From a virus, in IMG/VR virus record IMGVR_UViG_3300042484_002006: a DNA stretch of 64,000 bases; one strand, 5' to 3'. The translations under genes and the position numbers were made by a program. Shown here one piece after another: positions 1-64,000 of the stretch; position 1 is the first letter of the stretch; each line of letters opens with the position of its first letter. The notes under the pieces were generated by a model. The model made no database searches. It saw only the letters and a list, made by a program, of their open reading frames with translations, and was not told the origin of the DNA.

Positions 1-1
1 A

Positions 2-1885
2 ACCGGTTATGTAGATTCTGCCGTAACTGCTGCTACATATAACTTTACTTTAGCAGGCGATTCTGGAACATCACAGACAATTGACGACGCGGAGACTGTA
101 ACCATATCAGGTGGAACTGGGCTTTCATCAATAGCATCATCTACAAATACCATAACCCTACATCTTGACAATACAACAGTTACTGCTGGTTCATATGGTT
201 CAGCTAGTGCAATCCCAACCTTTACGGTTGATGCTCAAGGTCGTTTGACCGCAGCAGGAACAGCTTCTATTTCTACTTCATTTACAGTAGATGCAGACAA
301 CGGTGACAATTTAACAATTTCTGGTGGAGATACCTTCACTATAGTTGGTGGCATAGGCTTAACATCGGTTGCCTCCGCAACTGACAGACTTACTTTAGAT
401 CTTGACAACACTGCAGTAACAGCTGGCTCATACGGCGGTGCTGCATCAGTCGGTAGCTTCACGGTTGACGCTCAGGGTCGTTTAACTGCAGCAAGTTCGA
501 CAACTATAGAAATTGCGCTTGGAACTAATACCAGTGGAAACTATGTGGCAACAATAACTGGTGGAACTGGCGTTACTTCTTCTGCAGCAACAACAGGTGA
601 GGGAACAACTCACACATTATCTATTGGTCAAGATGTAGCAACCTCTGCAAGTGTAACATTTGCAGGGCTTACACTCAATAGTGGAAGCATGGTTTTTGAA
701 GGTGCAACTGCAAATGACTTTGAAACAACTCTTGCAGTCACAGATCCAACTGCAGACCGCACTATCACTCTGCCAGATGCAACAGGTACGGTTGCACTTA
801 CTAATAATAAGCTTTCGGATTTTGCAGCAACTTCCTCAGCAGAACTTGCTGGAATTATATCGGATGAAACTGGTACTGGAGCACTTGTATTTGCTAACAC
901 GCCAACTCTTGTAACGCCAAACATTGGCGCTGCCACTGGCACGTCCCTTGTCCTTTCCGGCGATCTAACAGTTAACGGTACAACAACTACAATCAATTCA
1001 ACTACCGTAACTGTTGACGATAAGAATCTTGAACTTGGCTCAAGCGCCTCTCCGACAGACGCAGGTGCCGATGGTGGTGGCATCACTCTTAAGGGTGATA
1101 CAGACAAGACTTTTAACTGGGTTGATGCAACTGACGCATGGACGTCTTCAGAAAATCTTAATCTTCTGACGGGCAAGTCATTTTTAATTGCTGGAACGTC
1201 TGTACTTTCTGGCTCAACTCTTGGCTCAGGAGTAACTGCCTCAAGCCTTACTTCAGTTGGAATAATTGCAACTGGCACTTGGAATGGCACAACCATAGCA
1301 ATAGCTAATGGTGGAACTGGAGCTACAGATGCTGGAGCAGCTAGAACTGCTCTTGGCCTAGCTATTGGCACTGATGTTCAGGCATACAACGCTACACTCG
1401 CTGCGGTGGCTGGTGGAACCTATTCTGGCGATGACAGTATTACGACTGTAGGAACTATCGCAGTTGGTACCTGGAATGGTACAGTAATCGGTTCAACTTA
1501 TGGTGGAACTGGAGTAAATAATGGAGCTAGTACCATTACTCTTGGTGGCAACCTTGTTACATCTGGAGCTAATGCAATAACTTTCACCTCGACTGGAACA
1601 ACAGGCGTAACTCTTCCAACATCTGGAACTCTTGCCACTTTAGCTGGATTTGAAAGTCTTACAAATAAGACAATTGATTCGTCCAATATAGGCGCAACAA
1701 CTAAAGGCACAGGAGCTTTCACTACCTTAACCTCAAACGGTGCTACAACATTTACTGCAGCAACAGCGTCATCATCTTACACAACTGGTACTTTAGTTGT
1801 GACTGGTGGAATCGGAGTCTCAGGCGCATTGTACGGAAATGGCAGTACATTAAGTGGTTTCTCCATTGATTGTGGAACATTCTAA
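2..1885 (+). CDS. Tail fibre / fibre-like Thr-Gly-Ala-rich virion protein, 5'-truncated (starts before the window)
   Basis: The frame of ORF 245..1885 is open from position 2 (TGYVDSAVTAATYNFTLAGDSG...), so the TTG at 245 is not the true start. The protein is low complexity, with repeated TVTAGSYG..FTVDAQGRLTAA and GTWNGT..GGTG modules typical of phage fibre proteins. Confidence 0.65.
   Translation, partial: TGYVDSAVTAATYNFTLAGDSGTSQTIDDAETVTISGGTGLSSIASSTNTITLHLDNTTVTAGSYGSASAIPTFTVDAQGRLTAAGTASISTSFTVDADNGDNLTISGGDTFTIVGGIGLTSVASATDRLTLDLDNTAVTAGSYGGAASVGSFTVDAQGRLTAASSTTIEIALGTNTSGNYVATITGGTGVTSSAATTGEGTTHTLSIGQDVATSASVTFAGLTLNSGSMVFEGATANDFETTLAVTDPTADRTITLPDATGTVALTNNKLSDFAATSSAELAGIISDETGTGALVFANTPTLVTPNIGAATGTSLVLSGDLTVNGTTTTINSTTVTVDDKNLELGSSASPTDAGADGGGITLKGDTDKTFNWVDATDAWTSSENLNLLTGKSFLIAGTSVLSGSTLGSGVTASSLTSVGIIATGTWNGTTIAIANGGTGATDAGAARTALGLAIGTDVQAYNATLAAVAGGTYSGDDSITTVGTIAVGTWNGTVIGSTYGGTGVNNGASTITLGGNLVTSGANAITFTSTGTTGVTLPTSGTLATLAGFESLTNKTIDSSNIGATTKGTGAFTTLTSNGATTFTAATASSSYTTGTLVVTGGIGVSGALYGNGSTLSGFSIDCGTF
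164..493 (+). repeat. Two ~93-nt intragenic direct repeats (164-256 and 401-493) encoding LDNTxVTAGSYG...FTVDAQGRLTAA
   Basis: Near-identical peptide units 237 nt apart, read directly from the sequence. Confidence 0.85.
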
Positions 1886-1898
1886 TAAAAGGATTTAG

Positions 1899-2351
1899 AT
1901 GCTCTACAATGGAGATATAGCCTATAACCAAGCTCATTTCAATTATAGTGGTGTATATGTAGTTTCTCCTGAGTCTTTTGGAATAACTACTAATTTTGGT
2001 GGCCTAAAAGTATTAGGCGTTATTGTCATATCACCACCGTCTGTAAATAGCACATTAGTTTTTGTTGATAGTCATTCTGTTCTTACCCCAAGTGGAATAT
2101 TAGAAAATACAGAAACTTCATCCTCAATGACATTCGCCATGTTTGACGGTTACGGGTCTTCGGAGATAGATATAATAAACGCAGACGCCTTTGCTATCTC
2201 AAGTCTGGATAGCGAAGAAATATATAGCTCTGGCTATATAGCAATATCAATAGATAAGAATGAAGCTTATGCTATTTCCAGTGCAGAAAGTATTATTCTA
2301 GAGGACAATTCAGCTGGAACAATTAACGTTACTATTATATCTAACGCATAA
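1899..2351 (+). CDS. Hypothetical acidic protein (150 aa), probably virion-associated
   Basis: ORF with AAGGA RBS-like sequence upstream, within the structural operon. No recognisable motif. Confidence 0.6.
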   Translation: MLYNGDIAYNQAHFNYSGVYVVSPESFGITTNFGGLKVLGVIVISPPSVNSTLVFVDSHSVLTPSGILENTETSSSMTFAMFDGYGSSEIDIINADAFAISSLDSEEIYSSGYIAISIDKNEAYAISSAESIILEDNSAGTINVTIISNA

Positions 2352-2366
2352 ACCAAGAGGTAAAAA

Positions 2367-3245
2367 ATGTCAACAGATAGAGTTGTAGTCAGTGACACAG
2401 TTAGAATAACTGTAAAATTTAAAGATATTGACGCCAATGGAAATGAAGTAGCATTATCTCCTGTAGCCAATCCACAAGTAATAATAAAAAACTCTTCCAA
2501 TGCGACTGTCGTTACAGATACTTCTAGTCAAATATCTAGTTCAATATTTTACTTTGATTACACTCCAACTATAGCTGATACATATACAGTTAAGTTTACT
2601 GGCATATTAGCTAATTCTAATACTGTAGTTATAGAACAAAGATTATACGTTAGTTCCACAGTAGAAGAATATCAGCCAACAGTAACTCTCAAAAATGATG
2701 AGACTATTACTTTTGCCCCAGATGTGGCACCTCTTTACATCGACCCTGAGCAATTACTCTCTTATTTCCCTGACGCAACGATGTTAGAAATAGGCGAAAT
2801 TGCCCACAACTTCTCTAATGAGGTTAAAGGCATCTATAGTCTCATAGAGACCGACGACGGTAGTGATCTGTCATTTATTGTATATGAATACATTAAAGCT
2901 GCTACAGCGTGTGAGCTAAGTAGAACATACGGTTATGGCAGTGATGATGAAATATCTATAAGCCTTGGGGATTTTAGCCTCACAAATAAGTCTATACCAA
3001 GGAATAAAGTTACAAGAGACAATGCCACGACATGGTGCCAAATTGCCACAGCTCTTAGAAAAGAAATGTTATCAAATAGAGTTAGTCCAATGGGATTCCA
3101 GATGAAAGGCTTACCAAGTGCTGGTCCGTTTTATTCTGGTGGACAAATTGCCCATCTTACTGATAGAGATTTATATGGTGTAGTAAGAACTGTCCCAGCG
3201 AGTCATGACCCTATGCCCAATAGAGGTTTGAGAAGCCGTGATTGA
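2367..3245 (+). CDS. Putative head-tail connector/neck protein with N-terminal Ig-like domain
   Basis: Beta-rich N-terminus (VRITVKF...YFDYTP...YTVKFTG). The C-terminus EYIKAATACELSR...ISISLGDFSLT resembles SPP1 gp15-like adaptors. It lies just upstream of a head-closure-like gene. Confidence 0.5.
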   Translation: MSTDRVVVSDTVRITVKFKDIDANGNEVALSPVANPQVIIKNSSNATVVTDTSSQISSSIFYFDYTPTIADTYTVKFTGILANSNTVVIEQRLYVSSTVEEYQPTVTLKNDETITFAPDVAPLYIDPEQLLSYFPDATMLEIGEIAHNFSNEVKGIYSLIETDDGSDLSFIVYEYIKAATACELSRTYGYGSDDEISISLGDFSLTNKSIPRNKVTRDNATTWCQIATALRKEMLSNRVSPMGFQMKGLPSAGPFYSGGQIAHLTDRDLYGVVRTVPASHDPMPNRGLRSRD

Positions 3246-3609
3246 TGTCAAGAAAACTTTCAAAAAGATTCTTAGAGAATGGGGACATAACGTTCATATT
3301 CAAAGAATACTTGCAAATGGAAATCATTATAATCAATTCGAGTTAGTCACAACTAGGCAGGTTGGCCAATCGGGGGCCGTGAATTCTAATTCAACACAAG
3401 AATATGATGAAGGTCTTTTGACAAAATATGATGCAGTATATTATTTTGAAGACATCGTTTACCCTAAAGAGGGTGATAGAATATATGAGAATTATTCCGC
3501 CAAAGCAACAAAAAACTATACAATGTTCAAGATTGATGCTATCACTGCAGTAAGAGGCAGACATGGTAAGATTAATTATTGGATAGTTGGCGCAACTAGA
3601 GAGAAATAA
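3238..3609 (+). CDS. Putative head-closure protein (SPP1 gp16-like)
   Basis: 123 aa with the pattern FKKILREWGHNV...YYFE...PKEGDRIYE...FKIDAI..VRG..GKINYW. Size and position fit. GTG start overlaps the upstream stop. Confidence 0.55.
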   Translation: MIDVKKTFKKILREWGHNVHIQRILANGNHYNQFELVTTRQVGQSGAVNSNSTQEYDEGLLTKYDAVYYFEDIVYPKEGDRIYENYSAKATKNYTMFKIDAITAVRGRHGKINYWIVGATREK

Positions 3610-3610
3610 T

Positions 3611-5206
3611 ATGTTAATAGTTAGCAGAGGTCAGTCGGTACAATTTAAATTTATATTTATTTCAGAAGGAAATATATATGACCCAACCGCCAATTCAACA
3701 CCAGTAGACATATATTTTTCTGTTATTAGAGGAGAGTATGGTAGCGGTCCAGTAATAGATGGTCCATATTCTTATCTAATTCAAGAAGAAAATCCTTCAG
3801 GACCTATTTATATTGAAAAAAGTAATTCTAAAGAATTTACTTTTTATTACCAAATTCCAGATAAATTATATGAGGGAATTTATTCTGTTATTGCACAAAC
3901 AACTAACTCCACTGGAAATTTAAACATAAGTGCAAAGTTTCAAGTTAAAGGTGAAGTATCGACTTTAAGTCCAATAGTTATTTCCCCAAATAAAAGTACC
4001 GTAGTAAACTATAAGCCAAGTTATGAACAGTTAAACTCAAATAATACTAGTACGATTTTATTAATTGGCCACGCAAATGGAATGGAATTTAATAACCCCG
4101 TTAATGTTAGGTCAATGCAAAGTGCTATTGATCTTCTTGGAGCAGATCTTTCTAGTCCTTTATTAAGAGGAGTATTTGACGCATACGCGGCTGGCGCCAG
4201 AGACATTATGATTTGTGCAACAGCTCCAATGTCAGAATATGTAGATAAATATTCAGATAGGAATACTTCCAATACTCTATTCGACAGAAATGCTGCCACA
4301 CCCAGCGAATATACTTTTTATGAAAGATATTACGAAAGATTAGAAGAAACATATTCAATAATTAAAGATTTAGATTTTATTGATATTATTGTTCCATTAG
4401 AAACTTCCATTATTAAAACAGGTGGAGTTGATTTTATAACTCAGTTAGCTGATTATTGCGCAGATTTTCATAATACAACCGGCTATGTACAAATTGGAGT
4501 AATAGGATCAAGAAGTGGTGGAGTAATATCTTCAGATATTGACCTGTTGGAAGCAAATTCTATTTTAACAGATAAATTAACCACTACAAATACGACTGGT
4601 CAAATCTCTTCAGATAATGGAAGATTTGTTATTCCAGTATATGGCGAAGCTGTGTATCAGCATGATCAAATAAAGACATCTTATGTTTCATCTATAGCAG
4701 CATCACTAGCTGGAATGTTGGCATCAAGACCTCTCAATATGGGTCTCATCAGAACAAGAATACCAGGAGCCATGTCTTTATATGGATCAGACTTATCTCA
4801 ATCCGAATACAAAAGATTAGATGATATAGGAGTTAATAGCATATATAGAGGTAAGAAGACTAGAAGATCCGTTCCATTTGAAGTTTATTTAACTAACGAA
4901 TACACACTTTCTCATCCAGAATCTACTTTGCATAAAGCAGCACAAATGAGACTTGTAGCTCTCCTAGTCAGTAGAATTAGAGGATATGGGTATAAGGCTA
5001 TTGGCCAACTCGGATATGATAAAGTTGTAGATGATGTAAGATCTTTATTAGAGTCTTTAAAGAGCGATAAAATTATAGTTAATTATTCTTTTAACATAGA
5101 AGTAAGTAGTACCACTGTTGGAAGTATAATATTCTACATAGAAGTTCTTTCTGCCCTAGGGTTAAAGAAAATTGACTTTGCTTTATCAACAGGACCAGGA
5201 GTTTAA
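3611..5206 (+). CDS. Tail-sheath-like protein (second sheath paralogue) with N-terminal Ig-like domain
   Basis: ATG at 3611 lies right after the previous stop (track start 3587). From about 4045 there are sheath-like motifs: ILLIGHA, AIDLLG..SPLLRG.FDAY.AGARDI, AASLAGMLAS, LDDIGVNSI, RLVALLVSRIR, and a C-terminal beta-sheet (VNYSFNIEV...IIFYIEV). Confidence 0.6.
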   Translation: MLIVSRGQSVQFKFIFISEGNIYDPTANSTPVDIYFSVIRGEYGSGPVIDGPYSYLIQEENPSGPIYIEKSNSKEFTFYYQIPDKLYEGIYSVIAQTTNSTGNLNISAKFQVKGEVSTLSPIVISPNKSTVVNYKPSYEQLNSNNTSTILLIGHANGMEFNNPVNVRSMQSAIDLLGADLSSPLLRGVFDAYAAGARDIMICATAPMSEYVDKYSDRNTSNTLFDRNAATPSEYTFYERYYERLEETYSIIKDLDFIDIIVPLETSIIKTGGVDFITQLADYCADFHNTTGYVQIGVIGSRSGGVISSDIDLLEANSILTDKLTTTNTTGQISSDNGRFVIPVYGEAVYQHDQIKTSYVSSIAASLAGMLASRPLNMGLIRTRIPGAMSLYGSDLSQSEYKRLDDIGVNSIYRGKKTRRSVPFEVYLTNEYTLSHPESTLHKAAQMRLVALLVSRIRGYGYKAIGQLGYDKVVDDVRSLLESLKSDKIIVNYSFNIEVSSTTVGSIIFYIEVLSALGLKKIDFALSTGPGV

Positions 5207-5207
5207 T

Positions 5208-6104
5208 ATGGCATATATAAATAGAGGCTTTCCTTCTCACGGAAGAAAAAGTAGATTTACTGAACCAATTTGGGCTAGTCAACTAAAAGATTCAGTACTC
5301 CAATCTCCAGGCTACCGAAGACTGGATGAGAATGGCGTAGAAGAAATATATTCCGGTAATCTAAGCTATCTTGAATTTATAGGTTTAGTTAAAAAAGTAT
5401 GGGAAGAAAGTTATCCGACAATACCAATCTTACCCAGTGGCATAAATAGAGAAACTAGTAGTACGTATTCAGATACTATGGCATCTAGTACACAAGTTAG
5501 TGAAATATCTTCTTCGCCACCATCATCAAGTTCTGGATTAGCATCCTTAGATGAATTCCCAGCAATTATTGTTTATTCTTTGGAATTAAGAAAAACTCAT
5601 ACTACAGAGCCAAAGCCTAGAATGAGACAAAATGTATTGGAAAATACGGTAACAGTCTATGGTCAAAAATTCCAAAATATAGTTTCATTTTCAGTTCTTA
5701 CAAAAGTAGGAACATTCCAGAATAATAATATTACGACAACCAGAGATGACCTTGACGCGTCAGTTCTATCCGATCAAGTCATAGAAGCCTTTGAAGATTT
5801 TATGTTGGAATATACTCCAATTTTCAAAGCTGCGGGTGTTTCAGAATTAGTTTATTCTAGAAGACTTTCCGATTCGGAAATAAATAGAGATGGTAAAGAT
5901 CTCCATAAAAGAACCGTAACCTACATGCTAACTACAGAAAAAACATTTGCGATTAAGAATGACAGAATTCAGCAGATCGCCGTGGATGCAAGAACTTGGA
6001 TGGCTTACGAGAAGAGTATTGTTGAATCATTGGCTACACCAAATTTTGAAGATGTGACTATAAATATAGTTGACTTAGAACAATCTGCTACTCCAAGCGA
6101 CTAG
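5208..6104 (+). CDS. Putative tail terminator / tail completion protein
   Basis: AGGAG at 5197-5201 precedes ATG 5208 (track start 5172). Pattern FPAIIVYS...YGQKFQNIVSFSV...FEDFMLEY...RTVTY, and position immediately before the sheath gene. Confidence 0.45.
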   Translation: MAYINRGFPSHGRKSRFTEPIWASQLKDSVLQSPGYRRLDENGVEEIYSGNLSYLEFIGLVKKVWEESYPTIPILPSGINRETSSTYSDTMASSTQVSEISSSPPSSSSGLASLDEFPAIIVYSLELRKTHTTEPKPRMRQNVLENTVTVYGQKFQNIVSFSVLTKVGTFQNNNITTTRDDLDASVLSDQVIEAFEDFMLEYTPIFKAAGVSELVYSRRLSDSEINRDGKDLHKRTVTYMLTTEKTFAIKNDRIQQIAVDARTWMAYEKSIVESLATPNFEDVTINIVDLEQSATPSD

Positions 6105-6163
6105 TTAAACCTATATATTTATCTTGAGATAAAATCTTTGTGAAGTTGTTTTTATAACTTACC

Positions 6164-6176
6164 TGTTACTATAAAT
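6164..6176 (+). promoter_or_regulatory. Putative promoter TGTTACTATAAAT (extended -10-like; TACTATAA motif) upstream of the sheath gene
   Basis: Located in the 113-nt intergenic gap, 41 nt before the sheath start. The same TACTATAA core recurs in two other intergenic gaps (58719, 59910). Confidence 0.5.
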
Positions 6177-6217
6177 GAAGATTCTAAAAGATTCCTAATC
6201 GGAGGTCTAAAAATAAT

Positions 6218-7489
6218 ATGGCTATACCTGGAGTAACAACCTTAATAAGAGATCGTTTTTACAGTGTGTCGAGACAAGATGCACCTGTTGGTCCGAGAAT
6301 TGTCACCATTGCAAAGCGCAGCACAGCTGACGGTACTGGTGGGGTCCCCGACCTTGACGTAGTTAGAGTATCGAACGAAGCTGATGCAATCACCGCATTC
6401 GGTAGTGGATCAGACGCACACCGTGCGTTTGTTGAATTGGTCACCGCTGGCGCTGAAAGAATTTTCATTGTCCCGCTTCCAAGTGATACAGTATTTGACC
6501 ACACACTATGTACAGTAACAAGTGCAACTTTTGGTGGATCTGTTTTTGATGCAGCCTTCATTGCAGCAGAATCAGCAGTCCCCGACATGATCATTCCTTG
6601 GGGTCGTGGCGCAGAAGCAAATGACTGGAACGCAAATGCTGCCACGCCTAGTGATGACAGAGAATATGGCTTCCACGCTGATAATAACAGCGCCTATGCA
6701 ACAAATTGGGCCTACAAAGTCGGAGTTGCCGTTAAGTCAATTTCAGAAAACACAAATCCCTGTTTAGGAATCATGGGCGTTAAGCCTTTCTTGGCAAGTA
6801 CGACTCTTGGTGGCACTAATACTAACGAAAGAATGACACCAAGTCAAACAGCGACAAAAATTGCCTTGTCAGGATTGCCAGACAGAGACGCAGGCGACGC
6901 CTGGAAGTCAGTCGGACCATACATTTCAATTATTGCCACTGAAATTAAGCCAGTTAATTACAAGTCGGGAACAACAGATTTTGGTTACTCAAATGGCGCA
7001 GCATTCTTGGCAGCTTCATTGAGCAGACTGCCTTCGTATAGTTCAGTGGTCAATAAACCACTTTATAATATCGAAGCTCTTCGTTACGCCCCCACAAGAA
7101 CTCAGCAGCAAGCCTTGAGTGCAAAGGGAGTTAATACTGTTGTTCTCAACTTTAATAAAGTAGCAGTATTTGGTGAAGGTTTGACATTCGGTCAGACAAC
7201 ATCAGACTACACGCGTTTGTCAACAAAAAGAATTGTTGACGAAGCTTCTCTTGTCATTAGACAAGTTTGCCAGAAGTTTATTGGTGAGCCATCGAACATT
7301 CAAGTTCGCAATGCGATGGAAACAGCAATTACTTCCGGTCTAAGAGGAATGCAGCTCATGGGTGCTTTATTGGGAAGCGATTTTACAGTTTCGTATGTTC
7401 CCAATCAGAATAAAGCGATTGTTGACCTCATTTTAACACCTGCCTTCGAACTTAAAACAATCGAAGTCCAGGTAGCCATTAACTTATAA
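6218..7489 (+). CDS. Major tail sheath protein
   Basis: Strong GGAGG RBS. Sheath C-terminal motifs LSAKGVNTVV, TRLSTKRIVD, KFIGEPSN..VRNAM, VDLILTPAFELKTIEV. Followed directly by the tube gene. Confidence 0.85.
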   Translation: MAIPGVTTLIRDRFYSVSRQDAPVGPRIVTIAKRSTADGTGGVPDLDVVRVSNEADAITAFGSGSDAHRAFVELVTAGAERIFIVPLPSDTVFDHTLCTVTSATFGGSVFDAAFIAAESAVPDMIIPWGRGAEANDWNANAATPSDDREYGFHADNNSAYATNWAYKVGVAVKSISENTNPCLGIMGVKPFLASTTLGGTNTNERMTPSQTATKIALSGLPDRDAGDAWKSVGPYISIIATEIKPVNYKSGTTDFGYSNGAAFLAASLSRLPSYSSVVNKPLYNIEALRYAPTRTQQQALSAKGVNTVVLNFNKVAVFGEGLTFGQTTSDYTRLSTKRIVDEASLVIRQVCQKFIGEPSNIQVRNAMETAITSGLRGMQLMGALLGSDFTVSYVPNQNKAIVDLILTPAFELKTIEVQVAINL

Positions 7490-7514
7490 TATACCGATTG
7501 GAGGGTAATTCAAA

Positions 7515-8192
7515 ATGGCAACTGAAGATTATACATCAGTAAATAAATACCTAAATACCTACACCACCTTCTCAGGTGCAGACATTGTAGCCACTTTTGG
7601 CGGAATTGAAATTGGTGCTCTTTCGGGCATTACTTTCTCTGTCACCAGAGAAAAAGCTCCCATTTATACAATGGGTTCACCTAATCCTCGTTCATTCTCA
7701 AGAGGCAAAAGAGGTATTGCAGGCTCATTGATTTTCACAGTTTTTGATCGCCCAGCGTTGTACACAATGTTGGACAAGAACCGTGCAAATGGTGACCCAA
7801 CACAGGTCTTCTACACAAGAAGTCATAATGCACTTCCTGGTGATACCGCTTACAAGTATCGCGGAATAGCTGATGTTAATGATCAGGCTCTCAGTGTTGT
7901 AAAGAAAGTTCCTTACTACGCTGACCAGATTCCTCCCTTTGATATTACTATCACATTTGTAAACGAGTATGGCCAAGCTGCCGTTAGATCAATCTACGGT
8001 GTTGAACTTTTGAACGAAGGTTCAGGCGCCTCGATGGATGACATCGTCATTGAAGAAACAATGACTTATGTTGCTCGTGAGCTCGGCCCGATGTACACAA
8101 TCAAAACAGATGGTCTCATCGACAACGCTGACGTCGATGCTCTTGACTTCATTCAGTCAAACGCTCTTAAGTCAGATATCATCAGACCCTGA
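7515..8192 (+). CDS. Major tail tube protein
   Basis: GGAGG RBS, follows the sheath gene and precedes a terminator. Motifs TFSGADIVA, ITFSVTREKAPIYTMG, RGIAGSLIF, PPFDITITF.NEYG. Confidence 0.75.
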   Translation: MATEDYTSVNKYLNTYTTFSGADIVATFGGIEIGALSGITFSVTREKAPIYTMGSPNPRSFSRGKRGIAGSLIFTVFDRPALYTMLDKNRANGDPTQVFYTRSHNALPGDTAYKYRGIADVNDQALSVVKKVPYYADQIPPFDITITFVNEYGQAAVRSIYGVELLNEGSGASMDDIVIEETMTYVARELGPMYTIKTDGLIDNADVDALDFIQSNALKSDIIRP

Positions 8193-8216
8193 TAGAAACT
8201 ACTCTAGGTTGACAGG

Positions 8217-8254
8217 TGTGCACGGGGGATCTTCTCCCGTGCACATTTCATTTT
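8217..8254 (+). terminator. Rho-independent terminator after the tail tube gene
   Basis: Stem TGTGCACGGG (8217-8226) pairs with CCCGTGCACA (8236-8245), extendable by 3 bp, and is followed by TTTCATTTT. Confidence 0.85.
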
Positions 8255-8268
8255 AAGGATAATAAATA

Positions 8269-9003
8269 ATGACTAAAATTTTTACTGGAAAACCAAAAAT
8301 TATTGTTGAACCGCCACAAGACAGTGAACCTCGTGGTACTTACGATCCTAAATCTTCTTTTCAAAACATATCATTTTCAGGCGCAGATGCAGTAGCGACA
8401 ATGATTATACCAGTCATAGGGGAAGATGGAAAAATCACTAATGATGGCGATGTTATTGAACTAGGCGAACTGCAAACATTGTCATATTCAATACATAGAG
8501 AAAATTCGCCTATTAGAACTCTTGGACACGTAAATGTAAGAGGCTTCATTAAGGGTGGCAGAACAATAGCTGGAAGTTTAATATTTACCGTATTTAATGA
8601 GTATGCGTTCTATAAAATTAAAAAATATAGAGAACTACTCGCAAGAAGAAATGGTTTTTTTGCTCCTTTAGCAGACATGCTACCCCCATTTGATATAGTA
8701 ATTTCTTTCTTTAATGAATATGGTCAATCTGCCAAAATGAAGATATTCGGCATTACTATTGTAGATGAAGGTCAAACAATATCAATTGATGACTTAATTA
8801 CAGAACAGACATACACCTATATGGCTCGTGGAATTCAACCAATGGTTAAGATGGATATTAGTTCTGAACTAGACTCAACTAGAGATCCAGCAGTAGTCCA
8901 AAGAGATGTCCAAATATCTAGAAATATATTTGGTGATGAAGCAGTAGATAAAATATCTGAATTTTATAATCAAAATATGATAGAACGTATCGTGAGACAG
9001 TAG
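8269..9003 (+). CDS. Tail-tube-like protein, paralogue 2
   Basis: Aligns by eye with 7515..8192: SFSGADAVA, LSYSIHRENSPIRTLG, RTIAGSLIFTVF, LPPFDIVISFFNEYG. Confidence 0.7.
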   Translation: MTKIFTGKPKIIVEPPQDSEPRGTYDPKSSFQNISFSGADAVATMIIPVIGEDGKITNDGDVIELGELQTLSYSIHRENSPIRTLGHVNVRGFIKGGRTIAGSLIFTVFNEYAFYKIKKYRELLARRNGFFAPLADMLPPFDIVISFFNEYGQSAKMKIFGITIVDEGQTISIDDLITEQTYTYMARGIQPMVKMDISSELDSTRDPAVVQRDVQISRNIFGDEAVDKISEFYNQNMIERIVRQ

Positions 9004-9009
9004 GTAATA

Positions 9010-9975
9010 ATGCCAGATCCAAGATTGGATAATAAAAAGTTTTGGAAATTTGATAAAGAATATGATCCATTATCAAATCACATAGATAGAGTCTGGGCCG
9101 GTAGAGCGCCAGATAATGATAAAACTTTTAATAATTACTATGATTATTACTTTAGTGGAGAAGATGTAAAAGTATACATTGATGGTCTTTTTGGGCCAGA
9201 AGACGAACTAGATATTGCCTCCTTTGCATACTCGGTAAGGCAAGAGAAGCAACCTGTCTACGGATTCTGGTCATACAATTATGATACCGTAATGCTGGGT
9301 TCTAGAATTATTAGTGGCGAAATAACTATATTTACTAGATATCCACGCAGAATGACAGAACTATTAGAGAAAGCAGCAAAGTCTCGAGTTACGAATAAAG
9401 ATGTTAGAACACCAAAAGACACAATTATTTCACGATTAGATTCACAACTTTCTTCAGATGATGAAAGTAACATAGAAAAATATTGGGCTTACAGTCAATT
9501 GGATAGAATAACTTCTGACCCAGCAGTTTCTGGATTTGACACTAAAAACCTATTCAGCGCACATCCACCATTTAATTTTGTTATCTTGTATGGATTAGAG
9601 GAAACAGCCCTAAGTCCATTTAGCGCAAATGCGTCTGAAGATACAAGTACTTCTAGTTATTTGAATAACCAAATGTCCTTTGATGTTAACCAAAGAAGTA
9701 TTAAAATGGATAATAAAGTCAGCCCAATGAAAATAATACTCCAGCAAGTCAACTTAATGAATATGTCAACCAACTATAGCCCAGGTGGGCAACCCGTTGC
9801 CGAGAGCTATCAATTTATAGCTAGAGATTTTTATTTTACTGAAGCAAAACTTGATTTCATAAAAGGAATGTCTGCAAATAATATTTCAGATTCTGACGCA
9901 CCATCTAACGCTAATCCTGGCTCGCCCACGCAGGAGCAGGTAATGGGTGATCCAAACACAAGTTATAATGGTTAA
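9010..9975 (+). CDS. Tail-tube-like protein, paralogue 3 (possible tube initiator)
   Basis: More diverged copy of the tube motifs: YFSGEDVKV, FAYSVRQEKQPVYGF, RIISGEITI, HPPFNFVILYG, ESYQFIARD. Confidence 0.6.
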   Translation: MPDPRLDNKKFWKFDKEYDPLSNHIDRVWAGRAPDNDKTFNNYYDYYFSGEDVKVYIDGLFGPEDELDIASFAYSVRQEKQPVYGFWSYNYDTVMLGSRIISGEITIFTRYPRRMTELLEKAAKSRVTNKDVRTPKDTIISRLDSQLSSDDESNIEKYWAYSQLDRITSDPAVSGFDTKNLFSAHPPFNFVILYGLEETALSPFSANASEDTSTSSYLNNQMSFDVNQRSIKMDNKVSPMKIILQQVNLMNMSTNYSPGGQPVAESYQFIARDFYFTEAKLDFIKGMSANNISDSDAPSNANPGSPTQEQVMGDPNTSYNG

Positions 9976-9991
9976 TTTTAGTGATTTATAA

Positions 9992-10020
9992 TTGAAAAAA
10001 AAGTAATTTTATGATATTAT
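9992..10020 (+). promoter_or_regulatory. Sigma70-type promoter TTGAAA-N17-TATTAT with extended -10 TG
   Basis: TTGAAA at 9992-9997, 17-nt spacer, TG at 10012-10013, TATTAT at 10015-10020. It lies in the 76-nt gap before the chaperone genes. Confidence 0.65.
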
Positions 10021-10051
10021 GTACTGATACATACTAAGGAGAAACATTAAT

Positions 10052-10600
10052 ATGGCAAATGAAAGAAAAGTAGTAATAGCAGATACCCCAGAGGATATCA
10101 AAAATTTAGGCTTTGATGAAGCAGTCACATTGGCGACAACTGATGACCCAGATGTCATGGATGTAAGAGCCCAAGAAGCAATCGAAGAATATGATCTTCA
10201 AATTGAAGCTGAAGAATCAAAAGATATTGAAGATCTGGCGGATGATGTAGAAATTTGGGACGGTGGCCCCAACGCTGGAATGATTAAAGAATGGAAGCAG
10301 TATTATGGAGATGTCTATGTAACATCCATCTCTTACGATAAGCACATTGTTTGGCGAGTACTAAATCGAAATGAATACAAGCAGATCGTCAAGAAAATGG
10401 AACAATTAGTTCAGGGTGGACAGCTCACGTCAGCTGAAGCTAACATGTGGAACGAAGAAGCTATCACTGAACTTTGCGTGCTTTATCCTAAATATGATAA
10501 AAAAACAGCACTTGGAGTCATGGCTGGTATGCCGTCTCTTATTGCTCAAGAAGTACTCGAAGCTTCAGGCTTTGTTGCCCTTGAGGTTAGACAACTCTAA
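10052..10600 (+). CDS. Tail assembly chaperone-like protein 1
   Basis: AAGGAG RBS, positioned between tube genes and tape measure. Motif IKEWKQYYGDVY...WRVLNRNEYKQI...LCVLYP...PSLIAQEVLEASGF. Confidence 0.65.
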   Translation: MANERKVVIADTPEDIKNLGFDEAVTLATTDDPDVMDVRAQEAIEEYDLQIEAEESKDIEDLADDVEIWDGGPNAGMIKEWKQYYGDVYVTSISYDKHIVWRVLNRNEYKQIVKKMEQLVQGGQLTSAEANMWNEEAITELCVLYPKYDKKTALGVMAGMPSLIAQEVLEASGFVALEVRQL

Positions 10601-10604
10601 TTAG

Positions 10605-11228
10605 ATGCTAGGTAGCCAATTAATTTTTGATCTTAAAAATAGATACGGTAATATCTATTCTGTTAATATTAAAAATAAAGATGTAGTTTTTAGAGAACTG
10701 ACATTTAAAGAATATAATCAAATTCTTTATTACAAAGATCTAGAAGACTTCTCTTCAGCAGATGTTGAAGATTTAGTTCTAGAATTCAGTATTGTTTATC
10801 CTGAAGATTTTGATATTGCTCGAATACCTCCTGGGAATGTTTCTTCTTTAGCCCAGGAGGTATTAGACATTTCTGGATTAACTTCTGCCAGATTAGCTAA
10901 AAGAATCCTTCAGGAAAAAAGAGAAGAAGCAACAGAAGTTAAGAATTTAATGAAAGCCTTTGTTCTCGCTACTATAAGTACATACAGCCCAGAGCAATTA
11001 GATGAAATGACTTTCTCTCAGTTAGCAGAAAGAGTTGCTCTAGCTGAAAAAATAATAGAAATTAAACAAGGCATTAATGGCATTGAATCTACTAATCTAA
11101 CTCTTCAATTAATAGATCCTGAAGAAGAATTAGAAAAGCAAAAGATGCATGCAGCAAGACACAATGCCTCCAAGATGCCAGGCGCATCTACATATGATGA
11201 TCCTATTGCTCAAAAGCTATGGGGATAA
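10605..11228 (+). CDS. Tail assembly chaperone-like protein 2 (paralogue of 10052..10600)
   Basis: LKNRYGNIY...VFRELTFKEYNQI...SIVYP...VSSLAQEVLDISG mirrors the upstream gene. Confidence 0.6.
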   Translation: MLGSQLIFDLKNRYGNIYSVNIKNKDVVFRELTFKEYNQILYYKDLEDFSSADVEDLVLEFSIVYPEDFDIARIPPGNVSSLAQEVLDISGLTSARLAKRILQEKREEATEVKNLMKAFVLATISTYSPEQLDEMTFSQLAERVALAEKIIEIKQGINGIESTNLTLQLIDPEEELEKQKMHAARHNASKMPGASTYDDPIAQKLWG

Positions 11229-11245
11229 TAATCTAAGGAGTTAGA

Positions 11246-14200
11246 TTGATACGCGATCCAGGACCAATACAAAACTTAGGGTATGGCGTAACATCTAGAG
11301 ACTTGCCCGCTACTGAGGGCGAATCTGATGGCGTAGCGCCAAACTCAGGTATGGTAAGCCGTGCCTTAAATGGGCACCCCATTACAAGGTTCTTGGCCTC
11401 AACTGCATCTGTCATGGTTGCCGCAGGAGTCGCATCTAAGTTAACTAAAAAGGGTGGACTAAAGCTAGGAAAATTCCTACAAAAATCTGCTGACTCAGGC
11501 AATGGGGTTTCAACAAGAGTAGTGCAAAGCGCTCTTCAAATTCGCCGTCAATTAGACGAGCTACAAGGCGTCAGCAGGTATGTCGACAGTGGCGAAGATT
11601 TATACAGTAAATTAGTTGCGTATGATAATTCTGGAAAATTAACTACAGGTTATCATGGAATGGTCAGTGAAAGAGCTGGGTATCAATATCTAACCAAAGA
11701 AGAAAAGAACCTCGCAGGATCTGGATTCCTGACTGAACCTACAGCAGTTTGGTCCTATAAAGACCAACTACAGCAAAGGTTAGTTAGAGCTGGACGCAGA
11801 ATGCCGTATGAATTGCCAGCAATGTACGGCGCAGAAAAAGCAATTGTTGATCCACTTTTCGGTAATCGTGAAGAAGGACAAAGAAAAATAAAATGGTATA
11901 ATCCAGCAGACGTAATTACTGATTTTACTAAATCGTCCTTGACAATGATGGCGACAATGATTGCTCCATTCGAAGCTCTTGGAGCTGCAGCAGGAGCTGG
12001 TAAAAGTTCATTAAATAATCTTCGTTATTCAATGAATGATATGCGAAATCTAACTCCATTTAATAAAAAAGTACGCAAAGGGTTTGTTGATATAACAGAA
12101 ACTTTAGCAGATGTTGGTCACGACTTCGCTACACTAACTAATAAGTTTTTAAGAACTTCAGCGCAGACTTCTGGCGGACTAAGCGTTGCCACAAAAGCTT
12201 ATACGGAAAATCAACAAGGATTTGTACAAAATCTTCACAGCTTAAGACATGGCGTTAAAGCAGCACGCGATCAACAAATTGCCCAAGGAGCATCTAAGGA
12301 AGCTATTAGAAAAGCTGGCTCAGGTGCTTTCCTTAAGGGATTTACGGATTCATCTGGAAATACTTCATCTGGAATTACAGAACTTCCTCCAGTTTTTAGG
12401 GGCCTAAGAAAGGCTTTTGTTGCCGGTAAAGATGAATACAAAATTCTCGGCAAGGGATATGATGCCCTAGAGAATTCAATTGCACACTCCAGAGTATTGA
12501 AGGCAATGGGAGGTACCCCCGAACATGCACAAACGCTACAAAACGCAATGCAAAGAATTCAATCGCAACACTCCAGTAGATTATCTAGTTTTGCCACTGG
12601 TGTTAGGGTCATGGGAGGCGGAGGTCCAGGAGACTCAGCGGTTACTAGATCTGCATTTGGTTATGGCCATCAACACGACGCATTTAAGGATCTATTAGAA
12701 AATCAATTAATTTCACGAGGCTTAGAAGGAAAACAAGCTAAGCAATTTACCGACTATCTCAAAGTATCATTGCCTAAGCAGAATATGCACAGCACCAATA
12801 TAATAACTATTGGTAAAACTAAGATATATGAAGATGGTGCGGACGCAGTAGATCTAAGCGATGACTTTTTTGCAAAAATAATTAAAAGATATCGTGGAAT
12901 TTCTGGTGGAAAAAGTTTTGATGATGTAATTAAACCTGATGCACTTAGAGCTTCAGTCGAAGACGCAAGAGATATCTTTGCATCAAAAGAATTTCAAAAA
13001 GGTTTAAATAATAAAATACAAAAGAATTGGAATAAATTCTATAGAGATGATTTAACCACCGTTGGTGGCGGAATGCTCAAGCCGATGAAGGCTTCCTACA
13101 ATGATTTTATTGGCCCACAAACAGCAGCTAAAACGGAATTCCTACAAAGAAAAACAGCTCAGACTCTAGGTATCAAATTAACAGACGATGCCGGAAGGCA
13201 AGTATCTAATGACGTTATTGCCGGAGGCTTAAGAAATCGTGGTTTTGACCCCAATGCGTTTACTGATCTAAGAGCATTTTTAATTAAGAATCGTCAAATG
13301 TCTTCTGGTGTTATTGGCGGAGGATACAACTTATTTGGAATGAAGTCCCTAACAATTGACGAGGCTCGTCAGTCTGGGCGCTTCACGCACATGAGGCCAG
13401 ATGAACAAAAAATAATTCATGACTTAGCTTCACGAATGGCCATTAATGATCCAGTTTCTAAATCAATTGGATTCAGTAAACTTGATGGAGTATATCAATC
13501 TAGATCAGGTCAAATATTAGATTTTACATCAGTTAAATCTACGTTCACTAAAACGGCAAACTTTTTTGCTTCAGAATTTAAAATTCCTATATTAGGTTTT
13601 AATCCAGCTGACTTATTTGGTTATAGATCATTCTCAGAAATGGCCAACAGATCCCCATTGCAGTATGTTTCTTCTAGAACCGTACAGCCATTTATGCCCG
13701 AAGGAGCTCAGAGCAAAGCAGACTTCCATATGTGGTTTAAGACCAAGGGCACTAAGGGTAAATTGATGTCTTTTAGGACGGACAATCTGTCTGACGCAGT
13801 CCATAGTACAGTGATGAATGGTACATATAGAGCACTTCCAACTAACACTACAGACTTACTCACTAGACACACGCGCTACGCATCAAATATGCAGGGCGAA
13901 ACAATTAATGAGATCAGAGATTCAAGTGGTTCAAAATTCCTAGATAGAATTCTTGGCGGAGAAAGAGCAATACGTTTCAAGAGAAAAATGAGTATTGACT
14001 CTGAACAGCCAAACTCTTTATTTAGTTTAGCTTCTAGATTTAAAGGTCGTTCAAGTGATGTAAATAATCATGGAGTTATGTCTCGATTATTATCTGGGGA
14101 AGATGTCAAATATAATTCTGGTGGCAAAGAAAAAATAATAAAATTATCCGTAGGACAGAATAAAGAAATTGGTGTAGTAGATAATTTTGGAAATATAGTA

Positions 14201-17200
14201 GATGATTTTGCAGAAGCAGATATTCTAAGAGGATATCAATCCTTAAGAAAAGAAGCTTTCCAATATGGGACTCCAACTAAACTTATCAAAGAATTAGAAA
14301 CTAGCAGGCCAGATTTATTTACATTTGGTGGAAAAAAAGTTAGTGAAGCAGTTACTGAAGTTCAAGCTGTGCAATTTGCCGAAGAACTTTTAGCAGCACA
14401 AAAGTTAACATCTCAACAATTAAGAGCTCAGGGTATAGATCCGACTTTCTTGAGTTCCTCTGCATCAAGAATTAAGTACTTAATGCAAGAAACTAATCTA
14501 AATGCAATATCTCAAATGGCTGAAAAGTCTCCAACTATTACAACTAGATTAGATCAATTAAAAAATGAAATATTTAGATACGTTTCACAAACCAACCAAA
14601 TGCAACTTGGAGGCGGAAGTTCTGCAGACATATTTATTGAGATGCAAACTGCTATTAATAAAATGGTTAAAAGTGGAGCAATTAGTTCCTCAGAAAGAGT
14701 TGAAGCTCAAGCTGCAGCTCTATCGAGCATGTTTAATATCAGCGCATTTAAAACTTTTCAACACTCAGCGTCAAATATCCAGAATGCTCGCGCGGGCGCA
14801 GCAGAAATGTTCGGTCTTTCAACTCAAAATCCTAGTCTAAAAAATGTCTTTGATCCTTTTTCAAAGGCTGAAGTAAACCAAATTAGTAGTGGTATTCGTA
14901 AAAAATTCGCACCAGCACTTTCGCTAAGGCAAAGAGCTTTTGGAACTTCAGGCTATAAGGTTGATGATTTAGCTGTTGACCCATTAGGTTCTGGACAAAG
15001 TATCACAGTAGTGCCAACTTTCGGAACGGTGTTTGGCAGAGATCCAATGGGAGCCATTAAGAGCGCAATTGGCTTGACAACTTATTCAGATCCACAGAGT
15101 TTTTCTATGGGCAGCGTTCCTATCTCGCAAGGTGTAGAAAGATTAAATAGATATTTTGGCACTTTGGGTGGTCAATTAAACGTATCAGATTTTAAAGGTC
15201 CATTAGATCTTTTTGCTAGAGGAATGGTTGGCAAGCGAGTATTACCATTATATGCAACCGGTGTGACAGCTTTGACTATAGATCGAACGTTGGGTGGAGC
15301 CGTTAACGGTAAGGATGATAACGGAGAAAGAATTTATTCTCCACTAGTCCTTGGCCAAGTGGCTAAAGGAGCAGTTGAACTACAATCATTATCTGCAGGT
15401 ATAGCTCCTGGTGGAATGAGCTATGAAGAAAAGAAAGAGCAGTTAACCGAAGGTGAAGTTCCAATCAGGCAGGGTAGATGGTGGCCACTTGGAAATACCC
15501 CATTTAAGGGCGGAAAAATTCAGTATTACAGACCTTCTTGGTATCGTAAACTCCAAGCAGGAGCAATGTTTACCAGTGACACCTATGGAAGTCCAGCTGA
15601 AAAATTCTTATACTATAACGACATTTCACCACTAAGACCTTTTGACCCATATAGATTTGAACGTAAACACTATGAGGATAGGCCATATCCCGTTACTGGT
15701 GAATATTTCTCTGGTCCATTTGGTCCGCTCGTGCCCCTTGCTAATATGACAGTCGGAAAGCTCTTAAAGCCCCAAGTTCGAATGCATGAAAACGAAACTG
15801 CACAAGGTTTAGCAAACTACGTTAGGGCTGGACAATCAGGTGCCTACGACGCTTCTGCCTATGGGCAAACTCCAAGTTATGTCAATGGATTGGGCTTCAC
15901 TAGAGAAATGGGCGGAGGAGGCTCTGGAGGGGCCATAGGAGGCCTTGGAATGATGGGTGGAGGTGCACCTACCCCTGGATCTATCGGAGGCGCAGCAGCA
16001 GTTTCTGGAATGAACTCAATGCTAGCCAGTAGAGCAGGTAGCACGGGCGCTGCAGGATCAATGGTTAGGTCTTCACTAAAAGATATAAACTCTCAATACA
16101 GCGATTTGTCCTATGGTCCGCCCAGGGTGCCTGGTGTAATGGCTCCCAGAATAGTTGGAGCTGGAGCTCCGTTGGAGCCCAGTACTAGTTCTTTCCAGGC
16201 AGGTGAGCTTGGATTTAGAATGCAAGAAATGGCAGGTATCTACGGGTTTGCTTTTGCTAATGCAAGAAAGACATTGGGATTTGGGCAAGCAGATTATCAG
16301 CCACAAAGAAGTGTTTTACAATCAGCATCAAAAGCCTATGGAACTACTAGAGCATTCTGGGATCTTAACTTAGGAGGCTTGGGAGACGCTCCGTTAGGAA
16401 ATAAAGAAGGCGTAGGTAACTTTGAATTTTCTGAAATTGTTAGACGATTCATTCCAAAAGAAAGAACTAATGTTGATTATTTAAATCCAATAGAAAATAC
16501 TATGGGAAAGAAATATCCATTCCTTCCTGGGTCTGAATATTTTACAGACTTCACTAGAGGGGATCCATTTACAAAGGTTCAAGAAGGTGAATTAAGACTA
16601 CCCGGAGTTGGTTACGAAAGATTTAATAGACTTAACCCAGATTCAACTGGTCGATATGGAGCGTTGGATCAACTTAAAATATTGGGTGATGTTGCGCCTT
16701 ACTCACAACAATATAAAATATTAGATAAAAAAATTGACAGCATGAATTTAGGTCCAGCCGAAAGAAACCAAGTAGCTGATATTAGATCTCAAGTTCAAAG
16801 TATGACAACTAAAAATGAATTCACAGATTACAAATATAAAGGATCTTCTGCCGAAGAAATGGGGCAACATCCATTGAAGTTTGGCGCAGGAAGAATGGGA
16901 GAATATCTAGCTCACTCTGACAACTTTGTTGTGAGCAAGACAATAGGCAAGAGGACTGCTACTGAAGATTGGGAAAGAAAACATGTCTACGGCGCCACTT
17001 TCCCAGAATGGCAAAGACCATTTGAAAGTTATATTCAGCCAATGATTAATAAAGCCACACAAAGAGATCCAATAACGGCAGCAGCCGGACTTGGTGTAGC
17101 TGGAGCACTATTTGGAAGAACAGCTAAAGCTAAATTGTTTGGAACAGCAATTGGCGTAGCGACTGGATTAACTGCATCTGCATATGGGCAAACTTCAGAA

Positions 17201-17887
17201 TTAGTAACCGGTGAAAGATTCGTGCCAGCAAAAAGAAAGAAAGAATTAGCACTCGAAGAGTACTCTGATATTTTAAGCTACGTAAAAAGCAAAAGATTAG
17301 AAACTATGGCTAAAGCTTCTGGCGATGGAAAAGCAGCGATGCAATATAATATGGCTGCAAAAAGAACAATGTATGGAGCTGATCTTTATGGGAAAGATAT
17401 CGATACATTATCTTTAGCTATCCCTAAAAGAAAAAGAGAACACTTCAAAGCAATGATTAATGCCCCAGAAGAAGAAAGAGGTAAAATACTTTCTACTGCG
17501 GGACGACTTGAAAGAAGAATCTACGAAGCTTCTTGGGGGATGGATGTTGAGAAGAGACCAGATTTAGGAGAATATTTTACTCGTCATGAACTTCCAGATT
17601 TATCATGGGAAGGTTGGCATCCTAATACCAATATGGATCAAGTAAAGATTAAAATGGGACAATCAATGGGTCTAGAAATGTCGCAGATGGGTTACTATCC
17701 TCAACAGATCCGTGAAGCAAATTTAGCTAATCCAAGCTTTCCTCAATTTGGGAATGGTGGAGATAGACAAGATACTTTATATAAATTGCGCGGACTAATG
17801 AATGGTTCTGGATTTTCTGGAAGTGTTACTCCAGTTATGAATCCTTTTGGCTCACAGGGTATTGACGTTTCGGCAGGAGTTAGATAA
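11246..17887 (+). CDS. Tape-measure-like giant protein 1 (2213 aa)
   Basis: AAGGAG RBS plus TTG start, directly after the chaperones. Helical Gly/Ala/Lys/Arg-rich composition with hydrophobic glycine-rich segments near the C-terminus. Confidence 0.65.
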   Translation: MIRDPGPIQNLGYGVTSRDLPATEGESDGVAPNSGMVSRALNGHPITRFLASTASVMVAAGVASKLTKKGGLKLGKFLQKSADSGNGVSTRVVQSALQIRRQLDELQGVSRYVDSGEDLYSKLVAYDNSGKLTTGYHGMVSERAGYQYLTKEEKNLAGSGFLTEPTAVWSYKDQLQQRLVRAGRRMPYELPAMYGAEKAIVDPLFGNREEGQRKIKWYNPADVITDFTKSSLTMMATMIAPFEALGAAAGAGKSSLNNLRYSMNDMRNLTPFNKKVRKGFVDITETLADVGHDFATLTNKFLRTSAQTSGGLSVATKAYTENQQGFVQNLHSLRHGVKAARDQQIAQGASKEAIRKAGSGAFLKGFTDSSGNTSSGITELPPVFRGLRKAFVAGKDEYKILGKGYDALENSIAHSRVLKAMGGTPEHAQTLQNAMQRIQSQHSSRLSSFATGVRVMGGGGPGDSAVTRSAFGYGHQHDAFKDLLENQLISRGLEGKQAKQFTDYLKVSLPKQNMHSTNIITIGKTKIYEDGADAVDLSDDFFAKIIKRYRGISGGKSFDDVIKPDALRASVEDARDIFASKEFQKGLNNKIQKNWNKFYRDDLTTVGGGMLKPMKASYNDFIGPQTAAKTEFLQRKTAQTLGIKLTDDAGRQVSNDVIAGGLRNRGFDPNAFTDLRAFLIKNRQMSSGVIGGGYNLFGMKSLTIDEARQSGRFTHMRPDEQKIIHDLASRMAINDPVSKSIGFSKLDGVYQSRSGQILDFTSVKSTFTKTANFFASEFKIPILGFNPADLFGYRSFSEMANRSPLQYVSSRTVQPFMPEGAQSKADFHMWFKTKGTKGKLMSFRTDNLSDAVHSTVMNGTYRALPTNTTDLLTRHTRYASNMQGETINEIRDSSGSKFLDRILGGERAIRFKRKMSIDSEQPNSLFSLASRFKGRSSDVNNHGVMSRLLSGEDVKYNSGGKEKIIKLSVGQNKEIGVVDNFGNIVDDFAEADILRGYQSLRKEAFQYGTPTKLIKELETSRPDLFTFGGKKVSEAVTEVQAVQFAEELLAAQKLTSQQLRAQGIDPTFLSSSASRIKYLMQETNLNAISQMAEKSPTITTRLDQLKNEIFRYVSQTNQMQLGGGSSADIFIEMQTAINKMVKSGAISSSERVEAQAAALSSMFNISAFKTFQHSASNIQNARAGAAEMFGLSTQNPSLKNVFDPFSKAEVNQISSGIRKKFAPALSLRQRAFGTSGYKVDDLAVDPLGSGQSITVVPTFGTVFGRDPMGAIKSAIGLTTYSDPQSFSMGSVPISQGVERLNRYFGTLGGQLNVSDFKGPLDLFARGMVGKRVLPLYATGVTALTIDRTLGGAVNGKDDNGERIYSPLVLGQVAKGAVELQSLSAGIAPGGMSYEEKKEQLTEGEVPIRQGRWWPLGNTPFKGGKIQYYRPSWYRKLQAGAMFTSDTYGSPAEKFLYYNDISPLRPFDPYRFERKHYEDRPYPVTGEYFSGPFGPLVPLANMTVGKLLKPQVRMHENETAQGLANYVRAGQSGAYDASAYGQTPSYVNGLGFTREMGGGGSGGAIGGLGMMGGGAPTPGSIGGAAAVSGMNSMLASRAGSTGAAGSMVRSSLKDINSQYSDLSYGPPRVPGVMAPRIVGAGAPLEPSTSSFQAGELGFRMQEMAGIYGFAFANARKTLGFGQADYQPQRSVLQSASKAYGTTRAFWDLNLGGLGDAPLGNKEGVGNFEFSEIVRRFIPKERTNVDYLNPIENTMGKKYPFLPGSEYFTDFTRGDPFTKVQEGELRLPGVGYERFNRLNPDSTGRYGALDQLKILGDVAPYSQQYKILDKKIDSMNLGPAERNQVADIRSQVQSMTTKNEFTDYKYKGSSAEEMGQHPLKFGAGRMGEYLAHSDNFVVSKTIGKRTATEDWERKHVYGATFPEWQRPFESYIQPMINKATQRDPITAAAGLGVAGALFGRTAKAKLFGTAIGVATGLTASAYGQTSELVTGERFVPAKRKKELALEEYSDILSYVKSKRLETMAKASGDGKAAMQYNMAAKRTMYGADLYGKDIDTLSLAIPKRKREHFKAMINAPEEERGKILSTAGRLERRIYEASWGMDVEKRPDLGEYFTRHELPDLSWEGWHPNTNMDQVKIKMGQSMGLEMSQMGYYPQQIREANLANPSFPQFGNGGDRQDTLYKLRGLMNGSGFSGSVTPVMNPFGSQGIDVSAGVR

Positions 17888-20800
17888 TGGTAAATATTAA
17901 TGAGATGTATAAAACACTGCCACAAAGAATGGCGGCTGCTAGATCAGCATTAATGAGAACTACCTATGGAATGGGTGGTGTTATAAAAATAGAGCCAGAT
18001 GGCGATGAAATTAAATATGTATTAACCGCTACTGGTGAAAGTTTTAAAAATGTTGATAGAGCATTTAATGCAGCTGCTTCACTTCATGTTACACAGGTTA
18101 ACCCACTCCTAAAACCAAAACTAGGAAATAAAGTTAGTGGTATGGCTGAGATCATGGAGGATATCAGAGGAAAAGCAAGCAATTTTAATGCTGGCCAAAT
18201 TCAAATGTTACAAAATGCAGGTATTGACGTAAATGCGATAAAAGATATGCAGGTTGACCTCCTAACCATGCACGCTGATAAGGGAGGCGTAAAAGGAGTA
18301 GCCAGCAGAATCCAAACACTAAGAGACCGTGGAACTTTGCATGGTATTACGATAATGGATGATGAAGGCGCACGAATGTTGAATATGCGTGTAGGCCAAA
18401 AAATGCTAACGAGCTACCAATCAAACTTACTCCTTTCAATTACTGGTCACGACATGTTAGATCCAGAATTATTCTCAGCCATTATGGGCAAGGGCACTTC
18501 TCCATCAGAATCTTTAATTAAACAATTAATGAAAGTTGGAAAAAGATTCAGATCATTAGCATCTGAAAGAGAAGTCTCTTTAGCAGGAAATGATCTAGCT
18601 AGTTTTATTGGTGGAAAGCTGAAAGCAGAGGACTTTCATAAATCAATGTTAGTAGTAGATCCTCAATATGAGCTACTGCAGAAGATGGCTCACGGGAGCG
18701 CCTATGACTTTGGCGGAGGAAAAAAGGGAGCAGAATTAGCCGCCTATTACAAAAATGCAGAAGCTGAAGATTTTATTGGCAGCATAATGGGGAAACTATC
18801 TACTAACGAACAAGACGAATTAAAAAATGTAATTAAATCAGGTAATTTTACTTATGGGGGACGAGGAAAATTTGCTAGCGATCAATTAATGACACATTTA
18901 AAAGATAATTTTATTACAGTTAATGGTGTAGTTGATCAAAATCGAGAAAAAATTGTTAAAGAAATGTTTGATAATATCGAATATGCGTATGATGGTTCTG
19001 ATTTAATAAATTCAAAAAATATAGATGGCTATATTAAAAATATGCAAAAAAGAGCAAGTAGGATAAGAAAGCAAATCGACGATTCGCAGAAAGGTATTAG
19101 GCCACTGACAGCAGAAAAAATGGAAGAACTTGCTATGGAACTAAAAGATGTAAGTAACATCGAAAGACAAGTTTCTCGTGCTAAGAATACAGGTGGGCTG
19201 GAACAATTTACTGGTAGAGGTCACAGCGAAAAATATGGAGATATTAAAACAGCTTTCCAGTCAGTAGAATTTGATCCTAAATTAAATAAGTACTCAATGA
19301 TTGTTAGCAAGATGGGATTCAAAGGCGAACTTGGTCTAGCTGGTGAAAGTAACATACTTAACTTAAGCGGAATGGGAGCAGGGCGCGATTTAGTCTACGC
19401 TGACCCAGTATCAACAGCTTTTCATCCAGAAATTTTTGCTGATCCAGATACGATTAAGGCAATGGAAAAAAGATCTCAGGCTATCCTTCAAGAATTTGAA
19501 GGAGCCATTAAGAGCGGAACGGTTCCTAAGCGAGTAAGAGCAATGTTGGAACAGGCAGCAGAACGTGACATAAGTCATCTGCCCTCGTATGCTCGTGGAT
19601 CAGCACAGAGAAATAGGGAATTTGCAAAAGCTATTACGGATATGATAAATAGAGGAATTAGCCCTAATCAAAATCCAACTATGATGAATATGATGCATAC
19701 GTTCTTTGCAACAGAGGCATTCCGAGAAAAAGGCAATTTTGTTCAAGCTGTTCTTCCTGATACTTATCGCTTTGCTATTGATAGTGAAGCAGTCCTCATG
19801 GGAACTAAAAAAGGAAAAATGCTACTCAACAAGGGTAGAGGTTACGAAAAGATATCTATGTCTGGCCTAAATGCCGCACAAGAAGCAGCATTAGCAAGTC
19901 AAGACATTCTAAAGTTCAGAGTAAGTGGACATAAGATGATGTTGTCAGCGGATGCTATTGGTCAGTTTAGGCACGCCCTTGGTGGATTTGACTTAGACGA
20001 CAAGGCACTACCTAAGCTTTTGACATATGAACAAAAAATAGCAGATGGTCAAGGTGGATTTAGAACAGTAAATAGATTAGGATTTAATATTTTCAGACAA
20101 CCATCTGGTCCTGAAGAATTAATTTTTGCTCGCATGAATATGGATCAAGAAACTATTAGAGGATTATTTGGTGGAGGAGATGATGTCTTTGCAGTAAAAC
20201 ATTTTAGGGACGCACTAGATCATCTGCAATCTACGACTACTCCCAAAGACGAATTGCATAAGACCTATTCTAATCTACAAAATATTTTAGATAAAAAACA
20301 TTTAAAATTAGATAAATCAGGCAATGTCATAAAAGATAAATACGGCAAAGCAATGGAAGCCGAATTATCTCCAAAATACTTTCAAGAATATGAACAAGCA
20401 ATTTATAATGTTTTTGAAAGATTAGAGGCTGATGGAGTGACCCAACTCCAAAGAATGTCACCAGAAATGGCTGCCAAAATCGCTCAGTATGGATCTTCTT
20501 CATTGAAAACATCTGAGTTAGCGTTTGAGCCTAGATATACTAGAGAAGGAGTATTTAAAGCATTTACTAAAGAAGGTGCTTTTGATATGAGTGAAGAATT
20601 ATTATCTACAATGCGAGCTAATAATGTTGACCAGGCGACAATTAATAAATTATCAAGAGCAAAAAACTTTGACGAAATGCTCAACCTAATGCAAGCAGAT
20701 TATAAAAGTAATCCAGCAGTACGAGCAGCATTTGCAAGCTCAATCGAAGAACTTGGCATAAAAAAGAGCATTGAAGGTGCAGATATTCTTGGTCTATATG

Positions 20801-22782
20801 TGAATAGATCAATGGCTGTGGGTTCTTCATTGAATCAATATGAAGCTTTTTTAAATGACGCAGGGACATCTTCTGCAGTTAAAAAATACATGTTAGAAAA
20901 CTATAAAATTGGTTTACTTTCGCAAGAAACAGCCATTGACCTTTCGGTCAACCTTGCGGGCACAAAACAATTAATGGGAAATGTTACGGAGCTGCTTGCT
21001 AACTTAACCGCATCAGACGCTAGCATGTATAATGAAAAAGGAATACAAAAAGCGCTAGGAGAGTTAGGGATTGCTGGCGCTGGACAAAAGGGCATGACAC
21101 TAGCTGGCTTTGGAGAACAAAGTATGGCTAATCTTGGAAAAATGATTGGATTTAATCGCGCCGTTGGTTCTGCCCAGGATGATCTCCAATTAGGTATTGA
21201 TGAATTCTTATTGCGTGAAAGAATTAAAGGTAGCGATACTAAAATTATTCTAGATAATATGATCCAAGGAATGCGAGATGCGCAAACTGCAGGACACGCA
21301 TCTCAAGTAGATTTAGATGAAACAATCAAGCAACTTCAAGCACTTTCTGCTAGCAATGATGAAGGTAAAATAAAGGAAGAATTAATAAAAAGAATTGGCC
21401 TAGGCGCAGACCACAAGTATGCCTCAATATCTAAAGTTCATGATGTGGGTGTCAGATATCAAGCTTACCTAGATAAAGTAAGAAGAGCCTCGATATCCCG
21501 AATGCCAGCAGATGACATATTATCCTCAACATCTACCTCCGCTGAAGCAGATTCTCTTGCCAGAAGAATTATTGCAACGCATAAAGATTCTCTAGAGCAA
21601 ATTTTTAGTGTTACAACTGATGAACTAAAATTAATGAGTGAGCCTGAAAAATTCAAGCACGCGGCTATGTTAGACAATGTTGGAGAAAATGTATTGCGCA
21701 CTATTGGTCAGGCATCGCAGTTAGAAAACATTAATGCGCTAGATCTTATCACCGCCATAGATAAACAAACGCTTGGCGCAGGTTCAAGAATAGATGTTGG
21801 AGGTCTAAGATATTTGAGCTCAGCTTTCGATGGCAATATGCCACAAGAGGTTTCGCAAGTAGCTGAAATGATTACAAGTGCTAGAGACTATAGAAGAATA
21901 AAATTCTATGAAAGCTTCGATCAAGACTACGCTAACCAGGTCCAAGCAAGCTTGGGTAATAAAAATACTATGAATGAAATTACAGAAGAAGCCCAAAGAA
22001 GACTAAAACTTGTTAGTGAAGCTCAGGAAAGAATAGATAATGGTACGAACAGCATGTTTGATATTTTCGAAGCAACCAACGAACAAAATGATGTACTAAG
22101 AGCCTTAGTGGGTGAGTCAGATCAGATTGCTGATGAAATGGTCAGGGAAAATTCTAATCACCAAGCAACCCTTATACAGCACCAAATGAGAAGAAGAGAA
22201 TTAGAAGATGCCGGACTCATAAGTCCAACTGGACAAGATGGCGTGCTAGAAAAGGGTGGGACTATAATAGACTCACAACAAGCACAGGCTGCTTTTGGTG
22301 ATGATTATAATTTAACGGATGACATTATTAGATCTGTTAATGACTTAGATAATGGATTAGTGGAGAATAAAGCTGTATATAAAAGAATAGGCGAAAAAAT
22401 GGGAGATCTTAAAGATCTTTTTAAAAACCCCACTATCAGGAAAAGTACCCTAGCATTAGGCGCTCTTATAATGGGAAGCTTCGCCTACACAGCGATTAGG
22501 GACAGGACTCATGAAGATATGACAGGACCTCCCCTATTGCCAGGTGGATCAGCCTATGAAAGCGGTTTTCCAAATCGAGTTCCCGAAATTGGCACTTTTG
22601 GTGGACCAGGTTATGATCCTGGCGTTAGCTATAAGGTAAATCTATATGGAGACCAAGACACCGTAAGAAGATTTAATGCTGCTGCCGGAGGGTTAGTTAA
22701 TGGCAATATTAACACTACTATGTATAATAGAATCCCCGATGTGGCTCAAGATCCATATACAAGAATGGCAGCCAATTATTAA
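17887..22782 (+). CDS. Tape-measure-like giant protein 2 (1631 aa) with putative two-barrel RNA-polymerase-like region and C-terminal transmembrane segment
   Basis: Overlaps the upstream stop by 1 nt. Motifs YDGSDLIN (368-375), R444/K454, SKMGFK (474-479), NPTMMNMM...VLPDTYRFAIDSE (596-634), LGGFDLDDK (698-706), FRQP (736-739). Hydrophobic stretch LALGALIMGSFAYTAI near 22450-22497. Confidence 0.5.
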   Translation: MVNINEMYKTLPQRMAAARSALMRTTYGMGGVIKIEPDGDEIKYVLTATGESFKNVDRAFNAAASLHVTQVNPLLKPKLGNKVSGMAEIMEDIRGKASNFNAGQIQMLQNAGIDVNAIKDMQVDLLTMHADKGGVKGVASRIQTLRDRGTLHGITIMDDEGARMLNMRVGQKMLTSYQSNLLLSITGHDMLDPELFSAIMGKGTSPSESLIKQLMKVGKRFRSLASEREVSLAGNDLASFIGGKLKAEDFHKSMLVVDPQYELLQKMAHGSAYDFGGGKKGAELAAYYKNAEAEDFIGSIMGKLSTNEQDELKNVIKSGNFTYGGRGKFASDQLMTHLKDNFITVNGVVDQNREKIVKEMFDNIEYAYDGSDLINSKNIDGYIKNMQKRASRIRKQIDDSQKGIRPLTAEKMEELAMELKDVSNIERQVSRAKNTGGLEQFTGRGHSEKYGDIKTAFQSVEFDPKLNKYSMIVSKMGFKGELGLAGESNILNLSGMGAGRDLVYADPVSTAFHPEIFADPDTIKAMEKRSQAILQEFEGAIKSGTVPKRVRAMLEQAAERDISHLPSYARGSAQRNREFAKAITDMINRGISPNQNPTMMNMMHTFFATEAFREKGNFVQAVLPDTYRFAIDSEAVLMGTKKGKMLLNKGRGYEKISMSGLNAAQEAALASQDILKFRVSGHKMMLSADAIGQFRHALGGFDLDDKALPKLLTYEQKIADGQGGFRTVNRLGFNIFRQPSGPEELIFARMNMDQETIRGLFGGGDDVFAVKHFRDALDHLQSTTTPKDELHKTYSNLQNILDKKHLKLDKSGNVIKDKYGKAMEAELSPKYFQEYEQAIYNVFERLEADGVTQLQRMSPEMAAKIAQYGSSSLKTSELAFEPRYTREGVFKAFTKEGAFDMSEELLSTMRANNVDQATINKLSRAKNFDEMLNLMQADYKSNPAVRAAFASSIEELGIKKSIEGADILGLYVNRSMAVGSSLNQYEAFLNDAGTSSAVKKYMLENYKIGLLSQETAIDLSVNLAGTKQLMGNVTELLANLTASDASMYNEKGIQKALGELGIAGAGQKGMTLAGFGEQSMANLGKMIGFNRAVGSAQDDLQLGIDEFLLRERIKGSDTKIILDNMIQGMRDAQTAGHASQVDLDETIKQLQALSASNDEGKIKEELIKRIGLGADHKYASISKVHDVGVRYQAYLDKVRRASISRMPADDILSSTSTSAEADSLARRIIATHKDSLEQIFSVTTDELKLMSEPEKFKHAAMLDNVGENVLRTIGQASQLENINALDLITAIDKQTLGAGSRIDVGGLRYLSSAFDGNMPQEVSQVAEMITSARDYRRIKFYESFDQDYANQVQASLGNKNTMNEITEEAQRRLKLVSEAQERIDNGTNSMFDIFEATNEQNDVLRALVGESDQIADEMVRENSNHQATLIQHQMRRRELEDAGLISPTGQDGVLEKGGTIIDSQQAQAAFGDDYNLTDDIIRSVNDLDNGLVENKAVYKRIGEKMGDLKDLFKNPTIRKSTLALGALIMGSFAYTAIRDRTHEDMTGPPLLPGGSAYESGFPNRVPEIGTFGGPGYDPGVSYKVNLYGDQDTVRRFNAAAGGLVNGNINTTMYNRIPDVAQDPYTRMAANY

Positions 22783-22794
22783 GGTTAGGTATTT

Positions 22795-23238
22795 ATGATT
22801 TTTGGTGCAGGCGATCAGAACAAAAGGCTTAGTAGCGCAGCTGGTCGTCCCAAAGATACATCTCATAGGAAAGAAAATTCGAATACCTACTCAGCCAAGA
22901 TTTCTTCTAGTAAGTCTTCTGTGGCTAAAACCGTCGGTGAATCAAAAGTCACTGTTAGAAAATCTAATTCAGATAAGCTAAGAGGCTCATACGAAGGTTT
23001 GCAACACAGCTCTTCTACTGTCTTACAGATGAATGGTGTGGGATATGATAATAAGTCCCTGCAAAACGCGCGTTATAACAAAAATCAAATATCTCATAAT
23101 AATCATAGGTTTAACTTTAATATGTCACCTGTTGATAAAAATTATAGTATAATGGATAATTACAGTTCTATGTCTGCGACTGGATCATCTAGCAATAAAA
23201 TTAGCAATATAGTTAAAAATAATATGATGTTTAAATAG
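22795..23238 (+). CDS. Hypothetical basic, Ser/Asn/Lys-rich low-complexity protein (147 aa)
   Basis: ORF fills the gap between two giant genes and is in frame with the hub gene across a single TAG. Confidence 0.6.
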   Translation: MIFGAGDQNKRLSSAAGRPKDTSHRKENSNTYSAKISSSKSSVAKTVGESKVTVRKSNSDKLRGSYEGLQHSSSTVLQMNGVGYDNKSLQNARYNKNQISHNNHRFNFNMSPVDKNYSIMDNYSSMSATGSSSNKISNIVKNNMMFK

Positions 23239-23247
23239 GAAAATTAC

Positions 23248-26200
23248 ATGGCTATTAATAATACTTCTAAAGATTACATAAAAGGTATCGTAGAAAATGA
23301 TGATCTTTATTTTTGGCTATATGATTTTTTAAATCCGGATAATAAAACCAGCACTGCTGGAACAAAAGAACAGATAAGAGAATTTTTTCTATACGGAACA
23401 ATTGACGGAGATGATGTAAACGGCTTTAGTATCGCTGCCGGTGGCAATATTATCGCACTACAAGAAAGTGATCCTTATTCTGTCGCCGTCTTTAACTATT
23501 GTATATCTATGGCAGTGGTTGGAGCTGAAGTTTCAAATGTGGCAATTGTTCCAAAAGAATATGAGGCAGTAGCTCAAGCTACGGCAGCAATATTTCAGGG
23601 ATTTGAATTAAGTTCTTTCCCAGCTTGGATCCCACAAAGCACACAAGAACAATCAGCTGCAGAGAAGAACGCAAAGCTGCTCAGGGAACATTTTGATTAT
23701 AACAACATAATGTTTTATGAAGATAGATCATTTTTTACATATCAAAAGTATGCCTTCCAAAGACTAAACACTTGGTATGAATTTTCTGCAGGAGATAATG
23801 ATTTATCTGAGGAAGAATATTTAGAACTAGAAAAATATGAATCTACTTATTCATCAGAGTTAGAAGTAATTAACTCAGGCGAAGATGTAACTAGTGCATT
23901 TAATAATGAAGCTTTTATTTCTTTTATAGCAAAAGCTTATAATAACGTAAATGAAACAGATGAAAAATATATCTTTGATCCCTTACTCAGGGCAGCTTAT
24001 GGAAATAGAGATATTAAAAATAGTAGTAATTTTTTCAATATCTTTCGGGGAACTAATTCACAAGTTGGCAATCTTCAAGCCCACGAAGCATCAACATTAT
24101 TTAATAAAATGGAAGAAATTGGATTATTTAATCTAGCATCCTATGCCTATGAAATTTCTAACTTCGCAAAGAAAAGATTGAGAACTAAAGATACATTGCA
24201 AGCCTCCGCAGATAATGTAGTTGATGCTACTGTCGATCTACCCTGGTTAATTTCATTGGGTGAAGTTATACAAAGGTTAAAGCGCGATCCTCTAACTTTT
24301 GCAGGAATAAATTATTATTTTCCAAGCCTATCAGTCTTTCTAGTTGATGCTCTAGCTGTTGTTGGCGATTACTCTGATAATGGCAAGGGTGGAGGAGAAG
24401 AAGATACTCTTAACAACGCAGATGACTTTGCACTATCTTTAGAAAAAGCTTTTGGAGTTACTTCCGTACTTGTAGCTCCCGGCATTGAAGAGCGTCGATT
24501 TGGAATTGGTTTTGTCGAAAGTGCAAGAGCCATTTTTCAGATGGCTTACAAGTTTACTAATACAGCGCAACGTATTGAAAATGTATTAAAGACATCACCA
24601 TTTAGAGCTAATATAGCTCCAAATACTCCGGATAATTTTCATCTAAGATTAGGTGCAGCAAACTTCTACATCCCCCCTGTATCAATAGATGTAAATTCTA
24701 GTTTTAAAACTGGAAGTCTTACTGGCGCGGCAATTAGACAAAAAAATAGTCCTAAGTTTAATTCTGGATATAAAGAAACCAGTATTAGAATGAGATTATT
24801 CTTTCCAAATTATGAAGAAATTTGGGGACTGTCAGTAGATGCGCTATCAAAGATAGATTTAAATGATACATTCAAAATTGATTTTAAAAATGGCGGAGAT
24901 AGTGAAATAAAGATAGATAAATTCTTATCTTCATTGAGAGGACTAGTTGCCGCGTTTAAGTATTCTCCGATTCTTCCAATTAAGAATCAATATTTAAATT
25001 CTGTTCATGGAATAACAGCAGTAGCTCTTTCTAATATGAGTATCTCAACTATTCCGAACTACCCTTTTGCATTAGCTGTTGATATTGAATTATTAAATTT
25101 TAATCATGAACCATTTCTCCCAATGATTAAAGATTTCAATCAAGCAATACATTGGGGCAAATATCGTCATTATATGGGTAAGGCAGCAGGACATCTTCAT
25201 GACTATGTTAATGAAGAGTTTTTATTAAAGCAGTCTGACGTAAAAGAAACCGATGTAACTCCTATGACTATTACTGGAAAAGCTGTAACTGATTCTGATA
25301 CTGACACAGATCCAGAAACACCCGCAGTTCCACCGAATGTATTTGATAATGATGTATTAAATATCAACGTAATTTCTGAATGGAAGAATGGAAACAATAT
25401 CTCTCTCTTCGCCCCAGCTGAAACTCAAACAAAGATATATTTGCCCGATACAGCTTCATTCAGAACTAAACAAGAAAAAATGTTTACTGATCTAGGACAA
25501 AGTACTTGGCAAGGACTACTTTCTAAGTTTGGCATAGATGTTAATCAATCAGATTCATATGGAGTATCTTTACAAGAAGTTCAGGATATATCGCTTTCAA
25601 GTACTTATTCTAAATCAATAGCAAATACAATAAAAGACTCCATAGATATATTGACAGCTGGCATTACATCAGATGATAAAGCTGAACAAATATATGCATT
25701 CTTTGTCACCTCGTTTATTGCAGAAAATAAAAAGATTAATAAGATTCAAGGAGATTGGTTAAAGAGTAATTTTAATACTTCAGCAATGGATTATCCTGAG
25801 CAAGATACATATGTTTTCCAAGGAAAATTTATAAATAACGTATCCCTTAATGGCATGAAAGATACTTTTACTGATATCTCAAGAAAACCAGCATCTTACC
25901 TAGACTTAATAAAGAGCGGAATAACTCAAGAAAAGATTAACAAACTTGGAATTCCAGATCCTGAGGTAACAGATGAGATGAGAAATTCTATTGAACAAAA
26001 TGTTCAAAATGAATTAGCTCAAGCATTTAGCGTATCTTTATATGAAAGATTCTTTAAGAGTGGACCTATTCAATCTTTAATGGAAGCAGCCAGAGCAAAA
26101 GGCAATTACAATGTAGATGAAGAGGGAAATGTAATTAGAGAAAGCGGTTACTCTTTTAAGGAATGGGAAGTTCCTATGATACGAGTTGATTTGGATCCTC

Positions 26201-29200
26201 AATCCGTAATCGTTAATGGAGTGACAGTGTCCATGGGCAACAGCCTAGCTAAACTACAAATACAAATGCAGGGTGAGCCAACCTATCAACACATTGGGGG
26301 CAGGGACAGCAGTATCAATATATCTATGACTGTAATTGGCGAAAAAGAACTAATTAAATTAAAAAATGTTTTTGATCATATATCCAATTTAGCAAGGTTA
26401 GAACATGCCACCGGAGTAATCGGCTTCCTAGGTATTAAGAACATTATTACGGCGCTGTGTGGAATTAAATATGTTTTACCACTTAGCTATAATGTTAGCA
26501 CAATACCAAATTATCCTCACGCATACAATGTCCAATTAAGTTTAATAGACTTTGACATATTTCAGCAAAAACGAGAAGAGCTTAGTAGCACTCAGCAAAA
26601 AGAATTAATAGAACAATTTAGTACAAAGAAAAATCCATTTTTAAGAATTAAACAATTCTGGGGAACCTTCAACGCCTACCCAGATTTTCCTTTAAGTCTA
26701 AAAAATTCCGAAGGAGATGTTGTAGGGCATTTGGATCCAGATTATTATTTCAGAAGTTTTGAAATGTTTGATAAAGATGTAATTAATAGTTTTAGTACAC
26801 AGCATCCAAAAATTCAAGATTACAACTTCGATACTCATTCCGATGGTTCTGGTGGATGGGGCGGTGAAGGTTCTGATGTGTTAGGCATAACTGCAAAAAT
26901 ATTAGAATTTATTCAATTATATAATAATACAGAAGATAACATAGCTTCTTCAAATATTGTCGAACAGATGAAAGATTATATAATTGCAGAACAAATTGGA
27001 TTGTCTAGATTTATTCATCTATTAAGAAATGTTATTACCGGTGATACAGAATTTAGTAGTTCCGCAAATGTTCAGTTGTTAACTGATTTTATCACATTGA
27101 CCGAAGAAACTAGTGAAACAAATCCATTCTTTGATGCAGTTACTCCAGCTCGTTTTCAGCAGGGTGACTTATCCCCCAATGATGCAGCAAACGCTAGCTC
27201 TATTGAAGCAGCTTTGACCGGAGCCTTCAGTCTATCAAATGAAGAATTTGTAAGTTTTGATCCAGATGAAGTTGATTTTCACAAACAGATTTTTACAGTA
27301 CCCGCATCAGATCCAGATGACATTTTAAATAATAAAATTCCATCTATATTACAAACAGCAGGAGGCACTCATTTTGGATACATTAGTAGAGACAATGGTA
27401 GATTTTACTTAACCGCTAACGGCACTAATATCAAAAAGGTCGTCGACGAAAGTGGTAATAGTAGTTCAGGAATTGTAAAATTTAGATCAAATTTCTTAAG
27501 AGACGTACAGACTCCAGAAAATGGAAATACTACTGTTAACACAGGGGTTCCTGGGGCAAAAGCAGTTTCAGAATATCAGAACGCCTACTCAGGAGATGTA
27601 CAATCACACTGGGAAACTATGATGGTCGACGCCTCTTACAGGGACATATCAGGGCGTATGATACGTGCGTTCCCAACATACATGCTATGGTTGATAGATG
27701 AAGGTGGCATGTTTGCGGGCGTTAAACTATTCGACAATTTCTATGGACTACAATCTATTATTGATTTCTCTGTAGTCAGCTCAGAAGATTTATTAGGTGA
27801 TACTTTAATTTTCAGAGTTTCCAATCTTTATAGTAAATTAACAAAAAATGAATCTAGTAAAATATTTAACCCTAATAATAAAGATGGAAACAATGATCCA
27901 CTTTCTTTGACTGATGGATTAACTTCTATTATTGAAAGAACTTTAAATATGTCAAGAAATATTCTTGGGCATATGAGAAATGAATATGTTGTTGACATAG
28001 CAAATATACGCTTGAAGCCAGGGGTAAGGGTCCATCTAAGAGCTGGTTATGGGTCAAATCCCAATTCACTTCAAACTCTTTTCAACGGAATTATCACTAA
28101 TGTTGAACAAGGTGAAATAGTTACAATTACAGCACAGTCCGATGCAATTGAATTGGGCGCAGTAATTAATTCAACAAATAAAAAAGGCGATAGTGGAAAA
28201 ATCGATGGCGGTGTTGATACTGGCATGTATATGTCAGAGCCTAGAGACTTGATGGTAAGATTACTTTCCATGGGCGCATCCAGAACAAGGGAGGCTATAG
28301 CTCATGCTACAAGAGGAACGGTATTCTCTGAAAATAGATTTGGCATTAGACACTTTGGCAATATTCTATATGAACCATTAACTACGGGGGAACGAGCAAA
28401 GAACGACGCCATTCGAGATAGCATTACTGGAGCATTCAGTATTGCCGGAAGCAATAATAGTTTCATGAATAGGGCAGTTGGAATTACCGAGGGTTTTAGC
28501 ATGAATTATAGAGGTAATTCATTTTCGGCAGTAAGCCAACTATTTGCTAATTTCTGCGCTCAAGTAGATCTTGAAATATTTAAAAGAAATATCTATCCTG
28601 GAAATGGAACCGGAATTGCTCAGTTCCTTGGTGGAGACCTAGATGACGGATGGTCTACAGCAGCATCTTTAACTAAAGAGGATAGTTACAACGAAAGAAT
28701 GGAAGGCTATCTTGGTAGATTAACGGATAGAACTTGGAATGATTTAATCTCTAATTCAGAATTAGAAAATGATGGCCTATTAGACACTGGCGCAAATGGC
28801 ACATTAGATTTCTTAACTCAAGATAATCAATTGGTAAATTCAGATGGAAGAGCTGGATTAGTAAAAGGCTTATTTGCTGGCGGTATAACTGCAGGAGCTT
28901 TTGCACTAGGAGGACCAGCTACTGCATCCATAGCTGGAGCAGGATTGCTTGGAATACTACGTGGCAGAGGTGGCACTAATCTATTCAGAACTATGGGAAT
29001 CATATCTCCTAATTCCGATGATGATTTACCTGGTTTTGATGAAGTCTCATTTAGAGCTCAAACTTACATGAGAACTGTCTGGGATTTATTTCAAATGTGC
29101 GCAAAATTACTGCCTAACTATATCGTAGCGGTTAGACCATTCGAAGATAGATCAACAGTATTCTATGGTAAACCACATTGGCTCTATACATCTGGTGTAG

Positions 29201-32200
29201 TTCCAGTTACCACTGGTTTTCCTGGACAAGAAAAAGCTGAAGAATTAGGAATTATTGCTCCTCAGCCCAAACAACCAGACCAAGATCTGGTATCTATTCT
29301 AGATAAAATTAATAAAGACTCCAATCCTCTTGCAGACTACGCGGCATTCTTTCAAGCATCGGAACCAAGTCAAACAATTCAAGATATTTCTGGATCTATG
29401 ATGAGTTCGGGTGGCATCTATTCACCTACATCACATTTAACTGGAAAAATATTAAATTTTTATTCAGAACCATCTACAACATATTACGATCCATATGACA
29501 CAACTAAAATTTTAGCTAAATTGCCAGTATCTAAAGGTTATGTTAATGTTGGCTTCCACTTACCAGTAGGTGTCTCTGGAGGTGGAACAGAAGATAGTCT
29601 AGCTATTCAGGCAGATAAACATAAGCAATTACCTAATCTTCCACCAAGATATAGCTTCCCATACTTTACCGCGAATGAAGACCTCCCTGACGATCAATTA
29701 ATTAATGCCCCGTTTATTTCTTTGGCACGTGATATTAAAGATCATATGGATGACAGTGATGGAGATCATATAACTCAAGGCAATAAGGACTATTATAATA
29801 ATTTATTAAAACTTCAAAGTTTAGAATATATTTTCTTTGAAGAAACAAAACAGACACTTATTCCCTCTGATGACATTATTAATCTTGATAACCCATTAAA
29901 TTTTGGACAACTTAATGAACAATCGACAAAGCTATATCCAGATGCACGAAAAGTAATGGTTCCATTACCTAGGATTAATCTTTCAACTAATGGGTCAGGT
30001 AGTATCGGTACAGGTTCAATAAAGCAAGAAAATGTTGATGATAACTTTTCTTTTGAATATCAATCAGGTAATTATGGAGAATTAACCTATAAGGAATGGG
30101 GAACTCCTGCTACAGCTGAAGATGAACAGTTCTATATAGCTATGAGATGGCCATATAACCCAGTCTCGCAGAGTGAAACAAATAGAACTGGCGCAGATGA
30201 AGATACTATTAGTCAATTTAAATCTAATTATGATTTTGAAGATTTATATGGAACAGTAAAAGATTACAAATCTAGAAAAGTTTTAGTTTATAATCCGAGC
30301 AATGGAAGAGCAGTAGTTTGTCGTCCAGCATACTTCTTATGGGGTAGTGAAAAAACAATTAGCGGCATTGATAGTGACGGCACTGCTAAGGATTATCAAT
30401 TGTCTGATGCAGTAGTTTCTCCTGACGCAGCTTATTACTTGAGTATAATTACACGAAATTCTGGCGAAAAAGATATGGATATTTCTAGGGCAGGGGAGGG
30501 CGACACTAAGGACATGAATAACTGGAGAAATTCTGGATTCAGACCTTATCCCATCATGCAAGAATGCTATATGGCATTTGTTCCAGATATTGTTCCCGTT
30601 GGAGTCATAGCGGATGCAGTTGCACCAGCATCTAACTTTTCGTTAAAGGATCAAAATGGAGAAAAAATTGAGGAAGATCAATCTCAAATAATTGGTTTTG
30701 GAGCTTTTAAGCCAAAAGAAGGTTCTGTAAATTATGCAGTAAAGAGAATAGCATCAGGCGATAGAAGCGGTTCTGCAGATACAATAGAAAGAAGATCTGT
30801 TGCACTTAACGATTCATTAAATGCGTATAAACCATTAGATACTTATATGGTATCAAATGTTGAAGGTTTACAATATGGCGGCAATGCACTAAATGTTGTA
30901 AAAGAGGGCGATCAAAAAACTTATTTCCAGGCCGTAATAGATGGTGCAGATAATGATTATCTTTCACTAACAAGAGATGAACTTCATAAAATACTAGATG
31001 ATGAATTAACTACAACAGGGACAGATAACTCTACAGGCTCTGGAAGAGCTTCTTTTGCTCCAGTTTATTCTCCATTAGATATAGTTAGCGTTGAAGCAAG
31101 GTCTTACTATGATGAAAACTTTGATGCGTCAGTCTCAGTTATTGCTGGAGATGGCAGAACTCTAAGGCAGGCTGAAGATATTTGGGATCAATTTAGATTT
31201 GGTTATCATAATTATGAAAGTGTTAAACAAATATTTTTTGATACCTTTAGCTTAGATCCTGATAATGAAGATGAATTCCCAGATTTTTATACAAATATAT
31301 TATCTGGATCTGGAATATCTGGCATTGAAGATTCTATTACCCCTTTTAACGATAGTAAGAATGGTTCAGCTGGAGCCTTAGATGAGTTTTCAATCCTATT
31401 AGGTGCAGATTTTATAAATAATTTAGAAGGTACAAATAATTCTTCCAGTGAATCTAGCGCAGAAAGTTCCGCTAATCAAGCATTTAAAGATGCAATTGAA
31501 TTTGCTAGAGCAAACTATATTGATGCCAATATAGATAAAGGTGGAATAGTAGCCTACTTTAACACTATTATTATTAAGTCACTAACTTCAATTCACGATA
31601 ACTTTCTAAGTGTAGATAATACTACTGTTAATAATGTATTGAGCTTTAGTCTTTCTGCAGATAAAGAGAATCCAACACTTACGGCTGAGTTAATGAAAAA
31701 AGTTAGAACACCAAAACAATTATTCTTGTTAATGGTTGGTATTTTTAGACAAAGAATGTGGGAAGACCCTTATGCAAGAGCTTGGCTAGTTCTAAAGCCA
31801 GATAGAAAGAAAACTGGAGATGATCAGTGGAGCTTTAAGTCAGTGGATAAAATATTTAGAGCGTTTATTGACCCATATAATGATTATGCTAAACCAGGTA
31901 AGCAAGATAAATTTAGGCAATTATTAGCTGCAACAAGAGGCGAAGGCAATAGTTCGACCAATATTGTTGCCGAAGCCGCAGACTCAATTAATGATTTCTG
32001 GAACGCAAACGTAGGACCCATTTTTACTGCTATAGCAGATGGTTTATCAGGCCTAATGTCAATGTTTAAATTGTCTATGCAGCAAATGGGTTATGCCCTG
32101 TCAGAAGCAGGTAACTTTAAAAAACAAGCAAACATTTTAAATAAGGCACTTAACGACTCAATTTACTATTCACTAGGAAGACCTGGAACACTTCTCAGAG

Positions 32201-34440
32201 CTGTAGACAATCCATTTACTAGGGAATACGGAGAGCCAGTTATAGAGGTGCGTGAGCCGTTCCAGAGAATACATTATATAAGTTCTTTCTCCCACATTCT
32301 ATCTAATCAAATCCAAGAAAATATCAATAACATTGCAACAACTATTACAGCAGTATCAGATGGCAAATATCCTGTTACCGTAGCTTTAGACAAAGGTGCC
32401 CCAGCTGAACGACAAGTAGAAAGAACTGTCGAAACTGGAATATATTTTGATAATATGACTGGCTCTGGATTCACTGGATTCTTGCACCCGCTAATGCACC
32501 CATTAGAAACATTTAGAGGAGTTGCTAAAAATGTCCAAGGAGCTCCTGATGAATTATCTGCAAGAAGAGTAGCATTATCTCACTTAAAAGAATCAATTAA
32601 AGATATTTATGGTGGAGAATTAATAGTCATAGGAAATTCGGATATTAGACCACACGACCTAGTTTATCTCTCAGATGTTTACGAAAGAATGTATGGTATA
32701 TTTGAAGTCGAACAAGTAGTGCATCACTTTACTGCAGAACTGGGTTACATTACATCGATAACGCCAAATGCCCTAGTGACAGTAAATGATCCGGCAAGAT
32801 GGTTCATGACATCATGGATTCATTCCTGGATGAACGTTCAGACAATTCGAAATGATACTAGAATGTATTTAGATAGAATTAGATCTGGAAATTCAGGAGT
32901 ATCTGTTGGTGGAAATATATCTATGGATGCCCTTGGAGAGGCATTAGCTCCCCAGTTAATAGGGGGCCTACAATTCACTCATGGCTCAAGTGCCCTAGTG
33001 AAAGATGTTATGGCTAACCAAACTGCGCAGAGCCTCCCAGACGCCAAGGATCAACTAATAGCTCAAGCTTCAGCTACTGGCCAAGGTGCAGGTGTAGGGT
33101 TTAAAATGTTAGCTGGTGGTTTAGCAGCAGGCGCTCTTCTAGGCGCGGTTACTCCGATAGGCTTAGTCGGCGCAGCAATAGGTGGCCCTTTAGTGGGGCA
33201 ACTCGCCTGGAAAGGATGGAGTTGGGTTAGAGACAAAGTTCTCGATCAGCACGGTTGTTATGTTCAATATTTAAATAAAAATGGTCAACCAATGGACGCA
33301 GGACTTTCCTATAATCAGGGTATGGTTGTTGGTAAGTATCACTCCAAAGCTCTTCTTCCGGGAATACTTGGCGTTAGAGCTAAAGTCAGAACGCCAGAAG
33401 GGAATGCGTATATTAGAAGCGATGATCTATTCAAGAGTCTTGGATGGAATGAAAGTCAAATTACAGACCTGGTTAGATATGTAAGTTATGAAAACGCCTT
33501 AACCCACGCTCGTGTTCTAAAAATGGCAGGACTTGGTCCAGAAAAAGCTGGACTTGAACCACAATTTAAAATACTGTGCAAAGTAATTCACTTTATAGAC
33601 GGCGATACAATTGAAGTAGAAGATGTATTATCTGGAGCTATTTTTAAAGTTCGTTTTGATGGAATGAATACATCTGAAATTAATACCACGGAAGGTAAAG
33701 TTGGATATCCAGATACTCCAACAAATCCAGCAACCGCAAATGACACCATTAGTTTATTAGATGTTTCTACTCCCGGCGGTAGAGCTAAACTGTTTACGAC
33801 AAAAGCTTTAACTGATAAAATTTTTGTTCTTAGAGTTAATCCAACTAGAGTTGGAAAAACCGCTATATTAGAACAAGATTATGAAGCTGGGGCATCCCTA
33901 AACATTGATGCAAATTATGTCAAAGATCAATTCCAGAGAACAATTGGAACTATATTCTACTATCTACCAGAAGTAAATATAGAAAAACATAAAATAAATA
34001 TTAGGAATTTATTTAGAAGTAATCAAGGATCATTAGATACTGTGCAACAAAAAGTACAAAATGACATGTACGATCAGTCGCCTTTCAGAGTTAAATTCAA
34101 TGAAATTTATAGTAACATAGCTAATACTGTAGAAGAAAACTATTTTGATAATTTCGATAATCTAGATCCACTATACGGACTACCGGAACAATACGTAAAG
34201 AAATATAATGTTTTAGTTTATATGAAAATATTAGAAGAAATTTACAATGTAGTTTCAGAATGGCCTCAAGTTAGTTGGGATGAATATTATGAAGATGGAC
34301 ATCCATATACGCTAAACTGGGAATTAGTAGTTAATAACTTAGCCAGAGTTTACGTTAAAGATCTTCAGACAGAATCAGATTCCACACTTAAATCGCAAGA
34401 AGCAGCTGCATTACCTATATATGTAGGAGGAAATTTATAA
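23248..34440 (+). CDS. Giant baseplate hub protein (3730 aa): tube-initiator-like and gp27/gpD-like hub segments, RlpA-like barrel, Gly-zipper segments, C-terminal SNase-like nuclease
   Basis: Hub-like motif IRLKPGVRVHLRAGYGSNPNSLQTLFNGIITNVEQGEIVTITAQSD. RKVLVYNP.NGRAVVCRP...VVSPDAAYYL. VIHFIDGDTIEV...VRFDGMNTSE...DQFQRTIG...LNWELVVNNLARVY. It lies between tape measure and spike/wedge genes. Confidence 0.7.
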   Translation: MAINNTSKDYIKGIVENDDLYFWLYDFLNPDNKTSTAGTKEQIREFFLYGTIDGDDVNGFSIAAGGNIIALQESDPYSVAVFNYCISMAVVGAEVSNVAIVPKEYEAVAQATAAIFQGFELSSFPAWIPQSTQEQSAAEKNAKLLREHFDYNNIMFYEDRSFFTYQKYAFQRLNTWYEFSAGDNDLSEEEYLELEKYESTYSSELEVINSGEDVTSAFNNEAFISFIAKAYNNVNETDEKYIFDPLLRAAYGNRDIKNSSNFFNIFRGTNSQVGNLQAHEASTLFNKMEEIGLFNLASYAYEISNFAKKRLRTKDTLQASADNVVDATVDLPWLISLGEVIQRLKRDPLTFAGINYYFPSLSVFLVDALAVVGDYSDNGKGGGEEDTLNNADDFALSLEKAFGVTSVLVAPGIEERRFGIGFVESARAIFQMAYKFTNTAQRIENVLKTSPFRANIAPNTPDNFHLRLGAANFYIPPVSIDVNSSFKTGSLTGAAIRQKNSPKFNSGYKETSIRMRLFFPNYEEIWGLSVDALSKIDLNDTFKIDFKNGGDSEIKIDKFLSSLRGLVAAFKYSPILPIKNQYLNSVHGITAVALSNMSISTIPNYPFALAVDIELLNFNHEPFLPMIKDFNQAIHWGKYRHYMGKAAGHLHDYVNEEFLLKQSDVKETDVTPMTITGKAVTDSDTDTDPETPAVPPNVFDNDVLNINVISEWKNGNNISLFAPAETQTKIYLPDTASFRTKQEKMFTDLGQSTWQGLLSKFGIDVNQSDSYGVSLQEVQDISLSSTYSKSIANTIKDSIDILTAGITSDDKAEQIYAFFVTSFIAENKKINKIQGDWLKSNFNTSAMDYPEQDTYVFQGKFINNVSLNGMKDTFTDISRKPASYLDLIKSGITQEKINKLGIPDPEVTDEMRNSIEQNVQNELAQAFSVSLYERFFKSGPIQSLMEAARAKGNYNVDEEGNVIRESGYSFKEWEVPMIRVDLDPQSVIVNGVTVSMGNSLAKLQIQMQGEPTYQHIGGRDSSINISMTVIGEKELIKLKNVFDHISNLARLEHATGVIGFLGIKNIITALCGIKYVLPLSYNVSTIPNYPHAYNVQLSLIDFDIFQQKREELSSTQQKELIEQFSTKKNPFLRIKQFWGTFNAYPDFPLSLKNSEGDVVGHLDPDYYFRSFEMFDKDVINSFSTQHPKIQDYNFDTHSDGSGGWGGEGSDVLGITAKILEFIQLYNNTEDNIASSNIVEQMKDYIIAEQIGLSRFIHLLRNVITGDTEFSSSANVQLLTDFITLTEETSETNPFFDAVTPARFQQGDLSPNDAANASSIEAALTGAFSLSNEEFVSFDPDEVDFHKQIFTVPASDPDDILNNKIPSILQTAGGTHFGYISRDNGRFYLTANGTNIKKVVDESGNSSSGIVKFRSNFLRDVQTPENGNTTVNTGVPGAKAVSEYQNAYSGDVQSHWETMMVDASYRDISGRMIRAFPTYMLWLIDEGGMFAGVKLFDNFYGLQSIIDFSVVSSEDLLGDTLIFRVSNLYSKLTKNESSKIFNPNNKDGNNDPLSLTDGLTSIIERTLNMSRNILGHMRNEYVVDIANIRLKPGVRVHLRAGYGSNPNSLQTLFNGIITNVEQGEIVTITAQSDAIELGAVINSTNKKGDSGKIDGGVDTGMYMSEPRDLMVRLLSMGASRTREAIAHATRGTVFSENRFGIRHFGNILYEPLTTGERAKNDAIRDSITGAFSIAGSNNSFMNRAVGITEGFSMNYRGNSFSAVSQLFANFCAQVDLEIFKRNIYPGNGTGIAQFLGGDLDDGWSTAASLTKEDSYNERMEGYLGRLTDRTWNDLISNSELENDGLLDTGANGTLDFLTQDNQLVNSDGRAGLVKGLFAGGITAGAFALGGPATASIAGAGLLGILRGRGGTNLFRTMGIISPNSDDDLPGFDEVSFRAQTYMRTVWDLFQMCAKLLPNYIVAVRPFEDRSTVFYGKPHWLYTSGVVPVTTGFPGQEKAEELGIIAPQPKQPDQDLVSILDKINKDSNPLADYAAFFQASEPSQTIQDISGSMMSSGGIYSPTSHLTGKILNFYSEPSTTYYDPYDTTKILAKLPVSKGYVNVGFHLPVGVSGGGTEDSLAIQADKHKQLPNLPPRYSFPYFTANEDLPDDQLINAPFISLARDIKDHMDDSDGDHITQGNKDYYNNLLKLQSLEYIFFEETKQTLIPSDDIINLDNPLNFGQLNEQSTKLYPDARKVMVPLPRINLSTNGSGSIGTGSIKQENVDDNFSFEYQSGNYGELTYKEWGTPATAEDEQFYIAMRWPYNPVSQSETNRTGADEDTISQFKSNYDFEDLYGTVKDYKSRKVLVYNPSNGRAVVCRPAYFLWGSEKTISGIDSDGTAKDYQLSDAVVSPDAAYYLSIITRNSGEKDMDISRAGEGDTKDMNNWRNSGFRPYPIMQECYMAFVPDIVPVGVIADAVAPASNFSLKDQNGEKIEEDQSQIIGFGAFKPKEGSVNYAVKRIASGDRSGSADTIERRSVALNDSLNAYKPLDTYMVSNVEGLQYGGNALNVVKEGDQKTYFQAVIDGADNDYLSLTRDELHKILDDELTTTGTDNSTGSGRASFAPVYSPLDIVSVEARSYYDENFDASVSVIAGDGRTLRQAEDIWDQFRFGYHNYESVKQIFFDTFSLDPDNEDEFPDFYTNILSGSGISGIEDSITPFNDSKNGSAGALDEFSILLGADFINNLEGTNNSSSESSAESSANQAFKDAIEFARANYIDANIDKGGIVAYFNTIIIKSLTSIHDNFLSVDNTTVNNVLSFSLSADKENPTLTAELMKKVRTPKQLFLLMVGIFRQRMWEDPYARAWLVLKPDRKKTGDDQWSFKSVDKIFRAFIDPYNDYAKPGKQDKFRQLLAATRGEGNSSTNIVAEAADSINDFWNANVGPIFTAIADGLSGLMSMFKLSMQQMGYALSEAGNFKKQANILNKALNDSIYYSLGRPGTLLRAVDNPFTREYGEPVIEVREPFQRIHYISSFSHILSNQIQENINNIATTITAVSDGKYPVTVALDKGAPAERQVERTVETGIYFDNMTGSGFTGFLHPLMHPLETFRGVAKNVQGAPDELSARRVALSHLKESIKDIYGGELIVIGNSDIRPHDLVYLSDVYERMYGIFEVEQVVHHFTAELGYITSITPNALVTVNDPARWFMTSWIHSWMNVQTIRNDTRMYLDRIRSGNSGVSVGGNISMDALGEALAPQLIGGLQFTHGSSALVKDVMANQTAQSLPDAKDQLIAQASATGQGAGVGFKMLAGGLAAGALLGAVTPIGLVGAAIGGPLVGQLAWKGWSWVRDKVLDQHGCYVQYLNKNGQPMDAGLSYNQGMVVGKYHSKALLPGILGVRAKVRTPEGNAYIRSDDLFKSLGWNESQITDLVRYVSYENALTHARVLKMAGLGPEKAGLEPQFKILCKVIHFIDGDTIEVEDVLSGAIFKVRFDGMNTSEINTTEGKVGYPDTPTNPATANDTISLLDVSTPGGRAKLFTTKALTDKIFVLRVNPTRVGKTAILEQDYEAGASLNIDANYVKDQFQRTIGTIFYYLPEVNIEKHKINIRNLFRSNQGSLDTVQQKVQNDMYDQSPFRVKFNEIYSNIANTVEENYFDNFDNLDPLYGLPEQYVKKYNVLVYMKILEEIYNVVSEWPQVSWDEYYEDGHPYTLNWELVVNNLARVYVKDLQTESDSTLKSQEAAALPIYVGGNL

Positions 34441-34441
34441 T

Positions 34442-36634
34442 ATGGTTAATATCAATAATAGCCAAATGGCAAACTCTAAATCAATAACAAATGCTATTTT
34501 TGATAGTTATTATCCAAAAAGTAAAAATTTTCCAAATGGAAAAATTGTTGTTGAAAATACATCTTTTGGCAAAAATGGTGTCTCAGGTAGAACTCTTACT
34601 AGTCGAACCATATCAGAAGCTATATCTGGAGATGTTCTATATAGATCTCCAAAATTTGCAACTACTTTTTATAATAAATCAATTGGAAGTTCTTTAAATT
34701 CTTTGATTACTGCTGGTTCAGAATCAACTTTTGATTCTCCCTCAATTCTTGAAATTCAAGATCCAGAAAATGTTACTTTCACATTGAGCGAGAAAGGCAC
34801 GCCGACAGTAGCCACTTTAAAAGGTGGCGCAGCATTTACCAGAATACTTGCAGAAAGCATAGTAGGTAAACAAGCTGGAAGTTCATTCGTTCAAAACGCA
34901 GGAGAAAGCTTATACGATAATTATATTTCGTCAGGTACTAGATCTGATCAAGATCCTGCGTCGACTGATCCTGATGCATCTATAGGTAATAATCCTGGTG
35001 CTCCTGGAGCTGGAGGAAGAATGGTTGTTCTTAGTAGTCAAATTACTGCAGAAGAAAAAGGATGGATCCTAGAACGAGGAAAAGTACTAGCCGACACAGG
35101 TTTGTTCGAGGGCCGTGGATCTTCACTAAAAAGTGGATGGTCTTTTGACATTCTTAACGGATTAACTGGTATAAAAACTAAGGATGGAGCTAGCGAATTT
35201 CCTGGTATCGATCCAGCTACAAATACTATTGATGTTTCGCAAGAAACGATTGATGCTCCGCCACAGACCGCCTACATCGCTCCAGCTTTAATTGAATTTT
35301 TAATTATGTTGAGTTCCAAAATTTCATATTATGCAGGATTTGGAACATCTAGATTCACAGATGATTCAGTAAAAAACCATATGACTAATAATAACTCATT
35401 ATCCGCACATGGTTTTGGTAGAGCTGTCGATATTTCTAGTGTAACAAGTAAACAGGGAGTATTATATGATGTTTGGAATAATGCTGGGAATCTAGATATC
35501 TATCGGAATTTCATGGAAGTATTCTTGACAGCAATAAATTCAATGCCCATGCACTTAATACCAGACCTTTTAGGATTTGCTGGTCCATTGAAAACTGAAT
35601 ATGGAGTAACTGAAGGAAAAGATGCAGAGGATGCAGCAATTAAACTTAGATTTCCTAATCTAAAATATGTTAGATGGTATCCCGCAGATGATCATTTAAA
35701 TCATCTTCATGTTTCCTTTTCTCCAGCAAGAGCTGGAATATACACTGGACCAGGAGGAGCTTTTACCACTGGTCCAACAGCACCCCCCAGTACCACACCA
35801 CCCCCCAGTACCACACCACCCCCCGGTGCCACACCGCCACCTAATGGTGGAACTTTAAATACTAAATTTGTAAAATTATCTAGAACCCCCGGAACACAGC
35901 TATTGGCTGATGAAATTTATAATTTATTAAATATAATATGTGTCCCAGAATTAGCTGCCATAATGACAGCGATTTCCCAAAGAGAAGGTAACGTATCCAG
36001 TTTAAATGCCAACATTCGTGGCAGTAGTAACACCTGGAATGGAGATTGGTCTTATGGATTTCTTCAAAATAATTTATTTGGAACCCACGGTAGGTTGGAG
36101 GTGCTAGTTCCATATCCAACTCCAATTAAAATTCATGCATGGAAATTAGCAGCACCTGGGTGGCAGTTCTTCAATCTTTCAAGTTGGGAACAATGGAAAG
36201 GATTTATTAAAGATAATTTCACTCAAGTAGGACTTGATTCATTCTCCGCAACAGCTAGATCTTCTTCTGATGATAGGATATGGTATCCAATCAATCAAGT
36301 TTATATGGCTTATAGGTTTATGTGCGGAAGAGATCCAACCTACCCAATGCCGCTAGCAGATAGACTTGGGGCAAATGGTCCAGAGATGCAACATGTTTTA
36401 ACTCCTTGGGGAGATTATGGTGGAGTTCCAGGTGGGCCTTTGTTCGGTACTAAATTTAGAGACGCAGCTTACGTCTATAGAAATTCCGGTAAGACAGAAG
36501 AAGACCTTAAAGATTGGGTGAGAAAATATTTTGGTTTTGCTGGAAATGGGGCAACATCCGGATCTGCACCAAAAGTCGAAGATTGGCTAGCAGGGAGAAA
36601 AATTTCAAGAGATGGAACAATATCAGAATGGTAG
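34442..36634 (+). CDS. Tail-associated lysin: M15-type Zn peptidase plus lysozyme-like/lytic transglycosylase domain
   Basis: SAHGFGRAVDI (H323-x6-D330) and DHLNHLHV (H418/H421/H423), then a Pro/Thr linker, then AISQREG (E515)...GDWSYGFLQNN...LTPWGDY. Confidence 0.7.
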   Translation: MVNINNSQMANSKSITNAIFDSYYPKSKNFPNGKIVVENTSFGKNGVSGRTLTSRTISEAISGDVLYRSPKFATTFYNKSIGSSLNSLITAGSESTFDSPSILEIQDPENVTFTLSEKGTPTVATLKGGAAFTRILAESIVGKQAGSSFVQNAGESLYDNYISSGTRSDQDPASTDPDASIGNNPGAPGAGGRMVVLSSQITAEEKGWILERGKVLADTGLFEGRGSSLKSGWSFDILNGLTGIKTKDGASEFPGIDPATNTIDVSQETIDAPPQTAYIAPALIEFLIMLSSKISYYAGFGTSRFTDDSVKNHMTNNNSLSAHGFGRAVDISSVTSKQGVLYDVWNNAGNLDIYRNFMEVFLTAINSMPMHLIPDLLGFAGPLKTEYGVTEGKDAEDAAIKLRFPNLKYVRWYPADDHLNHLHVSFSPARAGIYTGPGGAFTTGPTAPPSTTPPPSTTPPPGATPPPNGGTLNTKFVKLSRTPGTQLLADEIYNLLNIICVPELAAIMTAISQREGNVSSLNANIRGSSNTWNGDWSYGFLQNNLFGTHGRLEVLVPYPTPIKIHAWKLAAPGWQFFNLSSWEQWKGFIKDNFTQVGLDSFSATARSSSDDRIWYPINQVYMAYRFMCGRDPTYPMPLADRLGANGPEMQHVLTPWGDYGGVPGGPLFGTKFRDAAYVYRNSGKTEEDLKDWVRKYFGFAGNGATSGSAPKVEDWLAGRKISRDGTISEW
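35783..35836 (+). repeat. Three tandem 18-nt repeats (CCCCCCAGTACCACACCA x2 plus one variant) encoding a PPSTTP linker
   Basis: Seen directly at 35783-35800, 35801-35818 and 35819-35836. Confidence 0.85.
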
Positions 36635-36646
36635 GAGGAACAAAAA

Positions 36647-37015
36647 ATGCCAGTTAATTATCCAAAATTTGATAAAAAAATACAGGATCAAATAGACAAT
36701 GTATCTATGCAAAAGTCCAGGACAAGGCCTGGAATTGTAGTTAGCTATAATAGAGCTAGTGGTACAGCTGATGTTATTTTAGATGAACAATATTCCGAAA
36801 GTATGGGAAACATTTTGAAAGATGTACCGTGCCCATTAGTCAAAGGTGTTCAATCAGTTTCGCCAACTTTAGGTACAAGATGTTTAATAGGGTTTAGAGA
36901 TACAAATGAATCAAATCCATATATACTTAATTATTTTGACGATGTTAGAACTAATAAATTTTATATAAGAAACTCTACAGTAAATACTGGAATACCTAGA
37001 TTTATGGTGCACTAA
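36647..37015 (+). CDS. Baseplate spike OB-fold protein (gp5/gpV N-terminal-like)
   Basis: AGGAGG RBS. RPGIVVSYNRASGTADV...LKDVPCP...PTLGTRCLIGF...PYIL is the OB-fold spike pattern. Confidence 0.6.
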   Translation: MPVNYPKFDKKIQDQIDNVSMQKSRTRPGIVVSYNRASGTADVILDEQYSESMGNILKDVPCPLVKGVQSVSPTLGTRCLIGFRDTNESNPYILNYFDDVRTNKFYIRNSTVNTGIPRFMVH

Positions 37016-37668
37016 TGGATATTTTAGACACTGGAGCTATAAATAGACGGAAAAAACAAGAAAACAGTTTTCCAGTTGAATCAGAAGTCCAAAAAAGAAG
37101 AGAATTTTCCGATAGAGAAGTTGGATTAACTCACCCTGATTTATCTAGTTTTATTCGATTAAATGACCAAGGTGATATAGAGATATTTGCCTCCCCGGGA
37201 GTAGGAATAGTCATAAGTGGTAGGTCTAAGAGTATATCTTTATTTGGCGAACAAATCAGGATGCACTGCAATGAGGATGGACTTAGATGGAATAATTATA
37301 ATTTTAACTATTCTTCATCCGATTATTCAGAACCTACCCTAGTTAAACTGAATTATAAAAATATTCATTCAGCCCAGAATGGTATTTCGTATTATTTAGA
37401 TCGGATGAACGATTTAGAAGATCAGGAAAATCAAAAGACCATTACTATATCTGGTGACTATGGTTTTAACGAAGAGCAAATAATACCTCAACAGACATAT
37501 ACTTCGGAAGATAATTTATCTGATTTAACTTTCGAACAAATAGGGCTATTAGAAGCATACTCTTCGAATTATTCAAAAGAGCACATTGATCTAATGGTAA
37601 AATACATTAGAGAAGGTCTTACTTTTGACCAAGCTCACCTAAGGGCATTAAGGGAAATGAATGAGTGA
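37015..37668 (+). CDS. Putative spike-associated baseplate protein
   Basis: Short beta-strand repeats (SSFIRLNDQGDIEIFA..GVGIVISG..SISLFG) like spike beta-helices. Lies between the OB-fold gene and the gp25-like gene. Confidence 0.4.
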   Translation: MDILDTGAINRRKKQENSFPVESEVQKRREFSDREVGLTHPDLSSFIRLNDQGDIEIFASPGVGIVISGRSKSISLFGEQIRMHCNEDGLRWNNYNFNYSSSDYSEPTLVKLNYKNIHSAQNGISYYLDRMNDLEDQENQKTITISGDYGFNEEQIIPQQTYTSEDNLSDLTFEQIGLLEAYSSNYSKEHIDLMVKYIREGLTFDQAHLRALREMNE

Positions 37669-38041
37669 TTTACATTTTACATTAAGTGGAGACATCCTAA
37701 TTGGGGGTAATAAGGATATTGTTCTTACAAACTCCTCCATGCAAAGCGATGTCCAACAGGCTTACATTAGATTGATGACAGAGCCTGGAGATTTTTATGT
37801 ATATCCACTGTTAGGAATTGATTTATCTTTACTATATGGAATGCCCCAGTCTTTAGAAACCGGAGAATTTGGCAAAAAGCTAATTCAAACTGGACTGCAA
37901 AGAGAAGGCATTTTTAAGGGCAGGAATATTAAAATAGATGCAGTTCCCACTGGTAGGGATACTATTCGTTTTGATGTTCATATTATTTCAGATATTGATC
38001 AACCAGTAGTTCTATCTGTTAGTCAGACTTTAGGAGCATAA
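37661..38041 (+). CDS. Baseplate wedge subunit, gp25/gpW-like
   Basis: 126 aa, DLHFTLSGDI...QQAYIRLMTEPGD...YPLLGIDLSLLYG. Immediately upstream of the gpJ-like gene. Confidence 0.75.
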   Translation: MSDLHFTLSGDILIGGNKDIVLTNSSMQSDVQQAYIRLMTEPGDFYVYPLLGIDLSLLYGMPQSLETGEFGKKLIQTGLQREGIFKGRNIKIDAVPTGRDTIRFDVHIISDIDQPVVLSVSQTLGA

Positions 38042-39211
38042 ATGGCTATTTACGGTGTTAAAAATAAATCAGAAATCCTAGTCTCCATACTTAATGGGCT
38101 TGAAAAAAACGCTGGTATTACAGCAATTTATCCAGGTTCTATTGCCAGAGCCTTCGCAGAATCAGTTAGCGCAGAGATATCTGATCTTTATGAGGCATTT
38201 AGATTTACTGTTTCGCAAAGTAACTTAAGTACAGCGTCTGGTAGGAATTTAGACTTAATTGGAGATCTATATGGTGTCTCAAGAAAGTCCGTTACAAATT
38301 TTGTCGCAGAAGAAAGACAATCTTTTAACGTAGAATTTTTCATAGATAAACCCCACAGCGCAGGTATAACAATACCAGCTGGTACATTATTATACAATGA
38401 CGTGTCTAATTTTACGACTAAGCAATATAGCTACAAGTTATCTTCGACTGTTTCTATACCGGCAGGCGCTATAAGATCTTATGGTAGGGCTGAACCAAAT
38501 TTCTCAGACAACTCCTATGTTGCCCCTAAGAATTCTCTTACTAAACATAATTTTATTGCGCCACCAACAGTATTGGTTTTCTCTAATAACCCTAAGGAAA
38601 TCTACTCCAATATTACATCAGAGTCTGATGATAATTATCGTAGAAGAATACTAGCTTCAATGAAGACTAAGGCTCCAGGTACGGTAGAATCAGTAAGATT
38701 CGCCGCCCTTTCAGTCAAGGGTGTCAAAGACGTAAGAATACGTGAAGCCTCTTATGGAATAGGATCATGTGACATCATTGTTGTTCCTGAGGTTTCATCT
38801 GCAATTAAAGCTCTACCACAGGCAATCTTAAGTGCAATCAGTGCTGTTAAGCCTGTTGGTGTTAGATTTAATGTTAGAGTAGCAGAAAAAATTAGCATTA
38901 ATGTTTCAGCTACAATAACGATTCCTTCAGGTAACTCAGATACAGTAATCAATGGAGTTCGGAATCAAGCAGCAATGTTTGTTAAGCGATATTTAAATTC
39001 AATGACTATTGGAAATACTGTTTCATTATCCGAAATAGAACAACAGATAAAGCTTTCTTCCGATCTCGTAAGAGGAGTCACTATTAATACATTTACAGCT
39101 GATGGAAAAGAACTCCCATTAAAAGATTTTATGCCAAATAGTATAAAAGAGTACATTACGGCTGGAAATGTTAATATATATTCTGTTATAATAGGATCTT
39201 CTAATTATTAA
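38042..39211 (+). CDS. Baseplate J-like (gp6/gpJ) wedge protein
   Basis: PGSIARAFAE, TASGRNLDLIGDLYGVSR, ESDDNYRRRIL, GTVESVRFAALSVKGV.DV, GSCDIIV. Confidence 0.85.
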   Translation: MAIYGVKNKSEILVSILNGLEKNAGITAIYPGSIARAFAESVSAEISDLYEAFRFTVSQSNLSTASGRNLDLIGDLYGVSRKSVTNFVAEERQSFNVEFFIDKPHSAGITIPAGTLLYNDVSNFTTKQYSYKLSSTVSIPAGAIRSYGRAEPNFSDNSYVAPKNSLTKHNFIAPPTVLVFSNNPKEIYSNITSESDDNYRRRILASMKTKAPGTVESVRFAALSVKGVKDVRIREASYGIGSCDIIVVPEVSSAIKALPQAILSAISAVKPVGVRFNVRVAEKISINVSATITIPSGNSDTVINGVRNQAAMFVKRYLNSMTIGNTVSLSEIEQQIKLSSDLVRGVTINTFTADGKELPLKDFMPNSIKEYITAGNVNIYSVIIGSSNY

Positions 39212-39223
39212 AAAGGTTGTTGC

Positions 39224-42200
39224 ATGAAGCAATATTTGCTACTTTTGAAAAGTTCTGATTTTAATAAATCTAGTAATATCTGGACAACTGACGCTATAAA
39301 TCTATATAGCAATGACCAATATAAAAACTATTCATCTATAAGATCGCCATCTGGTCTAAATTTGATAGGGGATAGAACATTTGTTGGAACAGAATTGACT
39401 TCACCATCCACGCTGCATGACTATACTCCACTCAATGCCAATGCTATATATGCAACAGATATTGGAGAAGTAATATATGAAGAAGCCACACCTAATGTTC
39501 AAAGGTTTATAGATACTTCTTCCAGAATAGATATTCTAAGTTATAGACATATTTTTACAAATATACCAGGAACTATATCGCCAACTTTTAATATTCAGAT
39601 GTATGAGTCAGATAATGAGAATGGGCCATGGCTAAAATCTTCCCTTAGAGGAGACACTAATGCTATTTTTATCAGAAATGCAAAGCCCTACATAAAAGTA
39701 GAACTTGAACTATACGCTGACGAGATAGATATCAACCAACTTGGTTTAGTATTTTATCTAGAAATAGGAATTTATAATCCAATTTCCCCAGTAATATCTA
39801 ATTCTGTAAGAAATATTCTTAAAAGATTCCCTTCTTGGACAGCATTATTCGAGGATTCAATAGCGGATGCTACGCCAAGTCTGGCAACTCCTGAGTCAAC
39901 CGGTGGTTCATTTTTAAATGCCCTAGTCGGAGAAAATTTAGATTATATATCTGGCCAGATTGATTTATATGGGATTAATGCATATATCAATAGTGCAGAT
40001 ATAAATGAACTAGCATGGTGCTACGTGTCCTATAATGTGCCTGCAAATATCAATACAATAGTTGGCGACGATATACCGTTAAGCAGAGTTTCTTCTTTAT
40101 TAGATTTCTTTAGTTCTCGATCCACAGATTATGTGTTTTATTATAATCCGGTAGATCGTCAATTAATTACAATGAGAAATTTTTCAATATTAAAAATTAA
40201 TGATATCACCTATAGCCAGGATCCGTTAAACATATATAATGATTTTGATGAATTCGGCGCCCGCGTCAGCTTGCCAAGACTTAATTTAGAGTCGAACTCT
40301 AATTATAAAAAGAGAATTTTAGATGTTACTAAAAATATTCCTGGCGTCTCTATGGACGCATATAAGAAAACTCTTAGAAGAGAATTGGACCTATGGAGAG
40401 CATATGGCGCTACACCCGATTCCGATTATTTAGGCGCAACTCCAGAGATTTTAGAAATATCTGATATTGAATCTTCAGCAGATTATTTCTCCGAAGATGG
40501 TAAGCCACTCTCATCTTTTAAGCAGTTAGTGGAAGAATTAAATATTAAATATCCAAGTAATTTAGGATATGTTAATTGGGGCGATGGAGTATGGGATTAT
40601 GCTGGAACACTTGGTGAAGGTATAAGCAGAATTGCAGCTATTTATGATACAGATACAGATCTTCCAGCTGCGTACTATCAACCTGGTGTTGGTGACTTCG
40701 ATGACGCTAAGCTAATGATAGATCCAGTTGAATCAGCGACGGTATCATTTTCCGGACATATTGAAATTGGCGGAACAAAAAGAAGCAGCACGCCCTCGTA
40801 TGTATACTCTCCAGTAGACATCCATTACTCCTGGTACTTAAATTACACTAGAACAGTTTCAGATTACGAAGCAGGTCGGGCCAATGATAGGGGCGTAGCA
40901 TTGGCGTATGAAATTGTGATTCCGCCTCACGATAATTATGCAGCAACAAATACTTTCTATACCAATCTATCTTATCTAGATAGAGATGATATGTATGTTG
41001 GAAATAGATTCTTATCTACTCACTCTGCAAGTCCAGAATTTAGTCTGATAAAAATATTTGATCAAGATGGACTAACTTTAACTGATCTTGAGTTTAGAAA
41101 TAAAGTAACAAATGACGTGTATTATAATACAGAGGCTACCCCAGCATCAAATTCAATTAGCGTCTATGACGCAGCTAGCGTTAAGACCACATATAGTGTC
41201 AGGTGGAATCAGGGAACACAATCGTACGATACAGTGCCAGTCGCAGGCTATAGAGCTTCTTTTAATACATCACCTATAGCATATGCATCCAACCCAAGCC
41301 CCAGCACCTCTACCACAATAACATCACCAAATATAGACTACGTAAATGCGAATCTACGCATTGGATCTACTGTTTATGCAACTAAGCAAGAAGTAAAAAA
41401 TTCTGATGTATTAACTTCTAATATTGTATTAAACTCTATAAATGATATATCTGCCGCCGGTAAAGAAGATAAAATTATATCTTTTAAAGATGACCTATTG
41501 GATAGTGTAATATATCCACCTGGCGCAACGCTAAACTACCTATATATAAATGCAGCTACGCCAGCAATACAAGACCTCTATCGTTCTGGATCGTATTCTT
41601 CCCATGGCGGATATGCAATAGATCCATATACTCAAGATTCATATTTAGTGCCATCATCTCCAAATATTAAGTATGGTTTTTATGCATCAAATAATACTTT
41701 AATAGGATCTAAAGACTATTTAACATCTGCAACAGTAAACTTCTCTTCTACTACTCCTAATTACATTCTTATTGACGCTGGAACTCCTTCATCTTACTAT
41801 CCTTTCGATAAGATTACTAATGAAATATTCACCGCTACCACAACACCCAGTATATTTAGTGGTTATATTGATGAAAATAATAATACTTATAATAAGATAA
41901 ATGAATCAAAAAATTACTTCTATAATCAAGATAAATTCTTGCAGACTATTGATTTAAATAGAACTTCTTTTAATCTAGATTTAGAAGATATATATGATAT
42001 CAATTATGTCAAACTTGCAGCGACACCGAATAGCATAGAAGCTTATGTAGATAATCCTGAGGTACTATTAAATAGTTTAAACTCCTCAATATCTTCAAGT
42101 GAAAAAATATACGTAAATGTCAATGCCAAGAGAACTAATCTAAATGAGAGTTCATATCTTACTGGATTAAATACCGGCTGGTTATATCTTGATCAGGATC

Positions 42201-43792
42201 AACACTATATTTATGCTAATCCAGTAACCCAAATTCATAATGGAAAATTCTTTCAAATTGAATTAACTTCTATACCTAGATTTGGTGCACCTATAATAGT
42301 CAACGTTGCCAATGATTCAGCTACACCAGCCGTTCAGTATAGGAATTTAATATTTACTGATTCAGCTACACCTGGTAAGGCAAGTTTCTATAATACTGAA
42401 AATGTTCTTGGAAATAGTGGAAACTCTTTATATCTAGCATATGAGAATATATCTAATATATCTGTAAAAGATTTATATACAGGAAAAACTTTATATAATA
42501 ATTTGAGTACGGCAACTAATGTTATTTCGCCATTCTCAGAGGCTACCCCATCAGTCCAGGGTAGAGAATACGAAGTCGTATATTATGTTAATAACGCTTT
42601 TTATGTAGATAAAGATGTCTATTCCAGCGCAAAAGATTCTTACGTAGCTAACTTATATCTATCTACAACTCCTTCAACTGTGTCACCTACTCCTTCTTAT
42701 GAAATAATTTATGAATCAGATTACATGAATTCTTTCAATAGTATAGACCTTGATATTAATCAGGTTAGCAATCCCTTAGAAGAGGGATATGTTTACATTG
42801 ACACTAATGAATACGAATATGGATCTATAGAAGCCTATCTTTCTCCCGCACATATAACTGATTCAGCAGAAGATCTAATGTATCTATCAATAGTATCCTA
42901 TGATTTAAATGGCAACTTAAAGCCAAATATGTCTTTCGATATCTATGGGGTAGATATTGAGGCCGAAGATACTCAAGTGCAAACAAATGATAATGGTTTC
43001 GCTACTACTATAATTAGATACACTGGCGTTATACCCGCTATAACTAATGAAAGTTCAATATTAATTTCCGGAATAACAGATACACCCACAGCTGGGCATC
43101 AGGAGACAATACCATTCAAAATTTATACTAATAATAAATTTCATTTACAGGTAAAGGCAACACCAGTAAGATATTCCATCCAGGCTGATGGACTAACAAA
43201 TGCTTCAATTGTAGGTAGAGTTTATTGGAAGAATAGACCATTTGAACACGCAATAGATCTTAGCTGGATTAAAGAAAGAACTTTATTAGATTTATTTGAT
43301 GGCACTCCAGTTAATATTGTTACCACTAACACAGACGGATCTTTTACAATTAATGACAGTATCCTTGCGGAGGATAATACTAATCCAGGACATTGGTTTC
43401 TTAAGATTGAGGTTAATAATCCAACTATAGTGAGAAATTTATTAATAAATGATGGGGAAGATTTATCTGCAACTGCCGTTACTATATCTGGTGACATTGT
43501 TTACTGGAATGAGGCATACGATAATGTCCAGTATGCTAGTGAAGGACTACCACTACCCAGTGCCTTTATTCATAGCAAGCAGCAAAATTCAGATCTAACT
43601 GCGACCCCTAATTTCGTATATAGGCATTCAGATTCTTCTAGTATTATTTCAAATGACGCTACACCAAATTGGATTCCAGAAAAATGGGTTCCATTAAGAA
43701 AATTTGATCAATATCAATTAAAGCTATTTGGATCAACTCCAGAATATATAACAACCTTAGAGAATTCTCATCCAGATTATGAGGAACAGTAA
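39224..43792 (+). CDS. Large baseplate wedge/peripheral structural protein (1522 aa)
   Basis: Follows the gpJ-like gene. Contains FDEFGARVSLPRLNLESNSNYKKRILDV, similar to wedge gpI/gp7-like segments, and a beta-rich C-terminal region with an Ig-like end. Confidence 0.55.
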   Translation: MKQYLLLLKSSDFNKSSNIWTTDAINLYSNDQYKNYSSIRSPSGLNLIGDRTFVGTELTSPSTLHDYTPLNANAIYATDIGEVIYEEATPNVQRFIDTSSRIDILSYRHIFTNIPGTISPTFNIQMYESDNENGPWLKSSLRGDTNAIFIRNAKPYIKVELELYADEIDINQLGLVFYLEIGIYNPISPVISNSVRNILKRFPSWTALFEDSIADATPSLATPESTGGSFLNALVGENLDYISGQIDLYGINAYINSADINELAWCYVSYNVPANINTIVGDDIPLSRVSSLLDFFSSRSTDYVFYYNPVDRQLITMRNFSILKINDITYSQDPLNIYNDFDEFGARVSLPRLNLESNSNYKKRILDVTKNIPGVSMDAYKKTLRRELDLWRAYGATPDSDYLGATPEILEISDIESSADYFSEDGKPLSSFKQLVEELNIKYPSNLGYVNWGDGVWDYAGTLGEGISRIAAIYDTDTDLPAAYYQPGVGDFDDAKLMIDPVESATVSFSGHIEIGGTKRSSTPSYVYSPVDIHYSWYLNYTRTVSDYEAGRANDRGVALAYEIVIPPHDNYAATNTFYTNLSYLDRDDMYVGNRFLSTHSASPEFSLIKIFDQDGLTLTDLEFRNKVTNDVYYNTEATPASNSISVYDAASVKTTYSVRWNQGTQSYDTVPVAGYRASFNTSPIAYASNPSPSTSTTITSPNIDYVNANLRIGSTVYATKQEVKNSDVLTSNIVLNSINDISAAGKEDKIISFKDDLLDSVIYPPGATLNYLYINAATPAIQDLYRSGSYSSHGGYAIDPYTQDSYLVPSSPNIKYGFYASNNTLIGSKDYLTSATVNFSSTTPNYILIDAGTPSSYYPFDKITNEIFTATTTPSIFSGYIDENNNTYNKINESKNYFYNQDKFLQTIDLNRTSFNLDLEDIYDINYVKLAATPNSIEAYVDNPEVLLNSLNSSISSSEKIYVNVNAKRTNLNESSYLTGLNTGWLYLDQDQHYIYANPVTQIHNGKFFQIELTSIPRFGAPIIVNVANDSATPAVQYRNLIFTDSATPGKASFYNTENVLGNSGNSLYLAYENISNISVKDLYTGKTLYNNLSTATNVISPFSEATPSVQGREYEVVYYVNNAFYVDKDVYSSAKDSYVANLYLSTTPSTVSPTPSYEIIYESDYMNSFNSIDLDINQVSNPLEEGYVYIDTNEYEYGSIEAYLSPAHITDSAEDLMYLSIVSYDLNGNLKPNMSFDIYGVDIEAEDTQVQTNDNGFATTIIRYTGVIPAITNESSILISGITDTPTAGHQETIPFKIYTNNKFHLQVKATPVRYSIQADGLTNASIVGRVYWKNRPFEHAIDLSWIKERTLLDLFDGTPVNIVTTNTDGSFTINDSILAEDNTNPGHWFLKIEVNNPTIVRNLLINDGEDLSATAVTISGDIVYWNEAYDNVQYASEGLPLPSAFIHSKQQNSDLTATPNFVYRHSDSSSIISNDATPNWIPEKWVPLRKFDQYQLKLFGSTPEYITTLENSHPDYEEQ

Positions 43793-46700
43793 TGAAAAAA
43801 TTTGAAAATTTAACAACAGATGGCAATGAAAAGTCGGTTAAAATTGGCAAGAATATTCCCACAGAAGCTGCTGGTATATCATGGTTTTCTTCCTTAAAGG
43901 TTAGTCCAAGAAATAATATTTCTGTAGTAGATATATCTGGAACTATACAAGAAAATAGAATTACAAATGAAGACGGATTACAAGCAACTTTAGCGTTCGC
44001 TGACGAGCTAGGTTTTTTAAAAAAAATAGATGGAACTTATGATTTTCCAAGTAATGATATTACTGTTGGCAATATATTCTTAAATAGAGCAACAAATACA
44101 GAAAAAATAGATATCACTCAAACGGACGCAAGTGGCTTTGTTCACTACATATATATCAGCAGATACTTTATAAATGGTCCGGCAAATATGTCTTTAATAT
44201 CTTTAAAGCAATATGTTCCGTTTGAATCAATTAGAGGCCTTAATATTAAAGTTTTAGATGCGGGCAATAATGATTATGTAGACCCAATAACTAATATTAA
44301 AAAATATAGAATTCTTTTAGAACCGTTTAAAACTTCAAGTAATTATGCGGGAAACGAATGGCCTTATAGAATTATAGTTCTTCTTGACTCAGATGAACCT
44401 ACTAATCTAAAATTAGTATATGATAAAGTAGAATGTGACGACAACGCAAACGTATATAATTTAAATTTAAATTACACCGAGACAATAAACGCTATTACTT
44501 ACTTTAACGAAATCCCGGAAGAATCATTTGTTATAGATAATAATTATAAAGATAAAAATAATTTTTCTATTAAAAAAATAGATGATAAATATCGAACTTT
44601 AATCTCTGAAGTAAATAAACAAAGTGGTTATCAAATAGTGGTACCATCAAAAGCCATCAAAGATTATAGAACTTTTGAAGTTTTTAACTGGCGCATGATT
44701 GCCAGGACAAGAAATAATATTAATTTTGATCAAATTAATCATGGCTCAGAAGTGGATTCTTCTGGCACTATTGTACAAAAAACTGTTAAGGTTGGAGTTT
44801 TATATAGCTCATCAACTCAAGAAAATAATTCTACTGTTAACCCATATGTTTTTGCAAGGTTGCAAAACTCTCCGTTTAATTTGGCTAAATATACATTCGT
44901 TAATCCCAACGCAACAGGCACAGACAAAACATTGGCCTCTTATTGGAAGGTCGATATAGATTCTATTGATGATCTTAATAATTTTGATGTTTTAGCATGG
45001 TCTCCACCAGTATCAATAACAGCAAATCAAAACGCCAAAATTCAAGAATTTCTAAGAAAAAATGGAACTTTAATTCTTGATATGAGCAGTGGGACATGCA
45101 ATGCCACAGTACTAAATCCACAATTAAGCTTAAGTTCAGCAACAACTTCATCCAACTACATAGATACTGTAGATACTAATGTTTTATTGGATAATACTAA
45201 AAATGGTGGATGGACAATACAAGATGGCATTTTTGAAAAAGACAACTATGGAATATATGGATCTAATTATTCATATAGGGGAAACGCCTATAAAAATTAC
45301 AAGTATTTTAATAGTGCAGCAACAGCAAACTCATTCTTAAATTTAGGCGCAAGTTCTACATCTGCATATAGCGCAGGTGTAGTATTAGCCTATCCGAATA
45401 GTGGAGATTCATTATCTCGAGGCAATATTATTGGAACAACGTTCCCACTAATGCCGTATTGCAACTCTATTTATAGTGTAAATAGTCCAGAGCAAGTAGC
45501 CGATTCGAACTATGGCCCCACTGCAGCAGATCCGAGTGGAACTACATTGTATTCCGGTATCGTTGAGGGTCCTTTTAAGTTATTGTACAATATAGTTTCC
45601 TACGCTTTGTATTGCAGGAGCCAAGCAACTCGTTCAATAGATATCAGAAGTTCTTTATATAATTTTATTACACAGTGGGATTCGTCATGGACTATGGATC
45701 AAGATGCGTTATTTGATGATGAAAAAGAACAGTATTTTACACAGATATCAATTAATAATCTAGGATCTAAATATGCTAGAAATATCATAAGCAATAATAG
45801 CTCTATATTTGATTTTTATAAATCATCTTTAAGTAGCTTTTTGCCCCCTGCACAAAGAGAAATAATTCAAAATTTATCGTCATCTAATGTTGAAATATTC
45901 ATAGAGGTTACAAATCCTGATGTCGCAATAAGTAATACGACAGTAGTCAATACCAGTACAAATATTAATAATGAAAATATACCTTCATCTTATTATTTAT
46001 TTAAAGTGATAGATCCAAATATTAAATGTTTTGCGTATACAAATAAAGTTTCTCCAAAGTTAACAATACCAAGTAACTTTGGTGCCTATGCAATCATGGA
46101 TAGTCAACATAGCACTTCTGGTACATTGAGGTTAAATAATGAATTAAATGTATTAAATTCTTTTAGATCTTATCCATTTAATTTAACATCTAAATATAAC
46201 TACGCTAGAGCCATAGATAAACCCGTATCATTTGATGTAAATTTAGATACTTCACTAACAGTGACATTTAACGCTTCCTTAAAGGAAGTTAGACAAGTCA
46301 CTACCAATCCCACTAAACCGAGTGGAGAGGTAGTAACAGTTGGCGCACCCTGCATATCGATTAAATCAGCTATTGATGATCTAGGATTGTTAAGAACAAC
46401 AGCTAGTTCAAACGCAAATAATGTTTTCCCATACACTGGAGACATAGATATCCATAAGAGTACTAGAATATGGTATTACCAAGGTGGACCCCCTCCTCCA
46501 AATGATTTAACCCCAGAAGATATAGCCGGAATAGCATCAGCTATCTTAGCAGCAGCGGGTGTCGCAAGTACTTCAACGTGGACAAGTGCTAGTTTCGTCA
46601 ATACAAAAGCCAAGCCGCCGACTGATAGCGGAGCAACAACTGGTAGCACAACTACAACTGTAGCTCCTACTACTACAACCCCAAGAGCAACACCTACGAG

Positions 46701-47118
46701 TACTGCTCCTCCGACCACTACACCAGCGACCACTTCTACTACCACTAGTACAACCATCCCAGCTAACACTACACCACCCATCACCGCTGGACCACCGACT
46801 ACCACGATAGCATCCCCGCCAAGAGATACACGCGTAGCGTTAAAGTCCTGGAAATTTAAAGGAAAAGCTTTCAATAAAACAAACACTGCTGTTATTGACG
46901 CAGAAATTTATATTTCAATTTTTTCTGATAAAACTATCAAAAGAACAGTTTATAGGTTAACTGGAAATTTCAATAATCCACTTGAATATGTTACACATGC
47001 GACATGGTCAATATCAGACGCTCTAAAAATAGCACCAACTTCTGCATTTTCTAGCACTTTTGGTGGTGGTCCTAACGACTACGTGGCAATTTACAACAAG
47101 ATAAAAGCATATGCATAG
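43792..47118 (+). CDS. Large virion structural protein (1108 aa) with an alpha/beta domain and a C-terminal Pro/Thr-rich tail
   Basis: LNNFDVLAWS...IQEFLRKNGTLILD resembles DUF4159/GATase-like folds. Thr/Pro low-complexity tract about 46620-46820. Ends at TAG in frame with the next gene. Confidence 0.55.
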   Translation: MKKFENLTTDGNEKSVKIGKNIPTEAAGISWFSSLKVSPRNNISVVDISGTIQENRITNEDGLQATLAFADELGFLKKIDGTYDFPSNDITVGNIFLNRATNTEKIDITQTDASGFVHYIYISRYFINGPANMSLISLKQYVPFESIRGLNIKVLDAGNNDYVDPITNIKKYRILLEPFKTSSNYAGNEWPYRIIVLLDSDEPTNLKLVYDKVECDDNANVYNLNLNYTETINAITYFNEIPEESFVIDNNYKDKNNFSIKKIDDKYRTLISEVNKQSGYQIVVPSKAIKDYRTFEVFNWRMIARTRNNINFDQINHGSEVDSSGTIVQKTVKVGVLYSSSTQENNSTVNPYVFARLQNSPFNLAKYTFVNPNATGTDKTLASYWKVDIDSIDDLNNFDVLAWSPPVSITANQNAKIQEFLRKNGTLILDMSSGTCNATVLNPQLSLSSATTSSNYIDTVDTNVLLDNTKNGGWTIQDGIFEKDNYGIYGSNYSYRGNAYKNYKYFNSAATANSFLNLGASSTSAYSAGVVLAYPNSGDSLSRGNIIGTTFPLMPYCNSIYSVNSPEQVADSNYGPTAADPSGTTLYSGIVEGPFKLLYNIVSYALYCRSQATRSIDIRSSLYNFITQWDSSWTMDQDALFDDEKEQYFTQISINNLGSKYARNIISNNSSIFDFYKSSLSSFLPPAQREIIQNLSSSNVEIFIEVTNPDVAISNTTVVNTSTNINNENIPSSYYLFKVIDPNIKCFAYTNKVSPKLTIPSNFGAYAIMDSQHSTSGTLRLNNELNVLNSFRSYPFNLTSKYNYARAIDKPVSFDVNLDTSLTVTFNASLKEVRQVTTNPTKPSGEVVTVGAPCISIKSAIDDLGLLRTTASSNANNVFPYTGDIDIHKSTRIWYYQGGPPPPNDLTPEDIAGIASAILAAAGVASTSTWTSASFVNTKAKPPTDSGATTGSTTTTVAPTTTTPRATPTSTAPPTTTPATTSTTTSTTIPANTTPPITAGPPTTTIASPPRDTRVALKSWKFKGKAFNKTNTAVIDAEIYISIFSDKTIKRTVYRLTGNFNNPLEYVTHATWSISDALKIAPTSAFSSTFGGGPNDYVAIYNKIKAYA

Positions 47119-47136
47119 GCTAGACTGGAATATATA

Positions 47137-49860
47137 ATGGCTGCTCACGAATACGTAAAGTACATACAGTTCACTCTATCCGCTCATGGATCTTATAAAG
47201 ATAAAGTAGATGGAATCTATGGTCGCAAAACTATGGACGCTGTTCACTCTTTTCAGCAAGCTTTTAATGAAAGGTACATTGACGGAAAAGTAGATAGTGA
47301 GACTAAATGGCATCTAGCTTTATTCTGGAAGAATGAAGTTAATTTTGATAATTGGATAATTTGGGCTAGAGATGTAACTAAAGTTCCAGAAGTTATCAAG
47401 TATATGCAGGCAGCTCGCTCTACTGTTTTGGCATCAGATATAGGTAATGCAACCTATAGGAAAATTACATTTACAGGATTTGGTGGACCAAGTGAAGCTA
47501 AAGATATTATATTCTTTGAAGTAGATACTTCAAAATTAAAAACTGTAACTTCAATTTCTATTGAAGCCGATACTAATCCGCTTTGGAGAAATTTCTATAT
47601 TGACATGTACGGATGGTCCTCTGCCTATACTACTGATATATATCAAACAAACGTACAAAGCATTAGCGCGTATGCTTTAAACAATAATATTGAGATTCAA
47701 ATGGGCGGGATGCCTGCCACAGACTGTAGATATATGTGGATATTGGTTACTGGAAAATCAGTTCCATACTATGGAAGTGGAGAAGGTTTCGGCATTAGAG
47801 CAATTGACGCTTTTGGAACTTCTATCAAGGAAGAATCTCCTGGAGCAGATCCAGTTAATGAAGTGGTTATACCTGTTCGACAAACTATCGTAACTGCAAC
47901 AGTAGAATCTGAGGAGACTCACAATAATGTGACATCTGCCTTGGATGCAAGTAAAACATATACTACTTCTAATCTAAATAGAGGCGCTTCTTTTGTTACT
48001 TCAATTACCTATTCTGATCCACAAATATTTGAGGGAACTAAAACTGAGACTTTTGCAAATGGTGAATATAAGCTAGACAATAATACAACTCATACTTTTG
48101 ATAATCTGATGATAAATTTTGCAAGCGCGCCAACATCAGTAACACTAAATAGTGCAGCTGTAACTCAAGTAACTTCTAGCGGGAGTACTGTTACAGGAAG
48201 TCCAATAACGCTAGTAACATCGGGCAATCAGTACAGTTTAACTACGTCAGCTATTTATTATAGTGGAAGTCAAATATTTAATATTACCAATTCTTTAGCA
48301 ACTGGATATAAACTCAGAACAATTGACGGTCGTATTTTTTCTGATTCAAGAAACTCAGTAGATGTGAATGACGGAATTTTATTGCTATGCAATCAAAGTG
48401 GATCGCCGTATGGACTACCAACCTCAGCTGAAATCAATACGCAATTAACAGGAATATCTTCAATAAATAGTGAAGAAATAGATTTAAGATATGGTTCATT
48501 TATAGTAAAAAATGAAACAGAAAATCAAGATGGATTCATTTATGGTTTTTATGATATTCTGGAAAAAGAATTTTTAGGAAATCAAATAACTTACATAGAC
48601 ATTGTATCTAGAGGTGTCAGCAATATATTTATTGGAGTCTGTGCAATAGATGCAGACGGCAATACTCAAAATAAAAATGAATATATTGGCCCAACATTAA
48701 ATACAACATTCAAGCCAGTGAATGTTCCACTTAGAACAATAGTCCCAGTATATTCTGTTAAAACTAATTCTAATTCTGCTATTAAAGTTGGAAAAATGAA
48801 TGATAATTTATCCAAGTTCAACGCATGGCCACTGCCATTGACTACTGGAAGTTTCTGGAAGAAGATTTCTATTTCTCCTGAAAACAAATGGACGGGCTGG
48901 AAGGCCAATTATATTAATCAAGAATTAAATGCAGAGTACACAACAATTAATGAATTTGAATCTGCATCGTCAGAACTATTTGGTTTTGGACATCAGGATA
49001 TTATTAACGAATCTCCATCCATACTTAGTTCTAATAAAATTAAGGTAAGCTCCACGCCCATTTTAGCTTGGAATCATCCTACGAATAATAAAAATTCAAT
49101 AGTTGGAATTATTAAACCTCAAATTAAGATTTATACTAGAGAATCAGTATCTTCGGAATGGGTAGAGGTTGCGTATTCAGCAATTAAAGATATTGATTGT
49201 TATAACGGTTTAATAGAATTTAATAAAAATATCATACCACAAAATCCTGAATTAGTTAAAGTTAACTATACAACAGTTAATAAGGATATACTTCTCAATC
49301 ATATAAATGGAGTGCCAATTCCATTGAATCCTGTTTTGAATTCTGATAATGTCTATTATAATCAACCTTTATATGTTTATATACTTCCGAAAAATATCTA
49401 TAAAAAAGAAAATATTCAAAATAATACAAATAATTTAATTAAAATTAATGATTATTTATACGATTCTCCAATCCAATTTACTTATGATTCATCTATTTTC
49501 GACAATAGATCGTCTGAGTATGACCCGTTTGCTCTACCAATAGCGACTATATACGTAACCAATAATCCATATAGTGTAGCACCAGATACTGTAGACTTGA
49601 GATTGAAGGGTGGCGGAGTAGCTATAGATAAAACAAATTATGAGTTGATGGAGGCAATTCCTGAGGTACTATCTTTCTGGGATGTCTACTCTCCATCCGG
49701 TAAAGCTTATAACAAGGGTGGATATGTTATAATTAGAATACCAGAAGAAGTAAAAGATTATTTTGTAGACCAAAAAGAAATCTATAATATTATATCTAAT
49801 AATCTAACAGCTGGTATAGCTTACGAGCTTCAGGATATGGATGGGAACAGTTGGAACTGA
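47137..49860 (+). CDS. Virion structural protein (907 aa) beginning with a partial peptidoglycan-binding (PG_binding_1-like) domain
   Basis: EYVKYIQFTL...VDGIYGRKTMDAVHSFQQ...IDGKVDSET matches the PG_binding_1 pattern, but the leading residues are missing. Confidence 0.6.
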   Translation: MAAHEYVKYIQFTLSAHGSYKDKVDGIYGRKTMDAVHSFQQAFNERYIDGKVDSETKWHLALFWKNEVNFDNWIIWARDVTKVPEVIKYMQAARSTVLASDIGNATYRKITFTGFGGPSEAKDIIFFEVDTSKLKTVTSISIEADTNPLWRNFYIDMYGWSSAYTTDIYQTNVQSISAYALNNNIEIQMGGMPATDCRYMWILVTGKSVPYYGSGEGFGIRAIDAFGTSIKEESPGADPVNEVVIPVRQTIVTATVESEETHNNVTSALDASKTYTTSNLNRGASFVTSITYSDPQIFEGTKTETFANGEYKLDNNTTHTFDNLMINFASAPTSVTLNSAAVTQVTSSGSTVTGSPITLVTSGNQYSLTTSAIYYSGSQIFNITNSLATGYKLRTIDGRIFSDSRNSVDVNDGILLLCNQSGSPYGLPTSAEINTQLTGISSINSEEIDLRYGSFIVKNETENQDGFIYGFYDILEKEFLGNQITYIDIVSRGVSNIFIGVCAIDADGNTQNKNEYIGPTLNTTFKPVNVPLRTIVPVYSVKTNSNSAIKVGKMNDNLSKFNAWPLPLTTGSFWKKISISPENKWTGWKANYINQELNAEYTTINEFESASSELFGFGHQDIINESPSILSSNKIKVSSTPILAWNHPTNNKNSIVGIIKPQIKIYTRESVSSEWVEVAYSAIKDIDCYNGLIEFNKNIIPQNPELVKVNYTTVNKDILLNHINGVPIPLNPVLNSDNVYYNQPLYVYILPKNIYKKENIQNNTNNLIKINDYLYDSPIQFTYDSSIFDNRSSEYDPFALPIATIYVTNNPYSVAPDTVDLRLKGGGVAIDKTNYELMEAIPEVLSFWDVYSPSGKAYNKGGYVIIRIPEEVKDYFVDQKEIYNIISNNLTAGIAYELQDMDGNSWN

Positions 49861-49861
49861 C

Positions 49862-52471
49862 ATGCTAAGAAATTTACCTGACACAATCAATTCATTTTCT
49901 AGTTTAAGTAAAACTACTGTTACTTCTTTAATTAAAAATATGAAAGTTGATAAAATTGAAATTGGTTCCTTAATCAGCAGATTGTCTGGCTTTACTGCCG
50001 GAAATAATTTTGCAACCTCTTCTATCGGAAGTCTGAGCACGTTAAGTAAGGAAGTTTTGGTTGAACTTTTTAGGGATTCTTCTTTACGTCTAAATAATTT
50101 ATACAATGGAGCTAATTCAGCTGGACTCGCGCTAGATTCTATGATAGATATTCTTTCTTCTGAAATAGAAAAAATTGAAAAAGATATAAATGATCTAGAA
50201 ACTTTTATCAATAATTACGAATATATTTCCGGTAAAGACGATTTATATAACGCTAATTACATCGAAAAATTTGACAACAGTTTATACGACTATTCTTATG
50301 ATGGTTCTAATTTTAATATTCCCGATAGAGATAATGCACCATTTATTAATGGTGGAAATTATTTTATAGATACTATTAGTGGAATTTTAAAAATGGGAAA
50401 TTCCTATTCTAATAAGAATATAATTAATAATATTAAATCAATTAATATAGCTTCTAATTATCAAAACTATATAACTACTGATGGCAATTTTGATAATCTA
50501 TTTAATGATAACTTAAAAGATTCTTGGAATTTAACAATTAAAAGTCCAATAGTTTTAACTTCAAATATAATTAATTATTTAAAATATTTAAATTATGATT
50601 ATAGTAGAATTAACGGAGCACAGACAGCTGTTGAAGTAGAACTTGTTTCTGGTATTAATATTGACACAATAAGGATAAATCCAAATCTTGGAAATGGACT
50701 TCAACTCCTCCAGATTGTTGCCTTTAATCCACCAAATACAAATTCATCGAATGTAAATTCAGCCGATTCATATAATCTATTATTATCTACACCAAGAAAT
50801 CTTGATTCAAGATTAGAAATATCTTTTGAGAAAAAAATAATTAATAAATTTATATTCATCTTTAATCAATCATCTTATATTAGAAATAAAATGACACCAA
50901 TAACTTCTGAGTTAAATTCAAAAAATATTCAATCGTTTATTAATGAAAGATTGAATGAAAGAAGTAAAAAATTTAGCCTAATGCAAGACTTAGTCTATTG
51001 GCATTTTAAGAGAAATAATACAGTTAATGGTTTGTCCAAAAATAGAAACGTAGAAAACGAGTATTATAGTTACAGATTCCCTAAAGATCTTAATGAATAC
51101 TCTAAGATGATTTCAGATGAAATATTTAAAGCAAATAATTTTGATTTGAGCGACAGAGGTAAATTATTTAATTCCCCAATATTTAAAAATCTTTTCTACA
51201 ATATAGTGTCTAATTTAGACACTAATTATTCTAATATATATTCCAATTATTTCGTAGAATCATCAATGAGTAAAAATTCACAGCAGACACTAGCTTATCC
51301 TGGAAACATGATGCAGGGTAACAGTAATAATGTATCGGATCAAAAATATCAATTTTATGGACAATCTAGTTCTTTTGGAACAGCCCATGATGCAGTAGTA
51401 GATCTTTTAACTAAGGAAGCTTCAGATTCCTACGAGTATATTTTTTCTTTGAAATCAATAGAATTCATGGAGTGTAACTCATTAAATATTGATAAGTCTT
51501 GTTTTGTCAGTAGAAAAATTCCAATCAATGGTCAAATACTAGCGGTTAAAAGTAGAGCTGAAGTTATTAAAAGCTCTGCGAATGATGAAGCAGTAAGTTT
51601 TAATTTGAATAACTTATTATCTTATGAACTTTCTATTTCAAATAAAGAAATTCCTAGTAACGAATTAGATTGGGTTCCAATAGCATTTAATTCCTCAACT
51701 ACAATTGATTCCGAAGTAATGTTTTTTGACACTACAGATTTCTCAGCTAAATTAAGATTTAGAGCATTGAGCGGATCTGTCGTATTATTTAAAGATGGCC
51801 TTAGGTGCAATACTAGTCAATACTCGTTTAATGCAGTGTCTAATAAGATTACTATTACAGATAGATCTTTATTTGCACCAGCAAGTATTTTCTGCGTATC
51901 CTATACATTGGATACGGTAATGTATGATCCATATGAAATAGATTTTATTAAATATAATTTGTATGAAGATATAACAAAAAATTATGGAGACAATTCTGGC
52001 CCAGGTCAGTCGTTTGCAAGAAATGATTCAAATAGATCAATTAACTTAGAATATACTCCATACGTAAATAAAACATATTTAAACGACGCCACATATGGAT
52101 TGACGATAGGCACAATATTTAGGGGAGCAGGATTAGGGTATAATCCTGTTAAAATATTATTGTCAGATGGAACATATGCAATAAATATGACAAATTATAC
52201 TGACACTCAATACAGTGCTGGATTCTACGACACTAATTTAACTTTATTTATTCAAAATGGAAAAAATATTACTTTTAATAAGATTATTAATTCTAATTTT
52301 AAAGTTTTCTATGAATATATTCCTTATAATTTACGATTCAGATTAATTATGAGAAAGAATGTTCCCAACTTAGACATTCCCGCCAAGGCTGACTCAGTTC
52401 TTTTGAAAATTAAAACAGAAACATTTGATTCAAATTACGACAAATTAACATCAGTAGCTAAGAATAGTTGA
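49862..52471 (+). CDS. Peripheral baseplate/fibre structural protein, paralogue family member 1
   Basis: Likely ATG at 49862, right after the upstream stop (track start 49841). N-terminal coiled coil, IEKFDN motif, NLFNDNLKDSW discoidin-like motif. Confidence 0.55.
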   Translation: MLRNLPDTINSFSSLSKTTVTSLIKNMKVDKIEIGSLISRLSGFTAGNNFATSSIGSLSTLSKEVLVELFRDSSLRLNNLYNGANSAGLALDSMIDILSSEIEKIEKDINDLETFINNYEYISGKDDLYNANYIEKFDNSLYDYSYDGSNFNIPDRDNAPFINGGNYFIDTISGILKMGNSYSNKNIINNIKSINIASNYQNYITTDGNFDNLFNDNLKDSWNLTIKSPIVLTSNIINYLKYLNYDYSRINGAQTAVEVELVSGINIDTIRINPNLGNGLQLLQIVAFNPPNTNSSNVNSADSYNLLLSTPRNLDSRLEISFEKKIINKFIFIFNQSSYIRNKMTPITSELNSKNIQSFINERLNERSKKFSLMQDLVYWHFKRNNTVNGLSKNRNVENEYYSYRFPKDLNEYSKMISDEIFKANNFDLSDRGKLFNSPIFKNLFYNIVSNLDTNYSNIYSNYFVESSMSKNSQQTLAYPGNMMQGNSNNVSDQKYQFYGQSSSFGTAHDAVVDLLTKEASDSYEYIFSLKSIEFMECNSLNIDKSCFVSRKIPINGQILAVKSRAEVIKSSANDEAVSFNLNNLLSYELSISNKEIPSNELDWVPIAFNSSTTIDSEVMFFDTTDFSAKLRFRALSGSVVLFKDGLRCNTSQYSFNAVSNKITITDRSLFAPASIFCVSYTLDTVMYDPYEIDFIKYNLYEDITKNYGDNSGPGQSFARNDSNRSINLEYTPYVNKTYLNDATYGLTIGTIFRGAGLGYNPVKILLSDGTYAINMTNYTDTQYSAGFYDTNLTLFIQNGKNITFNKIINSNFKVFYEYIPYNLRFRLIMRKNVPNLDIPAKADSVLLKIKTETFDSNYDKLTSVAKNS

Positions 52472-52482
52472 CAGGAAATATT

Positions 52483-54909
52483 ATGGCACAAGTCTCATCA
52501 AACCTAATGGCGTATGATCAAATCTTTTTAAAGATTAGAGATTTTATGATATTAGAAAAAACAAATTCTTTTAAAACAAACCAAGAAAGAATTGAAAAAT
52601 ATAATCAACTCTTGTCAGAAATATATGAAGGTATATCTGGTCCAATGACTAAATACGATCCATATATAAAGGGTGAACCACCCATCTCCTCTAAGATTAA
52701 TAAATTTTCTACAGACTTAGCAAATGATATGAATGTCATTTCCAAACACGTAGACTATCTTGTCGCTAAGACAATCAATACATTCAATCTTTTTTCTAGT
52801 GAAATAGAAAATGAAAAAAGATATGCCGAAAGAATATCTTCAAAAGCAAAAATTTTACAGATGTACACTAAAAGTCCATCAAATGATGTAGTGTACTTGG
52901 GAGATTCTTTTGACAACGCAGATCAAGTAGATCTAAATAAGGTAAAGATTAATTCTAATCCACATATATATAACGGTTCTTTTTCTTTACCAATAGCAAA
53001 AACTCGTTCATGGACGCCTAATCGAGTAAGCATTACTTCATCTGATGGATTTATGGGAAATAACCACCAAGTTATTAGATCTACCAATTCAGATGGTACA
53101 TCTTTATATAGATATATTTTTGAATCAAATCCAACTATTAGTTCAGTAGCTAGCATAATGGACTCAAATCCATTAACCTACTTTGAATATGAAGCCTTGA
53201 ACGTAGATAGAGATAATGGTCCAGTAAATAAAAGTACAGTATCGGACAATGAGTTTAGTTACGTAACTGGAACTCAAACAGAAGTGGCTCAGGGCAGAGG
53301 TTCTCTAACTAATTGGTCTAGATATGACATAACCAAGCCGTTAATGTTAACGGTTGTCATGGAGTCAAATGTTGCTACAAATGCAAATTCTATTGAGATA
53401 GTTCCTTACTTCGGTTCATCTAACTTTGTTAAAGTCAATCAAATTAAAGTATTCAAAGAAGATGGTACTTCAGAAAATATATTGAATAAGACTATCTTTA
53501 TCGGATCATCTTTTGCTCCACTAACTATCGAATCAGCACAAAACTATTTTTATAATAAAGCTACAGTTAAATTCTCTGAAAGAAAAATACTAAAAGTTGA
53601 AGTAATTTTTGAACAAGATTCAAAACAAGATGTAGATATCAAGCACGTATATTGGAAACCAAGTTATTCTCAAAATGAGCAAAGAGATAGTCCCTTCTAT
53701 GGATTGAGTAGATTTAATCCAGATGGTCTTAGCAGAGACGTTTATGAGGAAATAGAGTATAATAAAAATTTAATAATCCCCGCCCTACATAAGCCAAATG
53801 AATTTAAAAAAAATACACAGATCTCTAAATCAGTTAGAGTAAAACTTAAGAAAAAACCAGTTACATATAATGCATACATTATTACTTTTGATATTGATGG
53901 TGTAAAAAAATATTTTTATAATTGGGACACTAACTTAAATGACTCAAATAGACAAATACAATGGACAGATGAGCCCGATTTTGAATCTGCACCAAGTGCA
54001 GTAGATGCTAGGTCAGCTAAATATTTTCAATCAGAAAGCGCTGCAAACGAAGATTATCAATCTGTTGTATCATTCATTAACAATACAACCACACTGGTCA
54101 GTGCTACTGGCACCATTGGTGCCGTTACAGGAACTGGTCCATGGACAGCTACTATAACTGGAATGACAGATACTAGTCTTTTTGGAGTCGGCTCATATAT
54201 TACTGCTACAAATGGTACTGGAAAATTATTTGGAGGAACACCTGAGTCAGTAAAAGTGTCTCAAGTTATCAGCTCAACTAGCATTAAGTATATAGTCACT
54301 GGTGGGACAGCCCCAGTTCCAGGAACTGTAACGGGAATATCTAGAACTAATGTTATTGAAGTAGAAGGCGACAATGTTAATATTAATAATCCTGATGTTG
54401 AATACATTACATTTACTGGTCCAGCAAGAAATTGGGAGAAATTAGTTCCAATTACAACAGAAACAGAAATGTATAGAGCTAAAAGATTGGCTATAGGAAT
54501 AAGAGATATTAATGTTAGCTATGAGACATACGCTGATCAGACAGAAATAATCTCTACACCTTACTTATTTGATGCTCCCGTAGAAACAATAATGCTTTCT
54601 GCAGAGACCAATATTGATAATACTTTTTCTAATAAAATAAATATTAATTATTACATTTCAACTGATGGAAGTAACTGGATAAAAATTTCTCCAGTCCAAT
54701 TAGATAATACGGGTATCGCAGAGGTAATTGCATTTAATAAAAATATCTCTGAGTCATATCAAATTCCTGGTGTAGCATATTTAAATAGCCCTCAAGTTCC
54801 AAGTATTGTTAATAAAATTTATGTTAAAATAGAAATTAATAAAAATAAAAATACAAATATAACTCCATTAATTTATTCCTATGAGTTAATAGCAAAGGTT
54901 AAAAAGTAA
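52483..54909 (+). CDS. Peripheral baseplate/fibre structural protein, paralogue family member 2
   Basis: AGGA RBS then ATG 52483 (track start 52468). Coiled coil, GDSFDNADQVD, SIMDSNPLTYFEYE, C-terminal TPLIYSYEL. Confidence 0.55.
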   Translation: MAQVSSNLMAYDQIFLKIRDFMILEKTNSFKTNQERIEKYNQLLSEIYEGISGPMTKYDPYIKGEPPISSKINKFSTDLANDMNVISKHVDYLVAKTINTFNLFSSEIENEKRYAERISSKAKILQMYTKSPSNDVVYLGDSFDNADQVDLNKVKINSNPHIYNGSFSLPIAKTRSWTPNRVSITSSDGFMGNNHQVIRSTNSDGTSLYRYIFESNPTISSVASIMDSNPLTYFEYEALNVDRDNGPVNKSTVSDNEFSYVTGTQTEVAQGRGSLTNWSRYDITKPLMLTVVMESNVATNANSIEIVPYFGSSNFVKVNQIKVFKEDGTSENILNKTIFIGSSFAPLTIESAQNYFYNKATVKFSERKILKVEVIFEQDSKQDVDIKHVYWKPSYSQNEQRDSPFYGLSRFNPDGLSRDVYEEIEYNKNLIIPALHKPNEFKKNTQISKSVRVKLKKKPVTYNAYIITFDIDGVKKYFYNWDTNLNDSNRQIQWTDEPDFESAPSAVDARSAKYFQSESAANEDYQSVVSFINNTTTLVSATGTIGAVTGTGPWTATITGMTDTSLFGVGSYITATNGTGKLFGGTPESVKVSQVISSTSIKYIVTGGTAPVPGTVTGISRTNVIEVEGDNVNINNPDVEYITFTGPARNWEKLVPITTETEMYRAKRLAIGIRDINVSYETYADQTEIISTPYLFDAPVETIMLSAETNIDNTFSNKININYYISTDGSNWIKISPVQLDNTGIAEVIAFNKNISESYQIPGVAYLNSPQVPSIVNKIYVKIEINKNKNTNITPLIYSYELIAKVKK

Positions 54910-57032
54910 TGAATATATCATCTATTCAAAAAAGAAAATTTTTAGGAAATATATATAAAATTTTATATTCTCAAGGAAAAAAGCCTTCTGAGATGGAAAT
55001 CAGAAGAGTTTTTGGAGAGTATTTTTCTGTATATAAATTTGGAAATCCAATCCCGTCGGACTATACAAAGCTAGATATAGTTGCTAAAACAGATGTCAAC
55101 CTGTTAAATGAGTTGATGGCAAATACACTTTTTAATGTTGAAGTTCTATATGATTGTGTTAACGAAAATAACCAAGAAATATTTTCTGTCATTACAGCTA
55201 TAAATAATAGATTAGATAATCTTAAAAGTAAAAGAAAAATATTAGAAAATAAAATAGATGATTTAATATTTGCAAACTCAAACTCAGATGGATATTTTTA
55301 TTCTTATTTAGAAGGTTTTTCTAACTTAGATAAAATTGATATGGATATGACATCTGCGCACGTTGATATATTAAATAATAATGTCAGCATACCTAAAATA
55401 ACCAATAGCATCTCAAACGCCCTTACTACAAGTGGAATAACATCTTCAAATGCAACGTATAGCATTATGTCAAATAATCAAGCCGTAGTTAATAATGTTG
55501 ATGTTCAAGATTTTGAATCTGTTTTTGATGGATTAAATGATACATATTGGTCCTATACTCACAACTCGCCACAACCATCAGTGGTTGTCATGACATTAAA
55601 TATACCAATTAATACTTCATATAATTTATCTAAAATTAGCGGATCATTACTGACATCGTCGCCGTGCGCTATTTACGTGACAGCAAAGCCAACAGACGCT
55701 AACAAGCCAGAACAAGTCAGATCACAAACCTCAAAGAGAGATTACAATAGATTCTCTTTTGCTATCCCAGCGGATTTTTACAATAATATAACAATAATCA
55801 TTTACAAATCTGAACCAGATCAAATAGAAAACAATTCAATAAATCCCTATACGTATAAATTTGGAATTAGAGAGTTAGTAATAAATGCAGATTACTATGA
55901 TCAAGGTGGAGTAATAGTTTCAGCCCCAATTTCAGTTCCAGTCTCAGATAATAATAGATTAACAATAAGTTCAGTTTCAATTGAAACAAAAGATCAAATA
56001 TTGTCTGGTACAGATATAAAGTATTATGTTGCAGCCGACAACAATAACGCCAAACAAATTGCCGAGTTCAATTGGATACCCATTGAACCAACCTCGTCAA
56101 ACAATGACACTGCGCAAAAAATTGTCAACCTTAGTGGTTCGAATATACAGTCAAAATATCTAGACCCGAGGGGTGAAGATTCTAGCTTCATTCCAATTAA
56201 TACAAATCCAGAAAATATTAACGAGGCTAATCCAGCAATAATACCATATACCGACAAAGAAGTATATCGCGTTTCCGTGGTAAACAATAATGATCAATTC
56301 ATAGATCCATATATTTTAGCTAACTTAAATTCTTATAAACACTACCATATATATGCCGAAAATGATATAGAGTATTATAAATCTTTAAATATTTGGACTG
56401 AAAAAATAGCTATTAATGATGTACTTGAAATAAATGTAGATACTATAGAAGATCAGATTAACAATATAGCACCAGGATTATATACTGCTACAGTTGGTTT
56501 AATGGAAACAAAATTATTGACGACTAAAGAATATAAAGTATCCCATAAAGTTACAAAGAGTCAAGATAATTTTAATCTAGCAGTATACCTTAATGGTAGC
56601 ATCATAGCAGACCTACCCGCGGGTGTTATTTCTTCAACTATTGAATGGAACTTTGTTACTGGCATTAATAATATAGTCATAACTTATGACAAGAATTTTT
56701 CTGGACTTATTAATTTTGATTTAATGTCTAACAAAAATTTAACTGACTATGGAACTATGTTCTTAGATTATTTCTCATACTTAGATCCCATGGAATTTAA
56801 GAGAAGAGCAGACATAAGTGCCCATCTCTTTACGATAGATAATTTTTATGGAAGAAAAGAAATTTTGTCTTCAAGACAAATTTCTGGAAAGTCTCTTTTT
56901 AATTATTACTCGAATATGTTAGATACGGTTACTGCTATAAGATATAGAGCAGATTTGATAAGGTATGAGAATCCACTCCAAACTCCTTTAATAGATTCTA
57001 TTAGAGTTAAATTTAAACATAATGATAGTTGA
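54909..57032 (+). CDS. Peripheral baseplate/fibre structural protein, paralogue family member 3
   Basis: Coiled coil, LEGFSNLDKID, SVFDGLNDTYWSY, C-terminal TPLIDSIRVKF. Confidence 0.55.
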   Translation: MNISSIQKRKFLGNIYKILYSQGKKPSEMEIRRVFGEYFSVYKFGNPIPSDYTKLDIVAKTDVNLLNELMANTLFNVEVLYDCVNENNQEIFSVITAINNRLDNLKSKRKILENKIDDLIFANSNSDGYFYSYLEGFSNLDKIDMDMTSAHVDILNNNVSIPKITNSISNALTTSGITSSNATYSIMSNNQAVVNNVDVQDFESVFDGLNDTYWSYTHNSPQPSVVVMTLNIPINTSYNLSKISGSLLTSSPCAIYVTAKPTDANKPEQVRSQTSKRDYNRFSFAIPADFYNNITIIIYKSEPDQIENNSINPYTYKFGIRELVINADYYDQGGVIVSAPISVPVSDNNRLTISSVSIETKDQILSGTDIKYYVAADNNNAKQIAEFNWIPIEPTSSNNDTAQKIVNLSGSNIQSKYLDPRGEDSSFIPINTNPENINEANPAIIPYTDKEVYRVSVVNNNDQFIDPYILANLNSYKHYHIYAENDIEYYKSLNIWTEKIAINDVLEINVDTIEDQINNIAPGLYTATVGLMETKLLTTKEYKVSHKVTKSQDNFNLAVYLNGSIIADLPAGVISSTIEWNFVTGINNIVITYDKNFSGLINFDLMSNKNLTDYGTMFLDYFSYLDPMEFKRRADISAHLFTIDNFYGRKEILSSRQISGKSLFNYYSNMLDTVTAIRYRADLIRYENPLQTPLIDSIRVKFKHNDS

Positions 57033-57043
57033 TAAGAGGAAAA

Positions 57044-57439
57044 ATGGCTACAACTTATAATAATCCAAAAATTACCCAAAGAATTAGGGAACCACTATTT
57101 CAAGTAAATAGGGTAAGATTTAGGGGAAGTAGAGAAAGTCAATGTGAAAATTTGGAAACTAATTTTCTACAATTAGATTTAACTAGAATATTAAATGAGC
57201 TAGAATCTATAGATATAGATATTTTAAATAAATTAAGTTACCTTATTGGAGAAACCGCAGATGTTACTAATGCAGTAAATCTAAATGATGGATTAACTTA
57301 CTCTATAGATGACGTAAATATTTTTATAGACAAAGATGGTTCAGTGGAAGAAGCTTTAGAAATAGATGTAATGAATAAGATTAGTTCTAAACTTTCTCGT
57401 TTACTAAATAAAATACAAAGATTAGAGAATGGCAATTAA
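57044..57439 (+). CDS. Small coiled-coil structural protein
   Basis: GAGG RBS then ATG 57044 (track start 57029). RFRGSRES...DLTRILNELESID resembles the N-terminus of the next gene (YNGPVES...DLVYLYNKSNIID). Confidence 0.55.
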   Translation: MATTYNNPKITQRIREPLFQVNRVRFRGSRESQCENLETNFLQLDLTRILNELESIDIDILNKLSYLIGETADVTNAVNLNDGLTYSIDDVNIFIDKDGSVEEALEIDVMNKISSKLSRLLNKIQRLENGN

Positions 57440-57440
57440 T

Positions 57441-58694
57441 ATGGCTGACATACTTAACACTAAAAAAAGAGATTATCAATATAACGGTCCTGTCGAAAGC
57501 TCCGATTACAATGAAAGAGTAGAAGAAAATTATAAAGATTTAGTTTATCTCTATAATAAATCTAACATCATTGATAATAAATTGACCCAGGCTTTCGAAA
57601 GAGTTATCAAAGATCATAAATTCTTATCCTCAGCTGTAGAAGATCTCAGCAATAGAGTAAGCGCCTTAGAGGCTACCTCTAACACTATTTCACTACACTC
57701 TTTTAGCCAAATAGATTATTCGACTTTAGTCGGTTCTTCATTTGCTGTATCTGGAACAGAACTTCTTAGTTTTGATCCCATTTACAATATTATTTCTTTA
57801 CCAAAAGTTTCTAGTGGTTCATTTTCTAAATTAAAATTTACTAGTCCCACCGCTGGTCAGGTAGTGCCAGACTTTTTTAAAGCAAAAATAGATACAAATT
57901 TTGCAGGGGTAGATGGAAATGGCGCAGTTATCGACACGACCCCAATATACAATGCCATCCTGGATTCCCCGGATAAAGTTTGGAAAAGAAATGTAATAGT
58001 TGAGTCAACATCTATGGCTGGAGCACAAATGATGCTCTATGTAAAAATACCTGCAGAAGCAGCAGGGTCGTTAAAAACTAATGTAATTAAGATAAATCCT
58101 TATCCAGCTTTTGGTGTAGACCTAGTGAGCATCGAATATAGTTCTAAACAAAATCCAGCACTATCTGACTCTGATGGCTGGACACCATTAAATAAAAAAG
58201 CATACTATGATGGAACATCAGAGGCAATTGGAAAAGTTCCACCTGGAGGTTGGTCTACAACAGGCGCTGACACCATAAGAAACTGTCCGCCTGTAGCATT
58301 CACAATTCCCGATACTGATATGACTGCAATAAGAATCAAGTTTATTCAAAGAAATTATTTTACTGAACTTGGAAAAGCTATCTATACATATGGATTATCA
58401 GATCTGGATATCAGATATGAAAAGTTCTTATCAACCGGTAGAACAATCATTAAGTTCACTGCGCCAGACGGTGACGTTATTGAAAATGTGACTAACGTCA
58501 CTCCTAAAATATACAATGTTCCCTCAAGCCTAATCAGTAGCGCGTTTAGTTATAGAATCATTTATAACGATTCTGGCACTTATACTTTAAGCAATCCAGG
58601 CGCCTCTAACTCGGTATGGATAGAAGTTACTTTGAATATGCTAGATGACAAGACTGCCCCTGTGTTGACAGATTTAATTATTAATTATGAGTAA
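57441..58694 (+). CDS. Peripheral structural protein, paralogue family member 4
   Basis: ATG 57441 right after the upstream stop (track start 57429). Coiled coil, YNAILDSPDKVWKR, C-terminal APVLTDLIINYE. Confidence 0.55.
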   Translation: MADILNTKKRDYQYNGPVESSDYNERVEENYKDLVYLYNKSNIIDNKLTQAFERVIKDHKFLSSAVEDLSNRVSALEATSNTISLHSFSQIDYSTLVGSSFAVSGTELLSFDPIYNIISLPKVSSGSFSKLKFTSPTAGQVVPDFFKAKIDTNFAGVDGNGAVIDTTPIYNAILDSPDKVWKRNVIVESTSMAGAQMMLYVKIPAEAAGSLKTNVIKINPYPAFGVDLVSIEYSSKQNPALSDSDGWTPLNKKAYYDGTSEAIGKVPPGGWSTTGADTIRNCPPVAFTIPDTDMTAIRIKFIQRNYFTELGKAIYTYGLSDLDIRYEKFLSTGRTIIKFTAPDGDVIENVTNVTPKIYNVPSSLISSAFSYRIIYNDSGTYTLSNPGASNSVWIEVTLNMLDDKTAPVLTDLIINYE

Positions 58695-58716
58695 TGTTTA
58701 AAAAAGCAAATTTTTC

Positions 58717-58727
58717 TGTACTATAAA
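58717..58727 (+). promoter_or_regulatory. Putative promoter TGTACTATAAA (TACTATAA motif)
   Basis: Intergenic, about 30 nt upstream of the 58757 gene. Same core as the motif at 6167. Confidence 0.45.
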
Positions 58728-58756
58728 GTCACGTAGTTTTCATAAGGAGAAAATAA

Positions 58757-59389
58757 ATGGCCACTTTTTACGTAGGACCTAGACCAGTTTTAAAGGGTAG
58801 AACCACTGCTGGAATGGTCAATCCATATACATCAATGACAGGAAAGGCTAAGGGCACTGGCACTTATTCTTTCTATCCGCTATATAGCACAAGCCATGTT
58901 TTAGATGGCGCTCCTGACAATCACAATATTCCTGGTACTGGTCAGCGTCCTGGCAATAGATTCTTGTCACAAGTATTCAATGGTACCACTTTGTATATCC
59001 ATCCACTATCTGGAACGTTTCCTGATGGTTCTGCTACATATGATGGAGCTAGATTTAAGCCTAAGGAATATAAAGGTTTAGCTGGCGCATCTGCATTCCC
59101 TTCAGGTTTCGGACACGCATCGAGAACAGATACTTCGTATTCACTATACAGTAACTATATTTTTGACGGTGTTACATCCGCTAATGTTTTTGCCAACACT
59201 GGACACGCTCAGCGCACGGAAGCACAGGGAGCCCCCTCATCTTTCGGGTTCTTCCAACCAAATGAATTCAAGGGTGTTCCTAGTACCGTGGTGTTTACTA
59301 GTGGTTACGGTCAAGCAAATACTACTGGAGATTATGGTCGTGAAAAGGTTAAGGAATTCAACGGAGTCGCTTCTGCGAAAGCCCTCTAA
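58757..59389 (+). CDS. Gly/Thr-rich hypothetical protein (210 aa) with short internal repeats
   Basis: AAGGAG RBS. Repeats FKPKEYKG / FQPNEFKG / VKEFNG and GHASRTD / GHAQRTE. Confidence 0.7.
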   Translation: MATFYVGPRPVLKGRTTAGMVNPYTSMTGKAKGTGTYSFYPLYSTSHVLDGAPDNHNIPGTGQRPGNRFLSQVFNGTTLYIHPLSGTFPDGSATYDGARFKPKEYKGLAGASAFPSGFGHASRTDTSYSLYSNYIFDGVTSANVFANTGHAQRTEAQGAPSSFGFFQPNEFKGVPSTVVFTSGYGQANTTGDYGREKVKEFNGVASAKAL

Positions 59390-59390
59390 A

Positions 59391-59657
59391 GTGTTTGGCA
59401 CCCCGATCATCTTAGAGAAAGATGATAAAAAAAGTGGGGTTATAGCTTGGGGCGGTTTAGCCTTTGGTATTATAGCGTATGATATATATGCTATAAAGTC
59501 CAAAAAGATCGAAACGTTAACTAGAGCTTTTTGGAGACATACAGAGAATAAAATAACAGGAAGTATATTCACAGGAGTGTGGTTAGGTTTAACTTTTCAT
59601 CTTCTTATAGAGAAGCTAATTAGAAAGAATTTTTCCGAAGGTAGGTACTATGAATAA
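59391..59657 (+). CDS. Small two-TM membrane protein, similar to a family seen near lysis genes in actinobacteriophages
   Basis: GTG at 59391 follows the upstream stop (the track's 59163 start overlaps the previous gene). AWGGLAFGIIAYDIYA...ETLTRAF...WLGLTFHLL. Confidence 0.5.
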   Translation: MFGTPIILEKDDKKSGVIAWGGLAFGIIAYDIYAIKSKKIETLTRAFWRHTENKITGSIFTGVWLGLTFHLLIEKLIRKNFSEGRYYE

Positions 59658-59847
59658 ATTACAAAAAGATATTTTAGAAAGAGCTATTTGGACAGCAGCG
59701 CAAGCTTTTATCGCTGTATACACGGTAGGTGGCGTTGATGAAATTAAGGCAGCAGCTACAGCCGCAGTTGCAGCTGCAATAAGTGTCGTTAAAGGTCTCG
59801 TTGCAACAAAAGTTGGCGATCCCGAAAGTGCAGCAACAATCAAATAA
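59650..59847 (+). CDS. Holin, phage r1t-like family
   Basis: 65 aa, ERAIWTAAQAFIAV...AAATAAVAAAISVVKG, two hydrophobic helices. Matches the ERA.KT.AQ pattern of r1t-type holins. Confidence 0.7.
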   Translation: MNKLQKDILERAIWTAAQAFIAVYTVGGVDEIKAAATAAVAAAISVVKGLVATKVGDPESAATIK

Positions 59848-59879
59848 TCCGTAATCTCATACAAGTCTCCAGTAACACA

Positions 59880-59888
59880 TGCTATAAT
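59880..59888 (+). promoter_or_regulatory. Extended -10 promoter element TGCTATAAT
   Basis: Perfect TGnTATAAT in the intergenic gap. No convincing -35. Confidence 0.55.
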
Positions 59889-59917
59889 GATGTGTATGCA
59901 GGAAGTAAATACTATAA

Positions 59918-59950
59918 GCAGCCCCGCCTTAATGGCGGGGTTGTCTTATT
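59918..59950 (+). terminator. GC-rich hairpin, probable terminator closing the structural/lysis region
   Basis: CCCCGCC (59922-28) pairs with GGCGGGG (59934-40), loop TTAAT, extended by G-U/A-U/C-G pairs. The T tract is interrupted (TTGTCTTATT). Confidence 0.65.
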
Positions 59951-60006
59951 CATGCCAGCCTTTTATACCTTTTAGTGTGTTTATCCAATTTTATGAAGGA
60001 TTCTAA

Positions 60007-60717
60007 ATGTCAATGAAAGAAATAGAAGAAGCCATTAGTAGCAATAGCCTTCCACTTTCTGTTGCAGAAAAGTACTTGAAACTGTACATAGCAGATATAA
60101 ATTGGTCAGAACACATAGCTGCTCTGTGGAAAAACTCAATGAACAAATTTAGTAACGAAACTGAAGCAAAAGACCACATTAAACGAGCAGTAGCTTGCGC
60201 TACTATACTTCCTCTAGTGGAAAATACGCCCATACCAGACCCGCCTAGTAATCTATTATTTTGGTGTACTGCGTGGAAACAGTTCTACAGAGATGATTGG
60301 TTTAAGATATTTATAGATGTTCTAAAAGAAGATCTCGAAATATCTAAGAATAGAAATAAAATAATAACCCTTGGTATTGTAGAGCCAATTGATATAGCAC
60401 CAATGACTAGGCAGGCTTATAACTGGCTATATGAGTCAGCAGTAAGTCACGACTGCATAAACGATAGTAATCGTGAGGATATTGAAAATAAATTTAAGAA
60501 TATTGTCAAAGCCTATGGTGGAGCAGTAATATGTAATATGTTTGTAAATCATAAAGTATTTGTAAATAAAGTATTCAATTGGCGAAGTGGATACTTTTTT
60601 GAAAAGCAAATACACAAAGTGTATACATTAGATCAAATATGCAAGATAAAATCAACAGAGATAGCTAAAATAAACCCTAAATACATAAGAAAAATAGAAA
60701 ATAAAATAGGAGCATAA
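60007..60717 (+). CDS. Hypothetical helical protein (236 aa)
   Basis: GAAGGA RBS, first gene after the terminator. No recognised motif. Confidence 0.7.
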   Translation: MSMKEIEEAISSNSLPLSVAEKYLKLYIADINWSEHIAALWKNSMNKFSNETEAKDHIKRAVACATILPLVENTPIPDPPSNLLFWCTAWKQFYRDDWFKIFIDVLKEDLEISKNRNKIITLGIVEPIDIAPMTRQAYNWLYESAVSHDCINDSNREDIENKFKNIVKAYGGAVICNMFVNHKVFVNKVFNWRSGYFFEKQIHKVYTLDQICKIKSTEIAKINPKYIRKIENKIGA

Positions 60718-60720
60718 CAA

Positions 60721-62655
60721 ATGGAAAATATTATTCTTTCAAAAGAATTCGTTAATTCATACGCAGATAAAAAAGCACCTTGGGGCTTTAATGGTTTAGG
60801 GGAAATAGTCTATCGCAGAACTTATTCAAGAGATATTGAATCCCTTGGTCGCAAAGAATACTGGCATGAAACAATCGAACGCTGTATTAACGGTGCACAA
60901 GCAATTGGGGCGAATTACACGAAAGAAGAAGCCGAAAGATTATTTGATTACATCTTTAACCTTAAGGGTATTTTTGCTGGGCGCTGCTTGTGGCAATTAG
61001 GGACACCCTTGGTGGAAAAAATGAGTGGTGTTTCTTTAGTGAACTGTTGGATGACAACAATCTCAAAGGTTGAAGATTTTCAATTCCTAATGGATCATTT
61101 AATGGTTGGCGGTGGAGTCGGTTTTACAGTCGAAAGAGCTAGCGTCCACGATTTCCCTAAAGTACAAAATGTGGGATATGTTCGCCATGAAAAAACTAAC
61201 GATGCTGACTTTATTGTAGGTGATTCACGCAATGGTTGGTCAGCTCTGCTTGGTAAAGTTCTTAAGAGTTACTTTGAAACTGGAGAATCTTTTACTTATA
61301 GCACTATTCTAGTTCGTGGATATGGCGCAACTCTCAAGACATTTGGGGGAACAGCATCAGGCCCTGAAGTTCTGATTGAGGGAATTCTAAATATATGCGA
61401 CATTCTTAATGCTAGAGTTGGAAAGAAAATTCGTTCCATCGATGCCCTAGATATCGCTAACATAATAGGCAAAATAGTAGTAGCTGGCTCTGCTCGCCGT
61501 TCTGCTCAAATCGCCATTGGAGATCCTGATGACTTCCTCTTCTTAAAGGCTAAGAATTGGGGCAAGGGAGATATCCCAGCTTGGCGTGCAAACTCTAATA
61601 ACTCAATCTACGCAGATTCATATGACGAAATAATTGATGAATTCTGGAAGGGTTATGATGGATCTGGTGAGCCGTATGGTTTGATCAACCGTAATTTAAT
61701 TCGCAAGAATGGTAGACTTGGCGAAAAGGTCAATGACAATAAAGTTATTGGAACTAATCCATGTGGAGAAATTGGCCTAGAAGACGGCGAGCCTTGTAAC
61801 TTAGCTGAGATTTTCTTACCTAATATTTCTTCTAAAGAAGAACTATTTGATGTTAGTGCACTTCTCTATAAGACGCAAAAAGCTATTACAACATTGGCTT
61901 ACCCATACAAAAAGAGCCGAGATGTAATTGAGCGAAATAGAAGATTAGGTCAAGGCATTACTGGCTGGCTCCAAGCCACGGAAGAACAATTGTCTTGGGT
62001 TGACGACGCTTATAAAAATCTTAAAGCTGTTGACGAAAAGTGGTCAAATGAAATTAAAATTAATAAATCAATTAAATTAACAACGGTTAAGCCTAGTGGA
62101 ACATTAAGTCTTCTAGCTGGAGTTACTCCCGGCATTCATCCTGCGTACGCGCAATATTATATTCGCCGTGTACGCATGGGAAGCAATGATCCATTGGTTA
62201 ATTATTGTAGAGAAAAAGGTCATAAAGTTCAATACGATATTGGGCTAGATGGCAAGGAAAATCATACAATTTGTGTAGTGGAGTTCCCATGTGAAACGCC
62301 CGAACACGCTACCCTGGCAAAGGAACTGACTGCTATAGAGCAACTAGAATGGGTAGTTCGTGCCCAAACAAGTTGGGCAGACAATAATGTAAGTGTTACG
62401 GTATATTATCGTAAAGAAGAGCTTCCCGAAATTCAAGAGTGGATGAAAAAGAACTATAAAAATAAGGTAAAGTCAGTTTCATTCCTTCTTCATAGTGATC
62501 ATGGTTTTATTATGGCTCCATATGAAGAAATTACATTGGATACATATAATAAGCTAAAGTCAAAAATTAAAGATGGAATCAATTTTGCCGACTCAAGCAA
62601 TATAGATTTATTAGATAGCCTTGAGTGTGAAGGCGGAGCTTGTCCGATTAAGTGA
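60721..62655 (+). CDS. nrdJ: Class II (adenosylcobalamin-dependent) ribonucleotide reductase, monomeric RTPR type
   Basis: GEIVYRRTYSR, NCW, TNPCGEI...CNLAE (thiyl radical Cys), TTVKPSGT, C-terminal CEGGACPIK redox pair. Confidence 0.93.
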   Translation: MENIILSKEFVNSYADKKAPWGFNGLGEIVYRRTYSRDIESLGRKEYWHETIERCINGAQAIGANYTKEEAERLFDYIFNLKGIFAGRCLWQLGTPLVEKMSGVSLVNCWMTTISKVEDFQFLMDHLMVGGGVGFTVERASVHDFPKVQNVGYVRHEKTNDADFIVGDSRNGWSALLGKVLKSYFETGESFTYSTILVRGYGATLKTFGGTASGPEVLIEGILNICDILNARVGKKIRSIDALDIANIIGKIVVAGSARRSAQIAIGDPDDFLFLKAKNWGKGDIPAWRANSNNSIYADSYDEIIDEFWKGYDGSGEPYGLINRNLIRKNGRLGEKVNDNKVIGTNPCGEIGLEDGEPCNLAEIFLPNISSKEELFDVSALLYKTQKAITTLAYPYKKSRDVIERNRRLGQGITGWLQATEEQLSWVDDAYKNLKAVDEKWSNEIKINKSIKLTTVKPSGTLSLLAGVTPGIHPAYAQYYIRRVRMGSNDPLVNYCREKGHKVQYDIGLDGKENHTICVVEFPCETPEHATLAKELTAIEQLEWVVRAQTSWADNNVSVTVYYRKEELPEIQEWMKKNYKNKVKSVSFLLHSDHGFIMAPYEEITLDTYNKLKSKIKDGINFADSSNIDLLDSLECEGGACPIK

Positions 62656-63011
62656 CAAATACCATGCCTGAAAAAGAAGACTTTGACAATGAAGATTTTG
62701 AAAAGATATTTACTGAAATTGTTAGTTCAGATGAATTAAAAGATATGTCAGATCATTTTGAAAAAGATGTAAAGCTTGGATTAAAGGAACTCCTTTTAAT
62801 CCAGCAATCGCTATCAGATGCTATGAGTCATATATCTGAAGTTTTAATAAATTCAGTTGATGGAGAAGAACAATTAATAACTAATGGAGATAACATTTAC
62901 AGTAGTTTATTGTCTTCACTCTATAAAATATCTGAAGACTTTAACGAATGTATGATAGAATATTACTCTGATTTAGACATAGACGATGAAGGAGATGAAA
63001 ATGGAATATGA
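62652..63011 (+). CDS. Hypothetical acidic protein (119 aa)
   Basis: GTG start overlaps the nrdJ stop. Asp/Glu-rich and helical. Confidence 0.6.
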   Translation: MTNTMPEKEDFDNEDFEKIFTEIVSSDELKDMSDHFEKDVKLGLKELLLIQQSLSDAMSHISEVLINSVDGEEQLITNGDNIYSSLLSSLYKISEDFNECMIEYYSDLDIDDEGDENGI

Positions 63012-63714
63012 TTCAGTTAATGAACCCTCCATTAAAAAAGTTTTAGACAAAGGTTATGTAAGATTAGTTGATATAATGGGTTCGGATCTTAGTGTGGCAA
63101 ACGCCGCACGAGCATCTTTTGCAAAAGAATCAACTGAACTATCAGCGGCCGATGCAAGATTGATTGATTATTTAGCGAGAGAAAATCATATGTCGCCTTT
63201 CAGACATGCGTTTATGACATTTGAATTTAAGGCACCATTGATGGTTGCTCGCCAACATTGGAAGTATGTAATTGGTTCAGATCATACTATGGATTCTTGG
63301 AATGAATCTAGTAGAAGATATGTAACTTCTGAGCCTGAATTTTATATTCCCTTAAAAGAAGAGTGGAGACTGGCACCAGACAATAAGAAGCAGGGGTCTG
63401 GAGGACCTCTTGATCCCTGGACTGGAACATTGCTGTCTCAGCAATTGGAAGATTACATCCAGCAGGGTGAAGCTCTTTACAACATGGCCATGCAAAATGG
63501 TGTGGCAGCTGAACAGGCAAGATTGTTTCTCCCGGCATACGGCATGTATGTCATATACAGATGGTCATGCAGCCTACAATCAGTAGCCCTATTCCTTAAC
63601 CAACGCCTTGAAGAAGACTCTCAGAAAGAGATCCAAGACTACGCCCGCGCTGTCAAAGATTTAATTATTGATAAATTTCCTGTATCGATACCTTTGTTGA
63701 CTGGTGTATCATGA
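63001..63714 (+). CDS. thyX: Flavin-dependent thymidylate synthase
   Basis: AAGGAG RBS before ATG 63001 (track start 62986). ANAARAS, HMSPFRH, APLMVARQHWKY...NESSRRY, FLNQRL...SQKEIQDYA. Confidence 0.92.
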   Translation: MEYDSVNEPSIKKVLDKGYVRLVDIMGSDLSVANAARASFAKESTELSAADARLIDYLARENHMSPFRHAFMTFEFKAPLMVARQHWKYVIGSDHTMDSWNESSRRYVTSEPEFYIPLKEEWRLAPDNKKQGSGGPLDPWTGTLLSQQLEDYIQQGEALYNMAMQNGVAAEQARLFLPAYGMYVIYRWSCSLQSVALFLNQRLEEDSQKEIQDYARAVKDLIIDKFPVSIPLLTGVS

Positions 63715-63872
63715 TAGTAGATGCAATTAGAGTAATTCTATTTGTAGTATTTATTAATTGGGCATTTACGATGCATTCTATGTCTCAATCTGCAACTAAT
63801 ACAAAGAATAGAAAAATAATAATTGCCATATCCATACTAGCTTCAGCGATAGCAGCTATATTAGTTCTATGA
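63711..63872 (+). CDS. Small two-TM membrane protein (53 aa)
   Basis: Not in the ORF track. ATGA overlaps at both ends. MIVDAIRVILFVVFINWAFTM...KIIIAISILASAIAAILVL. Confidence 0.6.
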   Translation: MIVDAIRVILFVVFINWAFTMHSMSQSATNTKNRKIIIAISILASAIAAILVL

Positions 63873-64000
63873 CAGTTACAAGAAAAGATACCCAATACAT
63901 GCAGATGTGTATTTCCGTGGCTAATATTTTTTCTACTTGTGGAAAAAGAAAATATTCAGCTGTCCTAGTAGATACACAGGGGCACATAGTCGGAGTCGGA
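63869..64000 (+). CDS. dCMP deaminase-like protein, 3'-truncated by the window
   Basis: Not in the ORF track. MTVTRKDTQYMQMCISVANIFSTCGKRKYSAVLVDTQGHIVGVG matches the deaminase N-terminus (STC.KR...AV.V....I...G). Sits next to thyX. Confidence 0.7.
   Translation, partial: MTVTRKDTQYMQMCISVANIFSTCGKRKYSAVLVDTQGHIVGVG

What the first reader, a model, noticed from the sequence alone, without database searches (positions are those of the whole stretch)
18988..20130. Putative single-subunit two-barrel RNA polymerase embedded in a tape-measure-like virion protein, with rearranged catalytic motifs
Seen in sequence: the 1631-aa protein carries, in order, YDGSDLINS (D369-G370), QFTGR...DIKTAF (R444, K454), MIVSKMGFK (S474, K479), NPTMMNMMH...QAVLPDTYRFAIDSE (596-634), KMMLS...LGGFDLDDKALP (D702, D704, D705; nt 19981-20004) and FNIFRQPSGPEELIF (R737-P739). 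Established knowledge: cellular RdRP/YonO-type two-barrel polymerases show DG..IS, Q.R..KG, S..K, EPF..ML...I.VP....G..DE and SG.DLDGD in this same order. Virion-delivered RNAPs exist, including Thermus phage P23-45 gp96 (fused to the tape measure) and crAss-like phi14:2 gp66. Inference: this phage may eject an RNAP with its tape-measure proteins to transcribe early genes. Two departures from the norm make it either novel or degenerate: the metal motif is DxDD rather than DxDxD, and the RxP strand comes after the acidic loop rather than before it. A C-terminal TM helix could anchor it in the host membrane.
Basis: partly seen in the sequence, partly recalled or inferred. Interest (0 to 1): 0.9.

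Follow-up and report, generated by a model that had tools for sequence, protein, structure and literature searches.

The report
Hidden RNA polymerase in phage tail
A 1631-residue protein in the tail-gene block of an uncultured giant phage most likely contains a very divergent RNA polymerase of the cellular "two-barrel" type, probably carried in the virus particle to start transcription on infection; this has been shown before for only two other phage groups.

Summary
Ten of the eleven named residues are invariant or at least 90% conserved across 75 homologues, some as low as 21-27% identical. GGFDLDDK is 100% invariant.

Every QDE-1 catalytic residue has a colinear conserved counterpart. The metal loop, however, is DxDD rather than DxDxD.

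The gene lies in a cassette that is fully syntenic in 80 of 80 related contigs: tail chaperones, a 2213-aa giant, this gene, a 147-aa gene, then the hub. Five complete related genomes show no other recognisable RNAP or sigma factor.

Sequence-profile links to known RNAPs are not significant. The claimed reversal of motif order is not established. Activity and virion packaging are untested.

Verdict: a new, divergent family of probable virion-delivered two-barrel RNAP. First-stage readers of this scan noted the same idea on one other genome.

The parts
17887..22782 (+). Gene for the 1631-aa protein (P0001). Its ATG overlaps the TAA stop of the upstream giant gene by one base (TAATG), with GGAG 8 nt upstream.
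17887..18906 (+). N-terminal alpha/beta domain (residues 1-340). It is part of the same compact model and lies within the stretch aligned to the N-terminal (slab side) part of QDE-1.
   Evidence: model 1..1200 aligned to QDE-1 451..1183
18964..19446 (+). First barrel (DPBB-B/DPBB1-like, residues ~360-520). It carries D369-G370 (nt 18991-18996), Q440/R444/K454 (nt 19204-19248) and K479 (nt 19321-19323). A ~60-residue helical hairpin (residues 376-434) is inserted in it.
   Evidence: QDE-1 D709, Q736, R738, K743, K767 from PMC9508822
19720..20136 (+). Second, catalytic barrel (DPBB-A/DPBB2-like, residues ~612-750). It carries invariant R678 (nt 19918-19920), the helix at 688-698, the acidic loop, and a long beta-hairpin at 706-736.
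19981..20004 (+). Putative metal-binding loop G699-G-F-D702-L-D704-D705-K706. It is 100% invariant and reads DxDD instead of DxDxD.
   Evidence: Small-model residues 28..386/387 align to RDR2 545..848 and QDE-1 700..1026, so the loop falls next to QDE-1 D1007/D1009/D1011.
20095..20118 (+). Invariant RQPSGPEE motif (R737, P739, E744) after the beta-hairpin. Its role is unknown.
20785..20853 (+). Candidate bridge helix (residues 967-989; LGxYVNRSMxVGSxLNQ, with G969 and N973 invariant).
   Evidence: This is motif-level resemblance only to IGEITNMS of the gp99 family.
20908..21096 (+). Candidate trigger-loop region (residues 1008-1070), with IGLLxQExAID (I1017 and D1018 at least 90% conserved), followed by the only low-confidence segments of the model (1042-1047, 1063-1068).
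   Evidence: QDE-1 trigger-loop D1116
22441..22497 (+). Single hydrophobic helix (residues ~1519-1537).
22519..22779 (+). Highly conserved Gly/Pro-rich C-terminal domain (GPPLLPGGSAYE...).
10052..11228 (+). Two tail-assembly chaperone genes, homologues of 0305phi8-36 gp143 and gp144.
11246..17887 (+). 2213-aa giant virion protein. Its C-terminal third is homologous to 0305phi8-36 gp145, a virion protein by mass spectrometry. It is the likely true tape measure or an inner tail protein.
22795..23238 (+). Conserved 147-aa gene of unknown function, found directly downstream in every one of the 71 related loci that extend across it (71 of 80 loci in all).
23248..34440 (+). 3730-aa baseplate-hub giant, homologue of 0305phi8-36 gp147.

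Best explanation
Residues ~1-1200 of this protein form a highly divergent single-subunit two-barrel (double-psi beta-barrel) nucleotide polymerase of the QDE-1/RdRP/YonO/crAss-gp66 clade, most likely a DNA-dependent RNA polymerase.

Proposed catalytic residues:
- The first barrel supplies D369, Q440, R444, K454 and K479, which would bind product and NTP phosphates.
- The second barrel supplies R678 and an invariant GGFDLDDK loop. Its three Asp residues (D702, D704, D705) would bind the catalytic Mg2+.
- A long conserved helix (967-989) and a QExAID element (D1018) would act as bridge helix and trigger loop.

Proposed role: the gene is made with the late tail genes, between the tape-measure-like giant and the hub, and ends in a membrane helix plus a conserved C-terminal domain. 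The protein is therefore probably built into the virion (tail lumen or tail-proximal cargo) and ejected ahead of or with the DNA. It would then transcribe the first phage genes independently of host RNAP, as shown for P23-45 gp96 and phi14:2 gp66.

Shown here: motif conservation, fold similarity and synteny. Inferred: catalytic activity, DNA template, virion packaging and timing.
For: (1) Conservation. The proposed catalytic residues are invariant or at least 90% conserved across a family reaching 21-27% identity.

(2) Confident models. Residues 330-800 give pLDDT 88.6 and pTM 0.83. Residues 1-1200 give pLDDT 87.1 and pTM 0.86.

(3) Fold, small model.
- Foldseek against PDB: the top four are QDE-1 chains (best E 0.025) and maize RDR2 follows at ranks 7-8.
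- ESM Atlas: the top cluster is PF05183 RdRP (TM 0.40, 239 aa).
- BFVD: rank 4 is a phage protein annotated as 'RNA-dependent RNA polymerase' (probability 0.94).

(4) Fold, large model.
- Foldseek rank 1 is the phi14:2 gp66 virion RNAP and rank 2 is QDE-1.
- QDE-1 aligns over 544 aa, P74-26 gp62 over 383, P23-45-type gp64 over 398 and gp66 over 520. Every other row aligns fewer than 110 aa.

(5) Colinearity with QDE-1 catalytic residues from PMC9508822: D709/Q736/R738/K743/K767/R962/G1005/D1007/D1009/D1011/D1116 correspond to D369/Q440/R444/K454/K479/R678/G700/D702/D704/D705/D1018. The K-to-K spacing is 24 versus 25 residues. The N-to-D spacing in the bridge/trigger region is 46 in the gp99 family versus 45 here.

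(6) Context.
- The cassette of chaperones, giant, this gene, 147-aa gene and hub is conserved in 80 of 80 loci and is syntenic with the 0305phi8-36 tail module.
- Five complete related genomes have no hit to PF00623, PF00562, PF00940, PF05183 or PF04542, and no paralogue of this gene.
- The gene start is coupled to the upstream gene's stop.
- 94 of 95 homologues have no Cys, and they have 0-4 Trp in about 1600 residues. This fits a protein that must unfold to be ejected, which is an inference.
Against: - No sequence method links the family to any RNAP. Pfam (PF05183 included), PHROGs and PDB sequence or profile searches find nothing.
- hhalign against the 0305phi8-36 gp99 (PF05183) family is not significant.
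- The universal DxDxD triad is not met: it reads DxDD.
- The Pro of the R-x-P gate is absent at the canonical position.
- There are about 200 extra residues between the catalytic barrel and the putative bridge helix.
- Residue correspondences come from colinearity and aligned ranges, not from a residue-level superposition.
- There is no isolate, proteomics, transcriptomics or biochemistry. A 1200-residue compact domain is hard to fit inside a tail tube.
Confidence: 0.6

Rival explanations
1. It has a two-barrel polymerase fold, but the enzyme is not a transcribing DNA-dependent RNAP. It could be a primase-like or RNA-dependent polymerase, a DNA polymerase (PolD is also two-barrel), or another Mg-dependent nucleotidyl transferase ejected with the DNA, for example for priming or end protection.
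For: The closest solved folds are RNA-dependent enzymes (RDR2, QDE-1). The metal loop is non-canonical and the Pro-gate proline is missing, which could mean altered chemistry or sugar selectivity. No promoter set attributable to this enzyme was found.
Against: Phage members of this clade that have been tested (YonO, gp66, gp96, gp64) are DNA-dependent RNAPs (PMC10770324; bioRxiv 2020.03.07.982082 abstract). The invariant Arg at the position that reads the 2'-OH in QDE-1 (R962 to R678) is kept.
Confidence: 0.15
2. It is a catalytically dead relic: a former RNAP recruited as a structural inner-tail or ejection protein, with conservation reflecting folding and assembly contacts.
For: DxDD breaks a motif otherwise universal in the superfamily (PMC10770324 and PMC7824862). 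The gene sits where 0305phi8-36 has a structural 'tape measure' gene. It has a C-terminal membrane helix and a conserved C-terminal domain, as tail-internal proteins do.
Against: Pseudo-enzymes normally lose catalytic residues. Here all three Asp, the fourth Asp of barrel 1, both Lys, the Arg residues and the trigger-loop Asp are invariant or nearly so over a deep family, while most of the 1200 positions vary.
Confidence: 0.12
3. It is an active RNAP but is not packaged. It would be a non-virion polymerase that merely happens to be encoded in the tail operon, for example for late transcription.
For: No proteomic evidence exists for this family. 0305phi8-36 keeps its PF05183 RNAP (gp99) outside the structural module, and gp99 carries no virion mass-spectrometry note.
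Against: The position between tape-measure-like giant and hub is invariant in 80 of 80 loci, with a translationally coupled start. The membrane helix, the conserved C-terminal domain and the absence of Cys/Trp have no obvious use in a cytoplasmic enzyme. A polymerase expressed only with late genes cannot start the programme that makes it.
Confidence: 0.08
4. It is not a two-barrel protein at all. The fold matches would then be chance similarity of a large alpha/beta model, and the motifs would belong to an unknown enzyme or to assembly interfaces.
For: All Z, E and TM values are below the tools' own comfort thresholds (notes). Profile-profile comparison is not significant.
Against: Six independent searches (two model sizes, three libraries, prefiltered and unbiased) all return the same superfamily as the only long match. 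This includes five structurally distinct families: RDR2, QDE-1, the gp64/gp62 type, gp66 and a BFVD 'RdRP'. Eleven catalytic positions are colinear.
Confidence: 0.05

Closest known systems
Thermus phage P23-45 gp96 (tail-tape-measure-fused virion RNAP; PMC10770324) and its paralogue gp64 (PDB 8f72; P74-26 gp62, 8f5m)
   Different: gp96 is 5002 aa with canonical DFDGD, a metallopeptidase domain and a real tape region, in a siphovirus. Here the protein is 1631 aa with DxDD, no peptidase and no detectable tape-measure similarity. It is in a contractile-tailed jumbo phage and stands next to a separate tape-measure-like giant. No sequence similarity was detected. gp96 itself did not appear in the fold lists.
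crAss-like phage phi14:2 gp66 virion RNAP (PDB 6vr4)
   Same: Virion-packaged single-subunit two-barrel RNAP encoded among giant structural genes. It is Foldseek rank 1 for the 1-1200 model (E 0.026) and aligns over 520 residues in VIA-align.
Eukaryotic RNAi polymerases QDE-1 and RDR2 (Pfam PF05183), and the phage YonO-like relatives such as 0305phi8-36 gp99
   Different: No PF05183 HMM hit, and hhalign is not significant. There is a one-residue deletion in the metal loop, no Pro in the gate, a 60-aa hairpin inserted in barrel 1 and about 200 extra residues before the bridge helix. gp99 is a stand-alone gene beside the terminal repeat, outside the structural gene block, and has no virion mass-spectrometry note.
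Bacillus phage 0305phi8-36 gp146, 'hypothetical tape measure protein'
   Same: Same position in a syntenic tail module, between the gp145 homologue and the gp147 hub homologue.
   Different: No detectable homology (hhalign probability 0.1%). gp146 is 2537 aa.

Membership tests
Two-barrel (double-psi beta-barrel) RNA polymerase superfamily, single-subunit QDE-1/RdRP/YonO/crAss clade | Two DPBB domains forming one active-site cleft, detectable as fold similarity to solved members | tested here: met
Two-barrel (double-psi beta-barrel) RNA polymerase superfamily, single-subunit QDE-1/RdRP/YonO/crAss clade | DxDxD Mg-binding triad in the catalytic barrel | tested here: not met
   The loop is GGFD-L-D-D-K (DxDD) in 75 of 75 sequences. 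Three acidic residues are present, but the third is shifted by one position relative to GGxDxDGDK of the gp99 family.
Two-barrel (double-psi beta-barrel) RNA polymerase superfamily, single-subunit QDE-1/RdRP/YonO/crAss clade | Basic residues (two Lys, or Q/R/K) and a fourth Asp contributed by the other barrel | tested here: met
   D369, Q440, R444, K454 and K479 are at least 90% conserved and colinear with QDE-1 D709, Q736, R738, K743 and K767. The correspondence rests on order, spacing and aligned ranges, not on residue-level superposition.
Two-barrel (double-psi beta-barrel) RNA polymerase superfamily, single-subunit QDE-1/RdRP/YonO/crAss clade | R-x-P 'Pro-gate' loop upstream of the acidic loop | tested here: inconclusive
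   Invariant R678 is at the canonical place but has no Pro (FRVSGH). An invariant R737-Q-P739 lies downstream, after a beta-hairpin. Which of the two is at the active site is unknown.
Two-barrel (double-psi beta-barrel) RNA polymerase superfamily, single-subunit QDE-1/RdRP/YonO/crAss clade | Bridge helix and trigger loop after the catalytic barrel | tested here: inconclusive
   A long conserved helix at 967-989, QExAID (D1018) and flexible segments at 1042-1068 are present. The whole-model alignment to QDE-1 runs to residue 1183. hhalign of this region gives E 0.032 and probability 1.6%.
Pfam PF05183 (RdRP) | Match to the family HMM above the gathering score | tested here: not met
   No Pfam hit other than a sub-threshold K-box match. 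The positive control, 0305phi8-36 gp99, scores 1.2e-18.
Virion-packaged phage RNAP (N4 vRNAP, crAss gp66, P23-45 gp96 as functional class) | Encoded in the late or structural gene block | tested here: met
   The gene lies between tail chaperones plus giant and the baseplate hub in 80 of 80 loci.
Virion-packaged phage RNAP (N4 vRNAP, crAss gp66, P23-45 gp96 as functional class) | Protein present in virions; rifampicin-resistant early transcription; polymerase activity | not testable with these tools
   No cultured phage carries the gene.
Tail tape measure protein | Similarity to TMP families, or a long helical rod after the chaperone genes | tested here: not met
   No TMP family in Pfam or PHROGs and no similarity to 0305phi8-36 gp146. 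Residues 1-1200 model as a compact multi-domain body (pTM 0.86). The gene directly after the chaperones is the 2213-aa neighbour. Protein-language-model hits to TMP clusters score 0.79-0.85, below the tool's lead threshold.

The most novel reading that the evidence does not exclude
A whole clade of contractile-tailed jumbo phages (at least 247 protein clusters, all uncultured) may carry, as a fixed component of the tail module, their only RNA polymerase. It would be a two-barrel enzyme working with a compressed DxDD metal site and no Pro-gate proline. It contains no Cys and almost no Trp, so it could be threaded through the tail. It would be tethered by a C-terminal membrane helix and transcribe incoming DNA at the entry pore. 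This would be the first tail-delivered RNAP in a myovirus and the first natural exception to the DxDxD rule in the superfamily.
Probability: 0.4. Interest if true: 0.85.

Novelty: new variant of a known kind. Interest (0 to 1): 0.72.

Why it matters
Virion-delivered two-barrel RNAPs are documented in only two phage groups: Crassvirales and the P23-45-like Thermus phages. A third lineage, independent at the sequence level and found in jumbo myoviruses, would suggest that ejecting a cellular-type RNAP is a recurrent strategy.

It would add a very divergent branch for reconstructing the history of two-barrel polymerases. It would also offer a natural test of how strictly the DxDxD geometry and the Pro-gate are needed. 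In practice, it would give a function to a conserved giant 'hypothetical protein' found in hundreds of environmental phage genomes.

Tried and rejected
- Sequence searches of the whole protein and of the family profile found nothing useful: Pfam, PHROGs, PDB by phmmer, and PDB by profile.
- tblastn of three family members against 50,697 phage records found no match, so no isolate is known.
- hhalign of the family against 0305phi8-36 gp145, gp146 and gp99, and against a 22-sequence gp99-family alignment, was not significant. This held for whole proteins and for trimmed cores (best E 0.032 at probability 1.6%). The low-stringency alignments did pair GGFDLD-DK with GGADTDGDK and QExAID with QGWSID.
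- My first local MAFFT run timed out.
- The language-model atlas search gave only sub-threshold tape-measure-like neighbours.
- The profile search of 1.84 billion proteins returned only the family itself among the 150 rows listed. The 97 weakest hits, where a bridge to known RNAPs might lie, are not shown.
The genome is not held, and a pattern scan of IMG/VR gave only scattered single hits.
- In a complete relative (G002), upstream regions are enriched only for TTACTATA, a late-type motif. A 20-kb repeat scan showed tRNAs and minor repeats. No promoter set can be assigned to this enzyme.
- Split versions of the gene in G001, G003 and G005 were considered as natural domain boundaries. In G001 the neighbouring giant genes are fragmented too, so assembly frameshifts cannot be excluded.
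- P23-45 gp96 itself and multisubunit beta/beta' chains did not appear among the listed fold matches. That is not evidence against a relationship.
Full report
**What is there.** The window is the structural half of a phage genome distantly related to the jumbo Bacillus myovirus 0305phi8-36.
- It encodes two sheath paralogues, two tube paralogues, two tail chaperones, three giant ORFs of 2213, 1631 and 3730 aa, a P2 gpJ-like baseplate wedge protein, further large virion proteins, and then a class II ribonucleotide reductase and ThyX.
- No whole genome is held for it.
- The finding concerns the 1631-aa ORF at 17887-22782. Its ATG overlaps the stop of the 2213-aa gene (TAATG), with GGAG 8 nt upstream.

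**Check of the observation.**
The span 18988-20130 equals residues 368-748, and GGFDLDDK is encoded at nt 19981-20004.
- The protein has no hit in Pfam, PHROGs, PDB sequences or 50,697 phage records.
- It does have 94 metagenomic homologues of about 1600 aa, down to 26% identity. It has at least 107 relatives in IMG/VR and 247 clusters at 50% identity among 1.84 billion representative proteins.
- In a 75-sequence alignment only 15 of the first 1200 positions are invariant: D506, G590, R678, L698, G699, G700, D702, D704, D705, K706, R737, P739, E744, G969 and N973.
- D369, G370, Q440, R444, K454, K479 and D1018 are at least 90% conserved.
S474 does not.

**Fold.**
- AlphaFold2 with the family alignment gave confident models for residues 330-800 (pLDDT 88.6, pTM 0.83) and residues 1-1200 (pLDDT 87.1, pTM 0.86). 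The first 1200 residues form one compact multi-domain body.
- Small model, Foldseek against PDB: QDE-1 chains take ranks 1-4 (best E 0.025) and maize RDR2 ranks 7-8.
- ESM Atlas: the top cluster carries PF05183 RdRP (TM 0.40, 239 residues).
- BFVD: three uncharacterised phage proteins (E 5e-9 to 3e-7), then a phage protein annotated as 'RNA-dependent RNA polymerase' (probability 0.94).
- Large model, Foldseek: rank 1 is the virion RNAP gp66 of crAss-like phage phi14:2 (6vr4; E 0.026) and rank 2 is QDE-1.
- Large model, VIA-align: 383-544 residues align to maize RDR2, QDE-1 from two fungi, P74-26 gp62, a P23-45-type gp64 and phi14:2 gp66. Every other row is a hairpin match under 110 residues.
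- Each score alone is 'middling' by the tools' own notes. The weight lies in specificity: six searches in three libraries, with and without a prefilter, return the same superfamily and nothing else of comparable length.

**Active-site logic.** The QDE-1 complex structures (PMC9508822) define these catalytic residues: D709 of barrel 1 (cation B); Q736, R738, K743 and K767 (product and NTP phosphates); the R962-x-P964 Pro-gate; G1005; D1007, D1009 and D1011 (cations A and B); and D1116 of the trigger loop.
- The family here has, in the same order, D369, Q440, R444, K454, K479, R678, G700, D702, D704, D705 and D1018.
- The aligned ranges put residue 357 opposite QDE-1 residue 700, and residues 715-716 opposite QDE-1 1026.
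- The 0305phi8-36 gp99 family is a bona fide PF05183 phage RNAP. It shows the same string of motifs: DGQG; QIRFGFxKG; SMWK; FRSPLIH; GGADTDGDK; IGEITNMS; QGWSIDFAKTG.
- The counterparts here are FDG; QxTGRG..IKxAF; KGE; FRVSGH; GGFDLDDK; LGxYVNRS; QExAID. The N-to-D spacing is 46 versus 45 residues.
- These correspondences are inference from colinearity and ranges. I had no coordinates, so clustering in 3D is not shown.

**Departures from the norm.**
- The metal loop is DxDD in all 75 sequences, a one-residue deletion relative to GGxDxDGDK. I found no paper describing such a variant in a two-barrel polymerase.
- The canonical Pro-gate position keeps the Arg (R678) but has no Pro.
- An invariant RQPSGPEE follows a long beta-hairpin after the acidic loop.
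- The secondary-structure order is strand 674-680, strand 683-686, helix 688-698, acidic loop, strand 706-719. This is the canonical order with R678 in place, so a rearrangement is not required and remains unproven.
- Barrel 1 carries a 60-residue helical hairpin. About 200 residues separate the catalytic barrel from the putative bridge helix.

**Sequence-level links fail.** There is no PF05183 hit, and hhalign against the gp99 family is not significant in any trimming.

**Context.**
- In all 80 IMG/VR loci the order is tail chaperone, tail chaperone, 2213-aa giant, this gene, 147-aa gene, hub giant, wherever the flanks reach.
- The module is syntenic with 0305phi8-36 gp143 to gp147. The 2213-aa protein matches gp145 and the 3730-aa protein matches gp147, the hub.
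- This gene occupies the slot of gp146, the 'hypothetical tape measure' of that phage, but shows no similarity to it.
- 0305phi8-36 instead has its two-barrel RNAP (gp99) as a separate gene next to the right terminal repeat, with no virion mass-spectrometry note (PMC7824862).
- Five complete relatives of the present clade (CheckV completeness 97-100%) have no hit to PF00623, PF00562, PF00940, PF05183 or PF04542, and no paralogue of this gene. The PF00940 search also found nothing in any control genome, so that one negative carries little weight.
- The C-terminus has one hydrophobic helix (~1519-1537) and a very conserved Gly/Pro-rich domain.
- 94 of 95 homologues have no Cys, and they have 0-4 Trp in about 1600 residues, whereas the adjacent hub has 8 Cys and 37 Trp.

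**Interpretation.**
- The best reading (about 0.6) is a divergent but active two-barrel RNAP that is assembled into the virion with the tail and ejected to transcribe the first genes. This parallels P23-45 gp96 (PMC10770324) and phi14:2 gp66.
- Late co-expression with tail genes, fixed synteny, the membrane helix and the unusual composition all point to packaging. None of them proves it.
- The alternatives are a two-barrel enzyme with different chemistry, a dead structural relic, an unpackaged RNAP, or a chance fold match. They are ranked in the rival list.
- The invariance of the full catalytic set argues most strongly against the relic reading. The consistency of the fold hits argues most strongly against chance.

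**Novelty.**
- The literature held here describes tail- or virion-delivered two-barrel RNAPs only for Crassvirales and P23-45-like phages.
- A 2021 jumbo-phage survey lists only phiKZ-type multisubunit and YonO-like enzymes. A 2026 jumbo-phage review mentions neither YonO nor 0305phi8-36 and notes single-subunit RNAPs only for small phages.
- I found no description of this family.
- First-stage readers of this scan made the same suggestion for this stretch and for a homologue in one other genome. Those are unchecked notes, not independent evidence.

Noticed in passing
17887-22782 and homologues P0002-P0094: No cysteine in 94 of 95 family members, and 0-4 tryptophans in about 1600 residues. The upstream 2213-aa giant and the 147-aa protein also lack Cys, while the hub has 8 Cys and 37 Trp. 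This may be a signature of proteins that must unfold and pass through the tail channel.
   Followed up: partly
10052-34440; loci L002-L081: The six-gene cassette (two chaperones, 2213-aa giant, RNAP-like gene, 147-aa gene, hub giant) is strictly colinear in all 80 related IMG/VR loci, across 25-73% identity of the core.
   Followed up: yes
22795-23238: A conserved 147-aa ORF sits between the RNAP-like gene and the hub, in every one of the 71 related loci that extend across it (71 of 80 in all). It has no Pfam or PHROG family. It could be a partner or chaperone of either neighbour.
   Followed up: no
G001, G003, G005 (IMG/VR records behind L026, L069, L070): The homologue is read as 2-4 adjacent ORFs, with breaks near profile positions 176/180, 653 and 763/785 and an overlap at 1146-1159. 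In G001 the neighbouring giants are also fragmented, so assembly frameshifts are as likely as real gene splitting.
   Followed up: partly
G002 (L202-L212), upstream regions genome-wide; compare first-reader note on TACTAT at 58717-64000 of this window: The 8-mer TTACTATA (ATTACTAT) occurs in 9-10 of 99 upstream regions of a complete relative, about 17-19 times more than expected. This suggests a clade-wide late-type promoter element, probably unrelated to the RNAP-like protein.
   Followed up: partly
L084:38027-41683 (Bacillus phage 0305phi8-36 ORF099): The nearest cultured relative keeps a stand-alone PF05183 two-barrel RNAP next to its terminal repeat and a non-homologous 2537-aa protein in the tail slot. 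The present clade has the opposite arrangement: no PF05183 gene and an RNAP-like protein in the tail slot.
   Followed up: partly
3587-5206 and 6218-7489; 7515-8192 and 8269-9003: Duplicated sheath-like and tube-like genes, as in 0305phi8-36 (gp137/gp139 and gp140/gp141).
   Followed up: partly
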